Source of the DNA: Auanema rhodensis
Lineage: Eukaryota > Animalia > Nematoda
Assembly: GCA_964057225.1 (NCBI GenBank)
Contig: OZ059897.1
Location: 22,320,001-22,384,000 of the forward strand
Length of the DNA stretch: 64,000 nt
Direction: 5' to 3'
The notes under the pieces were generated by a model that was not told where the DNA came from, did no database searches, and saw only the letters and a list, made by a program, of their open reading frames with translations. The position numbers and the translations under genes were made by a program. The stretch's first letter is position 1. Every line of letters begins with the position of its first letter. Positions 1 through 64,000 of the stretch are shown here, in pieces.

Positions 1-176
1 AAAGATAAAGAGATGCGGTTTTCAAAATTAGATTCCCCATGTCCATATTAGTCTAAAAACAAATTTTTATTGATATTGGTTCATGGTAACCATGACTTTG
101 AAATTTACGTGAACTTTAATTTATGCTAATTAAATGTACACGTGATGTGCACTTGGTATGTAACTCGCTTCACGTG
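1..176 (+). repeat. Consensus-type monomer (176 bp, 56 G+C); putative centromeric or pericentromeric satellite unit
   Basis: Length and composition are seen directly. The centromeric role is inferred from nucleosome-plus-linker unit size, AT richness, very high homogeneity and an array longer than 64 kb. The family is not recognised. Confidence 0.6.
81..95. other. 15-bp dyad TCATGGT-A-ACCATGA present in most monomers (contains the BstEII site GGTNACC; RFX/X-box half-site-like GTTACCATG on the - strand)
   Basis: Perfect 7-bp arms around a single A. Protein binding is not demonstrated. Confidence 0.7.
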
Positions 177-178
177 AA
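135..178. other. Cluster of short palindromes: TGTACA (135-140), CACGTG (139-144), GTGCAC (147-152), TTCACGTGAA (169-178); two canonical E-box/G-box cores per monomer
   Basis: Read directly from monomer 1 and repeated almost without change through the array. Function is unknown. Confidence 0.7.
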
Positions 179-2112
179 AGATAAAGAGATGCGGTTTTCA
201 AAATTAGATTCCCCATGTCCATATTAGTCTATAAACAAATTTTTATTGATATTGGTTCATGGTAACCATGACTTTGAAATTTACGTGAACTTTAATTTAT
301 GCTAATTAAATGTACACGTGATGTGCACTTGGTATGTAACTCGCTTCACGTGAAAGATAAAGAGATGCGGTTTTCAAAATTAGATTCCCCATGTCCATAT
401 TAGTCTAAAAACAAATTTTTATTGATATTGGTTCATGGTAACCATGACTTTGAAATTTACGTGAACTTTAATTTATGCTAATTAAATGTACACGTGATGT
501 GCACTTGGTATGTAACTCGCTTCACGTGAAAGATAAAGAGATGCGGTTTTCAAAATTAGATTCCCCATGTCCATATTAGTCTAAAAACAAATTTTTATTG
601 ATACTGGTTCATGGTAACCATGACTTTGAAATTTACGTGAACTTTAATTTATGCTAATTAAATGTACACGTGATGTGCACTTGGTATGTAACTCGCTTCA
701 CGTGAAAGATAAAGAGATGCGGTTTTCAAAATTAGATTCCCCATGTCCATATTAGTCTATAAACAAATTTTTATTGATATTGGTTCATGGTAACCATGAC
801 TTTGAAGTTTACGTGAACTTTAATTTATGCTAATTAAATGTACACGTGATGTGCACTTGGTATGTAACTCGCTTCACGTGAAAGATAAAGAGATGCGGTT
901 TTCAAAATTAGATTCCCCATGTCCATATTAGTCTAAAAACAAATTTTTATTGATATTGGTGCATGGTAACCATGACTTTGAAATTTACGTGAACTTTAAT
1001 TTATGCTAATTAAATGTACACGTGATGTGCACTTGGTATGTAACTCGCTTCACGTGAAAGATAAAGAGATGCGGTTCTCAAAATTAGATTCCCCATGTCC
1101 ATATTAGTCTAAAAACAAATTTTTCGTGATATTGGTTCATGGTAACCATGACTTTGAAATTTACGTGAACTTTAATTTATGCTAATTAAATGTACACGTG
1201 ATGTGCACTTGGTATGTAACTCGCTTCACGTGAAAGATAAAGAGATGCGGTTTTCAAAATTAGATTCCCCATGTCCATATTAGTCTAAAAACAAATTTTT
1301 ATTGATATTGGTTCATGGTAACCATGACTTTGAAATTTACGTGAACTTTAATTTATGCTAATTAAATGTACACGTGATGTGCACTTGGTATGTAACTCGC
1401 TTCACGTGAAAGATAAAGAGATGCGGTTTTCAAAATTAGATTCCCCATGTCCATATTAGTCTAAAAACAAATTTTTATTGATATTGGTTAATGGTAACCA
1501 TGACTTTGAAATTTACGTGAACTTTAATTTATGCTAATTAAATGTACACGTGATGTGCACTTGGTATGTAACTCGCTTCACGTGAAAGATAAAGAGATGC
1601 GGTTTTCAAAATTAGATTCCCCATGTCCATATTAGTCTAAAAACAAATTTTTATTGATATTGGTTCATGGTAACCATGACTTTGAAATTTACGTGAACTT
1701 TAATTTATGCTAATTAAATGTACACGTGATGTGCACTTGGTATGTAACTCGCTTCACGTGAAAGATAAAGAGATGCGGTTTTCAAAACTAGATTCCCCAT
1801 GTCCATATTAATCTAAAAACAAATTTTTATTGATATTGGTTCATGGTAACCATGACTTTGAAATTTACGTGAACTTTAATTTATGCTAATTAAATGTACA
1901 CGTGATGTGCACTTGGTATGTAACTCGCTTCACGTGAAAGATAAAGAGATGCGGTTTTCATAATTAGATTCCCTATGTCCATATTAGTCTAAAAACAAAT
2001 TTTTATTGATATTGGTTCATGGTAACCATGACTTTGAAATTTACGTGAACTTTAATTTATGCTAATTAAATGTACACGTGATGTGCACTTGGTATGTAAC
2101 TCGCTTCACGTG

Positions 2113-4224
2113 AAAGATAAAGAGATGCGGTTTTCAAAATTAGATTCCCCATGGTCATATTAGTCTAAAAACAAATTTTTATTGATATTGCTTCATGGTA
2201 ACCATGACTTTGAAATTTACGTGAACTTTAATTTATGCTAATTAAATGTACACGTGATGTGCACTTGGTATGTAACTCGCTTCACGTGAAAGATAAAGAG
2301 ATGCGGTTTTCAAAACTAGATTCCCCATGTCCATATTAGTCTAAAAACAAATTTTTATTGATATTGGTTCATGGTAACCATGACTTTGAAATTTACGTGA
2401 ACTTTAATTTATGCTAATTAAATGTACACGTGATGTGCACTTGGTATGTAACTCGCTTCACGTGAAAGATAAAGAGATGCGGTTTTCATAATTAGATTCC
2501 CTATGTCCATATTAGTCTAAAAACAAATTTTTATTGATATTGGTTCATGGTAACCATGACTTTGAAATTTACGTGAACTTTAATTTATGCTAATTAAATG
2601 TACACGTGATGTGCACTTGGTATGTAACTCGCTTCACGTGAAAGATAAAGAGATGCGGTTTTCAAAATTAGATTCCCCATGTCCATATTAGTCTAAAAAC
2701 AAATTTTTATTGATATTGGTTCATGGTAACCATGACTTTGAAATTTACGTGAACTTTAATTTATGCTAATTAAATGTACACGTGATGTGCACTTGGTATG
2801 TAACTCGCTTCACGTGAAAGATAAAGAGATGCGGTTTTCAAAATTAGATTCCCCATGTCCATATTAGTCTAAAAACAAATTTTTATTGATATTGCTTCAT
2901 GGTAACCATGACTTTGAAATTTACGTGAACTTTAATTTATGCTAATTAAATGTACACGTGATGTGCACTTGGTATGTAACTCGCTTCACGTGAAAGATAA
3001 AGAGATGCGGTTTTCAAAATTAGATTCCTCATGTCCATATTAGTCTAAAAACAAATTTTTATTGATATTGGTTCATGGTAACCATGACTTTGAAATTTAC
3101 GTGAACTTTAATTTATGCTAATTAAATGTACACGTGATGTGCACTTGGTATGTAACTCGCTTCACGTGAAAGATAAAGAGATGCGGTTTTCAAAATTAGA
3201 TTCCCCATGGTCATATTAGTCTAAAAACAAATTTTTATTGATATTGCTTCATGGTAACCATGACTTTGAAATTTACGTGAACTTTAATTTATGCTAATTA
3301 AATGTACACGTGATGTGCACTTGGTATGTAACTCGCTTCACGTGAAAGATAAAGAGATGCGGTTTTCAAAACTAGATTCCCCATGTCCATATTAGTCTAA
3401 AAACAAATTTTTATTGATATTGGTTCATGGTAACCATGACTTTGAAATTTACGTGAACTTTAATTTATGCTAATTAAATGTACACGTGATGTGCACTTGG
3501 TATGTAACTCGCTTCACGTGAAAGATAAAGAGATGCGGTTTTCATAATTAGATTCCCTATGTCCATATTAGTCTAAAAACAAATTTTTATTGATATTGGT
3601 TCATGGTAACCATGACTTTGAAATTTACGTGAACTTTAATTTATGCTAATTAAATGTACACGTGATGTGCACTTGGTATGTAACTCGCTTCACGTGAAAG
3701 ATAAAGAGATGCGGTTTTCAAAATTAGATTCCCCATGTCCATATTAGTCTAAAAACAAATTTTTATTGATATTGGTTCATGGTAACCATGACTTTGAAAT
3801 TTACGTGAACTTTAATTTATGCTAATTAAATGTACACGTGATGTGCACTTGGTATGTAACTCGCTTCACGTGAAAGATAAAGAGATGCGGTTTTCAAAAT
3901 TAGATTCCCCATGTCCATATTAGTCTAAAAACAAATTTTTATTGATATTGCTTCATGGTAACCATGACTTTGAAATTTACGTGAACTTTAATTTATGCTA
4001 ATTAAATGTACACGTGATGTGCACTTGGTATGTAACTCGCTTCACGTGAAAGATAAAGAGATGCGGTTTTCAAAATTAGATTCCCCATGTCCATATTAGT
4101 CTAAAAACAAATTTTTATTGATATTGGTTCATGGTAACCATGACTTTGAAATTTACGTGAACTTTAATTTATGCTAATTAAATGTACACGTGATGTGCAC
4201 TTGGTATGTAACTCGCTTCACGTG
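2113..4224 (+). repeat. 6-monomer (1056 bp) higher-order duplication
   Basis: Rare variants recur at +1056: CATGGTC (2154/3210), AAACTAG (2316/3372), TTCATAAT with CCCTAT (2489/3545). Confidence 0.85.
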
Positions 4225-6512
4225 AAAGATAAAGAGATGCGGTTTTCAAAATTAGATTCCCCATGTCCATATTAGTCTAAAAACAAATTTTTATTGATAT
4301 TGCTTCATGGTAACCATGACTTTGAAGTTTACGTGAACTTTAATTTATGCTAATTAAATGTACACGTGATGTGCACTTGGTATGTAACTCGCTTCACGTG
4401 AAAGATAAAGAGATGCGGTTTTCAAAATTAGATTCCCCATGTCCATATTAGTCTAAAAACAAATTTTTATTGATATTGGTTCATGGTAACCATGACTTTG
4501 AAATTTACGTGAACTTTAATTTATGCTAATTAAATGTACACGTGATGTGCACTTGGTATGTAACTCGCTTCACGTGAAAGATAAAGAGATGCGGTTTTCA
4601 AAATTAGATTCCCCATGTCCATATTAGTCTAAAAACAAATTTTTATTGATATTGCTTCATGGTAACCATGACTTTGAAATTTACGTGAACTTTAATTTAT
4701 GCTAATTAAATGTACACGTGATGTGCACTTGGTATGTAACTCGCTTCACGTGAAAGATAAAGAGATGCGGTTTTCAAAATTAGATTCCCCATGTCCATAT
4801 TAGTCTAAAAACAAATTTTTATTGATATTGGTTCATGGTAACCATGACTTTGAAATTTACGTGAACTTTAATTTATTCTAATTAAATGTACACGTGATGT
4901 GCACTTGGTATGTAACTCGCTTCACGTGAAAGATAAAGAGATGCGGTTTTCAAAATTAGATTTCCCATGTCCATATTAGTCTAAAAACAAATTTTTATTG
5001 ATATTGGTTCATGGTAACCATGACTTTGAAATTTACGTGAACTTTAATTTATGCTAATTAAATGTACACGTGATGTGCACTTGGTATGTAACTCGCTTCA
5101 CGTGAAAGATAAAGAGATGCGGTTTTCAAAATTAGATTCCCCATGTCCATATTAGTCTAAAAACAAATTTTTATTGATATTGGTTCATGGTAACCATGAC
5201 TTTGAAATTTACGTGAACTTTAATTTATGCTATTTAAATGTACACGTGATGTGCACTTGGTATGTAACTCGCTTCACGTGAAAGATAAAGAGATGCGGTT
5301 TTCAAAATTAGATTCCCCATGTCCATATTAGTCTAAAAACAAATTTTTATTGATATTGCTTCATGGTAACCATGACTTTGAAATTTACGTGAACTTTAAT
5401 TTATGCTAATTAAATGTACACGTGATGTGCACTTGGTATGTAACTCGCTTCACGTGAAAGATAAAGAGATGCGGTTTTCAAAATTAGATTCCCCATGTCC
5501 ATATTAGTCTAAAAACAAATTTTTATTGATATTAGTTCATGGTAACCATGACTTTGAAATTTACGTGAACTTTAATTTATGCTAATTAAATGTACACGTG
5601 ATGTGCACTTGGTATGTAACTCGCTTCACGTGAAAGATAAAGAGATGCGGTTTTCAAAATTAGATTCCCCATGTCCATATTAGTCTAAAAACAAATTTTT
5701 ATTGATATTGGTGCATGGTAATCATGACTTTGAAATTTACGTGAACTTTAATTTATGCTAATTAAATGTACACGTGATGTGCACTTGGTATGTAACTCGC
5801 TTCACGTGAAAGATAAAGAGATGCGGTTTTCAAAATTAGATTTCCCATGTCCATATTAGTCTAAAAACAAATTTTTATTGATATTGCTTCATGGTAACCA
5901 TGACTTTGAAGTTTACGTGAACTTTAATTTATGCTAATTAAATGTACACGTGATGTGCACTTGGTATGTAACTCGCTTCACGTGAAAGATAAAGAGATGC
6001 GGTTTTCAAAATTAGATTCCCCATGTCCATATTAGTCTAAAAACAAATTTTTATTGATATTGCTTCATGGTAACCATGACTTTGAAATTTACGTGAACTT
6101 TAATTTATGCTAATTAAATGTACACGTGATGTGCACTTGGTATGTAACTCGCTTCACGTGAAAGATAAAGAGATGCGGTTTTCAAAATTAGATTCCCCAT
6201 GTCCATATTAGTCTAAAAACAAATTTTTATTGATATTAGTTCATGGTAACCATGACTTTGAAATTTACGTGAACTTTAATTTATGCTAATTAAATGTACA
6301 CGTGATGTGCACTTGGTATGTAACTCGCTTCACGTGAAAGATAAAGAGATGCGGTTTTCAAAATTAGATTCCCCATGTCCATATTAGTCTAAAAACAAAT
6401 TTTTATTGATATTGATGCATGGTAACCATGACTTTGAAATTTACGTGAACTTTAATTTATGCTAATTAAATGTACACGTGATGTGCACTTGGTATGTAAC
6501 TCGCTTCACGTG

Positions 6513-8624
6513 AAAGATAAAGAGATGCGGTTTTCAAAATTAGATTCCCCATGTCCATATTAGTCTAAAAACAAATTTTTATTGATATTGGTTCATGGTA
6601 ACCATGACTTTGAAATTTACGTGTACTTTAATTTATGCTAATTAAATGTACACGTGATGTGCACTTGGTATGTAACTCGCTGCACGTGAGAGATAAAGAG
6701 ATGCGGTTTTCAAAATTAGATTCCCCATGTCCATATTAGTCTAAAAACAAATTTTTATTGATATTGCTTCATGGTAACCATGACTTTGAAGTTTACGTGA
6801 ACTTTAATTTATGCTAATTAAATGTACACGTGATGTGCACTTGGTATGTAACTCGCTTCACGTGAAAGATAAAGAGATGCGGTTTTCAAAATTAGATTCA
6901 CCATGTCCATATTAGTCTAAAAACAAATTTTTATTGATATTGGTTCATGGTAACCATGACTTTGAAATTTACGTGAACTTTAATTTATGCTAATTAAATG
7001 TACACGTGATGTGCACTTGGTATGTAACTCGCTTCACGTGAAAGATAAAGAGATGCGGTTTTCAAAATTAGATTCCCCATGTCCATATTAGTCTAAAAAC
7101 GAATTTTTATTGATATTGGTGCATGGTAACCATGACTTTGAAATTTACGTGAACTTTAATTTATGCTAATTAAATGTACACGTGATGTGCACTTGGTATG
7201 TAACTCGCTTCACGTGAAAGATAAAGAGATGCGGTTTTCAAAATTAGATTCCCCATGTCCATATTAGTCTAAAAACAAATTTTTATTGATATTGGTTCAT
7301 GGTAACCATGACTTTGAAATTTACGTGAACTTTAATTTATGCTAATTAAATGTACACGTGATGTGCACTTGGTATGTAACTCGCTTCACGTGAGAGATAA
7401 AGAGATGCGGTTTTCAAAATTAGATTCCCCATGTCCATATTAGTCTAAAAACAAATTTTTATTGATATTGGTTCATGGTAACCATGACTTTGAAATTTAC
7501 GTGAACTTTAATTTATGCTAATTAAATGTACACGTGATGTGCACTTGGTATGTAACTCGCTTCACGTGAGAGATAAAGAGATGCGGTTTTCAAAATTAGA
7601 TTCCCCATGTCCATATTAGTCTAAAAACAAATTTTTATTGATATTGCTTCATGGTAACCATGACTTTGAAGTTTACGTGAACTTTAATTTATGCTAATTA
7701 AATGTACACGTGATGTGCACTTGGTATGTAACTCGCTTCACGTGAAAGATAAAGAGATGCGGTTTTCAAAATTAGATTCCCCATGTCCATATTAGTCTAA
7801 AAACAAATTTTTATTGATATTGGTTCATGGTAACCATGACTTTGAAATTTACGTGTACTTTAATTTATGCTAATTAAATGTACACGTGATGTGCACTTGG
7901 TATGTAACTCGCTGCACGTGAGAGATAAAGAGATGCGGTTTTCAAAATTAGATTCCCCATGTCCATATTAGTCTAAAAACAAATTTTTATTGATATTGCT
8001 TCATGGTAACCATGACTTTGAAGTTTACGTGAACTTTAATTTATGCTAATTAAATGTACACGTGATGTGCACTTGGTATGTAACTCGCTTCACGTGAAAG
8101 ATAAAGAGATGCGGTTTTCAAAATTAGATTCACCATGTCCATATTAGTCTAAAAACAAATTTTTATTGATATTGGTTCATGGTAACCATGACTTTGAAAT
8201 TTACGTGAACTTTAATTTATGCTAATTAAATGTACACGTGATGTGCACTTGGTATGTAACTCGCTTCACGTGAAAGATAAAGAGATGCGGTTTTCAAAAT
8301 TAGATTCCCCATGTCCATATTAGTCTAAAAACAAATTTTTATTGATATTGGTGCATGGTAACCATGACTTTGAAATTTACGTGAACTTTAATTTATGCTA
8401 ATTAAATGTACACGTGATGTGCACTTGGTATGTAACTCGCTTCACGTGAAAGATAAAGAGATGCGGTTTTCAAAATTAGATTCCCCATGTCCATATTAGT
8501 CTAAAAACAAATTTTTATTGATATTGGTTCATGGTAACCATGACTTTGAAATTTACGTGAACTTTAATTTATGCTAATTAAATGTACACGTGATGTGCAC
8601 TTGGTATGTAACTCGCTTCACGTG
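6513..8624 (+). repeat. 7-monomer-offset (1232 bp) higher-order duplication
   Basis: GTGTACTT (6624/7856), GCTGCACGTGAG (6682/7914) and ATTCACC (6900/8132) all recur at +1232. Confidence 0.85.
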
Positions 8625-11600
8625 AAAGATAAAGAGATGCGGTTTTCAAAATTAGATTTCCCATGTCCATATTAGTCTAAAAACAAATTTTTATTGATAT
8701 TGGTTCATGGTAACCATGACTTTGAAATTTACGTGAACTTTAATTTATGCTAATTAAATGTACACGTGATGTGCACTTGGTATGTAACTCGCTTCACGTG
8801 AAAGATAAAGAGATGCGGTTTTCAAAATTAGATTCCCCATGTCCATATTAGTCTAAAAACAAATTTTTATTGATATTGCTTCATGGTAACCATGACTTTG
8901 AAGTTTACGTGAACTTTATTTTATGCTAATTAAATGTACACGTGATGTGCACTTGGTATGTAACTCGCTTCACGTGAAAGATAAAGAGATGCGGTTTTCA
9001 AAATTAGATTCCCCATGTCCATATTAGTCTAAAAACAAATTTTTATTGATATTGGTTCATGGTAACCATGACTTTGAAATTTACGTGAACTTTAATTTAT
9101 GCTAATTAAATGTACACGTGATGTGCACTTGGTATGTAACTCGCTTCACGTGAAAGATAAAGAGATGCGGTTTTCAAAATTAGATTCCCCATGTCCATAT
9201 TAGTCTAAAAACAAATTTTTATTGATATTGCTTCATGGTAACCATGACTTTGAAATTTACGTGAACTTTAATTTATGCTAATTAAATGTACACGTGATGT
9301 GCACTTGGTATGTAACTCGCTTCACGTGAAAGATAAAGAGATGCGGTTTTCAAAATTAGATTCCCCATGTCCATATTAGTCTAAAAACAAATTTTTATTG
9401 ATATTGCTTCATGGTAACCATGACTTTGAAATTTACGTGAACTTTAATTTATGCTAATTAAATGTACACGTGATGTGCACTTGGTATGTAACTCGCTTCA
9501 CGTGAAAGATAAAGAGATGCGGTTTTCACAATTAGATTCCCCATGTCCATATTAGTCTAAAAACAAATTTTTATTGATATTAGTTCATGGTAACCATGAC
9601 TTTGAAATTTACGTGAACTTTAATTTATGTTAATTAAATGTACACGTGATGTGCACTTGGTATGTAACTCGCTTCACGTGAAAGATAAAGAGATGCGGTT
9701 TTCAAAATTAGATTCCCCATGTCCATATTAGTCTAAAAACAAATTTTTATTGATATTGGTGCATGGTAACCATGACTTTGAAATTTACGTGAACTTTAAT
9801 TTATGCTAATTAAATGTACACGTGATGTGCACTTGGTATGTAACTCGCTTCACGTGAAAGATAAAGAGATGCGGTTTTCAAAATTAGATTCCCCATGTCC
9901 ATATTAGTCTAAAAACAAATTTTTATTGATATTGCTTCATGGTAACCATGACTTTGAAGTTTACGTGAACTTTAATTTATGCTAATTAAATGTACACGTG
10001 ATGTGCACTTGGTATGTAACTCGCTTCACGTGAAAGATAAAGAGATGCGGTTTTCAAAATTAGATTCCCCATGTCCATATTAGTCTAAAAACAAATTTTT
10101 ATTGATATTGGTTCATGGTAACCATGACTTTGAAATTTACGTGAACTTTAATTTATGCTAATTAAATGTACACGTGATGTGCACTTGGTATGTAACTCGC
10201 TTCACGTGAAAGATAAAGAGATGCGGTTTTCAAAATTAGATTCCTCATGTCCATATTAGTCTAAAAACAAATTTTTATTGATATTGCTTCATGGTAACCA
10301 TGACTTTGAAATTTACGTGAACTTTAATTTATGCTAATTAAATGTACACGTGATGTGCACTTGGTATGTAACTCGCTTCACGTGAAAGATAAAGAGATGC
10401 GGTTTTCAAAATTAGATTCCCCATGTCCATATTAGTCTAAAAACAAATTTTTATTGATATTGGTTCATGGTAACCATGACTTTGAAATTTACGTGAACTT
10501 TAATTTATGCTAATTAAATGTACACGTGATGTGCACTTGGTATGTAACTCGCTTCACGTGAAAGATAAAGAGATGCGGTTTTCAAAATTAGATTTCCCAT
10601 GTCCATATTAGTCTAAAAACAAATTTTTATTGATATTGGTTCATGGTAACCATGACTTTGAAATTTACGTGAACTTTAATTTATGCTAATTAAATGTACA
10701 CGTGATGTGCACTTGGTATGTAACTCGCTTCACGTGAAAGATAAAGAGATGCGGTTTTCAAAATTAGATTCCCCATGTCCATATTAGTCTAAAAACAAAT
10801 TTTTATTGATATTGCTTCATGGTAACCATGACTTTGAAGTTTACGTGAACTTTAATTTATGCTAATTAAATGTACACGTGATGTGCACTTGGTATGTAAC
10901 TCGCTTCACGTGAAAGATAAAGAGATGCGGTTTCCAAAATTAGATTTCCCATGTCCATATTAGTCTAAAAACAAATTTTTATTGATATTGGTTCATGGTA
11001 ACCATGACTTTGAAATTTACGTGAACTTTAATTTATGCTAATTAAATGTACACGTGATGTGCACTTGGTATGTAACTCGCTTCACGTGAAAGATAAAGAG
11101 ATGCGGTTTTCAAAATTAGATTCCCCATGTCCATATTAGTCTAAAAACAAATTTTTATTGATATTGCTTCATGGTAACCATGACTTTGAAATTTACGTGA
11201 ACTTTAATTTATGCTAATTAAATGTACACGTGATGTGCACTTGGTATGTAACTCGCTTCACGTGAAAGATAAAGAGATGCGGTTTTCAAAATTAGATTCC
11301 CCATGTCCATATTAGTCTAAAAACAAATTTTTATTGATATTGCTTCATGGTAACCATGACTTTGAAATTTACGTGAACTTTAATTTATGCTAATTAAATG
11401 TACACGTGATGTGCACTTGGTATGTAACTCGCTTCACGTGAAAGATAAAGAGATGCGGTTTTCAAAATTAGATTCCCCATGTCCATATTAGTCTAAAAAC
11501 AAATTTTTATTGATATTAGTTCATGGTAACCATGACTTTGAAATTTACGTGAACTTTAATTTATGTTAATTAAATGTACACGTGATGTGCACTTGGTATG

Positions 11601-14600
11601 TAACTCGCTTCACGTGAAAGATAAAGAGATGCGGTTTTCAAAATTAGATTCCCCATGTCCATATTAGTCTAAAAACAAATTTTTATTGATATTGGTGCAT
11701 GGTAACCATGACTTTGAAATTTACGTGAACTTTAATTTATGCTAATTAAATGTACACGTGATGTGCACTTGGTATGTAACTCGCTTCACGTGAAAGATAA
11801 AGAGATGCGGTTTTCAAAATTAGATTCCCCATGTCCATATTAGTCTAAAAACAAATTTTTATTGATATTGGTTCATGGTAACCATGACTTTGAAATTTAC
11901 GTGAACTTTAATTTATGCTAATTAAATGTACACGTGATGTGCACTTGGTATGTAACTCGCTTCACGTGAAAGATAAAGAGATGCGGTTTTCAAAACTAGA
12001 TTCCCCATGTCCATATTAGTCTAAAAACAAATTTTTATTGATATTGGTTCATGGTAACCATGACTTTGAAATTTACGTGAACTTTAATTTATGCTAATTA
12101 AATGTACACGTGATGTGCACTTGGTATGTAACTCGCTTCACGTGAAAGATAAAGAGATGCGGTTTTCAAAATTAGATTCCCCATATCCATATTAGTCTAA
12201 AAACAAATTTTTATTGATATTGCTTCATGGTAACCATGACTTTGAAATTTACGTGAACTTTAATTTATGCTAATTAAATGTACACGTGATGTGCACTTGG
12301 TATGTAACTCGCTTCACGTGAAAGATAAAGAGATGCGGTTTTCAAAATTAGATTCCCCATGTCCATATTAGTCTAAAAACAAATTTTTATTGATATTGCT
12401 TCATGGTAACCATGACTTTGAAGTTTACGTGAACTTTAATTTATGCTAATTAAATGTACACGTGATGTGCACTTGGTATGTAACTCGCTTCACGTGAAAG
12501 ATAAAGAGATGCGGTTTTCAAAATTAGATTCCCCATGTCCATATTAGTCTAAAAACAAATTTTTATTGATATTGGTTCATGGTAACCATGACTTTGAAAT
12601 TTACGTGAACTTTAATTTATGCTAATTAAATGTACACGTGATGTGCACTTGGTATGTAACTCGCTTCACGTGAAAGATAAAGAGATGCGGTTTTCAAAAT
12701 TAGATTCCCCATGTCCATATTAGTCTAAAAACAAATTTTTATTGATATTGCTTCATGGTAACCATGACTTTGAAATTTACGTGAACTTTAATTTATGCTA
12801 ATTAAATGTACACGTGATGTGCACTTGGTATGTAACTCGCTTCACGTGAAAGATAAAGAGATGCGGTTTTCAAAATTAGATTCCCCATGTCCATATTAGT
12901 CTAAAAACAAATTTTTATTGATATTGCTTCATGGTAACCATGACTTTGAAGTTTACGTGAACTTTAATTTATGCTAATTAAATGTACACGTGATGTGCAC
13001 TTGGTATGTAACTCGCTTCACGTGAAAGATAAAGAGATGCGGTTTTCAAAATTAGATTCCCCATGTCCATATTAGTCTAAAAACAAATTTTTATTGATAT
13101 TGGTTCATGGTAACCATGACTTTGAAATTTACGTAAACTTTAATTTATGCTAATTAAATGTACACGTGATGTGCACTTGGTATGTAACTCGCTTCACGTG
13201 AAAGATAAAGAGATGCGGTTTTCAAAATTAGATTCCCCATGTCCATATTAGTCTAAAAACAAATTTTTATTGATATTGGTGCATGATAACCATGACTTTG
13301 AAATTTACGTGAACTTTAATTTATGCTAATTAAATGTACACGTGATGTGCACTTGGTATGTAACTCGCTTCACGTGAAAGATAAAGAGATGCGGTTTTCA
13401 AAATTAGATTCCCCATGTCCATATTAGTCTAAAAACAAATTTTTATTGATATTGGTTCATGGTAACCATGACTTTGAAATTTACGTGAACTTTAATTCAT
13501 GCTAATTAAATGTACACGTGATGTGCACTTGGTATGTAACTCGCTTCACGTGAAAGATAAAGAGATGCAGTTTTCAAAATTAGATTCCCCATGTCCATAT
13601 TAGTCTAAAAACAAATTTTTATTGATATTGGTTCATGGTAACCATGACTTTGAAATTTACGTGAACTTTAATTTATGCTAATTAAATGTACACGTGATGT
13701 GCACTTGGTATGTAACTCGCTTCACGTGAAAGATAAAGAGATGCGGTTTTCAAAATTAGATTCCCCATGTCCATATTAGCCTAAAAACAAATTTTTATTG
13801 ATATTGGTTCATGGTAACCATGACTTTGAAATTTACGTGAACTTTAATTTATGCTAATTAAATGTACACGTGATGTGCACTTGGTATGTAACTCGCTTCA
13901 CGTGAAAGATAAAGAGATGCGGTTTTCAAAATTAGATTCCCCATGTCCATATTAGTCTAAAAACAAATTTTTATTGATATTGGTTCATGGTAACCATGAC
14001 TTTGAAATTTACGTGAACTTTAATTTATGCTAATTAAATGTACACGTGATGTGCACTTGGTATGTAACTCGCTTCACGTGAAAGATAAAGAGATGCGGTT
14101 TTCAAAATTAGATTCCCCATGTCCATATTAGTCTAAAAACAAATTTTTATTGATATTGGTTCATGGTAACCATGACTTTGAAATTTACGTGAACTTTAAT
14201 TTATGCTAATTAAATGTACACGTGATGTGCACTTGGTATGTAACTCGCTTCACGTGAAAGATAAAGAGATGCGGTTTTCAAAATTAGATTCCCCATGTCC
14301 ATATTAGTCTAAAAACAAATTTTTATTGATATTGGTTCATGGTAACCATGACTTTGAAATTTACGTGAACTTTAATTTATGCTAATTAAATGTACACGTG
14401 ATGTGCACTTGGTGTGTAACTCGCTTCACGTGAAAGATAAAGAGATGCAGTTTTCAAAATTAGATTCCCCATGTCCATATTAGTCTAAAAACAAATTTTT
14501 ATTGATATTGGTTCATGGTAACCATGACTTTGAAATTTACGTGAACTTTAATTTATGCTAATTAAATGTACACGTGATGTGCACTTGGTATGTAACTCGC

Positions 14601-14608
14601 TTCACGTG

Positions 14609-17600
14609 AAAGATAAAGAGATGCGGTTTTCAAAATTAGATTCCCCATGTCCATATTAGTCTAAAAACAAATTTTTATTGATATTGGTGCATGGTAACCA
14701 TGACTTTGAAATTTACGTGAACTTTAATTTATGCTAATTAAATGTACACGTGATGTGCACTTGGTATGTAACTCGCTTCACGTGAAAGATAAAGAAATGC
14801 GGTTTTCAAAATTAGATTCCCCATGTCCATATTAGTCTAAAAACAAATTTTTATTGATATTGGTTCATGGTAACCATGACTTTGAAATTTACGTGAACTT
14901 TAATTTATGCTAATTAAATGTACACGTGATGTGCACTTGGTATGTAACTCGCTTCACGTGAAAGATAAAGAGATGCGGTTTTCAAAATTAGATTCCCCAT
15001 GTCCATATTAGTCTAAAAACAAATTTTTATTGATATTGGTTCATGGTAACCATGACTTTGAAATTTACGTGAACTTTAATTTATGCTAATTAAATGTACA
15101 CGTGATGTGCACTTGGTATGTAACTCGCTTCACGTGAAAGATAAAGAGATGCAGTTTTCAAAATTAGATTCCCCATGTCCATATTAGTCTAAAAACAAAT
15201 TTTTATTGATATTGGTTCATGGTAACCATGACTTTGAAATTTACGTGAACTTTAATTTATGCTAATTAAATGTACACGTGATGTGCACTTGGTATGTAAC
15301 TCGCTTCACGTGAAAGATAAAGAGATGCGGTTTTCAAAATTAGATTCCCCATGTCCATATTAGTCTAAAAACAAATTTTTATTGATATTGGTGCATGGTA
15401 ACCATGACTTTGAAATTTACGTGAACTTTAATTTATGCTAATTAAATGTACACGTGATGTGCACTTGGTATGTAACTCGCTTCACGTGAAAGATAAAGAG
15501 ATGCGGTTTTCAAAATTAGATTCCCCATGTCCATATTAGTCTAAAAACAAATTTTTATTGATATTGGTTCATGGTAACCATGACTTTGAAATTTACGTGA
15601 ACTTTAATTTATGCTAATTAAATGTACACGTGATGTGCACTTGGTATGTAACTCGCTTCACGTGAAATATAAAGAGATTCGGTTTTCAAAATTAGATTCC
15701 CCATGTCCATATTAGTCTAAAAACAAATTTTTATTGATATTGCTTCATGGTAACCATGACTTTGAAATTTACGTGAACTTTAATTTATGCTAATTAAATG
15801 TACACGTGATGTGCACTTGGTATGTAACTCGCTTCACGTGAAAGATAAAGAGATGCGGTTTTCAAAATTAGATTCCCCATGTCCATATTAGTCTAAAAAC
15901 AAATTTTTATTGATATTGGTTCATGGTAACCATGACTTTGAAATTTACGTGAACTTTAATTTATGCTAATTAAATGTACACGTGATGTGCACTTGGTATG
16001 TAACTCGCTTCACGTGAAAGATAAAGAGATGCGGTTTTCAAAATTAGATTTCCCATGTCTATATTAGTCTAAAAACAAATTTTTATTGATATTGGTGCAT
16101 GGTAACCATGACTTTGAAATTTACGTGAACTTTAATTTATGCTAATTAAATGTACACGTGATGTGCACTTGGTATGTAACTCGCTTCACGTGAAAGATAA
16201 AGAGATGCGGTTTTCAAAATTAGATTCCCCATGTCCATATTAGTCTAAAAACAAATTTTTATTGATATTGCTTCATGGTAACCATGACTTTGAAATTTAC
16301 GTGAACTTTAATTTATGCTAATTAAATGTACACGTGATGTGCACTTGGTATGTAACTCGCTTCACGTGAAAGATAAAGAGATGCGGTTTTCAAAATTAGA
16401 TTCCCCATGTCCATATTAGTCTAAAAACAAATTTTTATTGATATTGCTTCATGGTAACCATGACTTTGAAGTTTACGTGAACTTTAATTTATGCTAATTA
16501 AATGTACACGTGATGTGCACTTGGTATGTAACTCGCTTCACGTGAAAGATAAAGAGATGCGGTTTTCAAAATTAGATTCCCCATGTCCATATTAGTCTAA
16601 AAACAAATTTTTATTGATATTGGTTCATGGTAACCATGACTTTGAAATTTACGTAAACTTTAATTTATGCTAATTAAATGTACACGTGATGTGCACTTGG
16701 TATGTAACTCGCTTCACGTGAAAGATAAAGAGATGCGGTTTTCAAAATTAGATTCCCCATGTCCATATTAGTCTATAAACAAATTTTTATTGATATTGGT
16801 TCATGGTAACCATGACTTTGAAATTTACGTGAACTTTAATTTATGCTAATTAAATGTACACGTGATGTGCACTTGGTATGTAACTCGCTTCACGTGAAAG
16901 ATAAAGAGATGCGGTTTTCAAAATTAGATTCCCCATGTCCATATTAGTCTAAAAACAAATTTTTATTGATATTGGTGCATGGTAACCATGACTTTGAAAT
17001 TTACGTGAACTTTAATTTATGCTAATTAAATGTACACGTGATGTGCACTTGGTATGTAACTCGCTTCACGTGAAAGATAAAGAAATGCGGTTTTCAAAAT
17101 TAGATTCCCCATGTCCATATTAGTCTAAAAACAAATTTTTATTGATATTGGTTCATGGTAACCATGACTTTGAAATTTACGTGAACTTTAATTTATGCTA
17201 ATTAAATGTACACGTGATGTGCACTTGGTATGTAACTCGCTTCACGTGAAAGATAAAGAGATGCGGTTTTCAAAATTAGATTCCCCATGTCCATATTAGT
17301 CTAAAAACAAATTTTTATTGATATTGGTTCATGGTAACCATGACTTTGAAATTTACGTGAACTTTAATTTATGCTAATTAAATGTACACGTGATGTGCAC
17401 TTGGTATGTAACTCGCTTCACGTGAAAGATAAAGAGATGCAGTTTTCAAAATTAGATTCCCCATGTCCATATTAGTCTAAAAACAAATTTTTATTGATAT
17501 TGGTTCATGGTAACCATGACTTTGAAATTTACGTGAACTTTAATTTATGCTAATTAAATGTACACGTGATGTGCACTTGGTATGTAACTCGCTTCACGTG

Positions 17601-20600
17601 AAAGATAAAGAGATGCGGTTTTCAAAATTAGATTCCCCATGTCCATATTAGTCTAAAAACAAATTTTTATTGATATTGGTGCATGGTAACCATGACTTTG
17701 AAATTTACGTGAACTTTAATTTATGCTAATTAAATGTACACGTGATGTGCACTTGGTATGTAACTCGCTTCACGTGAAAGATAAAGAGATGCGGTTTTCA
17801 AAATTAGATTCCCCATGTCCATATTAGTCTAAAAACAAATTTTTATTGATATTGGTTCATGGTAACCATGACTTTGAAATTTACGTGAACTTTAATTTAT
17901 GCTAATTAAATGTACACGTGATGTGCACTTGGTATGTAACTCGCTTCACGTGAAATATAAAGAGATTCGGTTTTCAAAATTAGATTCCCCATGTCCATAT
18001 TAGTCTAAAAACAAATTTTTATTGATATTGCTTCATGGTAACCATGACTTTGAAATTTACGTGAACTTTAATTTATGCTAATTAAATGTACACGTGATGT
18101 GCACTTGGTATGTAACTCGCTTCACGTGAAAGATAAAGAGATGCGGTTTTCAAAATTAGATTCCCCATGTCCATATTAGTCTAAAAACAAATTTTTATTG
18201 ATATTGGTTCATGGTAACCATGACTTTGAAATTTACGTGAACTTTAATTTATGCTAATTAAATGTACACGTGATGTGCACTTGGTATGTAACTCGCTTCA
18301 CGTGAAAGATAAAGAGATGCGGTTTTCAAAATTAGATTTCCCATGTCCATATTAGTCTAAAAACAAATTTTTATTGATATTGGTGCATGGTAACCATGAC
18401 TTTGAAATTTACGTGAACTTTAATTTATGCTAATTAAATGTACACGTGATGTGCACTTGGTATGTAACTCGCTTCACGTGAAAGATAAAGAGATGCGGTT
18501 TTCAAAATTAGATTCCCCATGTCCATATTAGTCTAAAAACAAATTTTTATTGATATTGCTTCATGGTAACCATGACTTTGAAATTTACGTGAACTTTAAT
18601 TTATGCTAATTAAATGTACACGTGATGTGCACTTGGTATGTAACTCGCTTCACGTGAAAGATAAAGAGATGCGGTTTTCAAAATTAGATTCCCCATGTCC
18701 ATATTAGTCTAAAAACAAATTTTTATTGATATTGCTTCATGGTAACCATGACTTTGAAGTTTACGTGAACTTTAATTTATGCTAATTAAATGTACACGTG
18801 ATGTGCACTTGGTATGTAACTCGCTTCACGTGAAAGATAAAGAGATGCGGTTTTCAAAATTAGATTCCCCATGTCCATATTAGTCTAAAAACAAATTTTT
18901 ATTGATATTGGTTCATGGTAACCATGACTTTGAAATTTACGTGAACTTTAATTTATGCTAATTAAATGTACACGTGATGTGCACTTGGTATGTAACTCGC
19001 TTCACGTGAAAGATAAAGAGATGCGGTTTTCAAAATTAGATTCCCCATGTCCATATTAGTCTAAAAACAAATTTTTATTGATATTGGTGCATGGTAACCA
19101 TGACTTTGAAATTTACGTGAACTTTAATTTATGCTAATTAAATGTACACGTGATGTGCACTTGGTATGTAACTCGCTTCACGTGAAAGATAAAGAAATGC
19201 GGTTTTCAAAATTAGATTCCCCATGTCCATATTAGTCTAAAAACAAATTTTTATTGATATTGGTTCATGGTAACCATGACTTTGAAATTTACGTGAACTT
19301 TAATTTATGCTAATTAAATGTACACGTGATGTGCACTTGGTATGTAACTCGCTTCACGTGAAAGATAAAGAGATGCGGTTTTCAAAATTAGATTCCCCAT
19401 GTCCATATTAGTCTAAAAACAAATATTTATTGATATTGGTTCATGGTAACCATGACTTTGAAATTTACGTGAACTTTAATTTATGCTAATTAAATGTACA
19501 CGTGATGTGCACTTGGTATGTAACTCGCTTCACGTGAAAGATAAAGAGATGCAGTTTTCAAAATTAGATTCCCCATGTCCATATTAGTCTAAAAACAAAT
19601 TTTTATTGATATTGGTTCATGGTAACCATGACTTTGAAATTTACGTGAACTTTAATTTATGCTAATTAAATGTACACGTGATGTGCACTTGGTATGTAAC
19701 TCGCTTCACGTGAAAGATAAAGAGATGCGGTTTTCAAAATTAGATTCCCCATGTCCATATTAGTCTAAAAACAAATTTTTATTGATATTGGTGCATGGTA
19801 ACCATGACTTTGAAATTTACGTGAACTTTAATTTATGCGAATTAAATGTACACGTGATGTGCACTTGGTATGTAACTCGCTTCACGTGAAAGATAAAGAG
19901 ATGCGGTTTTCAAAATTAGATTCCCCATGTCCATATTAGTCTAAAAACAAATTTTTATTGATATTGGTTCATGGTAACCATGACTTTGAAATTTACGTGA
20001 ACTTTAATTTATGCTAATTAAATGTACACGTGATGTGCACTTGGTATGTAACTCGCTTCACGTGAAATATAAAGAGATTCGGTTTTCAAAATTAGATTCC
20101 CCATGTCCATATTAGTCTAAAAACAAATTTTTATTGATATTGCTTCATGGTAACCATGACTTTGAAATTTACGTGAACTTTAATTTATGCTAATTAAATG
20201 TACACGTGATGTGCACTTGGTATGTAACTCGCTTCACGTGAAAGATAAAGAGATGCGGTTTTCAAAATTAGATTCCCCATGTCCATATTAGTCTAAAAAC
20301 AAATTTTTATTGATATTGGTTCATGGTAACCATGACTTTGAAATTTACGTGAACTTTAATTTATGCTAATTAAATGTACACGTGATGTGCACTTGGTATG
20401 TAACTCGCTTCACGTGAAAGATAAAGAGATGCGGTTTTCAAAATTAGATTTCCCATGTCCATATTAGTCTAAAAACAAATTTTTATTGATATTGGTGCAT
20501 GGTAACCATGACTTTGAAATTTACGTGAACTTTAATTTATGCTAATTAAATGTACACGTGATGTGCACTTGGTATGTAACTCGCTTCACGTGAAAGATAA

Positions 20601-21120
20601 AGAGATGCGGTTTTCAAAATTAGATTCCCCATGTCCATATTAGTCTAAAAACAAATTTTTATTGATATTGCTTCATGGTAACCATGACTTTGAAATTTAC
20701 GTGAACTTTAATTTATGCTAATTAAATGTACACGTGATGTGCACTTGGTATGTAACTCGCTTCACGTGAAAGATAAAGAGATGCGGTTTTCAAAATTAGA
20801 TTCCCCATGTCCATATTAGTCTAAAAACAAATTTTTATTGATATTGCTTCATGGTAACCATGACTTTGAAGTTTACGTGAACTTTAATTTATGCTAATTA
20901 AATGTACACGTGATGTGCACTTGGTATGTAACTCGCTTCACGTGAAAGATAAAGAGATGCGGTTTTCAAAATTAGATTCCCCATGTCCATATTAGTCTAA
21001 AAACAAATTTTTATTGATATTGGTTCATGGTAACCATGACTTTGAAATTTACGTAAACTTTAATTTATGCTAATTAAATGTACACGTGATGTGCACTTGG
21101 TATGTAACTCGCTTCACGTG
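14609..21120 (+). repeat. 12/13-monomer higher-order repeat, about 3 copies
   Basis: The diagnostic monomer AAATATAAAGAGATTCGG occurs at 15668, 17956 (+2288 = 13 monomers) and 20068 (+2112 = 12 monomers), with the same ordered flanking variants (GAAATG, GCAG, GTGC, TTTCCC, GCTT, GAAGT). Confidence 0.85.
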
Positions 21121-24100
21121 AAAGATAAAGAGATGCGGTTTTCAAAATTAGATTCCCCATGTCCATATTAGTCTATAAACAAATTTTTATTGATATTGGT
21201 TCATGGTAACCATGACTTTGAAGTTTACGTGAACTTTAATTTATGCTAATTAAATGTACACGTGATGTGCACTTGGTATGTAACTCGCTTCACGTGAAAG
21301 ATAAAGAGATGCAGTTTTCAAAATTAGATTCCCCATGTCCATATTAGTCTAAAAACAAATTTTTATTGATATTGGTGCATGGTAACCATGACTTTGAAAT
21401 TTACGTGAACTTTAATTTATGCTATTTAAATGTACACGTGATGTGCACTTGGTATGTAACTCGCTTCACGTGAAAGATAAAGAGATGCGGTTTTCAAAAT
21501 TAGATTCCCCATGTCCATATTAGTCTAAAAACAAATTTTTATTGATATTGGTTCATGGTAACCATGACTTTGAAATTTACGTGAACTTTAATTTATGCTA
21601 ATTAAATGTACACGTGATGTGCACTTGGTATGTAACTCGCTTCACGTGAAAGATAAAGAGATGCAGTTTTCAAAATTAGATTCCCCATGTCCATATTAGT
21701 CTAAAAACAAATTTTTATTGATATTGGTGCATGGTAACCATGACTTTGAAATTTACGTGAACTTTAATTTATGCTAATTAAATGTACACGTGATGTGCAC
21801 TTGGTATGTAACTCGCTTCACGTGAAAGATAAAGAGATGCGGTTTTCAAAATTAGATTCCCCATGTCCATATTAGTCTAAAAACAAATTTTTATTGATAT
21901 TGCTTCATGGTAACCATGACTTTGAAATTTACGTGAACTTTAATTTATGCTAATTAAATGTACACGTGATGTGCACTTGGTATGTAACTCGCTTCACGTG
22001 AAAGATAAAGAGATGCGGTTTTCAAAATTAGATTCCCCATGTCCATATTAGTCTAAAAACAAATTTTTATTGATATTGGTTCATGGTAACCATGACTTTG
22101 AAATTTACGTAAACTTTAATTTATGCTAATTAAATGTACACGTGATGTGCACTTGGTATGTAACTCGCTTCACGTGAAAGATAAAGAGATGCGGTTTTCA
22201 AAATTAGATTCCCCATGTCCATATTAGTCTATAAACAAATTTTTATTGATATTGGTTCATGGTAACCATGACTTTGAAGTTTACGTGAACTTTAATTTAT
22301 GCTAATTAAATGTACACGTGATGTGCACTTGGTATGTAACTCGCTTCACGTGAAAGATAAAGAGATGCAGTTTTCAAAATTAGATTCCCCATGTCCATAT
22401 TAGTCTAAAAACAAATTTTTATTGATATTGGTGCATGGTAACCATGACTTTGAAATTTACGTGAACTTTAATTTATGCTAATTAAATGTACACGTGATGT
22501 GCACTTGGTATGTAACTCGCTTCACGTGAAAGATAAAGAGATGCGGTTTTCAAAATTAGATTCCCCATGTCCATATTAGTCTAAAAACAAATTTTTATTG
22601 ATATTGGTTCATGGTAACCATGACTTTGAAATTTACGTGAACTTTAATTTATGCTAATTAAATGTACACGTGATGTGCACTTGGTATGTAACTCGCTTCA
22701 CGTGAAAGATAAAGAGATGCGGTTTTCAAAATTAGATTTCCCATGTCCATATTAGTCTAAAAACAAATTTTTATTGATATTGGTGCATGGTAACCATGAC
22801 TTTGAAATTTACGTGAACTTTAATTTATGCTAATTAAATGTACACGTGATGTGCACTTGGTATGTAACTCGCTTCACGTGAAAGATAAAGAGATGCGGTT
22901 TTCAAAATTAGATTCCCCATGTCCATATTAGTCTAAAAACAAATTTTTATTGATATTGCTTCATGGTAACCATGACTTTGAAATTTACGTGAACTTTAAT
23001 TTATGCTAATTAAATGTACACGTGATGTGCACTTGGTATGTAACTCGCTTCACGTGAAAGATAAAGAGATGCGGTTTTCAAAATTAGATTCCCCATGTCC
23101 ATATTAGTCTAAAAACAAATTTTTATTGATATTGCTTCATGGTAACCATGACTTTGAAGTTTACGTGAACTTTAATTTATGCTAATTAAATGTACACGTG
23201 ATGTGCACTTGGTATGTAACTCGCTTCACGTGAAAGATAAAGAGATGCGGTTTTCAAAATTAGATTCCCCATGTCCATATTAGTCTAAAAACAAATTTTT
23301 ATTGATATTGGTTCATGGTAACCATGACTTTGAAATTTACGTAAACTTTAATTTATGCTAATTAAATGTACACGTGATGTGCACTTGGTATGTAACTCGC
23401 TTCACGTGAAAGATAAAGAGATGCGGTTTTCAAAATTAGATTCCCCATGTCCATATTAGTCTATAAACAAATTTTTATTGATATTGGTTCATGGTAACCA
23501 TGACTTTGAAGTTTACGTGAACTTTAATTTATGCTAATTAAATGTACACGTGATGTGCACTTGGTATGTAACTCGCTTCACGTGAAAGATAAAGAGATGC
23601 AGTTTTCAAAATTAGATTCCCCATGTCCATATTAGTCTAAAAACAAATTTTTATTGATATTGGTGCATGGTAACCATGACTTTGAAATTTACGTGAACTT
23701 TAATTTATGCTATTTAAATGTACACGTGATGTGCACTTGGTATGTAACTCGCTTCACGTGAAAGATAAAGAGATGCGGTTTTCAAAATTAGATTCCCCAT
23801 GTCCATATTAGTCTAAAAACAAATTTTTATTGATATTGGTTCATGGTAACCATGACTTTGAAATTTACGTGAACTTTAATTTATGCTAATTAAATGTACA
23901 CGTGATGTGCACTTGGTATGTAACTCGCTTCACGTGAAAGATAAAGAGATGCAGTTTTCAAAATTAGATTCCCCATGTCCATATTAGTCTAAAAACAAAT
24001 TTTTATTGATATTGGTGCATGGTAACCATGACTTTGAAATTTACGTGAACTTTAATTTATGCTAATTAAATGTACACGTGATGTGCACTTGGTATGTAAC

Positions 24101-27100
24101 TCGCTTCACGTGAAAGATAAAGAGATGCGGTTTTCAAAATTAGATTCCCCATGTCCATATTAGTCTAAAAACAAATTTTTATTGATATTGCTTCATGGTA
24201 ACCATGACTTTGAAATTTACGTGAACTTTAATTTATGCTAATTAAATGTACACGTGATGTGCACTTGGTATGTAACTCGCTTCACGTGAAAGATAAAGAG
24301 ATGCGGTTTTCAAAATTAGATTCCCCATGTCCATATTAGTCTAAAAACAAATTTTTATTGATATTGGTTCATGGTAACCATGACTTTGAAATTTACGTAA
24401 ACTTTAATTTATGCTAATTAAATGTACACGTGATGTGCACTTGGTATGTAACTCGCTTCACGTGAAAGATAAAGAGATGCGGTTTTCAAAATTAGATTCC
24501 CCATGTCCATATTAGTCTATAAACAAATTTTTATTGATATTGGTTCATGGTAACCATGACTTTGAAGTTTACGTGAACTTTAATTTATGCTAATTAAATG
24601 TACACGTGATGTGCACTTGGTATGTAACTCGCTTCACGTGAAAGATAAAGAGATGCAGTTTTCAAAATTAGATTCCCCATGTCCATATTAGTCTAAAAAC
24701 AAATTTTTATTGATATTGGTGCATGGTAACCATGACTTTGAAATTTACGTGAACTTTAATTTATGCTAATTAAATGTACACGTGATGTGCACTTGGTATG
24801 TAACTCGCTTCACGTGAAAGATAAAGAGATGCGGTTTTCAAAATTAGATTCCCCATGTCCATATTAGTCTAAAAACAAATTTTTATTGATATTGGTTCAT
24901 GGTAACCATGACTTTGAAATTTACGTGAACTTTAATTTATGCTAATTAAATGTACACGTGATGTGCACTTGGTATGTAACTCGCTTCACGTGAAAGATAA
25001 AGAGATGCAGTTTTCAAAATTAGATTCCCCATGTCCATATTAGTCTAAAAACAAATTTTTATTGATATTGGTGCATGGTAACCATGACTTTGAAATTTAC
25101 GTGAACTTTAATTTATGCTAATTAAATGTACACGTGATGTGCACTTGGTATGTAACTCGCTTCACGTGAAAGATAAAGAGATGCGGTTTTCAAAATTAGA
25201 TTCCCCATGTCCATATTAGTCTAAAAACAAATTTTTATTGATATTGCTTCATGGTAACCATGACTTTGAAATTTACGTGAACTTTAATTTATGCTAATTA
25301 AATGTACACGTGATGTGCACTTGGTATGTAACTCGCTTCACGTGAAAGATAAAGAGATGCGGTTTTCAAAATTAGATTCCCCATGTCCATATTAGTCTAA
25401 AAACAAATTTTTATTGATATTGGTTCATGGTAACCATGACTTTGAAATTTACGTGAACTTTAATTTATGCTAATTAAATGTACACGTGATGTGCACTTGG
25501 TATGTAACTCGCTTCACGTGAAAGATAAAGAGATGCGGTTTTCAAAATTAGATTTCCCATGTCCATATTAGTCTAAAAACAAATTTTTATTGATATTGGT
25601 GCATGGTAACCATGACTTTGAAATTTACGTGAACTTTAATTTATGCTAATTAAATGTACACGTGATGTGCACTTGGTATGTAACTCGCTTCACGTGAAAG
25701 ATAAAGAGATGCGGTTTTCAAAATTAGATTCCCCATGTCCATATTAGTCTAAAAACAAATTTTTATTGATATTGCTTCATGGTAACCATGACTTTGAAAT
25801 TTACGTGAACTTTAATTTATGCTAATTAAATGTACACGTGATGTGCACTTGGTATGTAACTCGCTTCACGTGAAAGATAAAGAGATGCGGTTTTCAAAAT
25901 TAGATTCCCCATGTCCATATTAGTCTAAAAACAAATTTTTATTGATATTGCTTCATGGTAACCATGACTTTGAAGTTTACGTGAACTTTAATTTATGCTA
26001 ATTAAATGTACACGTGATGTGCACTTGGTATGTAACTCGCTTCACGTGAAAGATAAAGAGATGCGGTTTTCAAAATTAGATTCCCCATGTCCATATTAGT
26101 CTAAAAACAAATTTTTATTGATATTGGTTCATGGTAACCATGACTTTGAAATTTACGTAAACTTTAATTTATGCTAATTAAATGTACACGTGATGTGCAC
26201 TTGGTATGTAACTCGCTTCACGTGAAAGATAAAGAGATGCGGTTTTCAAAATTAGATTCCCCATGTCCATATTAGTCTATAAACAAATTTTTATTGATAT
26301 TGGTTCATGGTAACCATGACTTTGAAGTTTACGTGAACTTTAATTTATGCTAATTAAATGTACACGTGATGTGCACTTGGTATGTAACTCGCTTCACGTG
26401 AAAGATAAAGAGATGCAGTTTTCAAAATTAGATTCCCCATGTCCATATTAGTCTAAAAACAAATTTTTATTGATATTGGTGCATGGTAACCATGACTTTG
26501 AAATTTACGTGAACTTTAATTTATGCTAATTAAATGTACACGTGATGTGCACTTGGTATGTAACTCGCTTCACGTGAAAGATAAAGAGATGCGGTTTTCA
26601 AAATTAGATTCCCCATGTCCATATTAGTCTAAAAACAAATTTTTATTGATATTGGTTCATGGTAACCATGACTTTGAAATTTACGTGAACTTTAATTTAT
26701 GCTAATTAAATGTACACGTGATGTGCACTTGGTATGTAACTCGCTTCACGTGAAAGATAAAGAGATGCAGTTTTCAAAATTAGATTCCCCATGTCCATAT
26801 TAGTCTAAAAACAAATTTTTATTGATATTGGTGCATGGTAACCATGACTTTGAAATTTACGTGAACTTTAATTTATGCTAATTAAATGTACACGTGATGT
26901 GCACTTGGTATGTAACTCGCTTCACGTGAAAGATAAAGAGATGCGGTTTTCAAAATTAGATTCCCCATGTCCATATTAGTCTAAAAACAAATTTTTATTG
27001 ATATTGCTTCATGGTAACCATGACTTTGAAATTTACGTGAACTTTAATTTATGCTAATTAAATGTACACGTGATGTGCACTTGGTATGTAACTCGCTTCA

Positions 27101-28690
27101 CGTGAAAGATAAAGAGATGCGGTTTTCAAAATTAGATTCCCCATGTCCATATTAGTCTAAAAACAAATTTTTATTGATATTGGTTCATGGTAACCATGAC
27201 TTTGAAATTTACGTAAACTTTAATTTATGCTAATTAAATGTACACGTGATGTGCACTTGGTATGTAACTCGCTTCACGTGAAAGATAAAGAGATGCGGTT
27301 TTCAAAATTAGATTCCCCATGTCCATATTAGTCTATAAACAAATTTTTATTGATATTGGTTCATGGTAACCATGACTTTGAAGTTTACGTGAACTTTAAT
27401 TTATGCTAATTAAATGTACACGTGATGTGCACTTGGTATGTAACTCGCTTCACGTGAAAGATAAAGAGATGCAGTTTTCAAAATTAGATTCCCCATGTCC
27501 ATATTAGTCTAAAAACAAATTTTTATTGATATTGGTGCATGGTAACCATGACTTTGAAATTTACGTGAACTTTAATTTATGCTAATTAAATGTACACGTG
27601 ATGTGCACTTGGTATGTAACTCGCTTCACGTGAAAGATAAAGAGATGCGGTTTTCAAAATTAGATTCCCCATGTCCATATTAGTCTAAAAACAAATTTTT
27701 ATTGATATTGGTTCATGGTAACCATGACTTTGAAATTTACGTGAACTTTAATTTATGCTAATTAAATGTACACGTGATGTGCACTTGGTATGTAACTCGC
27801 TTCACGTGAAAGATAAAGAGATGCAGTTTTCAAAATTAGATTCCCCATGTCCATATTAGTCTAAAAACAAATTTTTATTGATATTGGTGCATGGTAACCA
27901 TGACTTTGAAATTTACGTGAACTTTAATTTATGCTAATTAAATGTACACGTGATGTGCACTTGGTATGTAACTCGCTTCACGTGAAAGATAAAGAGATGC
28001 GGTTTTCAAAATTAGATTCCCCATGTCCATATTAGTCTAAAAACAAATTTTTATTGATATTGCTTCATGGTAACCATGACTTTGAAATTTACGTGAACTT
28101 TAATTTATGCTAATTAAATGTACACGTGATGTGCACTTGGTATGTAACTCGCTTCACGTGAAAGATAAAGAGATGCGGTTTTCAAAATTAGATTCCCCAT
28201 GTCCATATTAGTCTAAAAACAAATTTTTATTGATATTGCTTCATGGTAACCATGACTTTGAAGTTTACGTGAACTTTAATTTATGCTAATTAAATGTACA
28301 CGTGATGTGCACTTGGTATGTAACTCGCTTCACGTGAAAGATAAAGAGATGCGGTTTTCAAAATTAGATTCCCCATGTCCATATTAGTCTAAAAACAAAT
28401 TTTTATTGATATTGGTTCATGGTAACCATGACTTTGAAATTTACGTAAACTTTAATTTATGCTAATTAAATGTACACGTGATGTGCACTTGGTATGTAAC
28501 TCGCTTCACGTGAAAGATAAAGAGATGCGGTTTTCAAAATTAGATTCCCCATGTCCATATTAGTCTATAAACAAATTTTTATTGATATTGGTTCATGGTA
28601 ACCATGACTTTGAAATTTACGTGAACTTTAATTTATGCTAATTAAATGTACACGTGATGTGCACTTGGTATGTAACTCGCTTCACGTGAA
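20945..28690 (+). repeat. Nested 6-mer within 13/16-mer higher-order repeats
   Basis: The ACGTAAAC marker occurs at 21055, 22111, 23343, 24399, 26159, 27215 and 28447 (gaps of 6, 7, 6, 10, 6 and 7 monomers). GCTATTT occurs at 21425 and 23713 (+13 monomers). Confidence 0.8.
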
Positions 28691-31600
28691 AGATAAAGAG
28701 ATGCGGTTTTCAAAACTAGATTCCCCATGTCCATATTAGTCTAAAAACAAATTTTTATTGATATTGGTTCATGGTAACCATGACTTTGAAATTTACGTGA
28801 ACTTTAATTTATGCTAATTAAATGTACACGTGATGTGCACTTGGTATGTAACTCGCTTCACGTGAAAGATAAAGAGATGCGGTTTTCAAAATTAGATTCC
28901 CCATATCCATATTAGTCTAAAAACAAATTTTTATTGATATTGCTTCATGGTAACCATGACTTTGAAGTTTACGTGAACTTTAATTTATGCTAATTAAATG
29001 TACACGTGATGTGCACTTGGTATGTAACTCGCTTCACGTGAAAGATAAAGAGATGCGGTTTTCAAAATTAGATTCCCCATGTCCATATTAGTCTAAAAAC
29101 AAATTTTTATTGATATTGGTTCATGGTAACCATGACTTTGAAATTTACGTGAACTTTAATTTATGCTAATTAAATGTACACGTGATGTGCACTTGGTATG
29201 TAACTCGCTTCACGTGAAAGATAAAGAGATGCGGTTTTCAAAATTAGATTCCCCATGTCCATATTAGTCTAAAAACAAATTTTTATTGATATTGGTGCAT
29301 GGTAACCATGACTTTGAAATTTACGTGAACTTTAATTTATGCTAATTAAATGTACACGTGATGTGCACTTGGTATGTAACTCGCTTCACGTGAAAGATAA
29401 AGAAATGCGGTTTTCAAAATTAGATTCCCCATGTCCATATTAGTCTAAAAACAAATTTTTATTGATATTGGTTCATGGTAACCATGACTTTGAAATTTAC
29501 GTGAACTTTAATTTATGCTAATTAAATGTACACGTGATGTGCACTTGGTATGTAACTCGCTTCACGTGAAAGATAAAGAAATGCGGTTTTCAAAATTAGA
29601 TTCCCCATGTCCATATTAGTCTAAAAACAAATTTTTATTGATATTGGTTCATGGTAACCATGACTTTGAAATTTACGTGAACTTTAATTTATGCTAATTA
29701 AATGTACACGTGATGTGCACTTGGTATGTAACTCGCTTCACGTGAAAGATAAAGAGATGCGGTTTTCAAAATTAGATTCCCCATGTCCATATTAGTCTAA
29801 AAACAAATTTTTATTGATATTGCTTCATGGTAACCATGACTTTGAAATTTACGTGAACTTTAATTTATGCTAATTAAATGTACACGTGATGTGCACTTGG
29901 TATGTAACTCGCTTCACGTGAAAGATAAAGAGATGCGGTTTTCAAAATTAGATTCCCCATGTCCATATTAGTCTAAAAACAAATTTTTATTGATATTGCT
30001 TCATGGTAACCATGACTTTGAAATTTACGTGAACTTTAATTTATGCTAATTAAATGTACACGTGATGTGCACTTGGTATGTAACTCGCTTCACGTGAAAG
30101 ATAAAGAGATGCGGTTTTCAAAATTAGATTCCCCATGTCCATATTAGTCTAAAAACAAATTTTTATTGATATTAGTTCATGGTAACCATGACTTTGAAAT
30201 TTACGTGAACTTTAATTTATGTTAATTAAATGTACACGTGATGTGCACTTGGTATGTAACTCGCTTCACGTGAAAGATAAAGAGATGCGGTTTTCAAAAT
30301 TAGATTCCCCATGTCCATATTAGTCTAAAAACAAATTTTTATTGATATTGGTGCATGGTAACCATGACTTTGAAATTTACGTGAACTTTAATTTATGCTA
30401 ATTAAATGTACACGTGATGTGCACTTGGTATGTAACTCGCTTCACGTGAAAGATAAAGAGATGCGGTTTTCAAAATTAGATTCCCCATGTCCATATTAGT
30501 CTAAAAACAAATTTTTATTGATATTGGTTCATGGTAACCATGACTTTGAAATTTACGTGAACTTTAATTTATGCTAATTAAATGTACACGTGATGTGCAC
30601 TTGGTATGTAACTCGCTTCACGTGAAAGATAAAGAGATGCGGTTTTCAAAACTAGATTCCCCATGTCCATATTAGTCTAAAAACAAATTTTTATTGATAT
30701 TGGTTCATGGTAACCATGACTTTGAAATTTACGTGAACTTTAATTTATGCTAATTAAATGTACACGTGATGTGCACTTGGTATGTAACTCGCTTCACGTG
30801 AAAGATAAAGAGATGCGGTTTTCAAAATTAGATTCCCCATATCCATATTAGTCTAAAAACAAATTTTTATTGATATTGCTTCATGGTAACCATGACTTTG
30901 AAATTTACGTGAACTTTAATTTATGCTAATTAAATGTACACGTGATGTGCACTTGGTATGTAACTCGCTTCACGTGAAAGATAAAGAGATGCGGTTTTCA
31001 AAATTAGATTCCCCATGTCCATATTAGTCTAAAAACAAATTTTTATTGATATTGGTTCATGGTAACCATGACTTTGAAATTTACGTGAACTTTAATTTAT
31101 GCTAATTAAATGTACACGTGATGTGCACTTGGTGTGTAACTCGCTTCACGTGAAAGATAAAGAGATGCAGTTTTCAAAATTAGATTCCCCATGTCCATAT
31201 TAGTCTAAAAACAAATTTTTATTGATATTGGTTCATGGTAACCATGACTTTGAAATTTACGTGAACTTTAATTTATGCTAATTAAATGTACACGTGATGT
31301 GCACTTGGTATGTAACTCGCTTCACGTGAAAGATAAAGAGATGCGGTTTTCAAAATTAGATTCCCCATGTCCATATTAGTCTAAAAACAAATTTTTATTG
31401 ATATTGGTGCATGGTAACCATGACTTTGAAATTTACGTGAACTTTAATTTATGCTAATTAAATGTACACGTGATGTGCACTTGGTATGTAACTCGCTTCA
31501 CGTGAAAGATAAAGAAATGCGGTTTTCAAAATTAGATTCCCCATGTCCATATTAGTCTAAAAACAAATTTTTATTGATATTGGTTCATGGTAACCATGAC

Positions 31601-34600
31601 TTTGAAATTTACGTGAACTTTAATTTATGCTAATTAAATGTACACGTGATGTGCACTTGGTATGTAACTCGCTTCACGTGAAAGATAAAGAAATGCGGTT
31701 TTCAAAATTAGATTCCCCATGTCCATATTAGTCTAAAAACAAATTTTTATTGATATTGGTTCATGGTAACCATGACTTTGAAATTTACGTGAACTTTAAT
31801 TTATGCTAATTAAATGTACACGTGATGTGCACTTGGTATGTAACTCGCTTCACGTGAAAGATAAAGAGATGCGGTTTTCAAAATTAGATTCCCCATGTCC
31901 ATATTAGTCTAAAAACAAATTTTTATTGATATTGCTTCATGGTAACCATGACTTTGAAATTTACGTGAACTTTAATTTATGCTAATTAAATGTACACGTG
32001 ATGTGCACTTGGTATGTAACTCGCTTCACGTGAAAGATAAAGAGATGCGGTTTTCAAAATTAGATTCCCCATGTCCATATTAGTCTAAAAACAAATTTTT
32101 ATTGATATTGCTTCATGGTAACCATGACTTTGAAATTTACGTGAACTTTAATTTATGCTAATTAAATGTACACGTGATGTGCACTTGGTATGTAACTCGC
32201 TTCACGTGAAAGATAAAGAGATGCGGTTTTCAAAATTAGATTCCCCATGTCCATATTAGTCTAAAAACAAATTTTTATTGATATTAGTTCATGGTAACCA
32301 TGACTTTGAAATTTACGTGAACTTTAATTTATGTTAATTAAATGTACACGTGATGTGCACTTGGTATGTAACTCGCTTCACGTGAAAGATAAAGAGATGC
32401 GGTTTTCAAAATTAGATTCCCCATGTCCATATTAGTCTAAAAACAAATTTTTATTGATATTGGTGCATGGTAACCATGACTTTGAAATTTACGTGAACTT
32501 TAATTTATGCTAATTAAATGTACACGTGATGTGCACTTGGTATGTAACTCGCTTCACGTGAAAGATAAAGAGATGCGGTTTTCAAAATTAGATTCCCCAT
32601 GTCCATATTAGTCTAAAAACAAATTTTTATTGATATTGGTTCATGGTAACCATGACTTTGAAATTTACGTGAACTTTAATTTATGCTAATTAAATGTACA
32701 CGTGATGTGCACTTGGTATGTAACTCGCTTCACGTGAAAGATAAAGAGATGCGGTTTTCAAAACTAGATTCCCCATGTCCATATTAGTCTAAAAACAAAT
32801 TTTTATTGATATTGGTTCATGGTAACCATGACTTTGAAATTTACGTGAACTTTAATTTATGCTAATTAAATGTACACGTGATGTGCACTTGGTATGTAAC
32901 TCGCTTCACGTGAAAGATAAAGAGATGCGGTTTTCAAAATTAGATTCCCCATATCCATATTAGTCTAAAAACAAATTTTTATTGATATTGCTTCATGGTA
33001 ACCATGACTTTGAAATTTACGTGAACTTTAATTTATGCTAATTAAATGTACACGTGATGTGCACTTGGTATGTAACTCGCTTCACGTGAAAGATAAAGAG
33101 ATGCGGTTTTCAAAATTAGATTCCCCATGTCCATATTAGTCTAAAAACAAATTTTTATTGATATTGCTTCATGGTAACCATGACTTTGAAGTTTACGTGA
33201 ACTTTAATTTATGCTAATTAAATGTACACGTGATGTGCACTTGGTATGTAACTCGCTTCACGTGAAAGATAAAGAGATGCGGTTTTCAAAATTAGATTCC
33301 CCATGTCCATATTAGTCTAAAAACAAATTTTTATTGATATTGGTTCATGGTAACCATGACTTTGAAATTTACGTGAACTTTAATTTATGCTAATTAAATG
33401 TACACGTGATGTGCACTTGGTATGTAACTCGCTTCACGTGAAAGATAAAGAGATGCGGTTTTCAAAATTAGATTCCCCATGTCCATATTAGTCTAAAAAC
33501 AAATTTTTATTGATATTGCTTCATGGTAACCATGACTTTGAAATTTACGTGAACTTTAATTTATGCTAATTAAATGTACACGTGATGTGCACTTGGTATG
33601 TAACTCGCTTCACGTGAAAGATAAAGAGATGCGGTTTTCAAAATTAGATTCCCCATGTCCATATTAGTCTAAAAACAAATTTTTATTGATATTGGTTCAT
33701 GGTAACCATGACTTTGAAATTTACGTAAACTTTAATTTATGCTAATTAAATGTACACGTGATGTGCACTTGGTATGTAAATCGCTTCACGTGAAAGATAA
33801 AGAGATGCGGTTTTCAAAATTAGATTCCCCATGTCCATATTAGTCTAAAAACAAATTTTTATTGATATTGGTGCATGGTAACCATGACTTTGAAATTTAC
33901 GTGAACTTTAATTTATGCTAATTAAATGTACACGTGATGTGCACTTGGTATGTAACTCGCTTCACGTGAAAGATAAAGAGATGCGGTTTTCAAAATTAGA
34001 TTCCCCATGTCCATATTAGTCTAAAAACAAATTTTTATTGATATTGGTTCATGGTAACCATGACTTTGAAATTTACGTGAACTTTAATTTATGCTAATTA
34101 AATGTACACGTGATGTGCACTTGGTATGTAACTCGCTTCACGTGAAAGATAAAGAGATGCAGTTTTCAAAATTAGATTCCCCATGTCCATATTAGTCTAA
34201 AAACAAATTTTTATTGATATTGGTTCATGGTAACCATGACTTTGAAATTTACGTGAACTTTAATTTATGCTAATTAAATGTACACGTGATGTGCACTTGG
34301 TATGTAACTCGCTTCACGTGAAAGATAAAGAGATGCGGTTTTCAAAATTAGATTCCCCATGTCCATATTAGTCTAAAAACAAATTTTTATTGATATTGGT
34401 TCATGGTAACCATGACTTTGAAATTTACGTGAACTTTAATTTATGCTAATTAAATGTACACGTGATGTGCACTTGGTATGTAACTCGCTTCACGTGAAAG
34501 ATAAAGAGATGCGGTTTTCAAAATTAGATTCCCCATGTCCATATTAGTCTAAAAACAAATTTTTATTGATATTGGTTCATGGTAACCATGACTTTGAAAT

Positions 34601-36256
34601 TTACGTGAACTTTAATTTATGCTAATTAAATGTACACGTGATGTGCACTTGGTATGTAACTCGCTTCACGTGAAAGATAAAGAGATGCAGTTTTCAAAAT
34701 TAGATTCCCCATGTCCATATTAGTCTAAAAACAAATTTTTATTGATATTGGTTCATGGTAACCATGACTTTGAAATTTACGTGAACTTTAATTTATGCTA
34801 ATTAAATGTACACGTGATGTGCACTTGGTATGTAACTCGCTTCACGTGAAAGATAAAGAGATGCGGTTTTCAAAATTAGATTCCCCATGTCCATATTAGT
34901 CTAAAAACAAATTTTTATTGATATTGGTGCATGGTAACCATGACTTTGAAATTTACGTGAACTTTAATTTATGCTAATTAAATGTACACGTGATGTGCAC
35001 TTGGTATGTAACTCGCTTCACGTGAAAGATAAAGAGATGCGGTTTTCAAAATTAGATTCCCCATGTCCATATTAGTCTAAAAACAAATTTTTATTGATAT
35101 TGGTGCATGGTAACCATGACTTTGAAATTTACGTGAACTTTAATTTATGCTAATTAAATGTACACGTGATGTGCACTTGGTATGTAACTCGCTTCACGTG
35201 AAAGATAAAGAGATGCGGTTTTCAAAATTAGATTCCCCATGTCCATATTAGTCTAAAAACAAATTTTTATTGATATTGGTTCATGGTAACCATGACTTTG
35301 AAATTTACGTGAACTTTAATTTATGCTAATTAAATGTACACGTGATGTGCACTTGGTATGTAACTCGCTTCACGTGAAAGATAAAGAGATGCGGTTTTCA
35401 AAATTAGATTCCCCATGTCCATATTAGTCTAAAAACAAATTTTTATTGATATTGGTTCATGGTAACCATGACTTTGAAATTTACGTGAACTTTAATTTAT
35501 GCTAATTAAATGTACACGTGATGTGCACTTGGTATGTAACTCGCTTCACGTGAAAGATAAAGAGATGCGGTTTTCAAAATTAGATTCCCCATGTCCATAT
35601 TAGTCTAAAAACAAATTTTTATTGATATTGGTGCATGGTAACCATGACTTTGAAATTTACGTGAACTTTAATTTATGCTAATTAAATGTACACGTGATGT
35701 GCACTTGGTATGTAACTCGCTTCACGTGAAAGATAAAGAGATGCGGTTTTCAAAATTAGATTCCCCATGTCCATATTAGTCTAAAAACAAATTTTTATTG
35801 ATATTGGTGCATGGTAACCATGACTTTGAAATTTACGTGAACTTTAATTTATGCTAATTAAATGTACACGTGATGTGCACTTGGTATGTAACTCGCTTCA
35901 CGTGAAAGATAAAGAGATGCGGTTTTCAAAATTAGATTCCCCATGTCCATATTAGTCTAAAAACAAATTTTTATTGATATTGGTTCATGGTAACCATGAC
36001 TTTGAAATTTACGTGAACTTTAATTTATGCTAATTAAATGTACACGTGATGTGCACTTGGTATGTAACTCGCTTCACGTGAAAGATAAAGAGATGCGGTT
36101 TTCAAAATTAGATTCCCCATGTCCATATTAGTCTAAAAACAAATTTTTATTGATATTGGTTCATGGTAACCATGACTTTGAAATTTACGTGAACTTTAAT
36201 TTATGCTAATTAAATGTACACGTGATGTGCACTTGGTATGTAACTCGCTTCACGTG

Positions 36257-39200
36257 AAAGATAAAGAGATGCGGTTTTCAAAATTAGATTCCCCATGTCC
36301 ATATTAGTCTAAAAACAAATTTTTATTGATATTGGTGCATGGTAACCATGACTTTGAAATTTACGTGAACTTTAATTTATGCTAATTAAATGTACACGTG
36401 ATGTGCACTTGGTATGTAACTCGCTTCACGTGAAAGATAAAGAAATGCGGTTTTCAAAATTAGATTCCCCATGTCCATATTAGTCTAAAAACAAATTTTT
36501 ATTGATATTGGTTCATGGTAACCATGACTTTGAAATTTACGTGAACTTTAATTTATGCTAATTAAATGTACAGGTGATGTGCACTTGGTATGTAACTCGC
36601 TTCACGTGAAAGATAAAGAGATGCGGTTTTCAAAATTAGATTCCCCATGTCCATATTAGTCTAAAAACAAATTTTTATTGATATTGGTTCATGGTAACCA
36701 TGACTTTGAAATTTACGTGAACTTTAATTTATGCTAATTAAATGTACACGTGATGTGCACTTGGTATGTAACTCGCTTCACGTGAAAGATAAAGAGATGC
36801 AGTTTTCAAAATTAGATTCCCCATGTCCATATTAGTCTAAAAACAAATTTTTATTGATATTGGTTCATGGTAACCATGACTTTGAAATTTACGTGAACTT
36901 TAATTTATGCTAATTAAATGTACACGTGATGTGCACTTGGTATGTTACTCGCTTCACGTGAAAGATAAAGAGATGCGGTTTTCAAAATTAGATTCCCCAT
37001 GTCCATATTAGTCTAAAAACAAATTTTTATTGATATTGGTGCATGGTAACCATGACTTTGAAATTTACGTGAACTTTAATTTATGCTAATTAAATGTACA
37101 CGTGATGTGCACTTGGTATGTAACTCGCTTCACGTGAAAGATAAAGAGATGCGGTTTTCAAAATTAGATTCCCCATGTCCATATTAGTCTAAAAACAAAT
37201 TTTTATTGATATTGGTTCATGGTAACCATGACTTTGAAATTTACGTGAACTTTAATTTATGCTAATTAAATGTACACGTGATGTGCACTTGGTATGTAAC
37301 TCGCTTCACGTGAAATATAAAGAGATTCGGTTTTCAAAATTAGATTCCCCATGTCCATATTAGTCTAAAAACAAATTTTTATTGATATTGCTTCATGGTA
37401 ACCATGACTTTGAAATTTACGTGAACTTTAATTTATGCTAATTAAATGTACACGTGATGTGCACTTGGTATGTAACTCGCTTCACGTGAAAGATAAAGAG
37501 ATGCGGTTTTCAAAATTAGATTCCCCATGTCCATATTAGTCTAAAAACAAATTTTTATTGATATTGGTTCATGGTAACCATGACTTTGAAATTTACGTGA
37601 ACTTTAATTTATGCTTATTAAATGTACACGTGATGTGCACTTGGTATGTAACTCGCTTCACGTGAAAGATAAAGAGATGCGGTTTTCAAAATTAGATTTC
37701 CCATGTCCATATTAGTCTAAAAACAAATTTTTATTGATATTGGTGCATGGTAACCATGACTTTGAAATTTACGTGAACTTTAATTTATGCTAATTAAATG
37801 TACACGTGATGTGCACTTGGTATGTAACTCGCTTCACGTGAAAGATAAAGAGATGCGGTTTTCAAAATTAGATTCCCCATGTCCATATTAGTCTAAAAAC
37901 AAATTTTTATTGATATTGCTTCATGGTAACCATGACTTTGAAATTTACGTGAACTTTAATTTATGCTAATTAAATGTACACGTGATGTGCACTTGGTATG
38001 TAACTCGCTTCACGTGAAAGATAAAGAGATGCGGTTTTCAAAATTAGATTCCCCATGTCCATATTAGTCTAAAAACAAATTTTTATTGATATTGCTTCAT
38101 GGTAACCATGACTTTGAAGTTTACGTGAACTTTAATTTATGCTAATTAAATGTACACGTGATGTGCACTTGGTATGTAACTCGCTTCACGTGAACGATAA
38201 AGAGATGCGGTTTTCAAAATTAGATTCCCCATGTCCATATTAGTCTAAAAACAAATTTTTATTGATATTGGTTCATGGTAACCATGACTTTGAAATTTAC
38301 GTAAACTTTAATTTATGCTAATTAAATGTACACGTGATGTGCACTTGGTATGTAACTCGCTTCACGTGAAAGATAAAGAGATGCGGTTTTCAAAATTAGA
38401 TTCCCCATGTCCATATTAGTCTATAAACAAATTTTTATTGATATTGGTTCATGGTAACCATGACTTTGAAATTTACGTGAACTTTAATTTATGCTAATTA
38501 AATGTACACGTGATGTGCACTTGGTATGTAACTCGCTTCACGTGAAAGATAAAGAGATGCGGTTTTCAAAATTAGATTCCCCATGTCCATATTAGTCTAA
38601 AAACAAATTTTTATTGATATTGGTGCATGGTAACCATGACTTTGAAATTTACGTGAACTTTAATTTATGCTAATTAAATGTACACGTGATGTGCACTTGG
38701 TATGTAACTCGCTTCACGTGAAAGATAAAGAAATGCGGTTTTCAAAATTAGATTCCCCATGTCCATATTAGTCTAAAAACAAATTTTTATTGATATTGGT
38801 TCATGGTAACCATGACTTTGAAATTTACGTGAACTTTAATTTATGCTAATTAAATGTACACGTGATGTGCACTTGGTATGTAACTCGCTTCACGTGAAAG
38901 ATAAAGAGATGCGGTTTTCAAAATTAGATTCCCCATGTCCATATTAGTCTAAAAACAAATTTTTATTGATATTGGTTCATGGTAACCATGACTTTGAAAT
39001 TTACGTGAACTTTAATTTATGCTAATTAAATGTACACGTGATGTGCACTTGGTATGTAACTCGCTTCACGTGAAAGATAAAGAGATGCAGTTTTCAAAAT
39101 TAGATTCCCCATGTCCATATTAGTCTAAAAACAAATTTTTATTGATATTGGTTCATGGTAACCATGACTTTGAAATTTACGTGAACTTTAATTTATGCTA

Positions 39201-42200
39201 ATTAAATGTACACGTGATGTGCACTTGGTATGTAACTCGCTTCACGTGAAAGATAAAGAGATGCGGTTTTCAAAATTAGATTCCCCATGTCCATATTAGT
39301 CTAAAAACAAATTTTTATTGATATTGGTGCATGGTAACCATGACTTTGAAATTTACGTGAACTTTAATTTATGCTAATTAAATGTACACGTGATGTGCAC
39401 TTGGTATGTAACTCGCTTCACGTGAAAGATAAAGAGATGCGGTTTTCAAAATTAGATTCCCCATGTCCATATTAGTCTAAAAACAAATTTTTATTGATAT
39501 TGGTTCATGGTAACCATGACTTTGAAATTTACGTGAACTTTAATTTATGCTAATTAAATGTACACGTGATGTGCACTTGGTATGTAACTCGCTTCACGTG
39601 AAGTATAAAGAGATTCGGTTTTCAAAATTAGATTCCCCATGTCCATATTAGTCTAAAAACAAATTTTTATTGATATTGCTTCATGGTAACCATGACTTTG
39701 AAATTTACGTGAACTTTAATTTATGCTAATTAAATGTACACGTGATGTGCACTTGGTATGTAACTCGCTTCACGTGAAAGATAAAGAGATGCGGTTTTCA
39801 AAATTAGATTCCCCATGTCCATATTAGTCTAAAAACAAATTTTTATTGATATTGGTTCATGGTAACCATGACTTTGAAATTTACGTGAACTTTAATTTAT
39901 GCTAATTAAATGTACACGTGATGTGCACTTGGTATGTAACTCGCTTCACGTGAAAGATAAAGAGATGCGGTTTTCAAAATTAGATTTCCCATGTCCATAT
40001 TAGTCTAAAAACAAATTTTTATTGATATTGGTGCATGGTAACCATGACTTTGAAATTTACGTGAACTTTAATTTATGCTAATTAAATGTACACGTGATGT
40101 GCACTTGGTATGTAACTCGCTTCACGTGAAAGATAAAGAGATGCGGTTTTCAAAATTAGATTCCCCATGTCCATATTAGTCTAAAAACAAATTTTTATTG
40201 ATATTGCTTCATGGTAACCATGACTTTGAAATTTACGTGAACTTTAATTTATGCTAATTAAATGTACACGTGATGTGCACTTGGTATGTAACTCGCTTCA
40301 CGTGAAAGATAAAGAGATGCGGTTTTCAAAATTAGATTCCCCATGTCCATATTAGTCTAAAAACAAATTTTTATTGATATTGGTTCATGGTAACCATGAC
40401 TTTGAAATTTACGTGAACTTTAATTTATGCTAATTAAATGTACACGTGATGTGCACTTGGTATGTAACTCGCTTCACGTGAAAGATAAAGAGATGCAGTT
40501 TTCAAAATTAGATTCCCCATGTCCATATTAGTCTAAAAACAAATTTTTATTGATATTGGTTCATGGTAACCATGACTTTGAAATTTACGTGAACTTTAAT
40601 TTATGCTAATTAAATGTACACGTGATGTGCACTTGGTATGTAACTCGCTTCACGTGAAAGATAAAGAGATGCGGTTTTCAAAATTAGATTCCCCATGTCC
40701 ATATTAGTCTAAAAACAAATTTTTATTGATATTGGTGCATGGTAACCATGACTTTGAAATTTACGTGAACTTTAATTTATGCTAATTAAATGTACACGTG
40801 ATGTGCACTTGGTATGTAACTCGCTTCACGTGAAAGATAAAGAGATGCGGTTTTCAAAATTAGATTCCCCATGTCCATATTAGTCTAAAAACAAATTTTT
40901 ATTGATATTGGTTCATGGTAACCATGACTTTGAAATTTACGTGAACTTTAATTTATGCTAATTAAATGTACACGTGATGTGCACTTGGTATGTAACTCGC
41001 TTCACGTGAAGTATAAAGAGATTCGGTTTTCAAAATTAGATTCCCCATGTCCATATTAGTCTAAAAACAAATTTTTATTGATATTGCTTCATGGTAACCA
41101 TGACTTTGAAATTTACGTGAACTTTAATTTATGCTAATTAAATGTACACGTGATGTGCACTTGGTATGTAACTCGCTTCACGTGAAAGATAAAGAGATGC
41201 GGTTTTCAAAATTAGATTCCCCATGTCCATATTAGTCTAAAAACAAATTTTTATTGATATTGGTTCATGGTAACCATGACTTTGAAATTTACGTGAACTT
41301 TAATTTATGCTAATTAAATGTACACGTGATGTGCACTTGGTATGTAACTCGCTTCACGTGAAAGATAAAGAGATGCGGTTTTCAAAATTAGATTTCCCAT
41401 GTCCATATTAGTCTAAAAACAAATTTTTATTGATATTGGTGCATGGTAACCATGACTTTGAAATTTACGTGAACTTTAATTTATGCTAATTAAATGTACA
41501 CGTGATGTGCACTTGGTATGTAACTCGCTTCACGTGAAAGATAAAGAGATGCGGTTTTCAAAATTAGATTCCCCATGTCCATATTAGTCTAAAAACAAAT
41601 TTTTATTGATATTGCTTCATGGTAACCATGACTTTGAAATTTACGTGAACTTTAATTTATGCTAATTAAATGTACACGTGATGTGCACTTGGTATGTAAC
41701 TCGCTTCACGTGAAAGATAAAGAGATGCGGTTTTCAAAATTAGATTCCCCATGTCCATATTAGTCTAAAAACAAATTTTTATTGATATTGCTTCATGGTA
41801 ACCATGACTTTGAAGTTTACGTGAACTTTAATTTATGCTAATTAAATGTACACGTGATGTGCACTTGGTATGTAACTCGCTTCACGTGAAAGATAAAGAG
41901 ATGCGGTTTTCAAAATTAGATTCCCCATGTCCATATTAGTCTAAAAACAAATTTTTATTGATATTGGTTCATGGTAACCATGACTTTGAAATTTACGTAA
42001 ACTTTAATTTATGCTAATTAAATGTACACGTGATGTGCACTTGGTATGTAACTCGCTTCACGTGAAAGATAAAGAGATGCGGTTTTCAAAATTAGATTCC
42101 CCATGTCCATATTAGTCTATAAACAAATTTTTATTGATATTGGTGCATGGTAACCATGACTTTGAAATTTACGTGAACTTTAATTTATGCTAATTAAATG

Positions 42201-42240
42201 TACACGTGATGTGCACTTGGTATGTAACTCGCTTCACGTG
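36257..42240 (+). repeat. Second occurrence of the 13-monomer higher-order repeat family (13-mer then 8-mer duplication)
   Basis: The diagnostic GATTCGG monomer occurs at 37316, 39604 (+13 monomers) and 41012 (+8 monomers). The latter two share an extra AAGTAT variant. Confidence 0.8.
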
Positions 42241-45200
42241 AAAGATAAAGAGATGCGGTTTTCAAAATTAGATTCCCCATGTCCATATTAGTCTAAAAAC
42301 AAATTTTTATTGATATTGGTTCATGGTAACCATGACTTTGAAATTTACGTGAACTTTAATTTATGCTAATTAAATGTACACGTGATGTGCACTTGGTATG
42401 TAACTCGCTTCACGTGAAAGATAAAGAGATGCGGTTTTCAAAATTAGATTCCCCATGTCCATATTAGTCTAAAAACAAATTTTTATTGATATTGGTTCAT
42501 GGTAACCATGACTTTGAAATTTACGTGAACTTTAATTTATGCTAATTAAATGTACACGTGATGTGCACTTGGTATGTAACTCGCTTCACGTGAAAGATAA
42601 AGAGATGCGGTTTTCAAAATTAGATTCCCCATGTCCATATTAGTCTAAAAACAAATTTTTATTGATATTGCTTCATGGTAACCATGACTTTGAAGTTTAC
42701 GTGAACTTTAATTTATGCTAATTAAATGTACACGTGATGTGCACTTGGTATGTAACTCGCTTCACGTGAAAGATAAAGAGATGCGGTTTTCAAAATTAGA
42801 TTCCCCATGTCCATATTAGTCTAAAAACAAATTTTTATTGATATTGGTTCATGGTAACCATGACTTTGAAATTTACGTAAACTTTAATTTATGCTAATTA
42901 AATGTACACGTGATGTGCACTTGGTATGTAACTCGCTTCACGTGAAAGATAAAGAGATGCGGTTTTCAAAATTAGATTCCCCATGTCCATATTAGTCTAT
43001 AAACAAATTTTTATTGATATTGGTTCATGGTAACCATGACTTTGAAGTTTACGTGAACTTTAATTTATGCTAATTAAATGTACACGTGATGTGCACTTGG
43101 TATGTAACTCGCTTCACGTGAAAGATAAAGAGATGCAGTTTTCAAAATTAGATTCCCCATGTCCATATTAGTCTAAAAACAAATTTTTATTGATATTGGT
43201 GCATGGTAACCATGACTTTGAAATTTACGTGAACTTTAATTTATGCTAATTAAATGTACACGTGATGTGCACTTGGTATGTAACTCGCTTCACGTGAAAG
43301 ATAAAGAGATGCGGTTTTCAAAATTAGATTCCCCATGTCCATATTAGTCTAAAAACAAATTTTTATTGATATTGGTTCATGGTAACCATGACTTTGAAAT
43401 TTACGTGAACTTTAATTTATGCTAATTAAATGTACACGTGATGTGCACTTGGTATGTAACTCGCTTCACGTGAAAGATAAAGAGATGCGGTTTTCAAAAT
43501 TAGATTCCCCATGTCCATATTAGTCTAAAAACAAATTTTTATTGATATTGGTTCATGGTAACCATGACTTTGAAATTTACGTGAACTTTAATTTATGCTA
43601 ATTAAATGTACACGTGATGTGCACTTGGTATGTAACTCGCTTCACGTGAAAGATAAAGAGATGCGGTTTTCAAAATTAGATTCCCCATGTCCATATTAGT
43701 CTAAAAACAAATTTTTATTGATATTGGTTCATGGTAACCATGACTTTGAAATTTACGTAAACTTTAATTTATGCTAATTAAATGTACACGTGATGTGCAC
43801 TTGGTATGTAACTCGCTTCACGTGAAAGATAAAGAGATGCGGTTTTCAAAATTAGATTCCCCATGTCCATATTAGTCTATAAACAAATTTTTATTGATAT
43901 TGGTTCATGGTAACCATGACTTTGAAGTTTACGTGAACTTTAATTTATGCTAATTAAATGTACACGTGATGTGCACTTGGTATGTAACTCGCTTCACGTG
44001 AAAGATAAAGAGATGCAGTTTTCAAAATTAGATTCCCCATGTCCATATTAGTCTAAAAACAAATTTTTATTGATATTGGTGCATGGTAACCATGACTTTG
44101 AAATTTACGTGAACTTTAATTTATGCTAATTAAATGTACACGTGATGTGCACTTGGTATGTAACTCGCTTCACGTGAAAGATAAAGAGATGCGGTTTTCA
44201 AAATTAGATTCCCCATGTCCATATTAGTCTAAAAACAAATTTTTATTGATATTGGTTCATGGTAACCATGACTTTGAAATTTACGTGAACTTTAATTTAT
44301 GCTAATTAAATGTACACGTGATGTGCACTTGGTATGTAACTCGCTTCACGTGAAAGATAAAGAGATGCGGTTTTCAAAATTAGATTCCCCATGTCCATAT
44401 TAGTCTAAAAACAAATTTTTATTGATATTGGTTCATGGTAACCATGACTTTGAAATTTACGTGAACTTTAATTTATGCTAATTAAATGTACACGTGATGT
44501 GCACTTGGTATGTAACTCGCTTCACGTGAAAGATAAAGAGATGCGGTTTTCAAAATTAGATTCCCCATGTCCATATTAGTCTAAAAACAAATTTTTATTG
44601 ATATTGGTTCATGGTAACCATGACTTTGAAATTTACGTGAACTTTAATTTATGCTAATTAAATGTACACGTGATGTGCACTTGGTATGTAACTCGCTTCA
44701 CGTGAAAGATAAAGAGATGCGGTTTTCAAAATTAGATTCCCCATGTCCATATTAGTCTAAAAACAAATTTTTATTGATATTGGTTCATGGTAACCATGAC
44801 TTTGAAATTTACGTGAACTTTAATTTATGCTAATTAAATGTACACGTGATGTGCACTTGGTATGTAACTCGCTTCACGTGAAAGATAAAGAGATGCGGTT
44901 TTCAAAATTAGATTCCCCATGTCCATATTAGTCTAAAAACAAATTTTTATTGATATTGGTTCATGGTAACCATGACTTTGAAATTTACGTGAACTTTAAT
45001 TTATGCTAATTAAATGTACACGTGATGTGCACTTGGTATGTAACTCGCTTCACGTGAAAGAGAAAGAGATGCGGTTTTCAAAATTAGATTCCCCATGTCC
45101 ATATTAGTCTATAAACAAATTTTTATTGATATTGGTTCATGGTAACCATGACTTTGAAATTTACGTGAACTTTAATTTATGCTAATTAAATGTACACGTG

Positions 45201-47320
45201 ATGTGCACTTGGTATGTAACTCGCTTCACGTGAAAGATAAAGAGATGCGGTTTTCAAAATTAGATTCCCCATGTCCATATTAGTCTAAAAACAAATTTTT
45301 ATTGATATTGGTTCATGGTAACCATGACTTTGAAATTTACGTGAACTTTAATTTATGCTAATTAAATGTACACGTGATGTGCACTTGGTATGTAACTCGC
45401 TTCACGTGAAAGATAAAGAGATGCGGTTTTCAAAATTAGATTCCCCATGTCCATATTAGTCTAAAAACAAATTTTTATTGATACTGGTTCATGGTAACCA
45501 TGACTTTGAAATTTACGTGAACTTTAATTTATGCTAATTAAATGTACACGTGATGTGCACTTGGTATGTAACTCGCTTCACGTGAAAGATAAAGAGATGC
45601 GGTTTTCAAAATTAGATTCCCCATGTCCATATTAGTCTATAAACAAATTTTTATTGATATTGGTTCATGGTAACCATGACTTTGAAATTTACGTGAACTT
45701 TAATTTATGCTAATTAAATGTACACGTGATGTGCACTTGGTATGTAACTCGCTTCACGTGAAAGATAAAGAGATGCGGTTTTCAAAATTAGATTCCCCAT
45801 GTCCATATTAGTCTAAAAACAAATTTTTATTGATATTGGTTCATGGTAACCATGACTTTGAAATTTACGTGAACTTTAATTTATGCTAATTAAATGTACA
45901 CGTGATGTGCACTTGGTGTGTAACTCGCTTCACGTGAAAGATAAAGAGATGCAGTTTTCAAAATTAGATTCCCCATGTCCATATTAGTCTAAAAACAAAT
46001 TTTTATTGATATTGGTTCATGGTAACCATGACTTTGAAATTTACGTGAACTTTAATTTATGCTAATTAAATGTACACGTGATGTGCACTTGGTATGTAAC
46101 TCGCTTCACGTGAAAGATAAAGAGATGCGGTTTTCAAAATTAGATTCCCCATGTCCATATTAGTCTAAAAACAAATTTTTATTGATATTGGTGCATGGTA
46201 ACCATGACTTTGAAATTTACGTGAACTTTAATTTATGCTAATTAAATGTACACGTGATGTGCACTTGGTATGTAACTCGCTTCACGTGAAAGATAAAGAA
46301 ATGCGGTTTTCAAAATTAGATTCCCCATGTCCATATTAGTCTAAAAACAAATTTTTATTGATATTGGTTCATGGTAACCATGACTTTGAAATTTACGTGA
46401 ACTTTAATTTATGCTAATTAAATGTACACGTGATGTGCACTTGGTATGTAACTCGCTTCACGTGAAAGATAAAGAGATGCGGTTTTCAAAATTAGATTCC
46501 CCATGTCCATATTAGTCTAAAAACAAATTTTTATTGATATTGGTTCATGGTAACCATGACTTTGAAATTTACGTGAACTTTAATTTATGCTAATTAAATG
46601 TACACGTGATGTGCACTTGGTATGTAACTCGCTTCACGTGAAAGATAAAGAGATGCAGTTTTCAAAATTAGATTCCCCATGTCCATATTAGTCTAAAAAC
46701 AAATTTTTATTGATATTGGTTCATGGTAACCATGACTTTGAAATTTACGTGAACTTTAATTTATGCTAATTAAATGTACACGTGATGTGCACTTGGTATG
46801 TAACTCGCTTCACGTGAAAGATAAAGAGATGCGGTTTTCAAAATTAGATTCCCCATGTCCATATTAGTCTAAAAACAAATTTTTATTGATATTGGTGCAT
46901 GGTAACCATGACTTTGAAATTTACGTGAACTTTAATTTATGCTAATTAAATGTACACGTGATGTGCACTTGGTATGTAACTCGCTTCACGTGAAAGATAA
47001 AGAGATGCGGTTTTCAAAATTAGATTCCCCATGTCCATATTAGTCTATAAACAAATTTTTATTGATATTGGTTCATGGTAACCATGACTTTGAAATTTAC
47101 GTGAACTTTAATTTATGCTAATTAAATGTACACGTGATGTGCACTTGGTATGTAACTCGCTTCACGTGAAAGATGAAGAGATGCGGTTTTCAAAATTAGA
47201 TTCCCCATGTCCATATTAGTCTAAAAACAAATTTTTATTGATACTGGTTCATGGTAACCATGACTTTGAAATTTACGTGAACTTTAATTTATGCTAATTA
47301 AATGTACACGTGATGTGCAC

Positions 47321-47366
47321 TTGGTATGTAACTCGCTTAACGTGAAAGATAAAGAGCGAGTACCAA
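47321..47366. other. Strand-switch (inversion) junction of the satellite array
   Basis: The read is TTGGTATGTAACTCGCTTAACGTGAAAGATAAAG-AG-CGAG-TACCAA. Forward consensus holds to 47356 and reverse consensus starts at 47355 (shared AG). 5 bp (TTACA) of the reverse consensus GCGAGTTACATACC are missing, and there is a C>A change at 47339. Confidence 0.95.
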
Positions 47367-50300
47367 GTGCACATCACGTGTACATTTAATTAGCATAAAT
47401 TAAAGTTCACGTAAATTTCAAAGTCATGGTTACCATGAACCAATATCACGAAAAATTTGTTTTTAGACTAATATGGACATGGGGAATCTAATTTTGAGAA
47501 CCGCATCTCTTTATCTTTCACGTGAAGCGAGTTACATACCAAGTGCACATCACGTGTACATTTAATTAGCATAAATTAAAGTTCACGTAAATTTCAAAGT
47601 CATGGTTACCATGCACCAATATCAATAAAAATTTGTTTTTAGACTAATATGGACATGGGGAATCTAATTTTGAAAACCGCATCTCTTTATCTTTCACGTG
47701 AAGCGAGTTACATACCAAGTGCACATCACGTGTACATTTAATTAGCATAAATTAAAGTTCACGTAAACTTCAAAGTCATGGTTACCATGAACCAATATCA
47801 ATAAAAATTTGTTTATAGACTAATATGGACATGGGGAATCTAATTTTGAAAACCGCATCTCTTTATCTTTCACGTGAAGCGAGTTACATACCAAGTGCAC
47901 ATCACGTGTACATTTAATTAGCATAAATTAAAGTTCACGTAAATTTCAAAGTCATGGTTACCATGAACCAGTATCAATAAAAATTTGTTTTTAGACTAAT
48001 ATGGACATGGGGAATCTAATTTTGAAAACCGCATCTCTTTATCTTTCACGTGAAGCGAGTTACATACCAAGTGCACATCACGTGTACATTTAATTAGCAT
48101 AAATTAAAGTTCACGTAAATTTCAAAGTCATGGTTACCATGAACCAATATCAATAAAAATTTGTTTTTAGACTAATATGGACATGGGGAATCTAATTTTG
48201 AAAACCGCATCTCTTTATCTTTCACGTGAAGCGAGTTACATACCAAGTGCACATCACGTGTACATTTAATTAGCATAAATTAAAGTTCACGTAAATTTCA
48301 AAGTCATGGTTACCATGAACCAATATCAATAAAAATTTGTTTATAGACTAATATGGACATGGGGAATCTAATTTTGAAAACCGCATCTCTTTATCTTTCA
48401 CGTGAAGCGAGTTACATACCAAGTGCACATCACGTGTACATTTAATTAGCATAAATTAAAGTTCACGTAAATTTCAAAGTCATGGTTACCATGAACCAAT
48501 ATCAATAAAAATTTGTTTTTAGACTAATATGGACATGGGGAATCTAATTTTGAAAACCGCATCTCTTTATCTTTCACGTGAAGCGAGTTACATACCAAGT
48601 GCACATCACGTGTACATTTAATTAGCATAAATTAAAGTTCACGTAAATTTCAAAATCATGGTTACCATGAACCAATATCAATAAAAATTTGTTTTTAGAC
48701 TAATATGGACATGGGGAATCTAATTTTGAAAACCGCATCTCTTTATCTTTCACGTGAAGCGAGTTACATACCAAGTGCACATCACGTGTACATTTAATTA
48801 GCATAAATTAAAGTTCACGTAAATTTCAAAGTCATGGTTACCATGAACCAATATCAATAAAAATTTGTTTTTAGACTAATATGGACATGGGGAATCTAAT
48901 TTTGAAAACCGCATCTCTTTATCTTTCACGTGAAGCGAGTTACATACCAAGTGCACATCACGTGTACATTTAATTAGCATAAATTAAAGTTCACGTAAAT
49001 TTCAAAGTCATGGTTACCATGAACCAATATCAATAAAAATTTGTTTTTAGACTAATATGGACATGGGGAATCTAATTTTGAAAACCGCATCTCTTTATCT
49101 TTCACGTGAAGCGAGTTACATACCAAGTGCACATCACGTGTACATTTAATTAGCATAAATTAAAGTTCACGTAAATTTCAAAGTCATGGTTACCATGAAC
49201 CAATATCAAAAAAAATTTGTTTTTAGACTAATATGGACATGGGGAATCTAATTTTGAAGACCGCATCTCTTTATCTTTCACGTGAAGCGAGTTACATACC
49301 AAGTGCACATCACGTGTACATTTAATTAGCATAAATTAAAGTTCACGTAAATTTCAAAGTCATGGTTACCATGCACCAATATCAATAAAAATTTGTTTTT
49401 AGACTAATATGGACATGGGGAATCTAATTTTGAAAACTGCATCTCTTTATCTTTCACGTGAAGCGAGTTACATACCAAGTGCACATCACGTGTACATTTA
49501 ATTAGCATAAATTAAAGTTCACGTAAACTTCAAAGTCATGGTTACCATGAACCAATATCAATAAAAATTTGTTTATAGACTAATATGGACATGGGGAATC
49601 TAATTTTGAAAACCGCATCTCTTCATCTTTCACGTGAAGCGAGTTACATACCAAGTGCACATCACGTGTACATTTAATTAGCATAAATTAAAGTTTACGT
49701 AAATTTCAAAGTCATGGTTACCATGAACCAATATCAATAAAAATTTGTTTTTAGACTAATATGGACATGGGGAATCTAATTTTGAAAACCGCATCTCTTT
49801 ATCTTTCACGTGAAGCGAGTTACATACCAAGTGCACATCACGTGTACATTTAATTAGCATAAATTAAAGTTCACGTAAACTTCAAAGTCATGGTTACCAT
49901 GAAGCAATATCAATAAAAATTTGTTTTTAGACTAATATGGACATGGGGAATCTAATTTTGAAAACCGCATCTCTTTATCTTTCACGTGAAGTGAGTTACA
50001 TACCAAGTGCACATCACGTGTACATTTAATTAGCATAAATTAAAGTTTACGTAAATTTCAAAGTCATGGTTACCATGAACCAATATCAATAAAAATTTGT
50101 TTTTAGACTAATATGGACATGGGGAATCTAATTTTAAAAACCGCATCTCTTTATCTTTCACGTGAAGCGAGTTACATACCAAGTGCACATCACGTGTACA
50201 TTTAATTAGCATAAATTAAAGTTCACGTAAACTTCAAAGTCATGGTTACCATGAAGCAATATCAATAAAAATTTGTTTTTAGACTAATATGGACATGGGG

Positions 50301-53300
50301 AATCTAATTTTGAAAACCGCATCTCTTTATCTTTCACGTGAAGCGAGTTACATACCAAGTGCACATCACGTGTACATTTAATTAGCATAAATTAAAGTTC
50401 ACGTAAACTTCAAAGTCATGGTTACCATGAAGCAATATCAATAAAAATTTGTTTTTAGACTAATATGGACATGGGGAATCTAATTTTGAAAACCGCATCT
50501 CTTTATCTTTCACGTGAAGCGAGTTACATACCAAGTGCACATCACGTGTACATTTAATTAGCATAAATTAAAGTTCACGTAAATTTCAAAGTCATGGTTA
50601 CCATGCACCAATATCAATAAAAATTTGTTTTTAGACTAATATGGACATGGGGAATCTAATTTTGAAAACTGCATCTCTTTATCTTTCACGTGAAGCGAGT
50701 TACATACCAAGTGCACATCACGTGTACATTTAATTAGCATAAATTAAAGTTCACGTAAACTTCAAAGTCATGGTTACCATGAACCAATATCAATAAAAAT
50801 TTGTTTATAGACTAATATGGACATGGGGAATCTAATTTTGAAAACCGCATCTCTTTATCTTTCACGTGAAGCGAGTTACATACCAAGTGCACATCACGTG
50901 TACATTTAATTAGCATAAATTAAAGTTTACGTAAATTTCAAAGTCATGGTTACCATGAACCAATATCAATAAAAATTTGTTTTTAGACTAATATGGACAT
51001 GGGGAATCTAATTTTGAAAACCGCATCTCTTTATCTTTCACGTGAAGCGAGTTACATACCAAGTGCACATCACGTGTACATTTAATTAGCATAAATTAAA
51101 GTTCACGTAAATTTCAAAGAGATGGTTACCATGAACCAATATCAATAAAAATTTGTTTTTAGACTAATATGGACATGGGGAATCTAATTTTGAAAACTGC
51201 ATCTCTTTATCTTTCACGTGAAGCGAGTTACATACCAAGTGCACATCACGTGTACATTTAATTAGCATAAATTAAAGTTCACGTAAATTTCAAAGTCATG
51301 GTTACCATGAACCAATATCAATAAAAATTTGTTTTTCGACTAATATGGACATGGGGAATCTAATTTTGAAAACCGCATCTCTTTATCTTTCACGTGAAGC
51401 GAGTTACATACCAAGTGCACATCACGTGTACATTTAATTAGCATAAATTAAAGTTCACGTAAATTTCAAAGTCATGGTTACCATGAACCAATATCAATAA
51501 AAATTTGTTTTTAGACTAATATGGACATGGGGAATCTAATTTTGAAAACCGCATCTCTTTATCTTTCACGTGAAGCGAGTTACATACCAAGTGCACATCA
51601 CGTGTACATTTAATTAGCATAAATTAAAGTTCACGTAAATTTCAAAGTCATGGTTACCATGAACCAATATCAATAAAAATTTGTTTTTAGACTAATATGG
51701 ACATGGGGAATCTAATTTTGAAAACCGCATTTCTTTATCTTTCACGTGAAGCGAGTTACATACCAAGTGCACATCACGTGTACATTTAATTAGCATAAAT
51801 TAAAGTTCACGTAAATTTCAAAGTCATGGTTACCATGCACCAATATCAATAAAAATTTGTTTTTAGACTAATATGGACATGGGGAATCTAATTTTGAAAA
51901 CCGCATCTCTTTATCTTTCACGTGAAGCGAGTTACATACCAAGTGCACATCACGTGTACATTTAATTAGCATAAATTAAAGTTCACGTAAATTTCAAAGT
52001 CATGGTTACCATGAACCAATATCAATAAAAATTTGTTTTTAGACTAATATGGACATGGGGAATCTAATTTTGAAAACTGCATCTCTTTATCTTTCACGTG
52101 AAGCGAGTTACACACCAAGTGCACATCACGTGTACATTTAATTAGCATAAATTAAAGTTCACGTAAATTTCAAAGTCATGGTTACCATGAACCAATATCA
52201 ATAAAAATTTGTTTTTAGACTAATATGGACATGGGGAATCTAATTTTGAAAACCGCATCTCTTTATCTTTCACGTGAAGCGAGTTACATACCAAGTGCAC
52301 ATCACGTGTACATTTAATTAGCATAAATTAAAGTTCACGTAAATTTCAAAGTCATGGTTACCATGAACCAATATCAATAAAAATTTGTTTATAGACTAAT
52401 ATGGACATGGGGAATCTAATTTTGAAAACCGCATCTCTTTATCTTTCACGTGAAGCGAGTTACATACCAAGTGCACATCACGTGTACATTTAATTAGCAT
52501 AAATTAAAGTTCACGTAAATTTCAAAGTCATGGTTACCATGAACCAGTATCAATAAAAATTTGTTTTTAGACTAATATGGACATGGGGAATCTAATTTTG
52601 AAAACCGCATCTCTTTATCTTTCACGTGAAGCGAGTTACATACCAAGTGCACATCACGTGTACATTTAATTAGCATAAATTAAAGTTCACGTAAATTTCA
52701 AAGTCATGGTTACCATGAACCAATATCAATAAAAATTTGTTTTTAGACTAATATGGACATGGGGAATCTAATTTTGAAAACCGCATCTCTTTATCTTTCA
52801 CGTGAAGCGAGTTACATACCAAGTGCACATCACGTGTACATTTAATTAGCATAAATTAAAGTTCACGTAAATTTCAAAGTCATGGTTACCATGAACCAAT
52901 ATCAATAAAAATTTGTTTATAGACTAATATGGACATGGGGAATCTAATTTTGAAAACCGCATCTCTTTATCTTTCACGTGAAGCGAGTTACATACCAAGT
53001 GCACATCACGTGTACATTTAATTAGCATAAATTAAAGTTCACGTAAATTTCAAAGTCATGGTTACCATGCACCAATATCAATAAAAATTTGTTTTTAGAC
53101 TAATATGGACATGGGGAATCTAATTTTGAAAACCGCATCTCTTTATCTTTCACGTGAAGCGAGTTACATACCAAGTGCACATCACGTGTACATTTAATTA
53201 GCATAAATTAAAGTTCACGTAAATTTCAAAGTCATGGTTACCATGAACCAATATCAATAAAAATTTGTTTTTAGACTAATATGGACATGGGGAATCTAAT

Positions 53301-56300
53301 TTTGAAAACTGCATCTCTTTATCTTTCACGTGAAGCGAGTTACATACCAAGTGCACATCACGTGTACATTTAATTAGCATAAATTAAAGTTCACGTAAAT
53401 TTCAAAGTCATGGTTACCATGAACCAATATCAATAAAAATTTGTTTTTAGACTAATATGGACATGGGGAATCTAATTTTGAAAACCGCATCTCTTTATCT
53501 TTCACGTGAAGCGAGTTACATACCAAGTGCACATCACGTGTACATTTAATTAGCATAAATTAAAGTTCACGTAAATTTCAAAGTCATGGTTACCATGAAC
53601 CAATATCAATAAAAATTTGTTTTTAGACTAATATGGACATGGGGAATCTAATTTTGAAAACCGCATTTCTTTATCTTTCACGTGAAGCGAGTTACATACC
53701 AAGTGCACATCACGTGTACATTTAATTAGCATAAATTAAAGTTCACGTAAATTTCAAAGTCATGGTTACCATGCACCAATATCAATAAAAATTTGTTTTT
53801 AGACTAATATGGACATGGGGAATCTAATTTTGAAAACCGCATCTCTTTATCTTTCACGTGAAGCGAGTTACATACCAAGTGCACATCACGTGTACATTTA
53901 ATTAGCATAAATTAAAGTTCACGTAAATTTCAAAGTCATGGTTACCATGAACCAATATCAATAAAAATTTGTTTTTAGACTAATATGGACATGGGGAATC
54001 TAATTTTGAAAACTGCATCTCTTTATCTTTCACGTGAAGCGAGTTACACACCAAGTGCACATCACGTGTACATTTAATTAGCATAAATTAAAGTTCACGT
54101 AAATTTCAAAGTCATGGTTACCATGAACCAATATCAATAAAAATTTGTTTTTAGACTAATATGGACATGGGGAATCTAATTTTGAAAACCGCATCTCTTT
54201 ATCTTTCACGTGAAGCGAGTTACATACCAAGTGCACATCACGTGTACATTTAATTAGCATAAATTAAAGTTCACGTAAATTTCAAAGTCATGGTTACCAT
54301 GAACCAATATCAATAAAAATTTGTTTATAGACTAATATGGACATGGGGAATCTAATTTTGAAAACCGCATCTCTTTATCTTTCACGTGAAGCGAGTTACA
54401 TACCAAGTGCACATCACGTGTACATTTAATTAGCATAAATTAAAGTTCACGTAAATTTCAAAGTCATGGTTACCATGAACCAGTATCAATAAAAATTTGT
54501 TTTTAGACTAATATGGACATGGGGAATCTAATTTTGAAAACCGCATCTCTTTATCTTTCACGTGAAGCGAGTTACATACCAAGTGCACATCACGTGTACA
54601 TTTAATTAGCATAAATTAAAGTTCACGTAAATTTCAAAGTCATGGTTACCATGAACCAATATCAATAAAAATTTGTTTTTAGACTAATATGGACATGGGG
54701 AATCTAATTTTGAAAACCGCATCTCTTTATCTTTCACGTGAAGCGAGTTACATACCAAGTGCACATCACATGTACATTTAATTAGCATAAATTAAAGTTC
54801 ACGTAAATTTCAAAGTCATGGTTACCATGAACCAATATCAATAAAAATTTGTTTATAGACTAATATGGACATGGGGAATCTAATTTTGAAAACCGCATCT
54901 CTTTATCTTTCACGTGAAGCGAGTTACATACCAAGTGCACATCACGTGTACATTTAATTAGCATAAATTAAAGTTCACGTAAATTTCAAAGTCATGGTTA
55001 CCATGAACCAATATCAATAAAAATTTGTTTTTAGACTAATATGGACATGGGGAATCTAATTTTGAAAACCGCATCTCTTTATCTTTCACGTGAAGCGAGT
55101 TACATACCAAGTGCACATCACGTGTACATTTAATTAGCATAAATTAAAGTTCACGTAAATTTCAAAGTCATGGTTACCATGAACCAATATCAATAAAAAT
55201 TTGTTTTTAGACTAATATGGACATGGGGAATCTAATTTTGAAAACCGCATCTCTTTATCTTTCACGTGAAGCGAGTTACATACCAAGTGCACATCACGTG
55301 TACATTTAATTAGCATAAATTAAAGTTCACGTAAATTTCAAAGTCATGGTTACCATGAACCAATATCAATAAAAATTTGTTTTTAGACTAATATGGACAT
55401 GGGGAATCTAATTTTGAAAACCGCATCTCTTTATCTTTCACGTGAAGCGAGTTACATACCAAGTGCACATCACGTGTACATTTAATTAGCATAAATTAAA
55501 GTTCACGTAAATTTCAAAGTCATGGTTACCATGAACCAATATCAATAAAAATTTGTTTTTAGACTAATATGGACATGGGGAATCTAATTTTGAAAACCGC
55601 ATCTCTTTATCTTTCACGTGAAGCGAGTTACATACCAAGTGCACATCACGTGTACATTTAATTAGCATAAATTAAAGTTCACGTAAATTTCAAAGTCATG
55701 GTTACCATGAACCAATATCAATAAAAATTTGTTTTTAGACTAATATGGACATGGGGAATCTAATTTTGAAAACCGCATCTCTTTATCTTTCACGTGAAGC
55801 GAGTTACATACCAAGTGCACATCACGTGTACATTTAATTAGCATAAATTAAAGTTCACGTAAATTTCAAAGTCATGGTTACCATGCACCAATATCAATAA
55901 AAATTTGTTTTTAGACTAATATGGACATGGGGAATCTAATTTTGAAAACTGCATCTCTTTATCTTTCACGTGAAGCGAGTTACATACCAAGTGCACATCA
56001 CGTGTACATTTAATTAGCATAAATTAAAGTTCACGTAAACTTCAAAGTCATGGTTACCATGAACCAATATCAATAAAAATTTGTTTATAGACTAATATGG
56101 ACATGGGGAATCTAATTTTGAAAACCGCATCTCTTTATCTTTCACGTGAAGCGAGTTACATACCAAGTGCACATCACGTGTACATTTCATTAGCATAAAT
56201 TAAAGTTTACGTAAATTTCAAAGTCATGGTTACCATGAACCAATATCAATAAAAATTTGTTTTTAGACTAATATGGACATGGGGAATCTAATTTTGAAAA

Positions 56301-59300
56301 CCGCATCTCTTTATCTTTCACGTGAAGCGAGTTACATACCAAGTGCACATCACGTGTACATTTAATTAGCATAAATTAAAGTTTACGTAAATTTCAAAGT
56401 CATGGTTACCATGAAGCAATATCAATAAAAATTTGTTTTTAGACTAATATGGACATGGGGAATCTAATTTTGAAAACCGCATCTCTTTATCTTTCACGTG
56501 AAGCGAGTTACATACCAAGTGCACATCACGTGTACATTTAATTAGCATAAATTAAAGTTCACGTAAATTTCAAAGTCATGGTTACCATGAACCAATATCA
56601 ATAAAAATTTGTTTTTAGACTAATATGGACATGGGGAATCTAATTTTGAAAACCGCATCTCTTTATCTTTCACGTGAAGCGAGTTACATACCAAGTGCAC
56701 ATCACGTGTACATTTAATTAGCATAAATTAAAGTTCACGTAAATTTCAAAGTCATGGTTACCATGCACCAATATCAATAAAAATTTGTTTTTAGACTAAT
56801 ATGGACATGGGGAATCTAATTTTGAAAACTGCATCTCTTTATCTTTCACGTGAAGCGAGTTACATACCAAGTGCACATCACGTGTACATTTAATTAGCAT
56901 AAATTAAAGTTCACGTAAACTTCAAAGTCATGGTTACCATGAACCAATATCAATAAAAATTTGTTTATAGACTAATATGGACATGGGGAATCTAATTTTG
57001 AAAACCGCATCTCTTTATCTTTCACGTGAAGCGAGTTACATACCAAGTGCACATCACGTGTACATTTAATTAGCATAAATTAAAGTTCACGTAAACTTCA
57101 AAGTCATGGTTACCATGAACCAATATCAATAAAAATTTGTTTATAGACTAATATGGACATGGGGAATCTAATTTTGAAAACCGCATCTCTTTATCTTTCA
57201 CGTGAAGCGAGTTACATACCAAGTGCACATCACGTGTACATTTAATTAGCATAAATTAAAGTTCACGTAAATTTCAAAGTCATGGTTACCATGAACCAGT
57301 ATCAATAAAAATTTGTTTTTAGACTAATATGGACATGGGGAATCTAATTTTGAAAACCGCATCTCTTTATCTTTCACGTGAAGCGAGTTACATACCAAGT
57401 GCACATCACGTGTACATTTAATTAGCATAAATTAAAGTTCACGTAAATTTCAAAGTCATGGTTACCATGAACCAATATCAATAAAAATTTGTTTTTAGAC
57501 TAATATGGACATGGGGAATCTAATTTTGAAAACCGCATCTCTTTATCTTTCACGTGAAGCGAGTTACATACCAAGTGCACATCACGTGTACATTTAATTA
57601 GCATAAATTAAAGTTCACGTAAATTTCAAAGTCATGGTTACCATGAACCAATATCAATAAAAATTTGTTTATAGACTAATATGGACATGGGGAATCTAAT
57701 TTTGAAAACCGCATCTCTTTATCTTTCACGTGAAGCGAGTTACATACCAAGTGCACATCACGTGTACATTTAATTAGCATAAATTAAAGTTCACGTAAAT
57801 TTCAAAGTCATGGTTACCATGAACCAATATCAATAAAAATTTGTTTTTAGACTAATATGGACATGGGGAATCTAATTTTGAAAACCGCATCTCTTTATCT
57901 TTCACGTGAAGCGAGTTACATACCAAGTGCACATCACGTGTACATTTAATTAGCATAAATTAAAGTTCACGTAAATTTCAAAATCATGGTTACCATGAAC
58001 CAATATCAATAAAAATTTGTTTTTAGACTAATATGGACATGGGGAATCTAATTTTGAAAACCGCATCTCTTTATCTTTCACGTGAAGCGAGTTACATACC
58101 AAGTGCACATCACGTGTACATTTAATTAGCATAAATTAAAGTTCACGTAAATTTCAAAGTCATGGTTACCATGAACCAATATCAATAAAAATTTGTTTTT
58201 AGACTAATATGGACATGGGGAATCTAATTTTGAAAACCGCATCTCTTTATCTTTCACGTGAAGCGAGTTACATACCAAGTGCACATCACGTGTACATTTA
58301 ATTAGCATAAATTAAAGTTCACGTAAATTTCAAAGTCATGGTTACCATGAACCAATATCAATAAAAATTTGTTTTTAGACTAATATGGACATGGGGAATC
58401 TAATTTTGAAAACCGCATCTCTTTATCTTTCACGTGAAGCGAGTTACATACCAAGTGCACATCACGTGTACATTTAATTAGCATAAATTAAAGTTCACGT
58501 AAATTTCAAAGTCATGGTTACCATGAACCAATATCAAAAAAAATTTGTTTTTAGACTAATATGGACATGGGGAATCTAATTTTGAAGACCGCATCTCTTT
58601 ATCTTTCACGTGAAGCGAGTTACATACCAAGTGCACATCACGTGTACATTTAATTAGCATAAATTAAAGTTCACGTAAATTTCAAAGTCATGGTTACCAT
58701 GCACCAATATCAATAAAAATTTGTTTTTAGACTAATATGGACATGGGGAATCTAATTTTGAAAACTGCATCTCTTTATCTTTCACGTGAAGCGAGTTACA
58801 TACCAAGTGCACATCACGTGTACATTTAATTAGCATAAATTAAAGTTCACGTAAACTTCAAAGTCATGGTTACCATGAACCAATATCAATAAAAATTTGT
58901 TTATAGACTAATATGGACATGGGGAATCTAATTTTGAAAACCGCATCTCTTCATCTTTCACGTGAAGCGAGTTACATACCAAGTGCACATCACGTGTACA
59001 TTTAATTAGCATAAATTAAAGTTTACGTAAATTTCAAAGTCATGGTTACCATGAACCAATATCAATAAAAATTTGTTTTTAGACTAATATGGACATGGGG
59101 AATCTAATTTTGAAAACCGCATCTCTTTATCTTTCACGTGAAGCGAGTTACATACCAAGTGCACATCACGTGTACATTTAATTAGCATAAATTAAAGTTC
59201 ACGTAAACTTCAAAGTCATGGTTACCATGAAGCAATATCAATAAAAATTTGTTTTTAGACTAATATGGACATGGGGAATCTAATTTTGAAAACCGCATCT

Positions 59301-62300
59301 CTTTATCTTTCACGTGAAGTGAGTTACATACCAAGTGCACATCACGTGTACATTTAATTAGCATAAATTAAAGTTTACGTAAATTTCAAAGTCATGGTTA
59401 CCATGAACCAATATCAATAAAAATTTGTTTTTAGACTAATATGGACATGGGGAATCTAATTTTAAAAACCGCATCTCTTTATCTTTCACGTGAAGCGAGT
59501 TACATACCAAGTGCACATCACGTGTACATTTAATTAGCATAAATTAAAGTTCACGTAAACTTCAAAGTCATGGTTACCATGAAGCAATATCAATAAAAAT
59601 TTGTTTTTAGACTAATATGGACATGGGGAATCTAATTTTGAAAACCGCATCTCTTTATCTTTCACGTGAAGCGAGTTACATACCAAGTGCACATCACGTG
59701 TACATTTAATTAGCATAAATTAAAGTTCACGTAAACTTCAAAGTCATGGTTACCATGAAGCAATATCAATAAAAATTTGTTTTTAGACTAATATGGACAT
59801 GGGGAATCTAATTTTGAAAACCGCATCTCTTTATCTTTCACGTGAAGCGAGTTACATACCAAGTGCACATCACGTGTACATTTAATTAGCATAAATTAAA
59901 GTTCACGTAAATTTCAAAGTCATGGTTACCATGCACCAATATCAATAAAAATTTGTTTTTAGACTAATATGGACATGGGGAATCTAATTTTGAAAACTGC
60001 ATCTCTTTATCTTTCACGTGAAGCGAGTTACATACCAAGTGCACATCACGTGTACATTTAATTAGCATAAATTAAAGTTCACGTAAACTTCAAAGTCATG
60101 GTTACCATGAACCAATATCAATAAAAATTTGTTTATAGACTAATATGGACATGGGGAATCTAATTTTGAAAACCGCATCTCTTTATCTTTCACGTGAAGC
60201 GAGTTACATACCAAGTGCACATCACGTGTACATTTAATTAGCATAAATTAAAGTTTACGTAAATTTCAAAGTCATGGTTACCATGAACCAATATCAATAA
60301 AAATTTGTTTTTAGACTAATATGGACATGGGGAATCTAATTTTGAAAACCGCATCTCTTTATCTTTCACGTGAAGCGAGTTACATACCAAGTGCACATCA
60401 CGTGTACATTTAATTAGCATGAATTAAAGTTCACGTAAATTTCAAAGAGATGGTTACCATGAACCAATATCAATAAAAATTTGTTTTTAGACTAATATGG
60501 ACATGGGGAATCTAATTTTGAAAACTGCATCTCTTTATCTTTCACGTGAAGCGAGTTACATACCAAGTGCACATCACGTGTACATTTAATTAGCATAAAT
60601 TAAAGTTCACGTAAATTTCAAAGTCATGGTTACCATGAACCAATATCAATAAAAATTTGTTTTTAGACTAATATGGACATGGGGAATCTAATTTTGAAAA
60701 CCGCATCTCTTTATCTTTCACGTGAAGCGAGTTACATACCAAGTGCACATCACGTGTACATTTAATTAGCATAAATTAAAGTTCACGTAAATTTCAAAGT
60801 CATGGTTACCATGAACCAATATCAATAAAAATTTGTTTTTAGACTAATATGGACATGGGGAATCTAATTTTGAAAACCGCATTTCTTTATCTTTCACGTG
60901 AAGCGAGTTACATACCAAGTGCACATCACGTGTACATTTAATTAGCATAAATTAAAGTTCACGTAAATTTCAAAGTCATGGTTACCATGCACCAATATCA
61001 ATAAAAATTTGTTTTTAGACTAATATGGACATGGGGAATCTAATTTTGAAAACCGCATCTCTTTATCTTTCACGTGAAGCGAGTTACATACCAAGTGCAC
61101 ATCACGTGTACATTTAATTAGCATAAATTAAAGTTCACGTAAATTTCAAAGTCATGGTTACCATGAACCAATATCAATAAAAATTTGTTTTTAGACTAAT
61201 ATGGACATGGGGAATCTAATTTTGAAAACTGCATCTCTTTATCTTTCACGTGAAGCGAGTTACATACCAAGTGCACATCACGTGTACATTTAATTAGCAT
61301 AAATTAAAGTTCACGTAAATTTCAAAGTCATGGTTACCATGAACCAATATCAATAAAAATTTGTTTATAGACTAATATGGACATGGGGAATCTAATTTTG
61401 AAAACCGCATCTCTTTATCTTTCACGTGAAGCGAGTTACATACCAAGTGCACATCACGTGTACATTTAATTAGCATAAATTAAAGTTCACGTAAATTTCA
61501 AAGTCATGGTTACCATGAACCAGTATCAATAAAAATTTGTTTTTAGACTAATATGGACATGGGGAATCTAATTTTGAAAACCGCATCTCTTTATCTTTCA
61601 CGTGAAGCGAGTTACATACCAAGTGCACATCACGTGTACATTTAATTAGCATAAATTAAAGTTCACGTAAATTTCAAAGTCATGGTTACCATGAACCAAT
61701 ATCAATAAAAATTTGTTTTTAGACTAATATGGACATGGGGAATCTAATTTTGAAAACCGCATCTCTTTATCTTTCACGTGAAGCGAGTTACATACCAAGT
61801 GCACATCACGTGTACATTTAATTAGCATAAATTAAAGTTCACGTAAATTTCAAAGTCATGGTTACCATGAACCAATATCAATAAAAATTTGTTTATAGAC
61901 TAATATGGACATGGGGAATCTAATTTTGAAAACCGCATCTCTTTATCTTTCACGTGAAGCGAGTTACATACCAAGTGCACATCACGTGTACATTTAATTA
62001 GCATAAATTAAAGTTCACGTAAATTTCAAAGTCATGGTTACCATGCACCAATATCAATAAAAATTTGTTTTTAGACTAATATGGACATGGGGAATCTAAT
62101 TTTGAAAACCGCATCTCTTTATCTTTCACGTGAAGCGAGTTACATACCAAGTGCACATCACGTGTACATTTAATTAGCATAAATTAAAGTTCACGTAAAT
62201 TTCAAAGTCATGGTTACCATGAACCAATATCAATAAAAATTTGTTTTTAGACTAATATGGACATGGGGAATCTAATTTTGAAAACTGCATCTCTTTATCT

Positions 62301-64000
62301 TTCACGTGAAGCGAGTTACATACCAAGTGCACATCACGTGTACATTTAATTAGCATAAATTAAAGTTCACGTAAATTTCAAAGTCATGGTTACCATGAAC
62401 CAATATCAATAAAAATTTGTTTTTAGACTAATATGGACATGGGGAATCTAATTTTGAAAACCGCATCTCTTTATCTTTCACGTGAAGCGAGTTACATACC
62501 AAGTGCACATCACGTGTACATTTAATTAGCATAAATTAAAGTTCACGTAAATTTCAAAGTCATGGTTACCATGAACCAATATCAATAAAAATTTGTTTTT
62601 AGACTAATATGGACATGGGGAATCTAATTTTGAAAACCGCATTTCTTTATCTTTCACGTGAAGCGAGTTACATACCAAGTGCACATCACGTGTACATTTA
62701 ATTAGCATAAATTAAAGTTCACGTAAATTTCAAAGTCATGGTTACCATGCACCAATATCAATAAAAATTTGTTTTTAGACTAATATGGACATGGGGAATC
62801 TAATTTTGAAAACCGCATCTCTTTATCTTTCACGTGAAGCGAGTTACATACCAAGTGCACATCACGTGTACATTTAATTAGCATAAATTAAAGTTCACGT
62901 AAATTTCAAAGTCATGGTTACCATGAACCAATATCAATAAAAATTTGTTTTTAGACTAATATGGACATGGGGAATCTAATTTTGAAAACTGCATCTCTTT
63001 ATCTTTCACGTGAAGCGAGTTACACACCAAGTGCACATCACGTGTACATTTAATTAGCATAAATTAAAGTTCACGTGAATTTCAAAGTCATGGTTACCAT
63101 GAACCAATATCAATAAAAATTTGTTTTTAGACTAATATGGACATGGGGAATCTAATTTTGAAAACCGCATCTCTTTATCTTTCACGTGAAGCGAGTTACA
63201 TACCAAGTGCACATCACGTGTACATTTAATTAGCATAAATTAAAGTTCACGTAAATTTCAAAGTCATGGTTACCATGAACCAATATCAATAAAAATTTGT
63301 TTATAGACTAATATGGACATGGGGAATCTAATTTTGAAAACCGCATCTCTTTATCTTTCACGTGAAGCGAGTTACATACCAAGTGCACATCACGTGTACA
63401 TTTAATTAGCATAAATTAAAGTTCACGTAAATTTCAAAGTCATGGTTACCATGAACCAGTATCAATAAAAATTTGTTTTTAGACTAATATGGACATGGGG
63501 AATCTAATTTTGAAAACCGCATCTCTTTATCTTTCACGTGAAGCGAGTTACATACCAAGTGCACATCACGTGTACATTTAATTAGCATAAATTAAAGTTC
63601 ACGTAAATTTCAAAGTCATGGTTACCATGAACCAATATCAATAAAAATTTGTTTTTAGACTAATATGGACATGGGGAATCTAATTTTGAAAACCGCATCT
63701 CTTTATCTTTCACGTGAAGCGAGTTACATACCAAGTGCACATCACATGTACATTTAATTAGCATAAATTAAAGTTCACGTAAATTTCAAAGTCATGGTTA
63801 CCATGAACCAATATCAATAAAAATTTGTTTATAGACTAATATGGACATGGGGAATCTAATTTTGAAAACCGCATCTCTTTATCTTTCACGTGAAGCGAGT
63901 TACATACCAAGTGCACATCACGTGTACATTTAATTAGCATAAATTAAAGTTCACGTAAATTTCAAAGTCATGGTTACCATGAACCAATATCAATAAAAAT
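47357..64000 (-). repeat. Same 176-bp satellite, reverse-complement arm (about 94.5 monomers; continues off the right edge)
   Basis: The sequence reads TACCAAGTGCACATCACGTGTACATTTAATTAGC..., the reverse complement of the monomer. Phase is kept at 47361, 48241, 50881, 53521, 56161, 58801 and 61441 (all multiples of 176 apart). Confidence 0.99.
47700..64000 (-). repeat. About 9.0-9.3 kb (51-53 monomer offset) segmental duplication within the reverse arm
   Basis: Private variants pair at +9328: 48655/57983, 49210/58538, 49259/58587, 49624/58952, 49992/59320, 50136/59464 and 51120/60448. The offset is then +9152 (51731/60883) and +8976 (54770/63746). Confidence 0.9.

Follow-up and report, generated by a model that had tools for sequence, protein, structure and literature searches.

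Where does the reverse-oriented part of this satellite array come from? The window, by which we mean the whole 64-kb stretch of DNA that was analysed (1-64000), changes strand once, at 47356/47361, and a first-pass annotation had proposed that the reverse arm begins as a long-range copy of the first monomers of the window itself. We consider it somewhat probable that the strand switch marks a young inverted duplication inside the satellite AT-1, in which 46 kb separates the two copies and the junction is of the fold-back type. Such a duplication is a known kind of rearrangement, whereas the description of the satellite that carries it is recent.

A single satellite array with one change of strand

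The whole 64 kb consisted of a single AT-rich satellite (32% GC) with a unit of 176 bp. A forward array (1-47356, + strand) and a reverse array (47361-64000, - strand), both arranged head to tail, were separated by the only strand switch in the window, TRF ending the former at 47356 and starting the latter at 47361. Anchored on the monomer start, 269 forward and 94 reverse monomers were counted, and all 363 were spaced exactly 176 bp apart, with no single-base insertion or deletion among them. Thus, variation in the array took the form of substitutions or of whole monomers. We distinguished 67 monomer types and 64 variant sites, at about 1.17 changes per monomer relative to the consensus. The sole exception to length change by whole units (176 bp) in the window (1-64000) was a loss of 5 nt at the junction.

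At about 20200-27500 (forward monomers 116-155), the array contained nested multi-monomer repeats with a shifting period, and a block of 14 monomer types recurred there at an offset of 13 monomers. Blocks recurring at offsets of 12 and 8 monomers were also seen, at about monomers 167-188 and 222-237.

AT-1 is an autosome-terminal repeat that is eliminated from the somatic cells of Auanema rhodense; the satellite spans many megabases, and a 28-nt FISH probe has been published for it under the name AT-1 (A-elim) (bioRxiv 10.64898/2026.08.27.747507). This probe had 354 exact matches in the window, against 0 expected. The class to which AT-1 belongs comprises tandem units of 167-504 nt that form multi-megabase blocks at autosome ends and are lost from the soma; the unit in the window was 176 bp and strictly periodic over 64 kb, the unit length of AT-1 itself being absent from the text of that paper. 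Judged by its sequence, the window is AT-1 satellite of A. rhodense. No Rfam family matched in 46500-48700.

An exact inverted copy 46 kb away

The reverse complement of 47361-48574 was identical to 1-1214, with 0 mismatches in 1214 nt and a coordinate sum of 48575 (Table 1). The first-pass annotation had read the first seven reverse monomers as mirror images of forward monomers 7 to 1 with this same sum, and 1214 of the 1214 positions agreed. Its estimate that the partner lies about 262 monomers upstream was also right, the two copies being about 46.1 kb apart. The exact identity ended at 1214/47361. When 263 in-phase forward registers were scanned, the runner-up had 8 mismatches, most registers had 14-18 and the mode was 16. 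No second match of this quality exists in the window, and chance does not account for it; such a unique, exact inverted identity of 1214 nt counts in favour of an inverted duplication. In the assembly, the layout of a direct copy, a spacer and an inverted copy is present.

Table 1. Positions and strands of the features around the strand switch and of the macro-repeat copies
Feature	Positions	Strand	Description	Basis
Forward partner	1-1214	+	Monomers 1-6, then monomer 7 up to its position 158	
TGTAA	1215-1219	+	Monomer positions 159-163, lost from the inverted copy	1215-1240 compared with 47335-47360
CTCGCT	1220-1225	+	Monomer positions 164-169, mirrored as AGCGAG at 47355-47360	
Spacer between the copies	1226-47344	+	About 262 forward monomers without indels, containing nested multi-monomer repeats	
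Forward tail beside the junction	42880-47174	+	Macro-repeat paralogue, mirrored at 52793-57087	
Last 12 nt of the forward array	47345-47356	+	AAAGATAAAGAG, monomer positions 1-12	
CGAG	47357-47360	-	In neither TRF array; reverse-oriented satellite, monomer positions 167-164	
Inverted copy of 1-1214	47361-48574	-	Exact reverse-complement identity	
Junction-proximal macro-repeat copy	47361-54734	-	Ends in monomers A, e	Monomer strings and alignment
Distal macro-repeat copy	54735-63886	-	G E in place of the proximal A e	

In terms of monomer types, the forward arm started with. H. J G A e, and the reverse arm, read forward, ended with. H. J G A and then 158 nt of e. Type e, which is monomer 7, combines 21T>C, 69A>C and 70T>G and was found in two of the 363 monomers, at these two places only. 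Two words specific to it, GGTTCTCA (1073/47495) and TTTTCGTG (1121/47447), occurred once per strand. The earlier statement that the monomer-7 variants are seen nowhere else was thus borne out within the window; type e was counted in the window, further copies elsewhere in the genome are possible, and this counts against the duplication. The variants that had been cited for the mirror were real, but their coordinates deviated by a few bases. The forward coordinate of TTTTCGTG was wrong by about 20, the changed bases being 1125-1126 and not 1105-1106. The other cited variants were indeed mirrored but were too common to be distinctive (GGTGC 51+13, GAAGT 34+14, CTATAA 17+18 and ATACTGG 3+6 occurrences).

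Anatomy of the junction

In terms of the consensus monomer, the junction is a classic snap-back. As single-stranded DNA, 47290-47397 folds into a hairpin of -47.2 kcal/mol (z = -14), with a 36-bp stem, a 5-nt bulge, a 7-bp stem and a 17-nt loop, and CGAG lies in the inner stem. This near-perfect hairpin counts in favour of an inverted duplication. At the level of variants, a local fold-back is excluded. A copy folded back locally would pair 47361-48574 with 46113-47326, and this comparison gave 15 mismatches over the 1214 nt, a number at background level, against 0 for the distant partner. The discriminating positions follow the distant partner already within about 90 nt of the junction. The annotation was therefore correct in denying a simple local hairpin fold-back.

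The final AG of the forward array (47355-47356) can be read from either side. On the forward strand, CTCG and CTCGCT each occur once per monomer, solely at position 164. Since CTCG(CT) has only this one place, 164-169, in the monomer, the CGAG that follows the forward array is reverse-oriented satellite. The reverse arm therefore effectively starts at monomer position 167-169, skips 159-163 and resumes at 158. The inverted homology shared at the join is AG, and AGCGAG is the reverse complement of 1220-1225, offset by the 5-nt loss. That CGAG can come only from a reverse-oriented monomer, 5 nt beyond the end of the copy, also counts for the duplication.

One true singleton, 171C>A, was found beside the junction. 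It is at 47339, 21 nt before the junction and in the loop of the hairpin, and it may be part of a repair scar or may be unrelated. A single singleton was too little to speak of clustered mutation beside the junction.

How specific the pairing is

The reverse arm consisted of two tandem copies of a macro-repeat of 53 monomers (9328 bp). These two copies differed by 3 nt over 39 aligned monomers (0.44 changes per kb) and by a few whole-monomer indels. Exact repeats of 1-3.5 kb were common in the window. According to our own exact-repeat script, direct exact repeats reached 3453 bp, the longest pairing 47640-51092 with 56968-60420 within the macro-repeat of the reverse arm, and there were inverted exact repeats of 1977, 1594, 1407, 1308 and 1282 bp, all longer than 1214 bp. 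As similar or longer exact repeats are so common, 100% identity is unexceptional here, and this has to be counted against the inverted duplication.

Positions 1-935 were mirrored exactly a second time, at 56968-57902. What links the junction-proximal copy specifically to 1-1214 is therefore confined to monomers 6-7 (types A and e), and the discriminating sequence for the pairing comes to about 330 nt, a further point against the duplication. A boundary of JG with Ae was common to the forward arm and the proximal copy, whereas the distal copy reads JG followed by GE. The link between the two places is thus a shared structural breakpoint, beyond mere membership of the same repeat family, and the presence of the private monomer e and of this boundary at both places counts in favour of an inverted duplication.

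Inverted repeats in cis exchange sequence by conversion. Gene conversion between the inverted arms could therefore have patched 1-1214 onto an older arm with no new junction, and the small discriminating part of the pairing, monomers 6-7 alone, would suit such a patch. However, the end of such a conversion tract would need to coincide exactly with the strand switch, and the pairing of two places 262 monomers apart would be left unexplained. The register scan rules out a chance match, as does the rarity of type e, which accounts for 2 of 363 monomers. We regard conversion or chance as very improbable indeed.

A second mirror pair was found closer to the junction. The forward tail at 42880-47174 and its counterpart at 52793-57087 had 5 mismatches in 4295 nt, with a diagonal sum of 99967 and a spacer of 5.6 kb, and the exact 1977-bp core of this pair was at 45198-47174. 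Together with the two reverse copies, this forward tail, which differs by only about 1.2 changes per kb, makes at least three copies of the macro-repeat in the window.

These copies bear on a different origin of the strand switch, namely a plain inversion whose far end lies in a paralogous copy of the macro-repeat. The array would first have held two direct ...d.H.JGAe.f.g... blocks through a large tandem segmental duplication; breaks after monomer 7 of the forward tail and inside the second e would then have placed the second copy, reversed, beside 47360. Young multi-monomer duplications abound in the array, the macro-repeat is present in at least three copies with the little-diverged forward tail among them, and 0 differences in 1214 nt are compatible with the 0.44 changes per kb between the reverse copies. 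An inversion of this kind fits everything in the window. It needs two events, however, a large direct duplication and then the inversion, where one suffices, and a second forward JGAe copy was not seen among the 269 forward monomers. We regard this origin as unlikely.

Forward monomers 1-5 proved to be the tail of the macro-repeat family of the reverse arm. Some mirror-like similarity upstream of the window is therefore expected under most readings, and for the same reason the upstream DNA would probably look mirror-like under the inversion of a paralogous copy as well. Three words had been proposed as private anchors with which such an upstream mirror might be recognized. They turned out not to be private: each was present twice in the reverse arm, because this arm is a tandem duplicate of the 53-monomer unit. 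In forward orientation, the anchor words at 48651, 49255 and 51116 were absent from 1-47360, and the variants of 48575-64000 had no forward counterpart there. If the remainder of this arm has a donor, its place is outside the window.

Read support and the assembly

The genome was built from HiFi reads with hifiasm 0.16.1, at about 29-fold coverage in the repeat blocks (bioRxiv 10.64898/2026.08.27.747507). Thousands of Logan contigs covered 47240-47505, but with lengths of about 50-60 nt they were too short to bridge 47356-47361. Between 47339 and 47356 their depth, which is not a copy number, dropped about 30-fold; contig ends left loose at 47356 continued as normal monomer. The Logan contigs thus neither supported nor refuted the junction. 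That no read or contig was shown to bridge 47356-47361 (the contigs being about 50-60 nt long) is counted against the inverted duplication.

The junction could be an artefact if a chimeric HiFi read, or a wrong walk through the hifiasm graph, had joined 47356 to the reverse complement of sequence that exists in a single copy. Coverage of only about 29-fold in repeat regions, the use of hifiasm 0.16.1 and the fact that no Logan contig supported the junction are in keeping with such an error, although contigs of 50-60 nt could not have bridged it anyway. The junction contained no Ns, which rules out a scaffolding join. A palindromic read with a missing adapter would mirror the sequence that adjoins the junction, and this mirror was absent here. 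A random ligation chimera should seldom unite sequences only 46 kb apart when tens of megabases of the same satellite are on offer, and a partner at so short a distance in a satellite of many megabases would favour a cis event over a random chimera. A string-graph assembler would not normally use one set of reads twice within a contig, once in each orientation. In addition, the 5-nt loss and the microhomology resemble repair and not ligation. An assembly artefact therefore seems to us quite unlikely.

Possible origin of the inverted duplication

Taking the assembly to be correct here, we infer a mechanism and a direction of copying for the inverted duplication, and the mirror would be expected to continue left of the window. 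The forward stretch that ends at about 1214-1225 would be present again, reversed, from the strand switch at 47356/47361. The join is a non-homologous one, made of 2 shared nucleotides (AG), 4 nt of reverse-oriented satellite and then the 5-nt loss. Two routes might lead to it. In a single event, a 3' end left broken or stalled at 47356 might prime on the opposite strand by microhomology, and this end would then copy, or be end-joined to, the sister or a copy on the same strand 262 monomers back. In two events, a local fold-back at monomer e might come first, and an in-register unequal exchange would later put 262 monomers between e and the junction. Gain or loss of whole monomers is the usual mode of change in the array, which bears on the second route. 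The two routes are inseparable on the present evidence.

Comparison with known systems

Human fold-back inverted duplications consist of a direct copy, a spacer of 766-70,466 bp and an inverted copy, with 2-8 bp of inverted microhomology; the spacers have a median of 3.4 kb, and 20 of the 21 are shorter than 15 kb (Hermetz et al. 2014, PMC3907307). The locus studied here has the same layout and a short inverted microhomology at the junction of the spacer and the inverted copy, which speaks for the inverted duplication, and its 46-kb spacer falls within that range. A 46-kb loop is nevertheless at the upper end of the reported fold-back spacers, and we counted this against the inverted duplication. 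The human cases also differ in that they occur in unique DNA next to terminal deletions, whereas the present one is embedded in a single homogeneous satellite whose monomers all provide the same microhomology.

In the germ cells of Caenorhabditis elegans, end joining by polymerase theta leaves scars that show short homology at the join, a small deletion and an insert templated by flanking sequence (van Schendel et al. 2015, PMC4490562). The junction resembles these scars in its very short homology, its deletion of a few bases and its few inserted bases that match nearby sequence. However, the polymerase-theta scars are small deletions at single breaks, while here the join creates an inverted copy on the kilobase scale. 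An accidental match of the 4 inserted bases to the flanks has a chance of about 1 in 25, and 4 bases are too few for a firm assignment to polymerase theta.

Complete assemblies of plant and human centromeres have shown that long satellite arrays contain strand switches, inversions and multi-monomer (higher-order) duplications. The array in the window is likewise homogeneous, has nested multi-monomer repeats and changes orientation abruptly without a transposon. Unlike those arrays, AT-1 is not centromeric, and here one exact marker block is present in both orientations, at places far apart.

If the inverted duplication is real, the locus would be a dated, base-resolved example of rearrangement in a germline-restricted satellite, with a long spacer and a junction of the repair type. 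Together with other strand switches, it could help to ask which repair pathway shapes eliminated DNA. Taken alone, it is an ordinary structural variant within a repeat, with no bearing on genes. A wider conjecture, which we hold to be distinctly improbable, is that germline-only AT-1 arrays grow and reshuffle largely by repeated break-induced copying with switches of strand and register; the locus would then be a long-range example, in which a switch of 262 monomers was seeded by a local snap-back. In that case, the many strand switches in these arrays would be traces of a systematic process linked to DNA that the soma never needs, and this could help to account for the growth of satellite to nearly two thirds of the genome.

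Short-range features of the monomer

Short open reading frames of 34 and 30 codons recurred in each unit, for example at 123-227 (+) and 130-222 (-); neither was recorded as a called gene, and they are probably meaningless. A palindromic elimination motif has been described for A. rhodense. Every monomer in the window had built-in palindromes, for example at 85-99 and 136-153, which included TCATGGT-A-ACCATGA, CACGTG (two per unit) and GTGCAC.
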